DNA of 63,892 nucleotides, filler included, from Sluysia triapertura (taxonomy: Eukaryota), in assembly GCA_046118255.1 (NCBI GenBank). It is 5 parts of 5 records of this genome, joined end to end, with 100 filler letters (N's around TTAATTAATTAA, not from the genome) between each part and the next. Parts side by side here need not be neighbours in the genome. Positions count along the whole stretch, not along the records: positions 23,438 to 35,269 come from JBJNIA010166147.1; 4 more parts are not named here. One strand, given 5' to 3'. The position numbers were made by a program, and so were the translations under genes. Under the pieces are notes generated by a model. That model saw only the letters and a list, made by a program, of their open reading frames with translations. It was not told where the DNA came from and did not search any database. Numbering within the stretch: position 1 is the first letter of the stretch; each line of letters starts with the position of its first letter. This document shows positions 1 to 63,892 of this stretch, in pieces.

Positions 1-219
1 TGAATGGTGTGATGAGTGACGTTGTTTTATGTGATGAATTTTTATTTTATTATTAAGTTAAGGGGTTGGCCACTACATATTTATCGTGAATTAACTGTTT
101 AAGTTAATTTCTTGTTAATAGATTTTACGTACGGATCTATGAAAAGATCCAATAATTATATAGAAAAGTTTGAGTATGAATTTACGTTTGATACTTTACA
201 GTATCTCCCTTAAAAATAA

Positions 220-417
220 TTAAACTAACGTGGTCAAGATAATAAAAATCTTTTAATTGTCTAATAGTTTTGATTCGCGAATGTAACAAATGAAATTGAG
301 TTCTTACTTCTAAAATTTACTGTTTCGGCCTTGACCGAATTGAAACAAAATTAACAATTTTATTAAAAGAAAATTAAAATCTTTAAAAATAGGGTCTTTT
401 TGACCACGTTAATTTAA
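220..417. mobile_element. Small MITE-like element with ~20-bp terminal inverted repeats
   Basis: TAAACTAACGTGGTCAA (221) and TTGACCACGTTAATTTA (400-416) are inverted repeats with one mismatch; no ORF inside. Confidence 0.5.
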
Positions 418-1049
418 ATTATAATTTTAATTTAAAAATTAAAAATTTCTTTTAAAATTTTAATATTAAAATTGCAAATTAAAAATAACTTTAATAAAAT
501 TCAGCAATAATAAATGTATAAAATCAATAATCAATAATTTTTCAATGATTCAATGATACGTTTATCAATAATAATTGGTGTACTATATTTACAAGTTAAA
601 TGATGATGATGATGATGTGTTGATGTATTACTGATGATGTGTATTACGTTTGCATATTTACAATATAGTTCCTGCTGTATTTTCATCCGCTATTTTTATT
701 TGTTATTTTCTGTATTATAGTTATATGTGCTATAATATATTTGAATTTTATTCTATCAAGTAATTATATTTATATCCGTCTTAGTATTAATTAATGTTAA
801 TTCTGCAATCCTTTTCTTGGCTAATTAAGTATGGTAAGCTTTATTCTTTCTAATTCTTTTGTTATTTTTTGAGAGTATTTATGAAGTTTTAAATTTCCAA
901 GTTTTTATTGAGAAAAAATTTATTTATTTCACAAAATCATTATTTTAAATTCAGTTATTAATATTTATTTTAAAATTAAATGTTAAAGTTATTAAAAAAA
1001 TATAATTTCACATTACTTTCTTTTATTAAGTGAATTTTTTAAAATTCAG

Positions 1050-1998
1050 AGGTCCCTTCTTCGTCTCTAGCCAAACAACAACGAACACGATGGATAAATT
1101 AAATCAAGTATTTGAGAAGTCTCTTCGAGAACTGGAGTTGATTTTGGAAGGATATTGTTTACCACAACCATTCTTTACACCCAGACTTCACAAAACTGTA
1201 AATCATTTGATGGCAAGTCTCAGAGATCCGAGGCTGCCATTAGTGGAATTACAAGAATTAATTTCTCAAATATCAGGTCGAATACCGGCATTAATTGAAC
1301 GACATGTTAAGTTACAAATGTCCGTGTATGCAAGCAATGTTACTTCAGTTTTATGTCAATTTCCAGCAAACAAGATTATTCAATTATTAGAGCAAGGGGG
1401 GTTGACCTTGCTTGCAAAACAATCTGATCGTGATAATTATCAATTAACCATTAAACCAGTTTTAAATTTAGTACGCAAGTACACCAATGGCGTTCGAGGT
1501 TATATGAAAGTCGTAATTGAGAATCTATTCAATACATATTATGATGTGGAAAAAGAATTTCAAGAAGGATACTATGATAAGTGTATAACTCATTTAATTG
1601 AAAATTTTTCGAAAGACAAGAACTCGACAGTACTTACATATGTATATTCATATCAAAATGTGGAGTTTAAAAACGAACTGATTTTATTATGGATTGATCA
1701 TTTAGTAAAAAATGAAGCAGGCTTAATCAAAGATTTACATTATTCATTATTTAATTTTACTAAATTAAATAAATTTAAAAATTCAAAAGTTGCTCTAAAA
1801 GCACGTCAAGTGTTAATTTCGGCACAAAATCCACCTTACGAAGTCCGTCATAACCAGGTTGAATCTATCGATCGTTATGGCCATCATTTTCGACCGGAAA
1901 ATTTGGAGAAATTAATATATTCGGAAACAGTTGTATTCGATATCATATTTGATTTTTTCTATCATAGTAATAGCAAGGTCATCAGTGCAGCTCTCGAA
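1050..1998 (+). CDS. ACC: Acetyl-CoA carboxylase, central-domain exon (internal exon; upstream exons lie outside the window)
   Basis: Translation contains [58 protein letters not shown] and FFYHSN..AALEV, matching the animal ACC central region. Acceptor TTCAG at 1049 (alternative TAAG at 1030); donor GT at 1999. Confidence 0.95.
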
Positions 1999-2206
1999 GT
2001 CAGTTTTTTACTTATAAAAATGAAATTTTTTTTAATTTTTGTACTATTTTAGGACTGCTATCTTTAGGTGTCATTTTCGAGAACAAAATATACTTATTAC
2101 TGTTTAAAACTAAAATTAGATAAATTTGTTTGCATAAGTTTAATTTAGCTTGAATTATTTCCGAACATGCATATTTAATTTATGTTAATGGTCACATTTA
2201 ATTCAG

Positions 2207-2325
2207 GTTTACGTAAGACGGGCTTATATTGCTTACGAATTAACTTGTGTACATCAGTGTCAACTAAGCAATGGAAGGCTTGTGGTACATTTTCGATTTT
2301 TATTGCCTTCTTCTCATCCAGACAG
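2207..2325 (+). CDS. ACC: Acetyl-CoA carboxylase exon (VYVRRAYIAYELTCVH...FRFLLPSSHPDR)
   Basis: Acceptor TTCAG at 2206; phase 0 continues AALE|VYVRRAYIAYEL; donor AG|GT at 2326 (phase 2). Not in the frame given by the ORF track. Confidence 0.95.
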
Positions 2326-5300
2326 GTCATTACTAATTATTTATTTATTTGTGCTTGTGACTCTTGAATGAATTCAAAATTAGAATATGAACTTTATTAA
2401 TAAAATTATCATAACATTACTTATGTTTGTATTTACATGTTTTATTTTAGTAAAAAATAATTAATGAAAATTATGATAAATAAAACTAACTAATTCGATG
2501 ATAATTATGTATTATAGAAACGTTCAAACTATTTATAAACCGTTAGTTTCATTATTTAATTACTGCTTTTATTTGTTTGTTATATTTATTTTTGTTGTTT
2601 GCCTCTTTATAATGAACATTTCTAAACTAATTCTTTTATAAAATATCAGTAAATTGAATTGAAGTAACATATGAATATATTTTCGATATAATAATATAAA
2701 AGACTGGCACTATATCCTTTTCTATAAAGTAGATTAGGTTGATTGTAAGTGATTATACTACAGAAATCTTTTAGAATTATTTCTTTGAATTAAAAAAGAC
2801 ATGATAAGATTCTGTATAATAAAATTTTATTTCTTTATTACTTTAATTTATAATGATTACTTTGAAATATATTGTGCGGTTTTATTTATTGTGTAGCTTT
2901 ACTAAGGTTATAATATTTTATCATTAAAGTATAATTATAAAACTTTGTATCTTTATATTATAATTGTTTGGTATTCGTAAATAATGCAAGTCTAACTTTA
3001 GAATAGGATGGTAACACTACAATGATATAATAATCTATACAAAAACATGACCACTTAAAACATTAGTAAACTAGGATTGCATATTAATTAGACATTTAGG
3101 TTAGATTTACTTTTTACGGAAAAGTATGAAGCAAAGCGATATAATGTAACTTCTTACAACATTAAAATAAAAGGTAACAAATGCAACTTTTTTATGAAAA
3201 AAAATTCATGAATAATTTTACAAAAAAGTGTTTAAAAATAAGTTTAAAACATTTGTTGTTTAACATTAAATGTACCAAGGTTTGATGTCTACCTATTCAC
3301 ATCATCAGTGGTCATCAGATTTATTATAATATAATTTTTTTAATGATGTAAATTTATTTATATATAAAATTAAAAGTCATAATACAAAATGGTAAAAAAC
3401 AATACAATTTCATAGTATTTTTTTAAAGCAAAGACTAAAAACGGTCATTTATATTTGAGTTGTGAAGTTACTGTAAAAGAAATCATTATGTGATGTATCA
3501 ATTTCACATTTATTAAATAATAATTAAATAATTACTTAAGTAACTTAGTAAAATTAATATTTTTAGTTGGATATTCTTATTTTGCAAAATTTAAGTTTTT
3601 AAATATTTGAAATAACAAATGCTTATTGGAAATTATTAACCGTTTTCCTGATTTTCCTCAGTTAACCTAGCTCTTGAGTGGGTATCTAAATGAATTTGTC
3701 CGAATATACTCAAATAGCCAAGAAATCCGTCCAGAAATTGAAAGAAGAAAAGTCTAAAAAGATAAAAATCATAAAGAGAAAAACAATAAAGAATCGACGT
3801 TAAAGTAGATATTTGTTACTTTTTAGGAAATAGGTTAAAGTTTACCTATTGATAAGTTTATCATTAATAATACAATTCTCTAAGTGTGAAACACTTAATT
3901 TAACAAATAATTAGAAATTAAAACTTATCAGCTTTGCTATTAATTCTTACGGTTGTTTTGCAAAAACCGTAAAACATCACTCATACTGTGAATATTACTT
4001 TCAAATGTGTCCTCTGATCCTATTCTGAAAGTTTAGAATTTTATAATTTATATAATTTACTTATATGATTTTGTGTAAATTTGATAAAGTTTAATATTAT
4101 GATTTTATAATTTTTACTAATTAATTATTTTATGTTGATAAAATAGTTGAAATTGCTGCTATTGAATTTTTTGAATTTAACGTTGACGTCATAGTAGTAT
4201 ATGAAGATTCATTTTGTGTTTTATTGACTTTGTGTTTTTATTTATATTTCTGTTATTCGCTTTGCAAACTTGACATTAATGCTAATTTAAAATTTATATC
4301 AATAACTCATCTTAACCTTATATCTAAATTGTGCAACTTAATCTGCAATATTTTACTAAATAAAATACAATATTAATTTATACAATATATTAATTTATTC
4401 GGAACATTAATATCTAATTTTCGATATTAATCCAAACAACTATTTTGTGGAAAAAATCCCTAAAACTATCGCGTAAAATAAAACTAAATTCAGAATCATG
4501 TTTTACTTTAAGATTGCACAGTACTTTCCTGTATATGTTCGATCTTTTGACGAGTCACACTTGTCAAATGTACCAAAAGGGTTAATCAATCTTGTATTCA
4601 TTCACTTGTTTTCTGAATAAAATTATATTTTGGTTATGTTTATAAAATAAATGTATTCTTCCTGATATTACAGTGAAATTAAATACGTTCAAAATGTTAA
4701 AAAAAGTACAAATAAATCAGAACTCAAGGATTAATCTAATTTAGTCCTATTCATATTATTGCTTGAAACGTCGAGAATTGTTGATCTTCCATTGGATAAA
4801 CGGCTAAACAAAGTCTGGGAAGATGTCAGCTAATAAAATCTGTTTCATATTCATGTGGTATTTTTAAAAATCAAATTTTGTAAAAGATTGTTTGATTTGA
4901 TTTAAATTCTCTAATACATTTATAAATTGTTTTTTTCTATTTCTGCTTTATAATTGAATTATGATACCTTCCGTGCCTGTAATAAAACTTCACTAACACT
5001 ATTTTAACATTAATATATTTAAATTTTCTATTAATAATTCTGAAAATATTTTCTTTCTACATTGATGTCAACCGATTTTATTACTACCAGATATAAAGTT
5101 TCATTCTATAATACTTTTTATTTTTATCACTGACCTTGTTCTCATTTTTCTGAAACAATAAAATCAAATTCTTAAATTTATTTAAACAATCTTTAAAATG
5201 ATAAATGAAAGTGATTCAAATTTTTACATATATAGAGTAAACGGAAATTAATTTTTGCTTACATAATATTGCTTATAACTCTATAATTTATTTCATAAGT

Positions 5301-8300
5301 AGCTTTTAGTATTTTTTTATTTTATTCTGCTTTTTGCTTTGTAGACAATATCATTATTATAGGTTGGTTGAAATTACGTAATTGTTTTGGCATGTTTTGA
5401 GTTATTATTTTTTGATTTTATTTTAACTATTCGCACGTAATGTTGTAAATTTAATACCACTTAAAAATCAAGCGACTTATCTATTTAAGAAAATATAAAA
5501 TCAATTTTTATATTAGATCGAAATTAGATTATTTTTCTTTTCGTTTCAATGTCCGTCCATAATTTTATTACGTGTTGTTTTAAAGTTTAGTTATTTAATA
5601 TTTCTTGTTAAATATTTGGATATAATGTTTTATACTGCATATTTATTATAGTGTATTTTACTTATATTTATAATCTACAGAACTGTACTAAATAATTTAA
5701 TAATCATTTATTATTACTCATCTTTGGATTTCGAAATCATATAAAATCGGTTTACTTGAAAATTTTACAAGAAAAATCTGTAGTATATTTTGAAATAACG
5801 AACAGTAAGAGTTAAAAGTTATATTTAAGAATATTTTTTGTGGCTTATTGAATGTTCGCATTTTTCTCTAATGTATCAGTTCAAAACATGTTCTGTCGAT
5901 ATTTCTGGCTTACTTGTAACAATACTTGTTAGTTTTGTTTGAGCTTATAATTCACTTAAATTCATGAAATATATGTTAAATTTCCAACTACAATAAAACT
6001 TGTTTCTTTTTGTTTAAGTAAAAATGGCTTTAATTTTAGAAATAAATTTTGTAGATGATGAACAATTGAGAAAATTTGAATATGAAATTCGTTAAATTCT
6101 TATTTGTATATTGGAATCTTTTTTTAAAACTGTGTATTTTATTGCTACATTACTTATTTTATAATTACAAATTTTGATGATTACAAATGTTCTTGTTTAT
6201 ATATTATTTTACACTTCAAATCGTAATTTCTACTATAAATATAAAATTTACTGGCAACTAACAATAAATTTCATTTATTTTTCATTTATTATTTTATCAA
6301 AATAGTTAATCCATTACATGACAAATAATGTTCATTAATCCATTAATAATCAATTACATTACATTATTTCGTCATTTTTAATAGGTTTTGAGTTAAAATT
6401 TAAACGAAGAGTAAAAGAAAATTCCTCTATAAAATGGAATAAGAAAAAGAAGTGATAAACTTTTTCTCATTCCCTGTTTTCAGAAAATGTTTATGAAACT
6501 ACTATTTGACCCTTAAGACGAAATATATTTGTTTCCAAATTCATTTTCCATCATGATGTGTATCTTTTTAATATTTATAACCAGGGCTGCTACTGTAGTT
6601 CACAATTCATAGTTATTATTTTAATTATTAATTTAAGTTTTCTTTTGTTTCCAAGTTCCTCAAGAATGCAAACATTAACTTCCAAATTTTTAATTTTGTT
6701 GTGCTCAACTTACAAATGGTTTCGAAATTTCTTCACTTGTTGAAAAGAAACGAAACACAAATACACATCCTCAGCTATAAACAATATTGACTGGTATATA
6801 AAATGACATTAAACTCTGAGGTATTTTAGGTTAAAATATAATTTATAATGCACTTATTAATCAGAATTATTAATTATATCTGTCAGTGTTGTTAGTGGTG
6901 AGTATATCTTTTTTATATCCATATTTTATATTGTGAAAATTGTTGAATATATAATTAATAATTTATGTTAATTATTCCAATATTCTTAAAAAGATTGTAG
7001 TAGCTGCCCTGATTATAATAGTATAACTTATATAATACATTGCACCTTACCCAGATCAAAAATTTTAATTAATCAATATTCTAATTATTGTGGAAAAATA
7101 TGGATAAATGAGTTAGTTTATTTATCTCGCTTTTAACATTTATTTTGTGATTTACGATTACAATATTTTCATTTTTGATTTATAATATTTCATTGATTAT
7201 TTTCAAATATGATTGATTTTTATTCGTTTTATTCGTTTTCCAACACAATTTATATTGAATATAAATTATTGCTTATAACAATAGATGTTTGTGTCTATAA
7301 CATCTATAATTACTAATTTTTTAATATTTTTCTTTAATTAAATTTAGTATTTCAATGATAAATTTAGAATATTTTTACTAGATTGATACTGCAACGGTTC
7401 ATTGATAAGATTATTTTTGGAACAAATTATTGTATTGTTACATATACCCTATTCAGAACTTATGTTCTATATTTTGTTTGAAATTGTTAAATATTTAAAT
7501 ATGAAATAGTCAAATATTAAATTTTATTTAGATTATATGTAAATGATAGATTGCATAATGATGTGTTTATTTTAAGTGTCCTAGACACATAAGATCAGAA
7601 TAAACTTAACTAATTGTAAGCAAGGACTAAATTTAATTTAACTGTATATTGCCAAAATGAACAAATTTTCTCATTTGGTACTAAATGTGATGAAGCTGGA
7701 ATAAAAGAACATTAAGAAAATAAAAATATTGAAATAATTTGGAACTAATAAAAAGATTCAGTGATACTCTAAAATGAATTTAAAAGGTAAACATAACGTT
7801 GGCTGTAAAAGGAGTTCGAAATGATATTAAATGATAGGCTGTAAAATGATCATTTTCAAATCAGAAAAGCGTTATTAGATAATTAACTTATAATGTAACA
7901 AGTATAACTAATAAAATAACAACTAATTGTATAAATCGATTATAAGTAATATTTTTAGAGATACGACATTTATCGATTTAGCTGAACAAAGACATCCTCG
8001 AAACAAAACCATCACTTAAACCAGCCATATCCAACTCGAGGCTAGTGGACTGTATGAGGCCTAATCATGATTTCTGCAGTTTTTTGACCAAGACATTTTT
8101 GACAATTGCCTTGGTTGAATGTAATAATTATTAATTTTTTCAAATCAGTGCCAACGCATAATAACCCTATATACTTCAAATGTTCATAAAATAATTTCAG
8201 TTAAAATTTTATTACACATTTTCACGAATTCTATTATTATTATTATTATTATTATTAATATTATTATTATATCGAAATTAAATTTATTTATTATATGAAT

Positions 8301-8357
8301 CTTGATATCATTTAGTGAAATTATATTGGCCCGGTAGTCACTTTGGGTTGAACATAA

Positions 8358-8447
8358 CTTGTTTAGACTGACACAAAAGTATTTAATTTAGAAGGTAATA
8401 TCTCCATACAGTGTGGAGATCGTGTTTTAATATGAGTGCTATCATGG
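8358..8447 (+). mobile_element. Tc1/Tc3-like transposase relic inside the ACC intron
   Basis: Reads LV*TDTKVFNLEG...QCGDRVLI*, resembling the motifs xxWSDEKKFNLDG and GGGSVMVW, with stop codons at both Trp positions. Confidence 0.35.
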
Positions 8448-9048
8448 GAAGTTACATAAGTTAAAAATTTTGGCTTAAACAGAAATTTATAAATTTTTTT
8501 TTTGATTGTAATTCGCTAAACCTTAATATTTTTATTAATTTTTCCAACTATATATGATTAATCGCTCTTTTATTTACAATTTATTGATATAATTTTCCTT
8601 ACTTCAAATAATGAGTAAATTCTCGGTGTTCTTATAATCATTGAAAAAAATGTACATTTAATTTTATGAATATAAATATTATAAGATAATCTTCTAATAA
8701 CGAGAATAGATGTAAGAACGTAGTTTTAAAAATCAAGAATTTGAAGCTGCAATTACTATGTATTGAAGTAATATTGAACAAAGCTTAATACTTTCAGAGT
8801 TTACGTGTACTCTTATAGGCTGGAGAGTTTTTTCAATAGAGAATATGAAGTAGCAGTAATAAAATTTATTTAAGTATATAATAATTTTGATAAATAATTA
8901 TATAATAAATACATTTTTATAATTTAAGAATTTAAGTAAATGTAAATTATATAATTATTTTAACTTTACATTAAAATGTTCAGTTTAGGTGCTTTTATAT
9001 TGATTTATTTATTTAATCTGTTTAATAAATTAAAATAATTTCAATTAG

Positions 9049-9478
9049 AACAATGATGAATCGGATACCAATAAATTTTCCCACTTTTACCATACGTCAA
9101 GGTACCGAGTCAGTAGAATCATCAATAAACTTATTAGAAAGTCCAAGTGCACAAACAACATATGTTTGTACTAATGCGGTATGTTCTATCGACAAAAAAC
9201 ATGAATGTCAAGAATCATGCGTTCATACAATTGCAGATAATTCTCAAATTTCTTTTCCAGAAGTTAATAAATTAATTGCTACTAGTTTAAATTCAATAAA
9301 TCAACAATACGTATTCTTTGAGAATATGGCATATGAAAATTTTATACATGAAAATCTGCTGGATGATCGAAATTCAATTAGTTCATTACATGGTAGTTTT
9401 ACAAAGTTAGATTATCAATCGCCACCTTGTGAACGAATGGGTTTAATGGGTGCTTTTAAGAATTTAAATCAGTTTGAA
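9049..9478 (+). CDS. ACC: Acetyl-CoA carboxylase exon (regulatory loop to PPCERMGLMGAF), runs into the gap
   Basis: Acceptor TTAG at 9048. The phase-2 junction AG|A gives Arg and is in frame with ORF 9053. SPPCERMGLMGAFKNLNQFE resembles ACC TPPCQRMGGMVSFRTFEDF. Implies a 6.7-kb intron (2326-9048). Confidence 0.88.
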
Positions 9479-9658
9479 NNNNNNNNNNNNNNNNNNNNNN
9501 NNNNNNNNNNNNNNNNNNNNNNNNNNNNNNNNNNNNNNNNNNNNNNNNNNNNNNNNNNNNNNNNNNNNNNNNNNNNNNNNNNNNNNNNNNNNNNNNNNNN
9601 NNNNNNNNNNNNNNNNNNNNNNNNNNNNNNNNNNNNNNNNNNNNNNNNNNNNNNNNNN
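9479..9658. other. Assembly gap (180 N)
   Basis: Run of N interrupting the ACC exon. Confidence 0.99.
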
Positions 9659-10783
9659 ATGATCTAATAAACCAATTTTATGATGTTTTATTATTTCTAC
9701 AGGCGTCTAATTTCTGAACAATATACTTAATATTGTTTATGATTTAATATGGTTTATTTTTTAAATGTTTGAGATTGTTTTATTTTATTGAAACACCTTA
9801 TTTTTAGCAGTTTATTGTGATTTTTGTCTTATATTTTCACATAATTATGATTATCTTCATCATAGAACAACTTTGAAAAACTTAAGTATGAGAAATTATT
9901 TCATCAATAAGATATTTTGGCAATTTTTCATTTTAATAAAATAATCAAAGTAAAGTTATTATAATAAAGTTATAAAGTTATCAAAATAAAGTAATTACAA
10001 ATCAAATTAATTTTACTAACATTTTTGATACATTTCATTTATTTACAGTAATAAAATTGAAATAAATGTAGCACTGTTTTTACTGTACAATCTTTTAATA
10101 TATTTTCATTAAAATCACAAAATAACTATCATGTCATGATTTCCAAATGGAACACCTAAAAACTATTTTGTTCTTGAAATATTTTTTATACCTTTGCATT
10201 TACTCTAATACAACCCACAAATGATATATTAAAAACATACTTCACTTTATGAAAGTTTGTCTGGTGTGGATTTAAAGTATTGTTCATGAATTTCAACGTT
10301 ATTATCTTGTCATGGATACACAAATACGTGCCAGATTTGTAGCTTTTTCATATTCCTTAATATGCTGAGTTTAAAGTATTAAAAAATGAACACTTCTAAA
10401 CATTAGTATGATTTTTTCAAAAATTTTGGAATAGAGTAATTGAATAGGTAAAGTTATTTTAAAATATTACAATTTTTAAAATTTTTACATAATGAACGAT
10501 AAAAATAATATAATATGGACCAGTAAGAAAAAAACAATTCAAAAACAAACTATACAATAAGATTTGTTTTTAAATAAATAAAATTCGCAGTATATAGATG
10601 ATCAAATAAAATAACATTTTGAACGAAAATAAATTAAATTAAATTAGAAACTTTAAAAATAAAATTTGTCTTAAGACATTTTATATTTTCTTTTTCAATC
10701 AGTTTTTAGAAGATAGTTATCATATTTTGTCATGAGATTAATAATAAAATTGAATAAAGATTTTAAAAATGTTATTTTTTAAC

Positions 10784-10856
<73 letters not shown>
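10784..10856. repeat. (ATT)n microsatellite at a contig end
   Basis: Perfect ATT run ending at the linker. Confidence 0.95.
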
Positions 10857-10956
10857 NNNNNNNNNNNNNNNNNNNNNNNNNNNNNNNNNNNNNNNNNNNN
10901 TTAATTAATTAANNNNNNNNNNNNNNNNNNNNNNNNNNNNNNNNNNNNNNNNNNNN
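10857..10956. other. Artificial contig linker (44N-TTAATTAATTAA-44N)
   Basis: The same 100-nt structure occurs four times; the 12-mer carries stop codons in all six frames. Confidence 0.97.
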
Positions 10957-11740
10957 ATTGGATGAAATTGAAGAGTTAAAAAGACAAATTAAAGGAATTC
11001 TTAATAAAATTGTACCTCAAAATTTTGATTACTATCTTGATAATTTCGTTAAATTAAAGACTGGAATTCAGGAAGGAATCAGATACTTTTTTAAAAGAAG
11101 TAAAAAAAGAAGTTTATTGTGTTATTTTTGCAAAATTTGTTTTTATTTATTAAGTAATAAAGCAGATGTGCCAGAAAGTGAAATTGTTTTAATTATATGC
11201 GTGCAATAACAATAAAAAAGCCCAGTGAAGTGAATATGGATAAAGAAAATAGTAAATTTTGGAAGGAGTTAATGCTTCCTACTGAAATAAAAAAAGATGC
11301 GAAGTTGATTGAACAAAGAAAGAGGTTTACATATATTTTGCAATTAGATATATTTCATAAGAAATTAGATTATATCTTAGATCAACAGTTAAAAAGAAAT
11401 TTTTCGTTGTTATCCATTAAATCAATTACGAATGATGTAAAAATTTATAGAATAGACCAAAAGCTGCTATCGGCAAGCCAATACTCTAAGGAATCTCCAG
11501 TAATTAGTCTATCGTCAATCAGAAAAACAAGAAGCCATATATGTGGAATTACCGAGAAATCTCTAACAATTGGTAAGCTGTTTGACATGCACGAATTAAT
11601 AATTATAGGTGTAGTCTTGACCGAAAGGCGGGAAATCATATATGTGGAATGACTTTTAGTGCAGTTTCTAGAAGGTTAATGCTAATCATCCAAAAGAAGA
11701 ATTATCGCATTTGTAATAGATTTTTTATGTTTGATGTTTA
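10957..11740 (+). pseudogene. Decayed eIF4G/MIF4G-domain-like sequence
   Basis: RQIKGILNKIVPQNFD resembles the MIF4G start RKVRSILNKLTPQMF, and TIGKLFDMHEL resembles FIGELFKLKML. The two parts are in different frames, with stops and no intact ORF. Confidence 0.55.
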
Positions 11741-14111
11741 AATTTTTCTTATATTTCTGAAATATTGTCAAATTAAAGATTTTTATACATATGTAAGTGT
11801 TGTTTTAGAAGGGTTGGATAATTCGACCTTGATATTTACCTATCGAGTAAAATATTTACAGTGGAATCGAGACGTAATTTTGAGTTGTCTTATCTCGAGT
11901 TTGAAATTTAATGTCAACAATAATTTTGAAATAACTATTTCTAATATAAAATTGAAATTAATCCTGCAATAATGTTCCTGCTCTAAAGAGAGTTACAGAC
12001 TACGTAGTTTGTGGAGTTTATCGATGGCATAAAATTGTTTACTTAAGTCTTGTAACTAATTTTCTAACCAACACCCAAGTCAAAGAGGAACATTATTTGC
12101 ATAGTATCGAGAGTGAGTTTGTAGACTTACGAGTCCATGGTGTTATTTTTATTCGATTTTGAATTTGATTTTGAATTTAATTTTGAAATTAACTTGCGAT
12201 TTAGATCCTGGTATGTTTGTTTTGTTTGTTGATGTTGAGTGCACGATGCATCGTTGTTACAATAATCTTACTTGGATGATGTATCTCCACAACCCGGTCA
12301 TCGAACTACACTTCTTGAATAGTTCTCTTATTCTCATGTTTTATCGTGCAGATGTGAATTTTTATCACGAATTTAACAATTTAGGTGATTTTAAAGTTAA
12401 AAGGTTGGACAAAATTAATAGTTACTCACCTGTCGAGGCGGGTATAAAGTTTTAAATAAATTTAAAATCAATTACAGTTACATTATTGTTTGCCTTTTGT
12501 ATGATTTTCTTATCATGTTTAAACCTGATGGCATAACCTATATTGTTCAAAATTTTGGGAAGAGTGCACGTTGTGGACTGATATTCGATAAACCCATGAT
12601 TTATAACGAATGTAAGTCTTGTACCATTATGGTTGTTAATTTTTTTAGTGTGTCAACAATTTTTGTCAATTTCATTTTATTTGTATATAATAAAAATTTT
12701 TCACTTTACTTTTATTCAAAAACTTTTCTTCATAAAGAAATTATCGAGTGCCTTAAGCACCGATATTGTCATGACTGTAGACTTTACGTAAATAAAATGA
12801 GTAACAAAAGTGATGGCAATAATTTTAATTCCTTAAATAATAAAATTATATCCACAATACCATTAGCAAGTAATTTTATTTTGTTAAGGTTGATTCGCCA
12901 CTTTGGAATCTAAAACTACACTTAAAATCTATTTTTATTTTATGTAACACCTTAAGAAGGGTTACGAAATTTCAATATAAATTTCATAACAACCAACCGA
13001 GATTGAGTTGTATCACATAAAATTTTATTATTATTATAACTTATTATTTTTGAGTGTAAGTAAATTATTAGTTATAAAATTTCAGTAATAAACCTTAGTG
13101 AGTTTATTCTTTTAAATAAATTAATTCTTTTAAATAAATTGTTTTTTTGAAGAAGGTTTGAGGTATTTTTAAATTCATATTTTTGTTTTAAAGCAACACC
13201 TTTAGAAGGGTTGCCCAAATATAAACTCCATAAAAAATTAAGTGAGAAATTTATTAAGAAGTGATGTTCAATTGTTGTTATACATTAAGGTATAGGCAAA
13301 AGTTTTAGGTTAAGTATAAGTAATAAAAATCCTAATAATGCGTCCCTAATAGTGGTATAAATCGTACATATTAGGCGAACTGACTCCTTAGATATTTTGT
13401 AAGATGAAGATTTAATAGAAATATTTGCAATTACATCTCTGTAATTATATGTAAGATTATACGATTTATAGGAATATAAATGTGAAATGAAATTTAATGC
13501 ATTTTTATTGAAGTTTGTTGATAAATATAGAAAGTCTATTTTTCAATGTACAAATGACTTTCTCACGATTTATGTACCATCAACATAAAAATTAAAACAT
13601 TGTTAATATATCGCCACGCGTATATTATTAATTATTTTCTTAAATTATGGCAAATATTAACTAATTCCTAAAAATATGATTTTAACAATCTACAGTATTT
13701 CGTCGTTAGCTTCATTATATTTTTTATGTATTTTTCATGTAAAATACTGAATTTCTGAAGATGAAATGTGGTCCAAAACTTTAAAGACTAGAAATTTTAT
13801 TTATAAATTTTTATTTATAGACTATTAAATATATAAATTTAATATTTTGAGTAAATGGGTAATATTAAAAAAGATAATCTTTTGAATTTTATAAAATAAA
13901 TTTTAATTTATAAAAATAACATTATAGGTCGAATTTATAGACATATAATGCTTTTCCGGTATTTAAAATAAAAATAAACTGGTACGTTTTATGAAAAAAA
14001 TGTATAATGATTAATTAATTATTAATTTAATTATTAATTTAAAAATCTGTTACTATATTTAGGATTGTTGGCAATATAAATAAGGACTTATTTCGCATTA
14101 TATTTAGTGTT

Positions 14112-14354
14112 ATGAAATCTAATCTAATTCTTTTTTTTGGTGTATTTTTGATATGTGTAACTGCAGATGATGTGATAAAATTTGTCGCTCCTGACTTTGA
14201 AGTAATTCACTTTTGTAATCATTATTTTAATAAGGCTGATCAGGAGTATCAATACTGCAATGGAAATCCAAAATACAAATGCTTAATTTCTGAAACGTGC
14301 TGTCGTACTGGTAAACCGGATCCATATAAATATAGATGTTGTGGATTAACCAAC
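14112..14354 (+). CDS. GRN: Progranulin exon 1: signal peptide plus N-terminal half of granulin module 1
   Basis: Hydrophobic leader MKSNLILFFGVFLICVTA; YC..KYKC..ETCC..YRCCGLTN; donor GTTAGT at 14355, phase 0. Confidence 0.85.
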
Positions 14355-16736
14355 GTTAGTTTAAATTCTCTAAAATTGAAATGTATCTTATGTTATTTCT
14401 TCATGCGCATTGAAACCTACTTTAAATGTTTTATCAAGATTGCCACCACTTCATACACACGTATAATGCAACTTTTTATTTAGCTCTAGATTTTACTTTC
14501 GTTAGTATATCTTGTGTGAGTAAATGCGGTATTTCAATACAAACTTAATTGTTATTAGATATTTTATAATAATTATTTTATTTTAGTTTCGTAAAAATAG
14601 ATAACCCATTCAAAAGCTTAAAATGTTAGCCAAGTGTTCGCCTCGATGCCATAGGGTTGAAATTTGAATGTATAATTAAATACAATTCTTGTACCGAAAA
14701 GTTATGCATATAAAACGTGAAAATAAATTTAACTAGAAAAAAATTATTTAATCCTTGAACTTTTGGTCTAAAAAACTTATTTTATCATTTTTTTGCTATT
14801 AAACAGTAAATTTTAAAATGCAGACGTTCTTAAAATTAATGCAGACTGCGGAATAACCCGCTTCAAAAAAGTACTTCAAAAGATTAAATAAATGAACTGG
14901 TTACATTAAGATAAGATAAACAATTTATTATGGTATTGTATTTACATTAAATAAAATTTATTTAGAACTAGCAACATCATAAGTTTCATTAAACAAATTA
15001 CTGAAGAGGACTGTCATTCGATCTGTCATTAATTGCACAAACGTTTCCTCGAATAGCACGAATCACAGCTTATTCGCTGGTTTAGCGAACTCCAAACTAA
15101 AACCCTAATCATAATAGCCGTCTTAAACACAATCATAAACCAACAATGACCTTATAAATGAATTCTTAAGCAAAATTCACTCAACATTACACAAAACATC
15201 CAGTCGTCAAGCAATATACATAAAACACACTCAATTTTCATAATATCACACATTTTATTATTGTTAGCATTATAGTTGTTTCTATGTCATATTACTGTCT
15301 CTATATCGTTATTGTTTCTATATCGTTATTGATATGTTCTAATCTCGTGACGCTCTATTCAAATCTATACGTATTATTCACTCTCGTTTGAAATTTACTA
15401 TATAATAATTGTTATTATAATTTTAACATTATTTTCGCTGTACTGTTATTTTTCTATTCTTATATTTTTATTATTCCATTTCACATCTCTACTTATGCTT
15501 TTATGTGCTTCATTATTATTTATAAACAACCACTATATACACATTCATTTTGGTGGTATTGAATCAACGTTTTTATTTAAAGTTTCGTTATTCGATTTGA
15601 AGTTTTCGAGTAAATTTTTCAAATGCATTTAATTTATATTTATAATAATATTAATCATTTTATGCAATGTATATTTATTGTACGAAATATATTATCAAAA
15701 CTTATAGCTCATTGAAATTATTTTTAAAATTAGTTAGTGTATTCAAATTCTAACGAGGTTTAAGTTAAGGAGACCCAAGTTCATTATAATAAAATGCTTA
15801 TTATTTTTGTAAATTTTAACAAGGCCAAGTATGTTTTAAATGTTTCATTAATACTTAATTATTTAAATTTAATGAATAATTAAATTTTTCATTAAAATCT
15901 TTTCAGCTAAATTTATTACATTCAATGGTTTAAAATTTCGCCATATTTTAGTAACCTACATTGTCAGTTGGTATCATGCTATATTATTATACTATTTATT
16001 TTTATTATTTTATTCTTATCATTATTATTAATAGTCACATTAATAAAAAGTCAATATGGAAAATAAAACTGCCATTATCATTAAGGATTTTATGAATTAA
16101 AAAATTGGATATTGTTATGGAAATTAAGGATTTTTTTTAAAAGTTGAATAAAAAATTACCATAGCTCAATACAAAAAATCGACAATTGGAAAATCCACAT
16201 ATTTCACAATGCCTAATGTCAAGCAGGTTCATGCGAAAGCAAGCTTTAGAAACAAGTGAAGAATTTGTAAATTACCAGTTAGGATTTAGTTTCAAGCAAA
16301 AAATTGTTCCGGTGTTTGTTTGATGGAGGAGTATTAGGATCAAAAAAGATGTTTAAGACATGTTTAAATAAACATGTAGGTAAATTCTTAGGAAATTTAG
16401 ATATAAGCAAAATTAGTAGCTTAGTAAGTAAAATGTCACAAGTTTTCATTAAGGACTTAGGCAAAGTTAAATCTCGATTTTCTTATAAGTACGCTATAGT
16501 AGGTTTTAACGGCTGTCTGGTATTCGAAAAATTTCTCAAAATCAGCTACAACGCGGCTGTATATTAACATATCTTCCAAACACATCGGTTTCTAAGTGAA
16601 ATCCAGTTTCATTTTTCAGTTTTTCAAATTACGTTTTTGATTAAAATCATTAAATTTAATGTTTACTATATTTTATTTAATTTTGTAATAATTTTAGTTC
16701 GGTTTAGGTCTCACAATTGTATTTTATATTTCGTAG

Positions 16737-16874
16737 GCAAATTGTTGTAATAATGGTTACAAATGTTGCCCAACTTCATACACATGCACTCCAGATTCAC
16801 AAACATGTTATCCAAGTATATTAGCATTATTTAATTCATTCAAATCTCATCAAATTACATCTATTACAGAAAAA
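16737..16874 (+). CDS. GRN: Progranulin exon 2: C-terminal half of module 1 plus linker
   Basis: Acceptor CGTAG at 16736; translates ANCCNNGYKCCPTSYTCTPDSQTCYPS...; donor GTGAGT at 16875; phase 0 at both ends. Confidence 0.9.
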
Positions 16875-19591
16875 GTGAGTTTTTATCTAAACAAATCTCA
16901 TCATTAATAAAGCTATGTTAAATGTCTTTCTGTCAGTATTATAGTTGTCTTTAAATGATTTTATATTTCTCTTTGAGGTACGTTGTAATGGCTTAAAACA
17001 GTTAATATTATCTACTTTGCTACTGCAATTGTATTTTGTTTTAAGCTTTTTCTATTTATTCATATTCGAATGTTTTTTAAATTAGTTTTTAATTTTAAGA
17101 AATTTAAAGCCGGTTTAAGGCCAGGCGAAACTAAAGTAACAAAAGTTAAGCGACCAATTACGCAAAATAATAAAAATAAACAAAAAAACTAAAGATTGAT
17201 TTAACATAAAACAGTAAATATTAATCTAACAAAATAACAGTAAATAACAGTAAATCTAACATTAAATAACACTGCAGCAACAAAAGGAAAACTGCATTGA
17301 TTGAATGGAGACATTTGTCATATAGATTATTCATAATGAAATCAGATATTCTGATTTTATAGACGTTACTAGTGTAGCTCTAATAATTGTATTTGGTTCA
17401 ATTAATTTCTTTAAAATATTAAGTGCAACATTACTTGATATAATTACATATCACTAATATATTCAAAAACATAAAATTTTATAATTATTACTTGAATAAT
17501 ATGACTTTAAATTATATAATCTGCAATTTCATATTCTCAGTACAACGACTGATAAAGTTATTTTCTGAACGTTAATTATCATTAAGAAAATATGATTTAT
17601 TCACTAATTGTAAGAAAACTGCACTAATGTGTAATAATGACTCTGAATTATAAAACATTAAGTTCTGACGAATTTTATCACGCTTTGAAGCAGATTTTCT
17701 AAAAGATATTCAGGTAATTTATGAGATATTTTTCTTAGTGACTAATTATAATAAAACTGTTCAGAAATTTATACAAAATGCAAATCTAAACTTCTGACTT
17801 TTAATGAAACACTGTAAGTAATTGTCTGTTTTCTGTATCCTTGGTTCAAGAACAATTTCAACATCTATTTTTATTAAATACAAGTAAGCATGCTTAGATT
17901 CATATGTATTCCTTTTAAATAGATCGAAATTGTGCGCAATGTTCCAAATTATGTGAACTACTTTGATTAATGAAATTAAAAATTATATTTGTGAATTTAT
18001 ACGACCGGGCGATTTTTGAAAATGTTTCACCCATTTTGGCTATTTCTTTAGACTATTGGATATTCACGGTTAAAGTACTAAAATTAATCAAAATAAAAGT
18101 TTTTTCATCGAAACCTTCAACAACCAAAGGAGTATTTTAAACATTGCTTTCGAACTTAAATAATATTGATACTCAATAGCAATAAGAACAGTGTTATACG
18201 ACACAATTAACATTTTCAAATTTGACCATGTATAGCCTACATGTATTAAAATTTTTGATTGTGAAACCTTTATGACACATGTAGTAATTTCCAAAATATA
18301 ACCAGAAATATATATTACTAATAAGAAAATTGAAACAGCTAGTAAAATATGAGTCATCTTCAAATCAAATTAATTCTGCATCAGTTGTGCATATATAATT
18401 TAAATTGCCTGTTTATAGAAGTAATACCAAATTTTAACGAACTACAAATTATTTTCCTGAGTACGTTTATAATCATCAAATTTAAAATAAAATCAATAAA
18501 TTCATATTTTTATCATAATCTCCGTTAATGTTAAAATTCAAATAGTAACTTACTGGAAAATTATGAAGTATTTAAAAAGAAGGAAAGTTCTTTCCTATTC
18601 AGATATATTATGAATTATTTTAAGCGCTTATGAATACTTATTTCGCAGTAGATATTCGCAATATATAAATTATTATTACAGTTTGAGTTACTAATAAATT
18701 TAAAAATGGTGTAATAAGCAGAAACAAGTGTCAGTTGCTTTTAGTAAGCGTCAAGGACCAGGATTTAATTGTAAATTGTTACAAAGAGAAGAAATTGGTA
18801 GTAAACGAACACCATATTTTGATGAGCGTAAAAAGTAACAAAAGTGAATGACTTTTCTTCGTATTCCTTGAAGAATTGACTATTTCTTAATTTTACATGA
18901 TTAACTTCATTCCCAGAACATTTTCCGTATAAGATTCTGCTAAAGACTGACATTCTTAGCTACGGTATGTACGTAGAAGTAACCAAAGTAGAAACACCCG
19001 GTACAAATGACGCATATTTAAATTTATCTTAGCAAACTACATGTTCTATTATCCATAGTAAAATGAAGTGTAACATTTGATAGTAATAATACAATTTGCA
19101 TAAATCGAGAAGAAGCAGGAATAATAAGAGATAATAAGAGTAGGGAAATAAAGAATAAAATCGATAGAGATAAAACTAGAAAGCATAAAATTAACTTGTT
19201 CAGAAGTAATAATAATACAACAATAATGTTAATAGTTTTAATAATAATGTTAAATAACCAAGTTAAATTTTCATTTTAAAACTGTATGATTGTTAAAGTT
19301 TTATGTTATATTTGTTATTTGATGATTTGATAAAAGCTTTTATTTATGATAAACATGTTGAGGTTTGTTTACGATCGTATTAGTGATAAGTATGATACTG
19401 TCTTGAACTCTTCACATTGTCAGATCTTGTCAGTAGTTGAAACATATATTCCCATTACTCAAATCAAATAATTATTTTAACAATATTTAGAAATATTTAA
19501 TAATTTAATAATTTTGAAATTGTTTAAAACTTATGTTAATTGGTGAATAGTTAATATTATTGAAAAGTTAAAATTTAGTAAGCATAATTAA

Positions 19592-19663
19592 CACATTATG
19601 AGCGGGTATTCTTAAGTGACAGTACATAAAACGGGTACTAATACCCGCCCCGTTCATAATGTG
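19592..19663. mobile_element. 72-bp piggyBac-type MITE
   Basis: TTAA|CACATTATGA ... TCATAATGTG|TTAA: TIR with TTAA target duplication, plus an internal GCGGGTATT/AATACCCGC inverted repeat. Confidence 0.75.
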
Positions 19664-21257
19664 TTAAGATTAAAAAGCATAAATATTGAAAAAGTTAAAG
19701 AAAATTTTATAAAATTTTAACAGTATAACAGTAATAATTTAAAAACATAACAAGTTTTATTTTAAATAAAAAATTAATTAAATATACCGAATACTTCACA
19801 ATGCAATGAATTTGAACGAATGTGTTAAAGTTATTTAATTTATGTTTCTATAATATTTTTAAAAAATAATAACATACAAGAAGAACATGTTTGTATCGCC
19901 AAAGTAGCTGTCTTCCTAAAAGTTGTTTGCCACAAATTATAATCATATAATCTTATATATCTAATCAATTGTGTCAATAAATCTGAGTTTATCGACTGGC
20001 ATTCTAAATTCATTTTTATTTCAAATTAACAAATCAAATGAAAATATCAATTATTCATTGAAATTAACCATGGTATTGAAATTAATAATGTCTATGAATG
20101 ACAGTTAAGAATAATGATAATGTATTTTGAAAATATTTGATAAAAGTAAATAAATATGGTTATACAAGTATAAGCAACTTACAACTTAATCGTTTGATGG
20201 TAAGACACAATAAAGCAGTGAGTGAATAAGTTGTTAAATAAAAGTTCAAACATGAATGGTTTAAGGTTGACAAGTATAATAAAAAATTTAACTTTATTTT
20301 TACGCTTTATGACAGAAAAGTAAATATTATTATATTGTAGTCCGTTCAAAATGTTTTAATTAATATCTTTAATAATCTACGATGTAACCTATCATTGAAG
20401 AAATGTTTTGTTAGATTTTCTAGTTCGTTTTCCATCTTATTAATTCCCCTTTTACCATTACTTCGATTAATAGTCTATAATAAACTTTTTCAAACAATTC
20501 TCTTGTATGCCTAGATGAATGTCGGCATTGATATTTCCTCCCATTTCTATTCTACAAATGTTTGCTTGATTAATTGTTTGTTTGCTGGTAATATCAGTCT
20601 CTCTTTTCACTGGCAATAATCTTCAGTAGCAGTTGCACCACTAACAGCAGCAAAGCAGCAGGAACAACTCTTTGTCAACTAACATTATTGACATCCCACT
20701 GCATAAATCTCTTCCTGTTTTATGTGATAAAATATAGATTTAAAAATTGACACAATTTCTTGAAGCTGAAATGAATATTTTAAATTTATAAAGATCATTA
20801 AAAATCACTTGCATTGTGAAGGCCAGCACCGTTACACAAGATTTTAACACGCCACAACACACCAAAAACTACATCTACACAACATCTGAATTTACTAATT
20901 ACATCAAAACTTACTAAATTTATATTTTTAAAATCCAAAAATACAATAAAATGAAATTTCCATTAAACACTTTCAATTTCACGAATTTTCTCTTATAATT
21001 CTTTTACTCATTTTCATTTCTCCTTAACCTCCTATCTAACCATTTCCTAAACTCATGTTTTCTGTTATCTCTTTCTAATTCTCTTATACAAGATGCACAA
21101 GATTTGTATGAAGTGTGTATATCTAAAAAAATTACCGGATTACCAAGAAAACTTCTACTCGCAGCAACAATTCCAGTAAATATCTTCCATCAAATCAGAC
21201 CAACATAAAACTTTTTTCAGACAAATATAATGTTAACGTGTATAAAAGTACTGAGCT

Positions 21258-21479
21258 TTGGATACTGTTGTTAGAGCTTGTATTCATTTGGGAGATCAAG
21301 TTAGAATTTCATCAGACAATCTTGTAAATAATGGATTATTGAAAGATCCAGACACTTTATATGGAATTGTAAAGTATATTGGAAGTTTAAATGATCGCAA
21401 CAGTTAAAAAAAATCTTATATCGGGTTAAAACTGAAAATTAATTCATCAAGTTTAAAAGATAAAGCATTTAATTTTAAG
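21258..21479 (+). pseudogene. CAP-Gly-domain-like fragment (CYLD-like) with an in-frame stop, inside granulin intron 2
   Basis: IHLGDQVRIS...LYGIVKYIGSLNDRNS*KKSYIGLKL resembles the CAP-Gly pattern VGxRV..GxVRYIG..xGxEL. Confidence 0.4.
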
Positions 21480-23052
21480 GTACAAAAAACTGTACTTAAT
21501 TACAATATTCATAATTGAAACTAAAGTTTTTATTTGTTTACCAAATGTCTAGAAAAAATTAGAGTATCTTAAAACATTTCATGTAATATAGAATAATACA
21601 AAATCTTTGGTTTAGATGTTGTATTAGTTGATAATTGACATAATTATTATATTAGTAATTATTTATTATTATTATACATTATTTTATTAGTAATTTAGCT
21701 GTTATGTATTATATGGTCATAATATCTATTTCCATTTCGATAATAATGATAATAATAATAACATTAACCTTTAATAATAACAAAAAAAATTTAAAATTTC
21801 TTTACAAGTTACTGCAACGTGCGAAGTTGCTTTTATTGGTTGATTATAAATACGTTACTGAAATTAGAAATTATCATCACCAAAAATTTTAATAATCAGG
21901 GTGATTTTAAAAACCACAAATATTTACAAAATATTCATATTGCAATCATTTACAAATGAGTCGTTTGAAAGAGTTATCATAAGAATTGGAACATCATGGT
22001 GGATCAGTTAAAGTAAGCGAAATGGATTTCACAAACGGTGAAATAATAGTTCAAGTAATGTTTTTATGAGTAATGGTTTCATTTCACCAACAAAAGAAGA
22101 TTTAATCACCGGAGAAATAAAGTTATTTATGCTTCGGATTTCAAGATACAGCAGATAATAATGAATTCATCCAAAATTATAATATATAACACATTATAAA
22201 TTTACGCAATTTTGCGCCTACTACTTTAGCGATAACTGCATTTCTTAGTCATCTATGAACGTGACTGACGACAATTTCGATTTATATTCTATTGCACCTG
22301 ATATATTGGAATGCATAAATAAAATGAACAAGAATTATTCATGAAGTTATCAAATTGATCAAAATAAAGTTTATGTAAATAAAGTAAAGTGTATTCATGA
22401 AGTTATACTAGCTTCAACTGATAAATTAATTTCATATAAAGTTATCCAATTGAGCAATGTTAATAAAGTTAACCAGATCTATGAAGATTTACAGATTATA
22501 AGCAACATATTCGTTCACGAAGAGAAACCTAAAATACTTAACGTAATAGAATAGTTTTACCAGTGTAGAAAATTTATACCAGTCAACAAATCGATGTTTA
22601 GTTTCGTATATTTATCGAAGGATGCGTTTACAAAATTGAAGTTTCTTTTAATTCGGTTCCTAATATCTATATTTTTCTTTGATTTTTAATGTCAATATGT
22701 TTTGTGATAAGTTTGATACAAAATATAATAGACTTTAATCATTATTTTCGTTTAATTCAAAAAATAATTCATTATTTTCATATAAGTATACCATTTAAGT
22801 TCCTTAATTATTAATATTCAATGCGTATGCTAATGCATATGTCATTAAAATTTCGTACAGATTTTGCCAGAATTCGTGTGTCCATATTTTTCTAATATTT
22901 AAAATTACACTTGTTTCAATACTATAATACCGTTTTTGCCGAGGTGAGATATTATTTCATACTAAAAAAATTATAAGAAAATAATATGAGTAATAATTGG
23001 TAAGTTATTTTATTTAATGAAAAATAGATAATATTTGATAAAATAATTTCAG

Positions 23053-23298
23053 AACGAAATTAAACCGATTTCTGACAAAACGTCCGTTAGCAATGTTGTC
23101 TGTCCTGATAAGAAAACGCAGTGTGACGATGGATCTACTTGCTGTCAATTTCTTGATAGTAGTTATGCATGCTGTCCTTTACCAAATGCAGTGTGTTGTA
23201 ATGATCATTTACATTGTTGTCCTTCAGGAACTACTTGTAATTTATCAAGCGGAACTTGTGATAGCCACAATGGACCTGTTATGACTTTACAGAAAAAA
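23053..23298 (+). CDS. GRN: Progranulin exon 3: complete 12-Cys granulin module (gene continues past the contig end)
   Basis: Acceptor TTTCAG at 23052; VVCPDKKTQCDDGSTCCQFLDSSYACCPLPNAVCCNDHLHCCPSGTTCNLSSGTC is the canonical granulin C-C-CC-CC-CC-CC-C-C pattern; donor GT at 23299. Confidence 0.96.
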
Positions 23299-23337
23299 GT
23301 TAATATTTATTTTAAATTATAAACTTTCTCATATATT

Positions 23338-23437
23338 NNNNNNNNNNNNNNNNNNNNNNNNNNNNNNNNNNNNNNNNNNNNTTAATTAATTAANNNNNNN
23401 NNNNNNNNNNNNNNNNNNNNNNNNNNNNNNNNNNNNN
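23338..23437. other. Artificial contig linker
   Basis: 44N-TTAATTAATTAA-44N. Confidence 0.97.
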
Positions 23438-24960
23438 TGTTGCAACTAAACAGTACTAGAGTTAACTTCATGATCCATAATGATAATTTCTTCTTTTGAG
23501 TTTTTCAAGTCGCGTGAAGGACAATTAAATTTCCAATAAAATCCACTAGTTTTAATATCCATACACTCGAAAAAGTAACAATTACCTTTGCAGATCATTC
23601 TATCACTTTGGTCACAACTCACAGACAATATATGCTTTTTTGTGGTTGCTATTTCCCTTGGTTTATGGATACTTTAAGGCATGTACATTCTAATACATTC
23701 TATAAGAATTTGTAAACACTACTACATAATCACAGGAAAATATTCAGTTGAAAAATAAATTCATATAATTTTTTAATTATTAATTTACATTTTATATTTT
23801 AAATTAATTATAATTTTATATCGTTTAACATTTTCATTAAACTTATATGCAAAATAAAAATAGCGTATTAGTTGCCGAGGATAAATATTTTGATAATGGT
23901 GAGATAAATGTTGTTATTAAAAAGAAAATATATCGAAGTTGAAGGTTTTATTTATTGAAACAGATTTAATGTTATTATGAGAAAAGGTAAAACTAAGTAC
24001 TTCAAACGATGCATTATAATTGTTTATGAAACATTTTGCAGCATTTGTAAAAATAATCATTAAATTGTCTGTATATTTGTTGCTTTGAGACTTCCCTGGT
24101 ATAAAGGTATTTACACATGAAATTGCCGCAATTGTGAAATTGTGCCAGAATATCGAACGTGACAACAATAACTGTAATAATAATATATAATAATAATAAT
24201 AAGCTTAATAATAATAATAAGCAAATAATAATGATGATGGTGCTTTATCTCCGAAAGACGCATTATCATATGGACATTAATTATTTATAAAAATACGTTC
24301 GTTTAAGTTATCTTAATAATTAAGAATAAAATTGTGGTGGCCAACCTTTTATTCAAAATTAAAATCATTCTTTCTCACAAAATAGTACATCTCACAATAT
24401 CTTATATTTCAGCTTTTGACCAATGAAAACCTTAATTCTATTTTTCAAAACACTCAACCCATAATTCTTTAACATTCAACCAAAATTATATTCATTAACA
24501 CAGCACAATTACTTTTTCAGAACTTATAAAAACCTCCTTTATGCGTTATTTTTTAGATCTACTAAACCTATTCTCATGTCAGAACATTTTAAAATTACAG
24601 TTTTACAACACTAAAATCACATCTACATTCAATACTAATAAAGTACATAAAATTCTCTCGAAACATTTTAAGTCACAATTTCACATCATCAAAATTACAA
24701 TTCACAGTTACAACTATCAAACAAACTTTTCAGATTTTATCTAAAATATCTCAGTTCTTAATTCTTTCACATTCATTAACGAAAATTATCAAACATCTAA
24801 ACAAAAAATTAATTTAAAATATCGCAAACCTTATTCTCATCTTCCCAAAACATTTTAATTCATAACTTTAGATCAAAAAAACTACATTTATATCACTACA
24901 TTTATTTAAAATTCACCAGAAACATTTTATTCATAGTTCCATATGTTATTATTATTATTA

Positions 24961-25841
24961 TGAAACAAAAAATAACTCGCATAAATCTTGCCTTTATAAA
25001 TCTTAAATACATGATCTTTTCTTTCTAAATCTTAATTTCTTACATATAAAAATAAAATTGGGGAATAAAAACTATTGATATTATGTGAAGGAGCAACGGT
25101 AGCGTGGTACACTATGTTTCAGTTATCGTTGTTGCTTCATCATAAGGAAATGAATTCTTTAAAGCTGTATTAAATTTATTTCGAAGCTAAAAGGAATGAT
25201 TTAAGTTGTAAGTGAAATGAAGGATGTTAAAATAAATTCTTGAGATTTATTTAAAGTTTGTAGTTGAGAATAAGATTTATGCACTGAATATAATGGTTTA
25301 AGAGACTGGTTAAAAGGTTATATTTTATCACATTTAAAAGACAATTACAAAATAAATCTTAGCGTGTTTGCAATGTTGTTATAGAATGTTGATAATGGTT
25401 ATGTGTAGAAGAAATGGGTTTGAAATAGTATAATTGATTCGAGATTGTGATGTAAATATTTTCTGTTTCAGGTACTTGTTAGTGTTGTTGAATGGTGTTA
25501 ATGTATTTGTAATTTAAATATTATGTGTTGTGGTTGTGGCTTGGTTTGAGAGAATGACTATTGAGTGTATGTTATGGATTATTCGGTATTAATTATCAAA
25601 GTATAGTGTGAGGTCAATGATTGAGAGTGTTTGGGATGTATATGTTGTTGAATTATTATAAATGTCGAATATCGTTTATGATGAATCAATTCATGTAATT
25701 CGATAGTGTGGAATGTGATTGATTTAGATGTTATATTTTTTATGTAAACTATTTCTTGTAATTTAATAATGTTAAGTGTGATTGTGATTTGAATGTTGTA
25801 ATGTTTTAGTGACTTTTGAATTATGGGTGTTGGCCACTACA
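24961..25841 (+). repeat. ~880-bp TG..CA interspersed repeat, copy A (solo-LTR-like)
   Basis: Shares long exact blocks with 33873-34750 (TGATATTATGTGAAGGAGCAACGGTA; TGTTGCTTCATCATAAGGAAATGAATTCTTTAAAG; TTTCAGGTACTTGTTAGTGTTG); ends GTTGGCCACTACA; preceded by (ATT)n. Confidence 0.85.
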
Positions 25842-27429
25842 GTAACAACTAAAACGTTAAGTACTTTTTAGCAGTCATCTTTTTATTTTTAGAAGCCATA
25901 CTTTGATTTTTCAACATTTTACATAAAATTATTAACATTTTGGTAAAAAATTTTCCTTACTTAATTTTTTAGCAGCCATATTTTTTGTCTTTGGGTTAGC
26001 CTTATTGGCTAATTTTTATTGGGTTATTCGGATTTAGAAAAAGATGTATAAACATAAATGAACATGTAAAAAATGTATGAATTGGATCATTTTTGTCTTT
26101 TTTGTCTTTTATGGAAATTTATTACTAAAGTGTTACTTTAAGGTTTATGAAATTGATTTTGTGTTTGAATTGTTGTGATGAATGGTGTTTATTGATTTCG
26201 TTTAAGCATAAAATTTAAATAAAAGGTTGAACTACCACACCCTCCGTCCAGAAGTAGGTGTCGCATTTCTTTATCAAAATAAATCAAATCCAAAAATAAA
26301 ATATATTTTATTGAAATATATCTACAAATATTGTTTCAGAGAAACTTTTAATGTCTTGTACTGAATTGATGTCTTTTTTACATATTCATAAAGTCCAAAA
26401 TCAAAATTTATGGAAATTGGAAGCTTACCAAATCTTTTCATAAGATGCACTTTATTATTGTTACCTTCATTTACTATCATGGCTTCTATCATACATTGCT
26501 GGTGCGAAAAAACTTAATCAAAGTATCATATTTGAATTCAGAGTTTTCAACACTTCGTCTTCGGTTTTGCAAGCCTGTTGTTTTTATAAAAAGTGTTTTT
26601 AAAATGACACTTTCAAAGCAAAGCCGTTTTTTCTTAATTTTTGAAAAAATCGAACATTTATTTCTGGACAGAAGAAACTACTTATATACAGTCGTATGCA
26701 AAAGTTAAGAAATGCAATTTGGAATTAAGAACGTTTTTCATATTTCTTTCATAATTACAGTTAAATCATAATATTATAAATAGTTTATAAATGGCAAATT
26801 TGAATGAAATACTTACTAAAAATATGATACCTAAATACAACAGCTTTTCGTCATTTCTCAAGTAATTTATTAATAACTACTTTCGTAACAAAAATATATT
26901 TGAATCGAAACCTCTAATCTTCCTTAAAATCTTGATTACTAACAAAACAACAACGAATCCAACTAAAAATAAACATACTTTAATTTCAAAGCTTCTGCTC
27001 GAAACCTTAAATCATTTCTTTACTGCAAAAAATGAACAATACTTAAAATTTAATTTTGATTTCACTTTCGAAAAGCATATTTAATTGGAATGTTAGAAAA
27101 ATATTGTACTTTACTTTTATTACGTATTAAATGACTGTCAGGAATGATCATGAATGTTAAAATATCCTAAATTAAAAAAAATTAATTATTTTGTATATTT
27201 ACAACTATGTTTAAAGCATTAATGAATGTAAAAAAAGAATCAAGATGTAGAATTTAAAATATCACCTAAATTACAATCACTCAACTCGAAGTTATTTGCA
27301 AACACAATTTGTCGAATTGGAACAAAGAATTGAAGACATCTGAAGAATACATGAATTAGAAAAAGCAATATAAGTTAACGAGAAACAAATAACCATCAAT
27401 ATCAGATCTGTTTAAAATTAAATATCGCA

Positions 27430-27700
27430 TCAACAGTCGTGATAATTACTTGGAAAAACTGCCTTATATAGGCACATGAAAAGGTTATCTTTTTACTAAG
27501 AATTTAATTACATGAATACCACAGTTGAAACTATCAAGTGTGTACGATGCATCAACCAAGAAGAATAGTTTGGGCTTACCTCAGTATGCTCGATTAGATC
27601 GACAAATGCTCGTGCCGATTTGGAGAATAAGTCAATTGATCATATATTTTTGACCAATATTTCATTACATGTATAGGAAGATGAAAAGCTCATAGTAATA
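27430..27700 (+). mobile_element. BEL/Pao-type retrotransposon pol relic
   Basis: LKLSSVYDASTKKNSL resembles the BEL/Pao motif TKLRVVYDASAK..SLN; surrounded by stops. Confidence 0.4.
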
Positions 27701-28668
27701 TTACTACCCTTTATTAGTGTTTATATCAGAAAGAAACAGCCTTGATAATTTCGTTAATAAAACAATTTCATTCTATGGATATTTCAGATCTAACTTTGGC
27801 GATTTATGTATGTATCATTTTATAAAATTATCACGTTTTGATTACCTGCTTATATTTGTTAATATGAACTTAGTTATATATACTCAAGTTATATCTAATA
27901 TCATCAAAATTATAAAACCTTACAATGAGATTCATGAATATAAATTTGAATTTTGTAAAATTAAGTCGAATTGAACTTTAAGCTCAAGGATAGATATTTA
28001 ATGATGAAGTTAATTTTGGAATATTTTATTTTAAAAATAACAAATCAATTGTAACTTTAAATTTAAAAGTTTGAATGTGCTTAACCGAACTCTTAATGTC
28101 TAGTAGTAATTTCGTTGAAATTTATCTGCTTTATAGCTAATAATATTATTGTGTGCTTTATTATTATAAAGTTTTATCTGGATAAATAAATCAAGATTCG
28201 AAAATTTTAATTATTATTGATAACGTAAATTTCATATATTAATCTATTTTGCAAGTAATATCCATACTCTATATATTATATTTACCTTATCTGGAAGTGT
28301 GAATTCGAATACTCGTCTCAGATATTCGAGATATAAGTGCAAACACTTTATCTTTTAAAGTGTTACTAATTCTATTTATCTAAGATTTACTCTTGCTCTA
28401 TATATCGCTATATTTACTAAGGTTTTTATCATGATAAGACTTTCTTCAGTTGTTTTTGACTTAATTTTATAACCACTTAGTAGTTTAAATTTATATAATC
28501 TTAAATGCTTTAAATTATTCGATGTTACTTGTGTACCTTTAATCTTTAACTTTATTTTAATTCCTTACAATCCGCTGTATTCCACGCATACTATAATTTC
28601 AGTTCCGAATTATTTAAAACAACTTAAATTAAATAAAAGAATATGTTCTAATTATATTTTATAATTAC

Positions 28669-28687
28669 ATTATTATTATTATTTTCA

Positions 28688-28735
<48 letters not shown>

Positions 28736-28760
28736 CATTATTATTAATTATTAATTATTA
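28669..28760. repeat. Imperfect (ATT)n microsatellite
   Basis: Read directly from the sequence. Confidence 0.85.
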
Positions 28761-30265
28761 GTATTTTTATTAATTAATTTCATCATAATGGTATGTAACC
28801 ATTTCAAATTTAATAACTTAAACTTAAAAATAGAACAGTTTTTAATTAATCTACATATGTCACCATCTCATAGTCATTTATTTGTTTACGTCAAAATTTG
28901 CATGGTGACAGGCAATTGCTTTTACTGGTTAATGAAATTTTCCGTATCTACTCTATAATTTGTTGATTTTGATTATGTTAAAAATAATAAGCTACACAAT
29001 AATTTATTCTCAATTCAAAAATCATTGTTAAAAATCGTAATAATGAAATTACAATCATTTTAATTTTATCCACAACATTTTAATGTTAATCCATCTTTAA
29101 AGATACCTTTTATATTGAAAAATGATGAACTCAAAACATACTCTTGACAATGGTCCTAATAAAGATTGTTCAATTGATGTGATTGTAAGCGACGCAATGA
29201 ATTTATGCTAACTATCAGTACTAATTCTATTAAGCAGAAGTATCACAGAATAAATTCAAAAGTACTGATTCATTTCTTAAATTGTGGTCATGAACTTGAC
29301 AATCACAATGGCTTAATGCGACCAATGATGTTACCAATTTTTTCATCGATGACTCGATTTAGAATCGTCGCATGAACCTATAAAATATATTCATTCAAAT
29401 GGTGATAATTACAATACAAAAATATTAAGAATAACCGCAACAGTAATGGAAAGTGATCATTATTATTATAAGTTATCCTGAAGACAAGATACATTAATTT
29501 TCATAATTAATCATTTTTATTTTAGCGATTAAGTTCCGTACCTTATAGATGATGGCGGAAATTTTAGATTCGAAATTTAGAATAAAATTTGCTATCATTG
29601 ACTTTCTTAATCTCCGATTTTTAAAGGAAATTTTAACTTCATCTAATAAAATGAAAAAGATCATAATTCTATCTAAACTCGTGATGAGATTATTTATTAG
29701 TGAAAATCATATTAAATCTAATAAGTTTTTATAACATGTCATTAATGCAATTGCGCTGTTAGTTTATCATGGATGTATAAATCTTAAATTTAATCTAAAG
29801 TCAAATAAGTTAATAAGATATATTAATATCTTCCAACATATTGTCGTGATCCTCATCGATGTAATGTTTAAAGATCAATGTCATATTATCAAAACAACTA
29901 TTGGGCACGATATGTTACATTGATTCCATTGACAACGTATTGAAACATAACGTTAAATATACGTTAAATATACAGATTTAATTTAAGTACGATATTTTTA
30001 TTTTATTTTATTTCTATTGATTCGTATATTAGTCAATTTAAAGCCCTGCCTGAGATATGTTCAGCAACATGTCAATATTTTATGTTTAGTAAAATTTTAA
30101 CATTAAACTTTTTAGTTATTATTTCATTAAACTTCAACTTCAATATGCGTTGTTTACATTATCTTTTTTATTCGATTTTGAGTAAACATAACTTAAACTA
30201 TAGAAATTATAAAAGTAATGTAAAAGTGTTTTTAAAAATGTAAAAATGTAAAATACAATAAAAGT

Positions 30266-31109
30266 TGTAGTGTTCAACACTCACAAGTTAAAATTTATCA
30301 AAACATTATACTTAACATACATAACCCAAAATTGCACTAAAACATAATTTCTAAAGCAATCACACTTTTTACTACATCAACTCAATCATCATAAACAACA
30401 CTTGACATTTACAATATCTTAACTACTCATATATATATATCAACAATTCGACTAGCACTCTCAACCATCCACTTCACAGTATACTCTGATAATTAATCCC
30501 GAATAGTCCACAACATTCACTCAAAAGCTATTTTATCAAACAAACCACAACCATAATATATAATAAAGAGACAAACACCATTTAACAACGTTAACAAGTA
30601 CCTTAGACATAGAAAGCATTTACATTAAAATCTCTAACCATCTACACCAAACTAAACCTACTTCATTTACACATGTTCATCACCAATGCTCATTTTGATG
30701 ACACTACAAATGCACTAGGATTTATTTTGTAATCGTCTTTTAAGATTAAACTTTAACCTTTCAATAAGCATCTCAAACTATCATATTCAAAGCATAAACC
30801 GTGTTATTAATTACAAACCATCAATAAATTTTAGTAATTTATTCTAACATTCCTCGTTTCAACTACAACTCAAATCATTCCTTTTATCTTTAGAAATAAA
30901 TATAATAAAGCTCTAGATAATTCATTATCTCAATACGAAGCAACAACGATAACCGAGACGTAACATACCTCATAACTGTTGTACTTTCACAGTATGTCAT
31001 CAGTTTTATTCCTTTTTATTTATTTACATGTAAGAAAAGTAAGAATTTAAAAGAACAGATCTTGTGAAGTCTTTAAAGATAAGGTTTATGCATTTTATTT
31101 CCAATAACA
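30266..31109 (-). repeat. ~850-bp TG..CA repeat, copy B (inverted, more diverged)
   Basis: Starts TGTAGTGTTCAAC. Contains reverse complements of copy A/C blocks (AACAAGTACCT, GAAGCAACAACGATAAC, ATGTAAGAAA) in colinear order; followed by AAT/ATT tracts. Confidence 0.8.
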
Positions 31110-31226
31110 ATAATAACCACAATGTTATTAACGTTATTATTATTATTATTGTTATTATCATTACTATTCTTCTTAATTTACCTAAATGTTAAAAATTTCA
31201 TTACTGTCGATCAGTCTGGTTACTGC

Positions 31227-31285
31227 CATCATCAGTGTTGATAGTCTATGTTACATTTCTCATTAGGCTGTCAGCTCTGATGACG
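31227..31285 (+). other. 59-nt hairpin H1 (22-bp stem, 15-nt loop), paralogous to 33726-33784
   Basis: CATCATCAGTGTTGATAGTCTA pairs with TAGGCTGTCAGCTCTGATGACG at 20/22 positions, counting G:U. Confidence 0.75.
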
Positions 31286-31337
31286 GTCAGTCATCAGTTA
31301 TTCTGCACAGAATATTTCAATTAAAAATTTTCATACT

Positions 31338-31394
31338 TCATCCAATCGAGACAAAATTCTGCATTTAACAATTTTAAAGGTCTCGATTGGATGA
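31338..31394 (+). other. Hairpin H2 with a perfect 15-bp stem containing CCAAT
   Basis: TCATCCAATCGAGAC-(27 nt)-GTCTCGATTGGATGA. Confidence 0.8.
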
Positions 31395-31481
31395 CCAATA
31401 ATAAGCGACAAAAAATCAAAAATAGAGAAATCAAAAATTTTATAGTTTTCAGCAAAAGTTTTTAAAAAGTAATAACAACGA

Positions 31482-32800
31482 GTGAATTTTATAAGAGAAT
31501 TTTGTAAGAAATTTACAAAAAAAAGAAGAATTATATCTCAAATACGAATCAGTAAATTGATGATCGGTGCTAATGTTTTGCAGACCTTCTCGGTCTTTGG
31601 TAAAGTAATATCACAGGATTTATTTTCTCATTCCGATGACCACAGTATTCTTAATATCATTAATGAAAAACATCCTAATCCAACTGTTAACGATTTAAAC
31701 ATGATAGCAATCTCCAAAACCATACCGCGGAAATTTACAGCAATTTTTAATCTCACAAATAGCGCAGAAATTCATTTGATACCGTTCGGGCCTCCCAATA
31801 TGTCAAGTAGTCAATCACTACCTACTCATCTTCATCTTAGTAGAGATTATAAGCCAACAGAATCATCTAAAGATATAAATTTCTCAATGCAAGAACTGAT
31901 AATGATTAATCATGATTACGAACTTGTTTATAAAGACCTGTATCTACTTAATGCACTATTAGATTTAATCCGCTGTCATGAATTGATGGATTATTTTGTC
32001 TTTAATATTCGTTTTTTTATTCATTCACGTACCTACGACTATAAAATCTTACAAAATTAAACAAGAAATAAAAATGAAGAACATAGAATATTCATGGCAT
32101 AACAATTTAATGTATCTGTCATCGACTGTGGATAGTTACGCGAATTCATTGTTGAAGATGCCACCAGATTCTATGATATATTCTCAAGTTATCTAGCTAG
32201 TCAAAATTTTTAACAAAATACTCACCAGTAATCAATGGTATTCCAATGTTGGCAATAATGATCCATTTAAAATACAACGCGTTCGATTCATAATTAGAAA
32301 TCTAGAAGTTGACGTGGCAATGACCAAAATTGTTTAATCAAAACAATACTTCGGCTACAATAGTCTTGATCGAACAATATCAGACAACAATGCTTTATTC
32401 CATTTACCACATCGTGATCAAAGATTTAACAACAATAAAGAATCCAATCCATGTAATGTGTATAAAAAAGGCATCGATATCTACATCCAATCAAACAATG
32501 TGTTCTTCTCAACAATTTACTACTAAGTCGGTTACCCATTAATGAAATGTTCTACAGAGAATTTACAAAGTTTGTCTATAAAATTTTTTACCATAGTCAG
32601 TTCGTTAATGTAAGCTTTAATTTTTTATATGTATTAACATTTGTTTCAGTTCATAAGCATAGAATCTGGATCAATGAAGCGCAACGGGGTTACCTACATT
32701 GTAATGGCATTACAAGAAAAACGAAAGTACAAGATGTAACTGTAAATATTAGAATTGTCTGCTTGTCTTTTAAACATACATCATTAGATCTTTTGTTAAT
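31482..32800 (+). pseudogene. Decayed ORF of unknown family (192-aa open segment followed by frameshifted fragments)
   Basis: Run of overlapping + ORFs (31482, 31996, 32330, 32547) in a locally GC-richer segment. Possible 40-nt GTAAG..TTTCAG intron at 32610-32649. No motif recognised. Confidence 0.5.
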
Positions 32801-33189
32801 ACAATTTACTTCTGAATTTTTTTGGTTTATGTTAAATAATAAATTAATTTTATATTATGTTACTAAAATAAATGTAAATAAAATTATCAATGATTCTCGA
32901 TTACGATCTTTTAATTAATAGTTAAAGATAAGAACAATACTAAATCTTTAAAATATCACGAAGTTAAGGAACCTAAGCGTATCAAAACTAGAAAGGACAC
33001 ATTCCAAAACAGCAATGTAACTTTATTTAAAATTCAATACAAGCTTAATGATAAAATGATATTTAAGGTGTTAAACCAATTACATATCTAACTCTTGGAA
33101 TGTATATTAATCCTTTGTTTGAACAGCAGTTGACTAAACTCTTAGTGAAACATAATACCGAAAATAGTTATATATATCCTAAACTCGTG

Positions 33190-33506
33190 CTATCCATAAA
33201 ATGGCGTCAGGGAACTTCTCAAATCTATCACACGAGAACATCCCCATATTTGCTTTGTTTTTTGCTTTCGATCTAAGTAAAATTCATTAAAGTCGTTAGA
33301 ATGCTTCATAAACTTCTTTGCCAGCAGTTTACTACTTGGTTTTAAATTATCATTATCAAGAGTAGTAAATTCTATCAACGTCTGGATATAAAATGATTCA
33401 ATCAACCTTTTTAATTTATATGAATATCCGGCGTAAAATTACACATAAAAGTAACAAATTTATTTGATCGTAAATAGATTGTTTTATCTGGATTAACAAT
33501 AAGTCG
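33190..33506 (-). pseudogene. Decayed convergent ORF of unknown family
   Basis: The frame of ORF 33405-33190 extends upstream across one TAA (RLIVNPDKTIYLRSNKFVTFMCNFTPDIHIN*KRLIESFYIQ...). Confidence 0.35.
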
Positions 33507-33620
33507 TCAAAAATTACGTGAATAAACAAATGTATTTGAATTTGTATAATATTAACAATTGAAAGTAAATATTGTGAGTTTATTGTAGTTTTTTAATTAG
33601 TTAAAATATTGTTTAGCTTA

Positions 33621-33784
33621 CCAAATCAGAGTCTTTGATAGTGTGTTTGATTATATGTACTCTGATTGGGTGGCGAACAAAATTGGCTGAGAGAAAAATG
33701 AGAGATGATAAAACTGATGATTGACCATCATCAGTGCTGTCACTGCAATGTAAAATGTGACATACAGTGTCAACATTGGTGATG
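33621..33784 (-). other. Inverted paralogues of hairpins H2 (33621-33670) and H1 (33726-33784)
   Basis: 33712-33784 matches the reverse complement of 31227-31299 at 57/73 positions without gaps. The stem CCAATCAGAGT/ACTCTGATTTG mirrors H2. Confidence 0.75.
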
Positions 33785-33817
33785 ATCGTCATTTATAAAA
33801 ATTTGTACTTTAATGAT

Positions 33818-33854
<37 letters not shown>

Positions 33855-33872
33855 TATTACTGTTATTATTAT

Positions 33873-34750
33873 TGTTAACAATATAACGCATAAATCTTGT
33901 CTTAAATAAAATTACAAGAACTTTTATTTTTAGACCTTCATTTCTTACATATCGTTGTAAAACTTAATAACAAAAACTGTTGATATTATGTGAAGGAGCA
34001 ACGGTAACGTGGTAAGCTATGCTTCAGTTATCGCTGTTGCTTCATCATAAGGAAATGAATTCTTTAAAGTTGTTTTAAATTTATTTTTTGGAAATGAGAG
34101 AATGATTTGAGCTGCAAGTAGAATAAAGAATGCTAGAATAATCTCTTGAGATTCATTCAAGGTTTATAATTGAAAATACGGTTTATGCATTGAGTGTAAT
34201 GGTTTAAAATGCTTGTTAATAGGTTATAGTTTATTTGATTTAAAAGACAATTACAAAATAAATATTAGCGTAATTACAATGTTATTGAAGAATGTTAATA
34301 ATGATTATGTGTAGAGGCAATGGGTTTAAATTAGTGTGATTGATTTGTGATTGTAGCGTAAATGTTTTCTATGTTTCAGGTACTTGTTAGTGTTGCTGGA
34401 TAGTGTTGATGTATTTGTAATTTAAAAATTATGTGTTGTGATTGTAATTTGGTTTAAGAGAATGACTATTGAGTGAACGTTATGGATTGTTTTTCGTATT
34501 GATTATCAAAGTATGGTGTGTGATGAATGGTTGAGAGTATTCGACGAGTTGTTTTTAAAAAGTATATATTGTTGAATTATTATGAATGTCGAATGTTGTT
34601 TTTGATTGATGATCGGTTAATGTATTATATAGTATGAAATGTGATTGATTTAGATGTTATGTTTTTTGTAAATTGATTGTTGTGGTATGATTGATATTTA
34701 AAATTGTGGGATTTTTAGAAAATTTAGAATTGTGGATGTTGGCCACTACA
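33873..34750 (+). repeat. ~880-bp TG..CA repeat, copy C
   Basis: TGTTAACA...GTTGGCCACTACA; colinear with copy A; (AAT)n tracts on both sides. Confidence 0.85.
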
Positions 34751-34753
34751 GTG

Positions 34754-34765
34754 AACAACAACAAC

Positions 34766-34820
<55 letters not shown>
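34754..34820. repeat. (AAC)n/(AAT)n microsatellite
   Basis: Read directly; it explains the poly-Leu ORF 34657-34863. Confidence 0.95.
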
Positions 34821-35269
34821 GAAACCCATAAATATTGTAAATAATGTTGAAAATGAAAATCATTTTAAATAAAAGTGTATCTAAAAAACAACAAATTCAA
34901 AACGTATTCAGAAACATCTTTAAACAGCATGGTTGAATAGTTAATTAGCTTCATCATGGATCAAGCACTGATACTAATAAAATGTGAAAATGTGATAGTA
35001 AAATGAATACTAGCAGACACAAATACATATTAACTATCAAGGGGCAGATAAGTGAATTAAGTACATAGTTAGAATTATAATACACACTGTAAAATATATT
35101 ACCAATAGGGTTTTGAGCACTCCGGACAAAACAGAATTTGGCGCCCTTTCATACAAGAATATACAAATTTACTGCGAATTAAAAATAATAGTTAAAAAAG
35201 GCAAAAAAATCAAAATTACACAATAAAGAACTGTGTAAAAAATTTATTTATTTAAAAAATAATACAATA

Positions 35270-35369
35270 NNNNNNNNNNNNNNNNNNNNNNNNNNNNNNN
35301 NNNNNNNNNNNNNTTAATTAATTAANNNNNNNNNNNNNNNNNNNNNNNNNNNNNNNNNNNNNNNNNNNN
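35270..35369. other. Artificial contig linker
   Basis: 44N-TTAATTAATTAA-44N. Confidence 0.97.
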
Positions 35370-36070
35370 AGAATTAACATTTTATAAAAGTCAAGAATAA
35401 TTAATATTAAAAGTTTCTTATACATTTTTTAACTAAAAAACGTATTAACCATTAAAAAGAATTATTAGAAAGAAAATATAGTTGTTGACATCCCTTACAC
35501 AAAGATATTAAAACATATTTGCAACCTAAAACTATTTAAATTTTGAGAAAAAGTAGATTTCTTGGAATTACATTAAAGGATTAAAAAGTTAAATAGCACA
35601 GTTATAATTATCAACCCTACTACGCACAAAAAGTTCTTTTGACCTGCAGATATCACTTGACAAAGCTTTAAAATCCTACGCAGACGTCCATTCTAGGTAA
35701 ATCATTTGACGTAGGCGGACCCAAAATCTAAAGTTATTATTTTTATAATTGTTCAAGGGTTAAGAGAAAACTGAACAGTATTTAAGGGTTTTTAATTTTA
35801 ATTTTAATTTTTAATATCAAAAAATCCACAAATTTTATTGATGAATTATTTAATAATTATTTTCAAATATAATAATTTAAATTTAAAAATTCTTCTAAAA
35901 TGTACTTCTAAATTGAGTCCGAGAAACTGTTTTGTATAAAATGCATCTTTCGAAAAATGATTAGAAAACTTAAATATTTCTGTTTCACTACTCTTACTTA
36001 CTAATGTTGATTTAAATTTATCCTCTTATTTGATTGCTGTTTTAATCTGAAATGTAGTACATTTTTTACC

Positions 36071-36570
36071 TTATTTGGATAAATGGAAGTTACCATTGGA
36101 TACATTTATATTATTTGAATTAAAACTGTTTTTAACTATAGAATCACTTTTCAAGTTATCATTAAAACTGATGCTATTGCTTTTATTGTCATTTTCAGTT
36201 TTTTCGTAAAGTACTTTATAAATAGCTTCAAATTTCTCAACATCATTCTTTTATTAGCTAAATCTAACAAGATTTCACTAATATATTGAGCTTTATACCT
36301 CCTTTCTACAAGAATTATTTCTGGTTCCATGGTTTTAATTCTTACTCTTTCTTATTCTTATTTTATTCAACTCTACAGCTACTAGATAATGAAAATTCAA
36401 AAACCCTCATCCATTAAAATAAAGGAATATATCAAAAATAATAAAACTATCATTGAGCTTTTTTCGGTTGTCATAAATATCACATACCAGATGTTGAAAA
36501 TGCTTTCTAGATTCTTTAGTAAGATTAACAATAGTCTTTTCATTATTGAAAGTTATATTCCATATCAATT
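36071..36570 (-). pseudogene. Frameshifted coding-like fragment of unknown family
   Basis: Minus-strand pieces (...FQHLVCDIYDNRKKLN..., MEPEIILVERRYKAQYISEILLDLANK / NDVEKFEAIYKVLYEKTENDNKSN...) join only through frameshifts or stops. Confidence 0.3.
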
Positions 36571-37864
36571 ATCTTTATAAATATCCAAATATCTAAAACA
36601 AATAATTTTGTATTTATATCTTAAAGTTTATATAGATCATTTTCTGAAAAATAAAAGTACACGATAATTCATAAAATAATTCAATATAAGATAGTAAACA
36701 ATAAAACTAGTTAATTATTTCAAGTAAAACTTAATAAAAATTAATTTATTTTAATTTATTTTTAGTATTTAATTTATATTTAAAAAATTTACAAAATTAT
36801 TTAATTTTAAGAGTTTTCTTTTAATTTTAAACTTAAAAATTCATAATTTAGAAGTTTGAAAAGCGTGAAGACTTGAACTTGATGTGTACAGTTGTTACAA
36901 ACAAATTGGATGAAGAAATTGCAGAAAAAATTGAAAAAATACGAAATATTTTGTCAAATAAGACATTCGAACGCATCTTTTTTGAAGTTAAACTTTAATA
37001 AGTGTGGTAAGTAAGAAAAATAAGTCAAATAATAGAACTATAAATGTTAGAATCGTTTTTATTATCAATACATTGTGCAAAATATTACATTTTAATTATA
37101 GGTGAAAATTCTATTGTTTTATTGTGGTTATATATAATGATATTCAAATTCAAAACAAAAATAATAAATTTAACATAAATAAACATCGCGTACCAATGTG
37201 ATATATATATATATACCTAAATAATAAAAGTTCATATGAATAATAAAACTTGAGCAATTGATACTTTTCTATTCAGAATTTATATGTTCCACTGATTTTT
37301 ATATTAGTAAAATAAAAGAAAACTAATAATAATAAAATACAGTGTAACAATTTTTATTGTTCTTGATTTTAATTTGTCTTGTTACATTCAATATCATTAT
37401 CACTATGATCATACATTTATATTAAATTATATATTATACTATTAAATATGAATATTAATTGTTGTAAAACTAAATTCAAAATGAAAAATTCGTTTTTGGT
37501 TTAACATTAAAAACTAATATAAAAATAAAAAATAATATTTTGTTGTCTCATTGGTTAATACTTATTATATGACTTAAATTCCCTTAAGATTAAAAATTAT
37601 ACAGTCAATAATTATAGATGCAAATTTTTAATAGACTTCATATAATGAATTTTTATCAATGGTTTGCTTTAGAATTTCTATTATATTATTTGATGTCATT
37701 ATAATATTTTACTCTTTACTTGTTTCATAAAATGATGGAAATATTATAACTAAATAACTTAAAAAATCTGATCATAATTTATTCAAGTATCTGGAAATAA
37801 AAATTAGATATTAAAAACGACAAATTTACTAGATATATTTAATTTTTTACAATGTTCAATATAA

Positions 37865-38063
37865 GTACATCTTTTGACACACTGCGACATACTTTCTGGC
37901 AAGTTTCGTCTGAAATTTGGTTCCATTCATGCTGAATACTTTGTTTTGTTTTTGCATAAACTGCATTTTTTAGAAAAAAAATCAGGCGGAGTCAAATCCG
38001 GGAATCTTACAGGCCATTTGATTGGCCCTCGGCGCCCTATCCAATGTCCATGAAATGTTTCGT
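37865..38063 (-). mobile_element. Tc1/mariner transposase C-terminal relic
   Basis: ETFHGHWIGRRGPIKWPVRFPDLTPPDFF..KNAVY matches the WIGRxG..WPPRSPDLTPLDFFLWG..K..VY signature; internally deleted. Confidence 0.85.
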
Positions 38064-38114
38064 AACTTGTAGCTAGTCATTGCATAGCAATTCTTAATGT
38101 TAGACTTCGTAAAA

Positions 38115-38186
38115 TGGACTGACCAGGGATCGAACCAGGGACAATCGCTGCGCAGTTCGACTGCTCTACCACTGAGCTATCAGCCC
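38115..38186 (-). tRNA. tRNA-Ala(UGC)-like pseudogene or tRNA-derived repeat
   Basis: 72 nt: GGGCTGA-TA-GCTC-AGTGGTA-GAGC...CCTGG-TTCGATC-CCTGG-TCAGTCC-A. The acceptor stem pairs (G3:U70, A73), A and B boxes are intact and TTTT follows. The anticodon stem does not pair and the T stem has one mismatch. Confidence 0.7.
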
Positions 38187-39694
38187 AGTCTAACAATTTC
38201 ATTTTCAATATATTCAATTATATTACTTGGCACTTTTTAGGCCTTTTACCACAACAATATGAAAGCCATTGATGCGCCACCTCTAAATGTGATTGGAAGT
38301 GCGTCATCTAAACTAAACAAAAATGTCATTGCATACATAACAAAGCAATCATCTATAACAAGGAAACCTCTAACCAATATAAGTAAATTTTGACATTATA
38401 GATCAGTATAATCATCAAGTATAATCATGATACCGGGAGACAATTTTGGCTTTAGACAGTAAAAATTTATTTGATAAATTGCCACATGTATTTCATCAAG
38501 AGTATACGTGACATGCAAATTCCGACAATTCTTACCTACCAGGTGTATACCTTTTATTACAAAAAAAAACTTAGAAACATATTCACGTATGGTTAACATC
38601 CTAACGCTTTTAATAATTAATTTATCGCCTCAAAAAATTTTAGCGGATTTTGAAAAGGTTAACTTTCGTGTGAGCACTTATGCCACTGCGAAACTTTTCA
38701 TATGCATTTGTTGTGTGTGGATTTCTCTAGTTGAGAAATATCTGGTCACATATTTAGACCAATAATAGAATGACTTATAAACAATAAAAGTATGCTTTAT
38801 TCCTTCCACGTACTCATTACAAGTATATACACAATACCGAAATATAAATTTTCTCATAATTATAAACATTTATCAACAAACAGTTGTAAATTTGAATATA
38901 AAAAACTGTAACAAATAGTATGACTAATGCGTCTTATATAAACTAATACGTCTAATAATAATTTTAATAACATTTTATGCGTGCTGTAACTTTAATTCTG
39001 ATATTAAGCATGTGAAATTTACATAATAAAAATTAATTGAAATTAAGTAATTACTTTTGTTTAATAACATTCAGCACATTTTAGCTTAATAAAAGTTACA
39101 AAAAAATTTAAAATATTTTCAAAAATATGAAAACGTACTCTGATGAGACTTTACAATCCAATACTAATTTCATTAATTTCAAAATGCTTTAAAAATGTTT
39201 AATAAATTAATAAGAGTAAATGTGATAGGCGAAATGAAAATTTATATATTTTTCGTCATAATCACATTGGAAGAATTTAAAAGAAAACCCATATATTCAT
39301 GAAAACATTTTATTCAAAAAATATATTTTAAACAATTTATTGAAAAAAGTAATGTTTTTTAATGAACAAATTTTTCTAAATTGATACAAACTTTTATCAA
39401 TCTAATTAAAAAAACACAACTTCAAACTAATATAAAGAATATTTACTTTTAGGTTTTATCATAGTGGTCATAGATGTTGCTTTTATCAGATTCGAATTTC
39501 GACTGAAAGAAAATAAACAGATAAATTTAAAAAATCGAAATCATTTTCAATAATAACATAGCACAACAAGAAACACAAACAAATAATCGTGCAACAAACA
39601 TTTGAAAACAAACTTCAATTTTTTACTCAACTAATGTCTAAGTTATAAAATATTAAATTAAATGTTAAATAAACAATAATGTTTTCAATTCTAC

Positions 39695-39695
<1 letters not shown>

Positions 39696-39772
<77 letters not shown>
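39696..39772. repeat. (ATT)n microsatellite
   Basis: Perfect run. Confidence 0.95.
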
Positions 39773-41728
39773 CACTGATTAAAAACTGAAGGCATTCAAA
39801 TTAGTCAATGAGTTAATTTCAACTAGTAACTAGCTAAACTGGAAATTATTAAATAAAATTAATTTTACTGTTCCATGAAATGTTACAAAAAAAACAAAGT
39901 TTACACAATAATAACTTTAATTTACCATAATTTGATATAAATACATTATGATCTAAAATACCAAATAATAAAACATAAAATGTACATCACTTTTTTAGGA
40001 ATGGAATTGTAAAATTAGCGATTCTTTTTAACTACTAAAAAAGTAGATGATATTCCTCAATTTTTCAATATTGTGAAATTTTATTTATTTCGTAGTTAAA
40101 ATAGAGAATACAAAAATGCTTAAAGGATAAAAATCAGTAGTAAAATCAATACTATTAGAATCAAATCTAGACTATCAGTGTCCATAATTCTTACTACGAT
40201 TAGATTAAAATGTTTTCATGCGATTTGCAATGAAGCAGATTAAAGTAATATAACTGGTTCAGGAAAATTATTTACATTTTAGAGTAAGTCTTTGTGAAAA
40301 GTTTACTGAATTGTAAAACCGCTCAGGAATTTAACAATTTTATTCATGAATACGAATGAATCCTTGAAAAATACAAATTACAACAGTAACTGGCGAATCC
40401 ACGAAAAATTTTCAAACCGTTTGTTCGAAGTTATCAATGGTCTATAAATATAAAGATCAATTTGATTTAAATATTGGGAGTTGTCATGTTGAAGATATAT
40501 TAGCTTAATAAAAAAAAATAAGTAAATTGTCAATTATACAATAATTTTCAGTTTTATTTACTTTCGATACGATGGTTATTCCAGTATTTTTTTGCTTTTT
40601 CTCTTGCGAGAAAAAACGAAACATTTAAGCAACGCATCTCCAGTCTATCCATCTATTTTAAAAAAAGCTACATTTTCAACAAGTAATAATTAAAATACTT
40701 CTTTATTGTATGTTTTTGGATTTTGCTGCATATTTCAAATTTTGAATTTAATTTGATTTTGCTTTACATTTTTTAATAATTTAACTTTTGAGATTCTGGT
40801 AAATATAAATTTCTATTTACAGATAAAAATCAACAGAGTTTTAAGGTAAAATATATATAATACTCATGCAAGATCTCTTGGGAACTTGTACATTTCTTGT
40901 AATAACTTGTTTATTTTAACATTTCTTCAAAATTGCCACTATCTATTTTAAGTCTTAAGTATTTTAACTCAAAATATTTTGACTAGTCAAGTTAAAATGT
41001 ACCAAATTAAATAATATTTGGATCTCGCAGGTACCTCTATTTGGCATTTAGAGGTACCAAATACTTTTTATTTTTAAAATATTTTTGTAGTTTTTAATAT
41101 AAAATTGATTCATAAAAAATAGATTTAGATATGTTGGAGTGGGAAATAGAAGACTAATACAGATAACTTTTTATTAGTTAATTATTATTTTTGGACAAAA
41201 AATAAAAAAGTAGGTATACAAGTACAGCTAAGTATCACTTCCAGGCCGATAGAGTCTCAGATGGGCATTTACGTTGGTTTTAAGAGCATGGGTATTTAAC
41301 CTATTGTACTTTGAATTGGAAATCATTAGTAAAAAGATACAACCAGTGTATTATGAAAATAGAGAAAACATTTATAATCTAAAGAAAAGTAAACAATTTT
41401 AGATCTCCGGCATAATTTATATAAAAGTATGTAATCAAAAATTTATTTTAAATATTACTTAAATTGTAAATTATATTGTAATAATATTTTTTTTCTATCA
41501 TATATATCTAATACAGATATAATCATTTAGTTTTTGTGTTATGTTTGCTTTATATGTTGTCATAATTAATTATTTTCTTTATTACTTATAAATTCTGAAG
41601 ATGGTTCTACTAAAGAGATGCTAGTGCGGTTTTAATTTTATTTTAAATTAAGTATTATATGTCGATACGAAAAAAACTAAGTTAATTTACAAAAATACTA
41701 ATAACTCAACAAAATCGCTATAATTTAA

Positions 41729-41855
41729 TCTTTTAGCAGTGTGAGAAGTCCATGTGAATATAATATTCACAAATTTTTATATTCACATAATGAAAATTAA
41801 TGGAGCTATGGAAATGAGCATGCAATAACGACATTTTACATTCACTGCGAAAGGA
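41729..41855. mobile_element. piggyBac-type MITE (~127 bp)
   Basis: TTAA|TCTTTTAGCAGTG ... CACTGCGAAAGGA|TTAA: imperfect TIR with TTAA on both sides. Confidence 0.6.
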
Positions 41856-42616
41856 TTAACCTCTTAAAAATGTAGAACAAAATTTGTATTTCATATAATT
41901 AGTTAATTGTTTTTGAGTTAATAGTTCGTTTTGTAATTCTGATTGATCAAAGGTAATGAATACGCCAAATTCTTCCTTATAAATTTTGTCAAATATTTGT
42001 TTTACCGAGTTGTCGCTTTATTCTTATTTTGTTGTAATTATATTGTTTTCTGTAAAAAGAATATTTTGTCGTGCAATAATGAAACTTATTTTCTATAATC
42101 CTTTACAATTTCCTTTATATTCAAAGTATGACTAATTAAAATTTTAGTTCCATTCTCTAATAACCATTCTACAGTTAATTTCTACCTATAGCTTATTTCA
42201 TTATGTGACCAATTTCTTTCTGGTTTATTATATTATTCTTCTATTATGCAAATTTCATCTATGTATTATTTAATTTTCTATTGTATGTTTGGCCATTTTA
42301 TAGTCTATTTATAGACTCAGAATCTAATTTTTAGTTATTTGTTGGTACGTGCTAGTTTGTGCTTGTTAGGTATCATTTCTTCGTTTACATTTTAATAAGA
42401 TGGTTTTTTTACTTGTAAAATTTTCACTTGCTAATTAAGTGTAGAACTCTCAGATTTGTTTATTGCGTTACACTTTTATTCAGTTTGTTTTTAATTTAGG
42501 AACATTTTAAGATTTTCTTTTAATTGTAATTTTGCATTTAGATTTAAAAATTATATTTTGATTTCATTGTTATTTTTTAATTGTGCCTTTAGTTTATGTG
42601 ATGGCTGAATATTAAT

Positions 42617-43000
42617 TTAACCCATTACGTAGTATCATATTAGATTGGAAAGAAAGCCTAAGAAAAATTTTATATAGATTTAAAAATTGAATACCTCAAA
42701 TTTAGGAGTTGCGAATGGTGAGTTTCTTTAGGTCAACTATCTGAATCGACTCATCAAACTCAAAAAAGTTTTGCGTATTTAATGGGATATGAATAAAGTC
42801 ATTAAAAATTAATGATGGATAGATATGGTCAGCATTGATCATTACGAATGATGTAATTTTGCATCGTGGCATTGCAAGTCATTTCGAGTTCATTTTCAAA
42901 ATTTTATTAGGAAATTCTGCCACAAACCAGAAACAATCTAGTCATTGCTCTACCAGATTACCAAAGAATTCAATTGCAAATAGGAAGATATTTACAGAAA
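42617..43000 (-). mobile_element. Possible piggyBac transposase relic with a TTAACCC end
   Basis: TTAA|CCC terminus at 42617. Minus-strand fragments ..AMPRC.. and ..FDESI.. recall piggyBac MSRNRF and IDESM. Confidence 0.3.
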
Positions 43001-43959
43001 TTGAATAGAAGTTACTATGAAGATAAGTGAAGTAGACTGATTATTCCTTTAACTAAAATATTTTGAATTTATAAATACATGTAACTTTTTTAATCTCATT
43101 TTTCAGTAGACTTTCTTTTCAGCCTAATATTTTAAACAATCACAATTTTATTTTAAGAAATAAATTTTTTTGAAAACGATGAACTAAATTCGCCAATATT
43201 CGTAAATGTATTTATTTTATTTAAACAAATCAAAAAATATAATCAGATCACATCAATAAACAAAGTTGTACATAAAATTGTAAGTGTTTCAAATGTATAA
43301 CACTGGTACGTAATTGGTTAATAAAATGCATAAGTTACTTTGCATCAAAGATAAAGCAAGGTCAAAGTTCGGGTTTGGTTCCGAAGGGACGATAATTCAA
43401 TTTATAAAATATATGTCGAATAAAGTTTCGAGTTTGAAATTCTGTTGTTCCATACAAGCTTTGTATCACAGCATCAATAAAAATCAAAAATCTAAATGAA
43501 CCTAAAATCTAATGAAATATTTTATGAATTAATAATTAAAATTAGAATAACATTAAAAAATGAAATACAAAAAGTTACTAGCTTGATTAATTTAAATATA
43601 ATTGTTAGATATAAGCAATTTGATATTACATTTCACAAAGAAACATTGAATATTTCATTTCATATATTATGTAACAAATTTAAAATTTTAATGCAATCAA
43701 AAATTATTGAAAATAACTCAATTAAACATGAATATTTTGAGCAACAAAGCTTAAGGAAGTTTAATAGGCCCATATTCAACTCATAATAGAACAATAATTT
43801 ATAATTCCAGATCAATTAACCGTTTACACTAAAGCGTTGTAATTAATTATCAAGGATAATGGTAGTAATTTTAAGAATTCAACTTTTTAGGACACTAATT
43901 GAAACACTAAAATGAAACATATAGTTCTGTCTCGAATTGTAGGGTAATAGAAATAGATC

Positions 43960-44360
43960 CTCTTGAAAATGAATACATCCACCATGAGTTTCCTTAAGAA
44001 TGACTTCCGAAAATATTCAAACTAGAGACACTCTGTATACCATCCTGAACATTTTGTAAATAATTCATCAAAGTTTCGGATGAATATTTTTGCTTATGTA
44101 TGTTAGTTACTGCACTCTTACCAATAAAATCTCCCAGATTTTCACAGAGATTTAAATCAATGTTTTTCATTTCAACATTTGCTGGATGCCTTGTTTTAAC
44201 TTGATCGACAAGAGTAACAGGATACGGGAAGATAAAATAAAATTGTCTTTCAGTGCTGTGTTTTTGAAATATTTTGTTGTTCAGGATTTACCGTTTTCGA
44301 TATAGACGAGTGAAGCACATCGTCTATAGTCACCTAAGGTGAAGCCATTTTACTCGTTAT
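43960..44360 (-). mobile_element. Tc1/mariner-like transposase relic
   Basis: Minus-strand fragments KTRHPANV (cf. KHPASVMVW), DLNLCENLG (cf. PDLNPIENLW) and THGGCIHF (cf. AKGGHTKY) occur in the expected order. Confidence 0.55.
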
Positions 44361-46944
44361 TTGAATGGTTCAGTTTTCGTATAAAATAAAAATTATGCAA
44401 ATAAAGCCATTTTCACACTAATGGATAAGAAATTCACAGAACCAATGATGAGCTTTCTTGTTTTGTTCAGTTTGTGCATGCTTCCTGGTTATATGGTATA
44501 CTATCATTTCTATCTATTTCATGCTTTTACATACCGTCACGAAGTGGGCTTTATCACACCTTGCACTTAAATTTTCTAGTATCGTTATCTTACATTCCAG
44601 CACTTTATCTGCAGAAAGTTTCACATTAACTTAGCATATTTAACATTTTCCTATCTGCTACTTGTTCATTTACAGTTGTAAAGATCCGGTTCTAATTGTT
44701 TTTCACAAAGGTTTCACTTCGCAAACGATCAGACAATCACTTTTTAAAAAATTGCTTCTTTATCTGTCACCTTCTCGAGGCGCAAAAACGATCGATAAAG
44801 CGACGTACTTAGCTTTTAATTGCGTCTGGATATTCAATAAAAAAATTCGTACAATATATTTTTAAACATAAGTAGAAATATTATCTCCTTTAAACATCAC
44901 TTATTTAAATATAAAATATAATTTTTAATAGTAGATCTATTTGCAACATCCTATACCTTTTCTGGATGGCTAACTTAGATTTACATTATTATATTCAACA
45001 CGGTATTTAGTATTTAGTATTAGTACATTGGTTCTTAAGAAATAATTCATCTATCTATGGTAATGACAATATAATTTATTTCAAAGTATTCAATCACTAT
45101 TATGTTTTAAATGATTAGGAAAGGATACGTTACTTGAATTGGAATCTCATGGTGCGAGAAGAAATAGTAAAATAAATATATTCTTGATTATTGTTTGTTT
45201 ATTCAACAAATTAAATTTAATTGAAATACCACAAATAGCATAAACGTTTTCATTTCATTGAAAATATATAAAATTGATGAACATATAAAAGTTATTTTAA
45301 TTGCATTTAAAAGGGTTAAATAAAAACAATTTTTTAATTTTTAAAGATGCACAGCCAACACTAGAGCATAACTGAATTATTCTACCCTAAAATAAAAAAT
45401 AGATATCAGTGAATATAAATGGATTCGTTATTTATAATTCAGTGTTCCTACATTCGTAACCATTAACAAATTCAAAAATATGAAATTAACTAAAAGTTCA
45501 TTATTAAAACTAAACTTAATTTTTGTTAGATATACATTAAGCAACATTCCTAACAGGTTTATATGCTAAAGAATCTAAGTCGGCTCGTAATCTGTTAAAT
45601 GTCGAAGTCTTCTACATATTCTCGATTTCTGAAACTGACAATTTCCTTGATTCCAAGTTCAGTCTATCATTCATGTCTAGTAAGTATAATGTTACTGCAA
45701 TGGTACTAAGTTTAATTTTTCAAAATTTAAAATCGATCTTTCCTTTAAATTATTGCTCTAAAATCTCATGACTCATTTACATTGATCTTAATATTTATAT
45801 ATTGAATCATTATCATCATCATCATTGATTTTTTTAGTTGAACTTGTAGGATAACTACAAATTAACCTAATCGGTAGTTCCTTACACCACCAAATATCAA
45901 TGTTTGATTGGAGTACAATTCATTTTTATGGACCTGATTGAAATTCATTGAGATGTATCACAATTTCTATTCAGAAATAGGTTTTTAAGAATCAAATGAT
46001 ATATCAGTATCTTCAACTTTAATCTTATTATATGTAGCAAATCAAGACGGTTTTTTGATTGAACGGTTTTTTCGAAGTATGAATAGCCAATCTGTTCATT
46101 AATATTCACAGATGCACAAGTCAATTTTCAACTAATTATGTTGTATCGAAAAGTTGACATTCTAACACAATTATTCCTTTAAGCTTTATGCTCTACCGTC
46201 GGTATTATCTTTATTGGTACTTACGCATTGCTGCATGTTTCATCTAAGTCATCTAAAGATTTTCCTAAATCGTGTATTTTTGCTACTAATTTTCGTATTA
46301 ATTTCCTAATTTTTCTTAATTATTATACATGTTAATGCAAAAAATTTTCATATACATAATAAAGTAACAATATATAATAATTAACAATAATGTTAATTAT
46401 TGTTAACAGTTATAACGCTGATTATTAAACAATGCAAATAAATAAAATAATTTTTAGAATTTAGTTTTATGAACATTTTCTTGACAAAACTATATAATAG
46501 TCAGAAATCCGATATTTATCGCCAACTCAAAAACTTTCGATGATTTGACACCAAGCAATATAAGCGCTTGGAAAGGTATTAAGCCGAAGATGTACAAAAA
46601 TGTAATTGATTCTGACCTCTAACAACGTTTTGAAAATAAAGATTTCAATTTTGTGAAAAATAACTTATATATTATTTATTTGTAATTGTAAATTTTAATG
46701 TACATTAATTTGATTTCTAAAAAACATTTTAAATTAATTCGGATTGAATAATTCATTTATGCCATTCGTAAGTCTAATAAAGATATTAAATTTTATTTTT
46801 ACTATAATGTAATTAGAGAGCAAGATATAAAATTTTAGTTCAAAACAAAAGATGGATTATTAACCTGACTAAAGGTTGCTTCATTGCAGGCTAAGAACAG
46901 TAAAAATTAATTTCCTGTTACTTTTTCAAAAATGACATTAATTA

Positions 46945-47400
46945 TTAATTAAATTCACTTACTTGTGTTAATACTGTATTAGAATATAAGTATTTTGATG
47001 CTGTTAAATTACATTCATTTGTATTAGTATTTGATTCATTTAAATTTGGATTAGGTGAATAATGTGTTGATAAAGAATTGATAATGTGACTGATCGGTAC
47101 TTTGGAGCGGAATGGTGAATTAGTTCGTGGTAGATATCCAGATGAAACTGAATTTGGCCGAGTGTCCATCATTGAATGTGATGACAATAAATTCGCTGTT
47201 GAACTAGGCCGTTTGAATTGATTAGATAAAGAGGAAGTAGGGGTTGAAGTTGGTGTTTGAATTAATGGTGTATTAACAATCGGATACCACAGGGTGCTTG
47301 AGCGAGACATACTTGATGATTTCGAAAAATCATAAAGATCACTTTGAATTAATGAACTTTCGTAAGACAACCAGCGAATATCCATTTGATATTTAGAAAG
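46945..47400 (-). CDS. KLC: Probable terminal exon of kinesin light chain (Ser/Pro/Thr-rich tail)
   Basis: Acceptor CCCTGTATAG at 47401 (minus). Phase 0, in frame with ORF 47385-46945 and compatible with the phase-0 donor after 49270. Confidence 0.65.
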   Translation of the reverse strand, partial: LSKYQMDIRWLSYESSLIQSDLYDFSKSSSMSRSSTLWYPIVNTPLIQTPTSTPTSSLSNQFKRPSSTANLLSSHSMMDTRPNSVSSGYLPRTNSPFRSKVPISHIINSLSTHYSPNPNLNESNTNTNECNLTASKYLYSNTVLTQVSEFN

Positions 47401-49269
47401 CTATACAGGGAAATTACTAACAGTGCATGCATGTAATTAGAAAAATCAGTACATAATAAAAAATCCTAAGTTTTACTATTACAACAATATTAAACACACA
47501 CAAATTTAACATTGCATGGCAAACAGGACTAATTCGACAATTAATGAGTATTCTTAACAAATATATAAAATTTAAACTATCGATTGAATGAATTTAAATC
47601 TTTGATTTTTAATGTTTAAATTGGTGTAAGCCATATTAAATAATTATATTAATAATTCATTTGAAAATTGAATTGTTTTTAGAAACTCGTTAATACTCTT
47701 AAATGAAGTAAATCAAATGTTAACATAAATTTTGCTCAAATATAGATAGATCATTAGCACTAGCATTACTGCTACTACTACAACCACCACTTTTTAATTA
47801 TTTCCTTTAATTGCGACCTTGAATGTCATTTTCATAATCAAAAAACTGAATTTTTAAAAGTCGATCTGATCAATAATTTTGATTATCGATAAACTATCGA
47901 ATTCATTTTTTAATGTTGTTGAAGTTCTACTTAATTGTGGTACTATTTAAATTAATATCAATCCAAATACAAAAGTAACTACTAAAAATTAGTTGATTAT
48001 CTGTGGAAAGAGAGTTACAATTTGGAACATGTATCATGTACCATGCGCAAAAAAAAATTAAATACATTTGTTTTAGTTTTATTTGATTCGTATAATTTGT
48101 ATATTAAATGGAGAAAGTTATTTTATTTAGATATCTCATTAAATTTTTCTGGTGAAGTTATATATAGATGTAGCTTTCAGTATCCACATGTTTAAAGGAA
48201 ATTTAAAGGTCAAGATTATAATAAATGAAGATTCTCTTCGGTACGTTTTCTATTTTAGTTATGGATTTGACAAAGATTTTGACGTCAATTGTAAATTTAA
48301 ATTAACTTATTTTAAGTCATCAAAAGTCAAATGTGATATTTTTATTCAAACATTAATTAAAATAGTGTAAAAGTTTGTATTACTTTTAACATTCCATCTT
48401 AATTTAAAGCATTCAACAGAACGGAACAAAGATAATATATTACACCTTCATGAAAATTTATGAAACAATATGTTTGATAATGTTTGAAAATGTTTGATAT
48501 TTAAATTAATACAAGATTTTAAACTTTTCAGAAACATTTAGGATGAATCTTCGTTTAATTCCACATCAATATTAGAAAATACTTCGTAAATATTCTATGA
48601 CGTACAAAAGTAGATGGGTTAACATATTCTCGCAAAAAATAACCAAGTGTTAAATCTGGAAATATTCGATTGTTTTCTTAATTAAGAATTACTCAATTAT
48701 ATAATTTTTAATTTATGATAAATTTTGTGATAAACATAGATTTGAAAAAATACTGAAAGTATTTTATTGTAACATTAAAACTATTAAGCCCTTAATTTGG
48801 CTGTCATAAATCTTACGAAATTAATTTATTCAAACTTCAGAAATTAAATACTAGACACAACGTATTTCAGTCTAATACAAACAATTTAAAGCAACTTTTC
48901 CAGAGTTTTTTAACACATCTTAAAATGTATATACAACTTAGGGGATAATTATTATAAACTTCATATTTTTAAACTTCAGGACTAACCACCTAAATTAAAT
49001 AATTATTATTAATTGCCTTAAATATTAACAAAAGCACCACAATTTATAATTGTCAAGAATACTCATTATCTGAAGTTTTTACACTTACACAAATATTTTT
49101 GCTCTTTATTTTACTCAATTAATCTTTTAAATATGAAATTCAAAACAAAAACTTCGATAAATTTAAATGTTTTTTGATATTTATAAATTAAATACATTGT
49201 CAAAATGAAAGATTTGTGTAAAAGCTTCTTGAAATGTAAAAAAATAGAGGTATACAATTAATTAATTAC

Positions 49270-49731
49270 CGATTTACCAGCCCAGGCAAGCCATTCTTCT
49301 AGCGTATCAGAAGCGATTTGTTTATTATCTCGTTTATAAAGTGTTGACAACAATTTTAAAGTCATCATCAAAGCTATTTTGTTTTCTTTGCTTTTAGATT
49401 TCATTTCAAATCCAAATGGCGGTGGTTGATTATCTAAGTCTAATACAGTTCCATTGGTAGATACAGTGTTTATCTGATTATTATCCGAACTAACCGGAAC
49501 AACTGATACAAAAGATTCATCTGCACCTGTTTCTGCTGTAGTTGTATTGAGAGTATCAACAGACATTGATAACTTACGAGTACGATCTCGCTCTTCTGCT
49601 ATAACCCAGATAGGTTTACTCTTCGTATCACGTTCCATACCACTCCACTGTTTATTAGAAGCTTCAGTCAGGACTTCTTTTAATAAACTTTCAGCTTCCC
49701 GTAATTTGCCTTGTTTCAAATATGAATTTGC
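49270..49731 (-). CDS. KLC: Kinesin light chain TPR5-TPR6 exon
   Basis: ANSYLKQGKLREAESLLKEVLTEA..KPIWVIAEER and TLKLLSTLYKRDNKQIASDTLEE match KLC [34 protein letters not shown] and [23 protein letters not shown]. Acceptor TTATTAG at 49732; donor GTAATT at 49269 (unspliced, the stop is at 49258). Confidence 0.92.
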
Positions 49732-50449
49732 CTAATAATTATTACGCCGATATCAAACCAAAAAATTTAAATACAATTAAATGTATTACTCCTATTCCAA
49801 TATATTGAATACAGGAATACTATACATATCGTGGTTAAGTAGTTTCGAAAAATGCCCACTTTATGCAAATTATTCCTGTACATTATTTAATACTCGAAAT
49901 AAACCACACCATATATAACCACTGTAATTTATTTACTATTAATCAAATACAGAAGCATATTGAAAATAAATATGTTACTTATAATGGATTTCGCAATTTG
50001 ACTGAAAAAACAAAGTAAATATCTATAGTATAAATAAAAATAAAAATTTTTTTTAATTTATTCATTACGAATGAAAAATACATATGAATTTTACCTACTT
50101 AAATTTATCGAATAAATTATTTGATTCATCTATGTTTTTAATTCCTCGAAATATTTTGAGTTATTTTTTTAATTATTTTTTGCAACCTTTCATGAATTTC
50201 ATTTAAAATTTAACTCATTTTCATTATTTTATGCCATTCTGATGGATATTGTGAGGCAAGGAGAAATGCTTTGATAATTGCTAATTAAATCATGGAAGAA
50301 TGTCTGAAAGTGAACCAGACTGCTTTGACAATGAAAGTATTGTAATTTAAAGCTATTTGTGCTTTAAATGCAGAAGTAAATGCTAAAGGATACATTGAAC
50401 ATTATCTCAAGCCATTCATTGACTTTTATTAGGCATCCTAATCGGCTAT

Positions 50450-50516
50450 CAACCAGGGCTTATTTTAAAGCCATCTTGAAAATCACGCTAGGTCTTATTT
50501 TCAGGGAAACACGGTA
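50450..50516. mobile_element. pogo/Tigger-like element end
   Basis: AGGTCTTATTTTCAGGGAAACACGG|TA resembles a Tigger/pogo-type TIR followed by TA; subterminal repeat GGGCTTATTTT. Confidence 0.5.
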
Positions 50517-51150
50517 TGTATAATAATGTTCATTGGCTAAATCATAATAAGGTGCTTGAACGACTTGTTGAAATTTAAATGAAATACGAATTTTGAGTGG
50601 ATTTGCAAACTAATGTTTGTCAGATTTTTGCTTATATTTAAATGAATTAAATACTAAATTACAAGGCAGTTGAAGAATATCGTTATTATGTTTGATATAA
50701 TCAAAACATTTAAAGCTAAATTACAAATCACAAGGATTTTCAAATATTTTCCCAAATTAAAACAGTATAAGATAGACTTTGATATATAAGGAAAACCAGA
50801 TATTGTTACACTTTCAGAACAATTTTCTATTGGAATTGATCAGAATTTTCGGAAAGATTTAAGAAGTTCACAAATTTGAACTAATAAATTTATATTATTT
50901 CCAGATACATTATTAAAAGAACAACTGAATTTAGCGCAATTAGAATGGATAAGTTTGAACAATTTGAAAAGCCATTATTAGAATTTCAGTCAATTTCCAT
51001 TTAGAATCAAAAGTTTATTGATTTAAGAATTATTTTAGAAAATGATTATCTGAAACAGCGATTAATAATGTTGGTAATACGGTACTTTCTACTAGGAATT
51101 GTATGTCTGATAGATTTTATTCACTTTAAAATGTAGCATTAACTATAATT
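50517..51150 (+). mobile_element. hAT (Buster/Charlie, GTF2IRD2-like) transposase relic
   Basis: YNNVHWLNHNKVLERLVE (cf. xxVRWLSKGKVLERF), FILFPD and LLEFQSISI*NQKFIDLR in order; multiple stops and frameshifts. Confidence 0.65.
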
Positions 51151-51191
51151 ATAATAAAAAACTTCACAAAAAGCACACTAATAATTTATTA

Positions 51192-51478
51192 TAGGGTTAA
51201 TTAATCTATTGAATAACTGCTGTAATATATTAATAATTACATTATTTTGTTTGGTTTAAAAAAATCATGAAAAATTTTTATTGTCTAAATGACATCATCT
51301 AATCGTCTTGTTTTTCTGGAATTAGATTTTGTCATTTAGGGAAGTAAAAACTTTTCATGATTTATTTAAATCAAACAAAATAATGTAATTATTTAATTGA
51401 TTGGAAGATTACTTAATTGATTATTTAAACAATTATTTAAATGTTTGAAATAATTATTTAATAGACCTAAAAACCCTA
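51192..51478. mobile_element. Foldback MITE with TAGGG..CCCTA ends
   Basis: Outer inverted repeat TAGGGTT..TCTATTGAATAA / TTATTTAATAGA..AACCCTA; inner ~70-bp arms 51232-51303 and 51321-51393 are near-complementary. Confidence 0.7.
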
Positions 51479-52691
51479 CAAATGTAGACTATTATTATTA
51501 TTATTCTTATTTTATTATTATTATTAAGTAATTTTTTTACTTTTGTGTTATGGCTTTCAAATGAAATACTAGAATTGCATATCTGTTTGTTTTTGCAAAT
51601 AAAGGTATTCATTTTTTAATTATTGAAAAATGCTACTAACTCAATTTATTTTGCGCGCTACAGACATCTGAAAAATGTTTTCCATCAGTCGTCCAGATTA
51701 AGTGTTATAAAATCAAAAGTTATAAAATTGTATTCCCGATTTTAGTTTTAACTTTTATACTTTGAATGATCTGATATATAAACAATAAATTCACATAAAT
51801 AAATTATATTTACATTATAAATTCAATATTTTCGTAATAAATGTTCATTGTCATAATGTTAATTATCATAATTCAATATTTACATAAATGTCATCATTAT
51901 AAGTATTATTAACAAATGTTAATAATTATTAATACACGTTCATAATTTATATTATCATAATAATTATTATTATTGTCATCATGATTGCTATTACTTATTA
52001 CTATTTTCATCGTTGACCGATTATAAATTATTATTAACCAATTGTGACTCTGACATTTTTGTACAAACATGGTCAATTTTATTCTATATTAGAATTCTAG
52101 TCATATTCGGATCTACTTAATTAATCTGTTTTTATTCTATATTATAGATGTATTTACGTCTGCCCTATATCATCAATTCACGTTTTTTGCATTTATAAGG
52201 CGTTATTGTTTAGTATGTAGCTCATTTCTTAACTAAGTTAGATAATATACCGATATGTTTCAAATGTACAAGATGTTAAATTATTGGAAGATTGTGAAAG
52301 ATTTGACAGTTTTTGCGTGTCACTTGAGCTCCAGCCACGTAAAAATACAAATTTAGCAGTTTTGTCTCAGAGAGGGAATATCATATAAATAAGGTGAACA
52401 TATGGCCTTTGTATTGCTAACCTATGCTTTGCATTGTTTTTTCTCTAAAGTTTTGTTTGTCGAATTAATTGGTCTCAAGATATCACCAAAAAACGTCCGC
52501 GGCTAATTATACCCACAGGCCAAGTGTGAAGAAGGCAATGTTTCTGTTTCAGAAATATTAAGTTGATATTAGAGCAGTATAAATTAACATACTATTATTT
52601 TCATTTTTATTTTTATTTTGTTTTTTGAGTATTTCTTAAAATATTTCTTTTCCATTTTTAGATTTCGAAGTTTTCTTGAAAATTATTTTAA

Positions 52692-52791
52692 NNNNNNNNN
52701 NNNNNNNNNNNNNNNNNNNNNNNNNNNNNNNNNNNTTAATTAATTAANNNNNNNNNNNNNNNNNNNNNNNNNNNNNNNNNNNNNNNNNNNN
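52692..52791. other. Artificial contig linker
   Basis: 44N-TTAATTAATTAA-44N. Confidence 0.97.
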
Positions 52792-53368
52792 CTGAGGTTT
52801 TGAGTTTATTCAATTATTGATTTTTGATTTAATAATTTGGGAAGATAAAAATATTAAAAGACACAACAATTTGTTTACAATACTTTCTAATGCTGAGATT
52901 TCACCTCATTGAAACAATTTTCAACTTCGAATAATATTTTTCATTTATTTTAGTCTCTCGCTGAAAATGTCTCGAATTTCGGCACAAAGTCACTTGTTTA
53001 ACGAAATCAGTGATTTCTTTGTTGCTAAGGACTTTAACGAACCTGGGACCTTAAAAATTGTCGTTAGTGTTGCCGTAATTCATGAAGAGTTGAAATGGTC
53101 CGCCTTCGTTGTGTTTCAGTTATCACACATTTTGTAATTTATCAAAAATTTTAATTTCAAGGAAAAAAGTGTTACCTGTGACGAAGAAAAATGGAGCTTT
53201 ATTTAGTAACACCGTAAAAACAATAATTTAATGCAATTTTGAAAATATTTGCACACCTGATAGACAGCTTTGATTACTTAACATTCATATTATAATTATT
53301 AATTTTTGATCTTTAAATAATTTTTTATCTATAGTTTGAATTTTATTAAAACTTTCATATTTTTTCAG

Positions 53369-53435
53369 CTGTGATAACCATTAGTGCCATATTGGTTATA
53401 TTAATCATAATAGTTATTATTCTTGTAATTTTGAA
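53369..53435 (+). CDS. NPDC1: Transmembrane-helix exon, probably of the NPDC1/CAB-1-like gene
   Basis: TTTTTCAG acceptor; VITISAILVILIIIVIILVIL; donor GTAAGT at 53436 (phase 2), compatible with the exon at 58259. Confidence 0.6.
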
Positions 53436-56400
53436 GTAAGTTAGATTGTATTATTTCATTATTACAAATTTTATTTATAAACTATCATATTATATTTATA
53501 TTTAATATTTCCAGGATTTTTGTCGTTACCGTGCATGCAAAATGAAAAGCAACATAATTTAATATGATAAATTCATTAATTTTAATTAATCTATTGTAAG
53601 GTGGTTCATTAAACATTATTTTAATGCACAAATAAGTGGTTTATTATTATTTGGATTTGTTAATTTAGTTACAATAAGATTGCAAGTGTAAATAATAATG
53701 TAAATAATTAAATGAATGAATGTATATTGTAATCTATTCAATTATATTTGTATGAATTATGCGTAAGAAAATCGTGATTATAACTAAATTGTTAATAAGG
53801 ATATATGAAAATTTATTTCGCGAATTACAAATTAACTATAGGTAGATGTAGTTTAATATTTGAAAAACACACAATAAAGAAAGTTGGTATTTAATTTTGA
53901 TCTCTAAGAACATACATTCTAACCTTTAAAAAGTCTATTGGAAGTATTTAAACGATTTGATAGTTAAGTCATTACATCTGATCTTGTTTGGATATTATTT
54001 AGTAAAGTTTATTTCATATTTCAGTTAACATTCAAACATTTTATTAATAAATTTGAAGCAAGTATAAAATATAATATAAATAAAATCCATTGTTATTTTT
54101 TATATTCTTTGAATGTAAATTTACGTGTGGATGGATCACCTTTTATTTGTCATAAATTTTGAAATTGTCAAAACTTCATTGAACTTAAAGTTTTGTTAAT
54201 TTTACAGAGGGAATGAAAGATTAGATATATAAATAATAAATTAGGAAATTTAATTAGCAGTTCCATCTTTAGTAAGAGAGATGCGTATTGACCTAAACCT
54301 TCAGGATAATTTTTTATTAAGTCATTAAAGAGATATGAGAAACAATTTTGCAACTGATATAACGAATTCATCAGCAAACCAAGTAAACAAAAACATAAAT
54401 AACATTTAAATTTTTAGAAAATAGTAACCATTAAAATATTTTTACAAAATAATAATAATAATAATTTTAATGTAACGTTTTTATTCAATTTATTTGTGTA
54501 TTCGACCTTTAAAATATTTATCGAACTTAAATTTGCATTTTATGTTGACATTTTTTATTTTACGAGAAGTTTGCATAAGCAATTGTTAATCATTTAGTAT
54601 GTGTAATGATTTCAAAGTATTTTTAACTTTATAAAAGTACGTCATGTTATTGCGCACCTGTGCACCACATAACTTTATACTTTTTACACATAATACAATC
54701 ACATTTTACTTGCTTTTGTTCAACTGAAGTTTCTTGTAAATAATTTTAAGACATTTACTTTTCCAAATATAGCCATTGCACAACGAAAACTACTTTCACT
54801 TATCGGATTTCTATTGAGAATGATGCAATGAATATCAATAAAGAATGGTACTGCAATACATTAATAAGCAACATGATGCGATAAAGTGCAATATTAATAG
54901 TAAATTAATTTATTTTATTTAAATTACAACTAAAATAGTTAAAATAATTAAATAAAAATAAGTGAAACATACTGAATCAGTCTGTCAGGACACTGATACT
55001 AGATTTTAACAAAATTCGCATCATCCACATTAGATAAATCAATATATCAATGGTTCCATTTATATTTAGAGTTACATACAGAAATTACAGTACTATTAAC
55101 ACGATTAGTTTATGCTATTTGCTTATCAAGTTGTACACTTACTGTGTCTTGCATTTATTGAAATAAATTACAAGTTTTTTTTAAATTCAAAATGTACATA
55201 TAATAAGCATTTTTTTATTCAGTATTTTAAAGATCGAGGAAATTATATCAATTTAAACAATCCAATTATTATTATAACCATTAATGTAGAATTATCAAAT
55301 TATGAAATCATTAATTATTTAAAATAATTTTCGTAAACTAAAATTCAAAAGAAAGAACTAACAATTTTTAGTATTATTGACCCCTTCAGTGAAAGGTCTC
55401 AAGGATCCTTCTTTATTTCCCCTATTCGTAGCAGGCTTAATGATATCCAGGCCGTCACTCTTTGTAATTTAATGTATTACTTTTTTTCAACTTCTAAATA
55501 CGTCTTGGCAATTTTAGCTGTCTCATATTCTTGACGTTCTTTGACTTGCAAATTAATTTCTAACATTGTTTTCATTTGATAAAAATAGGAGAATTAAAAT
55601 AAATATAAAGATATCAAAATATAAGGATAAAATATGATAACACAATAACATGATGACAATAACAATTATGATATTTTATAAAAGTTAAAGTCTAATAGCG
55701 TTGATAAACGGAAACAATAATGTAAAATTATTCAAAACAATACAAATCCATCATTCCAGATGTTCGAGTTTAGTAATGAATGTGTGAGGATTTATGTGGT
55801 GTTAGGTGATTGTATGTGTTTAAAATGAAGTTTTGTGCACCTATGTAATGGTATAATCTCAAATGCAAATAAATATGAGATGTACAATTGTTCTTGTCAT
55901 AAAATCTAAATGCCATTAAAATTAAAATGAAATTTGGGATAAAGGAGATGCAGGATAGAAATTCCAAAGTACAAAAATTTGAGGAAAACATAAAGAAATT
56001 AATACAAAACATGGTAAAAATATAAATAATAAACCAAGAATATCAAATAGATCTGCAAATAATTGACAAAATACACTTTAGAATACTTGTTATTGTTAAA
56101 CAGTAAATCTTTATATACCACTTTGCCTTATTATAACCTTATTACATTATAGACATATTTGTATAGAAATTGAATTGAAAACTTGAACACAAAGAGTACT
56201 TAGCTGTCATGAATCTAAGTACTGCAGCGATCCAAGGTTGCTTATGATAAAAATAGGAATTACCAAATAACTTATGATAATGAGTCATGTTAATAAATCC
56301 ATTAATGCAAAAACAAAGAAAAGACAAAATTAAAATTTTAAATTAACCTATTAAGTAATATTAAACTTACTAATATTAATTGCTGTAGTTATTGGCTTTA

Positions 56401-58258
56401 CCGCTTACGGATTATATTGATTAAAGTGAATATGCGTAGATTTTATGAATTTAATATTGTTAAAATGGTTCATTGTTATATATGTATGTTTAATTGCAAC
56501 ATTTAGAATCAGTTTAATTATCTTATCGCATTAAATTCTGCTTTTTAATAACATTTGATTTTATAAGTATTTTATAAAATTGATAAAATTATATTATACT
56601 GGTTGAAATCATCCTCTCATTATATGTATAATTTATATAGAACTAAGTAAGTCCTTAGACCCTTAAAATAGGGCATTCATTCATCATAATATTTTTGACA
56701 GAGAAATTTGTCTTTCAGAATCTTCTAGTGATTTGACACTAATATCTGATTCTCGATTTTTCATACATAAACACAACATAACTTATAATTTATTGTCATT
56801 GTTATTTCTTATAAATAGTTATCTCTTAAATTCACATTCATTTCTGTTTACACATTTTCATTATTTCCAAGAGATTCAGGACTTTTATAAAATAATCATT
56901 TATAAATTACTATCACTATTTTGAATTCAACACTTGATTTTATTGATAATCAGACGTAATTTTTAATATAACTTTCAATGTAAAATCTCCTCTTAATTGA
57001 AAAGTTCTTTCAGATTGATACAATACTAATTTTAACGTTTGATTAGATCATTATTAAAACCTATATTATCAATGAATAAACAATTAATTTTGTCACACAT
57101 TTATTAGTAACTTTTCTAATATTTTGTATACTCCTTGTCAGTGCTTAGTATATTATCTAGTATATTATAGACATTTTGTTTAAATTTTAACGAATTTTAT
57201 CATTAATATATACATATTTATCTTTTCCATATACAATATATATTCTCTAAGTTTGGCCACAAATTTTTAGATTTTGTATTACATAAATTTAAAATTTGAC
57301 AGAAACAACTTCAAAATTGTTTATATAATATTAAGGGGACCGTAAATGCAAATTTTTAATTGATTTAAATAAACTAAAAAAATTTTTGAGCTTTTCTTCG
57401 ATGGGAGGAATGTAAGAATCATTAACGTTTGTAAATTGAAAATAAAAACAATTTTAAATAAATACAAAAACATCTCAATAATCTTAAAATAAAATTATAA
57501 ATAAATAATTCAAACTGAACATCTTAAATGTCATAAGATCAAAACTAAATAATAGCAAATAAAATCTGAACTTGTCACGCTTAATTAGAAAGTCGAAATA
57601 ATACGAATTTGAGTCAGAAGGACGAGAAAACTGATTTTATTAAAATGAAAATGAAGAAATGAATACTAACAAACACAAAAACTGATAAATTCGTGAATTG
57701 TATTTGATTTATAATTACGTGTTTATATCTTGAATCTATTAGCATATAATTACGAATGGTGGTACTTCATTTTTTTTAATTATGATAATCTCACATCTTT
57801 TTTAAAGATTGTAATTCATTATTTTTAATATGAAAACCATTTTGTTCTCGCCGGATTACAAGACATTTCATAACTCGAGAATAGAAGTCTTTTGGTTCTT
57901 CGAAATATTTCTTACAATATGTCTTAATGTAAAAATTTCACATATCTGCCCTCAAAACAACCAAAAATTACTCGCTGTGTTTTAATTCAGTTTTAATCTT
58001 TGACCAGTTTGTCATGTTTTTGAAGTATGTATTTGAGCACTTTTACTTTTCTTTTAGCTTATGGACGGATCCAACTATAATATTTAATTCTATTGATAAA
58101 TCTCAACGATAAGTTTGTATGATTTTCTTCGTCTATATCCCACTTTCAATTGTCTGCCAGCCTTATCAAAATTTTCCACTTAAAAAACTTTATTCATCAT
58201 TTAGCATTCATTTTTTCGCACATATTACACAATTTATTTAATTTTATTGTTTTTATAG

Positions 58259-58408
58259 CGTAATTTCCAAGATCGAACAAAACAGATCAAATAAAGAGTT
58301 GACAAAAGAAAATTTAAATTTCGGTTCCTGTGAAAGTGATCGAAAATTAGCGCATTCTGCTCAAATGTATAATTATCAATTACAAAAATCAAAAATACTC
58401 GAAGAAGA
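58259..58408 (+). CDS. NPDC1: NPDC1/CAB-1-like cytoplasmic-domain exon
   Basis: TTTTATAG acceptor and GTAAGT donor. SDRKLAHSAQMYNYQLQKSKIL resembles NPDC1 GDQRLAQSAEMYHYQHQRQQML. Absent from the ORF track. Confidence 0.85.
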
Positions 58409-59571
58409 GTAAGTGTTTTATTTTATTTTTGTAATTTCCGCATATTATTATTATTAAATTTGGTAAAGTTTTCGAAATTTCGCATAATTTTTAGGAGGAT
58501 TTTATTTATGTAAGAAAATTAATAATTCTTTTTTTTCATTTTAATACGATTTTGTAATTATAACAAACTATCTAAACTAAAACAATATGCATTTCGTGAT
58601 GTTTAGTCGAATAATGGGTCGAATTTGTCTGTTGAGAATTGTTGAGACTATCTACGTATTTCTAATAATCACTTCATAGAAAATCACTGTTTTTTGAAAC
58701 TGCTTTTAAGCAACACATAACTAAAATATTGAAAGGTTTAAGTTCAAAGATCAATAACAATAGATAAGTTCAATTTAATATAATAAATATTAATAAGGCT
58801 AGTATTGTCTTCTAACTTAACTTAGTAAAATAATATTTTTATGATTTCGTATATATTAAGCGACATGTACGTATAGTAGGCAATCCTGTATGATTTTATA
58901 AATTAACAGTTAGAGGGTCTAAATCACTAAATTCGAAGTATACACAATTATGATGTGCATGTGAATTCATATTATATACTCAGTGCGTGCTTATACCTTA
59001 AATTATCTCTTTAGTACAATGAATTTTATTCTTTTGTTATAAGTAAAAATAATGCAATAATTTTAGATTAAATTACGGATGATTTTTTTCAATTAACAAT
59101 TGTTTACTCTTAAAATAAATTTTAAAAAACGATGAAATAACAATAATAATACTCAAATATTTAGATAAAGAATAATATAAACTTTATACATTAAATTTTT
59201 TTCATTTAATATTTTTTACAATAAATTTTAATGATCCAGTTAATTATAATATCTTAAATTACCGAAACGAATTTAAGTATATTTTAATCTTCCGTTAAGT
59301 AAGAGTGTCTCAAAGAATTTAATCTAACAAAATGTAAAGTAGATAAATTTTTCAGATTGAAAGAAAAGTAATGTTTTCGACAGTAACGTCAATTTAAATA
59401 GTCGTTGATGAATTGATTAATTTTATAATCTCGATTTCTTTAAACTATTTAAATAATTTCTATATTATGACCATGATTACAAAACAATCATAGTTGTAAA
59501 AATAATGACAATATCACTTGCGATTTCTTTTTATACTATTAAGTACTGCGCAGTTTACTTGAGCACTTAAT

Positions 59572-59998
59572 TAAGGTGACCAGATGTCTCGCTTTTGGCG
59601 GGACAGTCCCGATTTTTCACAATTTGTCCCGCGTCCCGTGACGTTTTTCACAAGTCCCGACTTTTAGAATTAAGTTAAATTTTATATTTTTGAAAATCAT
59701 TGTTTTGCTTTCTAAGAATCCTACGGGCTGCGACGACTAACATATTGCTTTTGCTACCCAGTTACATTGTATTTGTCTCTCAGGTGATACACTTCGTGTT
59801 CGTACTGCGTGCTATCATGCTAATTAAACAAATAAATATTACAAATTTGCTACTTACCATAGAAAATTAAGGTAAGTCTTATGTTAAAAATAAAAAAAAA
59901 TTACGATATTACTTTTATTCTGTATGAAAAAATTTGTTGATACTTCTCCCTCCTTCACAGTTGTCCCGCTTTGCCCATCTAAAAATCTGGTCACCTTA
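59572..59998. mobile_element. hAT (Blackjack-type) non-autonomous element
   Basis: Perfect 14-bp TIR TAAGGTGACCAGAT / ATCTGGTCACCTTA with repeated subterminal GTCCCG motifs; no clear 8-bp target duplication. Confidence 0.85.
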
Positions 59999-60671
59999 TA
60001 TTAGATACAAAGCACAAAAAATGATTTACCATTATCTATTATTTTCCTTTACTCTACTCAATCTACTTTTACTTAAATTAATTCTTACATTAAAATAACA
60101 ATCATTATTATTGTTAATATAAATAAAAATAATGAATTTAATTTTAGTTTTCAGAATTTAATTGATTTTTGGTTTTTCACACCAAATTTTCTAAGGGAAA
60201 ATATTTAAGCTTCTTTTTCTGTTTACAAACTACTTTAGAGACATTTCAAACTCACTTCTAAATTCTCCTCTTTCATGTCAATCATCTCATATTCAATTCA
60301 TTACATTTTCATCACTCTAAGTATTAAAAATTCGAATTTTCACAATTAAGAATTAATTAAATTTTGATGAATGGAATACGAAGTGATTGCTATGAAAGAG
60401 GAGAATCTATAAGTGAGTTCGAAATGTTTGTAAAATGGTTCGTTTGAGAATAATAAAACATTTTTTATTAGAAAATTGTGTGTGAAAAACTGAAAATCAA
60501 TTAAATTCAATTAAATTAAAAAGTGAAATTAAATTCATTATTTTTATGTATATTAACAATAATAATGATTGTTATTTTAATGTAAGAATTAATTTAAGTA
60601 AAAGTAGATTGAATAGAGTAAAGGAAAATAATAGATAATCGTAAATCAATTTTTGTGTTTTGTATCTAATA
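59999..60671. mobile_element. ~670-bp foldback element with ~310-bp inverted arms
   Basis: TATTAGATACAAA...TTTGTATCTAATA; the outer ~140 bp are near-perfectly complementary and the inner arms more diverged. Confidence 0.85.
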
Positions 60672-63027
60672 AAGTTTGACAGTCTGTACCGTGTAAGTGT
60701 CATTGCTATTTTGTCGGATTAATTCTCAAAGAATGTCGCAGTGATTTGTTTGAGAAAATGTTTAATCACAAAACTGGAAATTATTGGTTGATGAGAAATT
60801 ATAAAATGAAAAACTTAAAAACTTTATCACACAACGCAACAATAATTACAACGACAATACAATAATAATAACAATTAGTAATGCAAATGAGAAGATCCAT
60901 GCTTTAAGTAATTTTTAAATTTATTTTATAATTAAAAATAATATTTTTTGGAGGATTTTATTAAAATAGTTTTGTTCTTGTGTTGTGTTGAAGAATTTAT
61001 ATTTGATAATCGTGAATAATAGTTAACATTTTTCTTATTGTTGCGTCACCTCTGGTTTCTTTTTGATAGATTGTTATATCTTTGAGACTATTATAAACGT
61101 GATTGTTAATCTCGTCATTTTAATCATTTTTAGTACTGCTTAATAGAGATTTATAATAATACTAATTTGCAATTGATTTTTATTTTATCAGTAAATTGTT
61201 GCGTTGTTGTTATTGATTTGATTTTCAAAAGCTTAATTTTGGGGTGAATAATTATTGATATTAAAGAAGAGAATTATTGAAAATGTATAAATTTGATCTA
61301 ATGAATACTTAAATAATTGAGATTCTTTGTAAGCTAATTAAATTGATATTTATTTTAAATATTGTAATAATTTTCAAAGACGCAACATATTGATTAGATT
61401 TATAATCAATTTAAGCTAATATATTATTGTATCAATAAGTATTGCTGTAACCTTTTATAAGGTAGCTAAAGATTTCCTTGAAATTATCATGAAATTATCA
61501 TGTAAAATTATAAAGGTATTCTCTGCAATCTTCTGTAATTAAAAAGATAATTAATTAAAATTTAATTAAAATCAAGCAATATTAATTATAAATAAACCAA
61601 TGGTTAAAATAACTTTAAGGAAGGACCTAAAAACAATTAAACAAATTATAAAATAAATAAAGTTAAAAAATTGGACAGGAAATGAATTAAGTTAATTAAA
61701 ACACATTAAATTGAATTTATTATTTATTTTAATGAAAAACTGATGTTAAGAACACAAGAGAAAAACTATACTAATTAGGTCAGTTCGTTTAAATCAGTTG
61801 ATTGAATACTTCGGACGCAGAAGACAAGTTATTATTACAGGAATCACTCTTCAGATTGATATATTTTATTATACAAGAATTCGTACTTTTTAATTGTTAA
61901 AATTTTCTCTATTTTAGGGTATAGACAATTTTATGCTTAAAATCAATAAACTAATCGAATAGTTTTTCACTAGCCATAATCACATATTACCATCTTGTTA
62001 AATAAGCAATAATAATATTTTATTGTTACAATTTTTGATTTATTATTATTATTTAGTTTATCAAAAGTTTTCATATATCATTTTTTAACGTATTTGATTA
62101 ATAAAATTTAGTTTTTCAAGTGTGTTTTTGATAAATATATACTGAATTTAGCAATAAAAGACCTTTTAAATTAAAGTCTTCTTAATGTGCTTATACGCAC
62201 GTCTTCGTCCAGATATAAATTATGTAATATAAGTGGATATTTTGCTATCAAGTTAAAGTTAGTAATATCATATGTTAAATTTTAATTTTATTATTTTGAA
62301 AAAAAAATTGTTTGTCTGTCACAAAAATCATTACCTTTGAATAATTGATAGATGCTAATAAGACTGAAATTCGACGGAAATTAATGTTAAAATTTGATTA
62401 ATAAATTTGGTTGGTATAAAACCATCTCTAAGAAATAAGTTTAAATGTATTATGTTTATATATTTCATATAATGCATATAACTAGTGCATTAGCCCTAGT
62501 TAGTGAGAATATCATTTTTCATTTTTCTCACATTATTATTACTATTTTTTCATTATCTCAATTGAAACAATAACTAAAAATTATTAAAAGTGAACGATCT
62601 TAAAGCAACTATTTTATGTTTAACATAATAGTGAATTAACAGTTATTCTCAACATAATAATAAAATGTTGACCTTTGAATTTTCAACTTCTAATCTGTGG
62701 CAAGTTTTAATTAATGTATAAAGTTTTTTAAATTACTTAAACAATTTTGAAATTAAGGTCAGAATTTTCTTAGCTTAATTTGTAATTAAAAAGATGGCAC
62801 ATTATGATGAATATTAAATTAATTATATTAAATGCTTTACTCATTATTGTGTTTTTCACCATGAAAAATTAAGTGGGTTAAAGCTTGAATAAATTAAAAC
62901 AAAAAATTAAAAATTCTATTTTGAGTATATTCTATATTTTAGTCTAGTTATTTTTCTAGGTTCTAATAATGCAGTAACTAATTAAATAATTAATAAGCGT
63001 TAATTCAAATTAATTTATTATAATTTG

Positions 63028-63170
63028 CTATCCATTTTTTAATTTCATAAATCTAGCCATCAGAATGTCAAAGTCATCTTTTGGTTGGTCATCTATATTC
63101 GAATTTCTTCTATTGATAAAATCAGTGGGTTCAATCATATTTGGATTCACTGGATTTTGATCAACTACAT
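63028..63170 (-). CDS. IST1: Terminal exon of an IST1-like ESCRT-III protein (C-terminal MIT-interacting motif)
   Basis: TTTCAG acceptor at 63171 (minus). Ends KDDFDILMARFMKLKNG*, resembling IST1 DIDFDDLSRRFEELKKKT*. Confidence 0.65.
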
Positions 63171-63892
63171 CTGAAATGTCAATATAATTAAAATACAAAT
63201 AAATAGAACTAAAATACCTTAGCATTATCAGTGGCTTCAAAAGGAACAGCTTAAAAGTTCTGAAATCAAGAATGAAGTACAATGAAGTACAATTCAAGAA
63301 ATAAAAAGAAAACAAAATATTCGTCACACTTAATTATCAAGTAGAGGTGGTTAGATATTAGACAGACTGAAAAAGTGAATACTACTAAATGCATATGCAC
63401 TAAATGAATGAGCACGAAAACATAAATTATAATTCGGCAAAACTAATATTACACAAAAAATTATTTAATACAAATTAAATAATATGAAAATAACATCAGA
63501 AAAAATTCGCCATAGAATATAACTACAAGAAATTAGCTGTATAATAATTATTTTAGAATGCAATAGAAGAATTTACTGCCCATAATATCAATGAAAAATA
63601 ATGTGGTTTATTATAGTTTGTAATCTTGATTTGAAAATTAACTTTATAAAGAAATTTAGTTTATTCTTCGTACAAAAACTTATTAATTTCATTAAATTCT
63701 TATTTTTTAAACTTATATGGTATCAAAAACCTTGAAAGTCATAAATAATAATAAAGAAGTTAAAATTACATGAAAATTTATTTATAACATTTTTAGAATT
63801 TAAGAGTTTAATCCCATAGATCCCGTTTATCAAATCCCATGTTTCGTCATCTAAATAGAAATCAATGACTATATTATCTTCAGTCTTAATAT

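Follow-up and report, generated by a model that had tools for sequence, protein, structure and literature searches.

Diverged inverted arms of an abundant repeat flank a decayed coding frame in Sluysia triapertura and may be two neighbouring one-ended copies

Results

Layout of the locus

The analysed window is a stretch of 63,892 nucleotides joined from five records of the AT-rich genome of an animal, Sluysia triapertura (GCA_046118255.1). An ACC exon agrees with an animal host: it matched ACC chains of 2240–2407 residues, which are human, at E 7e-81 and the remaining, fungal chains at E 1e-18 or weaker; a TPR exon used for the same purpose drew no homologue. At 30266–34750 it carries two homologous inverted repeats, arms B and C, which enclose the remains of a left gene and a candidate right frame (Table 1). 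The arms give an inverted match of 30339–31299 against 33712–34665 (68.5% identity over 998 columns, E 5e-99), and their alignment reaches the sharp outer ends of the locus and, inward, the end of hairpin H2. The order read inward is the same on both sides: outer arm, (AAT/ATT)n tract, hairpin H1 at +956 (B) and +960 (C), and H2 from +1073/+1078 to +1128/+1134, with the H1/H2 module at identical spacing in the two arms. The mirror-symmetric layout described in an earlier note on this DNA is thus borne out by the inverted match and the shared order. The note's '870-bp TG..CA' repeat keeps its sharp outer TG end, but not its closed form: homology between B and C crosses the tract and extends as far as H2, and arm A alone among the copies stops at the tract. 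Read inward, the outer part of arm B is C/A-rich (GC skew -0.46), and apart from the microsatellite no tandem array was found in arms B and C.

Table 1. Features of the locus and related termini in the window
Feature	Position	Strand	Remarks
End E, fifth terminus	8–77	-	Same 13-mer; cut by window edge
Arm D	24333–24944	+	Same terminal word TGTGGTGGCCAAC, same skew; unrelated interior
Arm A, third family copy	24944–25841	-	Ends at (AAT)n tract; without H1/H2 and without ORF; closest to C
Arm B	30266–~31394	+	~1.1 kb (1.13 kb)
Arm B, outer part	30266–31117	+	Starts TGTAGTGTTCAAC
(AAT)/(ATT)n tract, arm B	31103–31168		
H1, arm B	31222–31297	+	Long hairpin, three TCATCAG/CTGATGA words
H2, arm B	31339–31394	+	Inverted pair of CCAAT boxes; CCAATC at 31342 (+) and 31390 (-)
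Left cargo, 194-codon stop-free frame	31476–32060	+	First in-frame ATG at 31560
Probable decayed continuation of left gene	32061–32613	+	Several stops, at least one frame change
150-codon stop-free frame	32466–32918	+	Hydrophobic; probably 3' part of left gene
Candidate right cargo frame	32890–33438	-	6 stops in 183 codons; longest open piece 82 aa
H2', arm C	33616–33672	-	CCAATC plus degenerate partner
H1', arm C	33708–33790	-	
(TAA)n tract, arm C	33819–33877		
Arm C	~33616–34750	-	~1.1 kb (1.13 kb)
Arm C, outer part	33870–34750	-	Starts TGTAGTGGCCAAC on minus strand

Hairpin module

On the inward strand, both hairpins fold better than shuffled sequences, with z values of -6.0 (arm B) and -3.4 (arm C) for H1, and of -6.05 and -4.06 for H2. 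Of the 27 pairs in H1 of arm B, 21 are preserved in C, two of them through changes on both sides; an alternative short hairpin is possible at H1 of arm B. An nhmmer search of the window detected no H1/H2 module outside arms B and C. Judged by its sequence, H1/H2 is probably a promoter module, in which H2 would be the promoter element. For H1/H2 as a candidate microRNA precursor pair, Rfam returned sub-threshold matches only (mir-192, E 0.11; mir-454, E 0.16), and a hammerhead or snoRNA reading of CTGATGA was set aside, having neither an Rfam match nor, by eye, a conserved GAAA.

Left cargo and right candidate frame

The left frame is clearly a real, decayed, coding-derived gene, as the inward ORF reported at 31482 (+) had implied: its 194 stop-free codons were reached in 0 of 1000 Markov simulations, and its coding-model path, which extends to 32190, scores 15.3 against 2.6 ± 1.6 for shuffles (0 of 200). 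Across its decayed continuation, successive plus-strand frames keep low stop counts, and the gene probably continues to about 32918 through the 150-codon frame, a length reached in 1 of 1000 simulations, with a codon score of -9.3 that is not coding-like. The left cargo is apparently intronless. A second inward decayed ORF, proposed at about 33500 (-), did not hold up: the 82-aa open piece (P = 0.076), the low stop density (P = 0.14–0.31) and the coding path (P = 0.32) are all near chance. The right frame is multicopy DNA and a candidate gene only, not above chance.

No homologue of the left cargo was found in the searches made. Pfam, run on the open frames and on six X-read-through frames of the interior, gave no usable match and no transposase, gag/pol or integrase; neither ORF1 (the left frame) nor the 82-aa right frame had a usable match in a 5.8-billion protein set searched for longer proteins only; and 31476–32213 yielded 0 matches at E ≤ 0.001 among 1.84 billion representatives. 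Searches of the left cargo against viral contigs and against phages gave no usable match either. A CCCH finger considered within 32380–32561 likewise drew no Pfam match in any of six frames. In the PDB, ORF1 matched weakly (Zip2, E 0.028), as did other interior pieces (E 0.69 and 0.35), and the right frame not at all; a single-sequence AlphaFold prediction reached pLDDT 35. These searches revealed neither viral nor transposase evidence at the locus.

MuDR elements and ambisense densoviruses have a convergent gene layout from terminal repeats, and densoviruses encode NS1 (HUH/SF3) and capsid proteins and carry terminal hairpins. The convergent layout would also suit an endogenised ambisense DNA virus that resembles a densovirus or Polinton and has long inverted termini, and some viral leads exist: the nearest Atlas clusters of ORF1 are viral hypothetical proteins of low recognition at 0.87–0.88 (top scores 0.88 for ORF1, below the lead threshold of 0.9, and 0.77), and PHROGs gave two weak matches of unknown function (E 0.011–0.013). 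However, no MURA, NS1/helicase, capsid, polymerase or integrase similarity was detected, the second gene is not established, the hairpins lie about 1 kb inside (956–1134 bp) rather than at the termini, and the arms vastly outnumber the interior in X1 depth. As described in PMC6839031, Polinton/Maverick elements have AG termini, 6-bp TSDs, a polymerase and an integrase, none of which was matched here. The viral suggestion of the earlier note receives no support from the protein searches, and we regard this origin as very improbable.

An ancient inverted duplication that copied a host gene together with its leader, also raised previously, would explain the inverted homology of the leader region, yet that homology stops at H2, and the arms belong to a repeat of high copy number that ends sharply. 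The left and right frames share nothing (best tblastn E 0.66; no informative self-match), and because they are not homologous we reject this duplication, to which we give the smallest probability of all.

Copies, termini and abundance

The alignment score of arm D lies within about 2 sd of shuffles, and D adjoins A, the two making up an inward-facing pair of 1.5 kb. The same 13-mer end is common to five ends with three kinds of interior, and all five show the pattern TGTNR. A profile search of the window with the arm returned only A, B and C and no direct-repeat partner. A CACTA reading of the ends was rejected, as the homology lies on the arm side. A metagenome scan with the 14-mer end gave 119 stretches, which we take as chance matches.

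Arm C is closer to A (705/858, 82.2%) than to B (612/832, 73.6%), as the earlier note had cautioned, and A and B share 632/826 positions (76.5%). Private substitutions number 53 in A, 148 in B and 86 in C, with B highest in six of seven blocks. By these sequence comparisons B is the outlier, and arms B and C appear to come from different subfamilies.

The five ends alternate in strand (-, +, -, +, -) and fall into two inward-facing pairs, each shorter than 5 kb, an arrangement that simulations with independent ends produce by chance in 1.8% of cases for the whole window and in 5.2% for an 11-kb patch. A TSD search (4–12 bp, offsets 0–3) yielded only a 2-bp GT for the pair B–C, a match that often arises by chance, and nothing for D–A or D–C; by eye, no TSD surrounds the solo arm. 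HINE/Helentron elements insert between T and T; here a TT occurs no more than 4 nt from the terminus at two of the five ends.

Ends of the form 5'-TGTNR are also described for Ginger1/Ginger2 and Gypsy elements (PMC2836005, PMC6839031). The arms could thus be long LTRs of a Gypsy-type retroelement, the locus holding two LTR-plus-cargo remnants in opposite orientation; their length of about 1.1 kb, the CCAAT boxes and the apparently intronless left cargo agree with this, and Bao et al. propose that oppositely oriented LTRs gave rise to Ginger TIRs (PMC2836005). Gypsy LTRs, however, are direct repeats with PBS/PPT and 4–6-bp TSDs, whereas the arms are inverted, no conserved CA-then-TGG primer site was found inside or outside any arm, and neither a direct partner in the window nor a gag/pol motif was found. 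This origin seems improbable to us, if less so than a viral one.

Depth in the contigs of run X1, a single run whose contig depth is not copy number, was 6,656–35,991 in arm bins (22,381–35,991 in the outer part of arm B), 314–1,170 in interior bins (314–598 beyond the first bin, 314–571 in the bins that overlap the right frame) and 16–20 in two unique bins. As arm depth far exceeds interior depth, most arms would occur without this interior.

Age and decay

Under the assumption that arms B and C were identical when they inserted, their JC distance of 0.386 would correspond to 0.193 per arm. A 194-codon frame stayed unbroken at that level in 1 of 2000 simulations, compared with 3.8% at d = 0.08 and 29% at d = 0.03; the simulation assumes neutral cargo, and its result would count for less if the left gene had been under purifying selection. 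Since the frame would not survive arm-level decay, the arms presumably already differed while the left gene was intact. The combination of a clearly coding-derived left gene and a right frame at chance level further suggests different ages.

Discussion

We favour, at slightly better than an even chance, the reading that the two arms belong to a non-coding mobile family of high copy number, two members of which inserted independently and lie tail to tail; this is the independent insertion of the outer arms that the earlier note held as a caveat, and it is the best reading of the locus. The note's mobile element thus stands for the arms, through their sharp shared ends and high X1 abundance, while its single 4.5-kb unit bearing two convergent genes has weak support at best, given the lack of a TSD above 2 bp, the differing subfamilies, the decay mismatch and a right ORF that does not exceed chance.

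Several known systems resemble the arms in part, and the ends fit none of the tested superfamilies fully; open-access keyword searches returned no literature on the arm family. HINE/DINE-1 elements (HLE2), as described in PMC4067079 and PMC11417382, likewise have no TSD, a short terminal word across unrelated interiors, a microsatellite that follows the conserved part and a very high copy number, and occasionally carry gene fragments. The locus differs from them in that neither a RepHel nor a convincing 3' subTIR followed by a short stem-loop was seen, and in its arms of 870–1130 bp, twin-hairpin/CCAAT module and more than 1 kb of cargo. The shared end is a 13-mer, the HINE subTIR being 11–18 bp, and may equally be a DDE terminus.

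For the two-copy reading, we propose the following scenario, in which (i) each copy would comprise one fixed end, a probable H1/H2 promoter module and variable cargo behind it; (ii) the CCAAT pair and hairpin would act as a portable promoter for downstream DNA; (iii) the element would move in trans from its fixed end, carrying whatever DNA follows the arm and having no far end that is fixed; (iv) the left unit would have decayed more recently than the right; and (v) the mirror symmetry would arise because two neighbouring units in a repeat-rich patch face opposite ways. Within this scenario, a rolling-circle (Helentron/HINE-like) partner would fit best, at somewhat better than an even chance, and an integrase/DDE partner reading the TGTNR ends would have somewhat less than an even chance. 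The cargo is a putative captured host gene, as a candidate only. On the side of two copies stand arm A, which occurs without module or ORF, and the traits shared with HINE/DINE-1 (PMC4067079). On the other side are the two inward end pairs, the module carried by B and C at the same distance and lacking in A, the TT near the terminus at only two of five ends, and ends that fit the Gypsy/Ginger TGTNR (PMC2836005) and no known Helitron end. Neither unit showed a far end made up of a 3' subTIR and a stem-loop, except for a 9/13 inverted match at 33666–33678 beside H2 of C, without a counterpart in B; it is one of six relaxed matches in 2.8 kb, and no conserved hairpin was found in the flanks.

The main alternative is a single two-armed, non-autonomous DNA transposon of the Pack-TIR, foldback or Ginger-like kind, whose diverged 1.1-kb arms would drive cargo inward and whose two TGTAGTGG ends would be cut by a DDE enzyme or integrase in trans. 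In MuDR, terminal repeats reportedly drive cargo inward. Because the five ends form two inward pairs, such an element keeps a real probability, about that of one chance among three or so; the identical module spacing, the TGTNR termini, the GT beside both ends, an interior that is multicopy throughout at similar depth, and a plus-strand frame ending at 32918 where the best minus-strand frame runs out (~32890) also agree with it. It is weakened by the missing 4–10-bp TSD, the closeness of C to A along the arm, the disparity in decay between the arms and the left ORF, the unsupported right ORF and the absence of any transposase fragment from the searches. Animal Pack-TIRs/Ssk-FB4 (PMC8277862; FB4 arms of about 700 bp) and the Tm1 Mutator/foldback (PMC3169594) are described as sharing long arms, gene-like cargo and a non-autonomous state, but FB4 and Tm1 have 9–10-bp TSDs and near-identical arms (mean 93% in Tm1 foldbacks, against 74% between B and C), and Tm1 arms consist of tandem units. 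No MULE transposase, the enzyme expected of an autonomous Mutator partner, turned up in six read-through frames of the interior. Ginger elements (PMC2836005, PMC6839031) have TIRs of 40–270 bp, 4–5-bp TSDs and an integrase, none of which is seen at this locus, and no PBS was found here.

An undescribed animal DNA element that moves as a two-armed unit, with TGTNR (integrase-type) ends, diverged 1.1-kb arms, in each arm a hairpin of conserved structure and a CCAAT-pair promoter expressing cargo inward, and no recognisable TSD, is in our judgement doubtful. If real, two-armed copies would constitute a new transposon architecture; the element would shuffle genes as a vector and would exemplify, in a living genome, the proposed step from Gypsy to Ginger in which two opposed LTRs become TIRs. 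Returning to two separate one-ended copies, the locus alone is a decayed remnant and the family behind it is of greater interest. An abundant repeat whose arm places a putative portable promoter before orphan coding DNA may provide a route by which new genes arise and spread in an invertebrate.

Results

Three related arms, A (24944-25855), B and C, were recovered by self-BLAST in the window and have a sharp starting end in common. The left and right arms of the mirror-symmetric unit at 30266-34750, B and C, match in inverted orientation (68.5% over 998 columns), and A matches C directly (77.7% over 936 columns). The arrangement is real, decayed and symmetric. Scanning the window for TGTAGTGGCCAAC with at most two mismatches gave five ends, at 77 (-), 24333 (+), 25841 (-), 30266 (+) and 34750 (-), with flanks unrelated to one another. 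The neighbour of A starting at 24333, D, has just the end and the strand skew in common with A, B and C, its alignment to any of them scoring no more than about 2 sd away from shuffles. The four complete arms are all rich in C when read inward (GC skew -0.46 to -0.62). Arm A ends at the (AAT)n tract and adjoins D; arms B and C extend past the tract through a module of two hairpins, H1 and H2. Searching the window with a profile of this module found no further copies. D and A form a second inward-facing end pair of 1.5 kb (24333-25841), in which neither an ORF nor a TSD was found. By eye, D carries degenerate AAACATTTT-like repeats.

Both hairpins are stronger than shuffled sequences, and neither gave an Rfam match at threshold. 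Between arms B and C, H1 is identical at 59/79 positions and keeps 21 of 27 base pairs, four of them through one-sided and two through two-sided change, with six broken. The inward strand of H1 folds better in arm B (-34.4 vs -24.4 kcal/mol) and not in arm C (-29.0 vs -30.5 kcal/mol). H2, lying about 170 bp upstream of the left frame's first ATG, consists of a CCAAT pair in inverted orientation and, by analogy with established CCAAT/NF-Y biology, may serve as a promoter.

Behind arm B, the length of a 194-codon + strand frame (ORF1) was reached in 0/1000 simulations and that of a second, 150-codon + strand frame in 1/1000; low-stop frames join the two, which fits a single decayed gene, about 480 codons long, between ~31480 and 32918. 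The earlier note had proposed a symmetric two-gene unit; its symmetry is borne out by the inverted B-C match, its second gene is at chance level, and a single element is not shown. The best - strand frame (33438 to ~32890) did not differ from chance in three tests, and no homology was found between the interior halves. Protein-family, protein, viral/phage and structure-database searches identified no product for either cargo, and a single-sequence structure model was uninformative. ORF1 residues 144-214 (31900-32060) gave a weak Zip2 match (E 0.028), to which larger searches lend no support. At 32440-32500 a CCCH finger with a deletion is resembled by eye (PCNVYKKG in one + frame, then RYLHP in the next), without support from Pfam.

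GC content across the window is 21-28%. Against solved ACC chains, the ACC exon matched one group at E 7e-81 and all others at E 1e-18 or weaker; we take the closer group to be human and the weaker to be fungal. Since the exon lies far nearer the former, an animal host is very likely.

Further features of the window
Feature	Positions	Summed X1 contig depth (not copy number)	Remark
Acetyl-CoA carboxylase host exon, ACC_central	1030-2052		
Granulin host exon	23047-23322		
Repeat	26200-26650	~880	many internal joints
Decayed frame containing VYDAS	27180-27720		VYDAS presumably a BEL/Pao motif; no retroelement Pfam match
Repeat	28178-28571	1,987	
Multicopy stretch right outside arm B	28900-30150	330-478	low-stop frames; no Pfam match in six frames of 28900-29951
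Repeat	34876-35260	18,091	
TPR host exon	49258-49731		presumably kinesin light chain-like
Small palindromic element	51197-51428		self-inverted at 78%
MITE-like self-inverted element	59990-60680		outer arms 93% complementary, 82% overall; what we take to be a hAT-like end motif directly left

Two sequencing runs contain the stretch, neither of them recorded as RNA. Summed contig depth in one of them, X1, possibly the source sample, is distinct from copy number; it reached 22,381-35,991 over the outer parts of arms A and B, 6,656-13,204 over C, ~2,000 over D (about tenfold below A-type arms) and 314-1,170 over the interior, against 16-20 in two unique bins. This contrast indicates very abundant arms, most of them without this interior, and a moderately repetitive interior. 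No contig among those listed for X1 covers the full unit.

Discussion

The arrangement most likely represents two neighbours from an abundant repeat family that would bear promoters, and we lean towards two units lying tail to tail. This reading draws on B standing apart from the other two along the arm (53/148/86 private changes in A/B/C), on the lack of a TSD beyond a 2-bp GT for the B-C unit, on unequal preservation of the left and right cargo, and on a decay simulation assuming neutrality, in which the left frame survived the arm divergence in 1/2000 runs. The B-C arm identity of 74% also compares with 93% for Tm1 foldbacks in PMC3169594, and the FB4 element, in PMC8277862, has 9-10-bp TSDs, unlike the B-C unit. 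With C nearer A than B, these observations uphold the earlier caveat that the outer arms may be independent insertions. A single two-armed element would account for the presence of the module in each arm with the same spacing and for the five ends falling into two inward pairs (P 1.8% across the window, 5.2% within the local patch), and the TGTNR ends resemble those of Ginger and Gypsy in PMC2836005; against the outlier position of B, the missing TSD and the decay simulation, we consider it less likely, though a real contender.

For the arms as two neighbouring units, the proposed mechanism would be a fixed end with variable cargo behind it, for which non-autonomous Helentrons (HINEs) appear the best-fitting class. 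As in the elements of PMC4067079 and PMC11417382, the arms show no TSD and contain a microsatellite, and unrelated interiors have one short terminal word in common. The family would thus work most like HINEs, yet is not classed among them because a 3' subTIR/stem-loop and a T-T site are not demonstrated at these arms. LTR membership fails the PBS and direct-repeat tests, and Ginger, Mutator, Polinton and densovirus each fail a defining test. A keyword literature search found no published description of the arm family. While a new two-gene element or virus is not shown, the arm family adds to the gene-carrying non-autonomous transposons.
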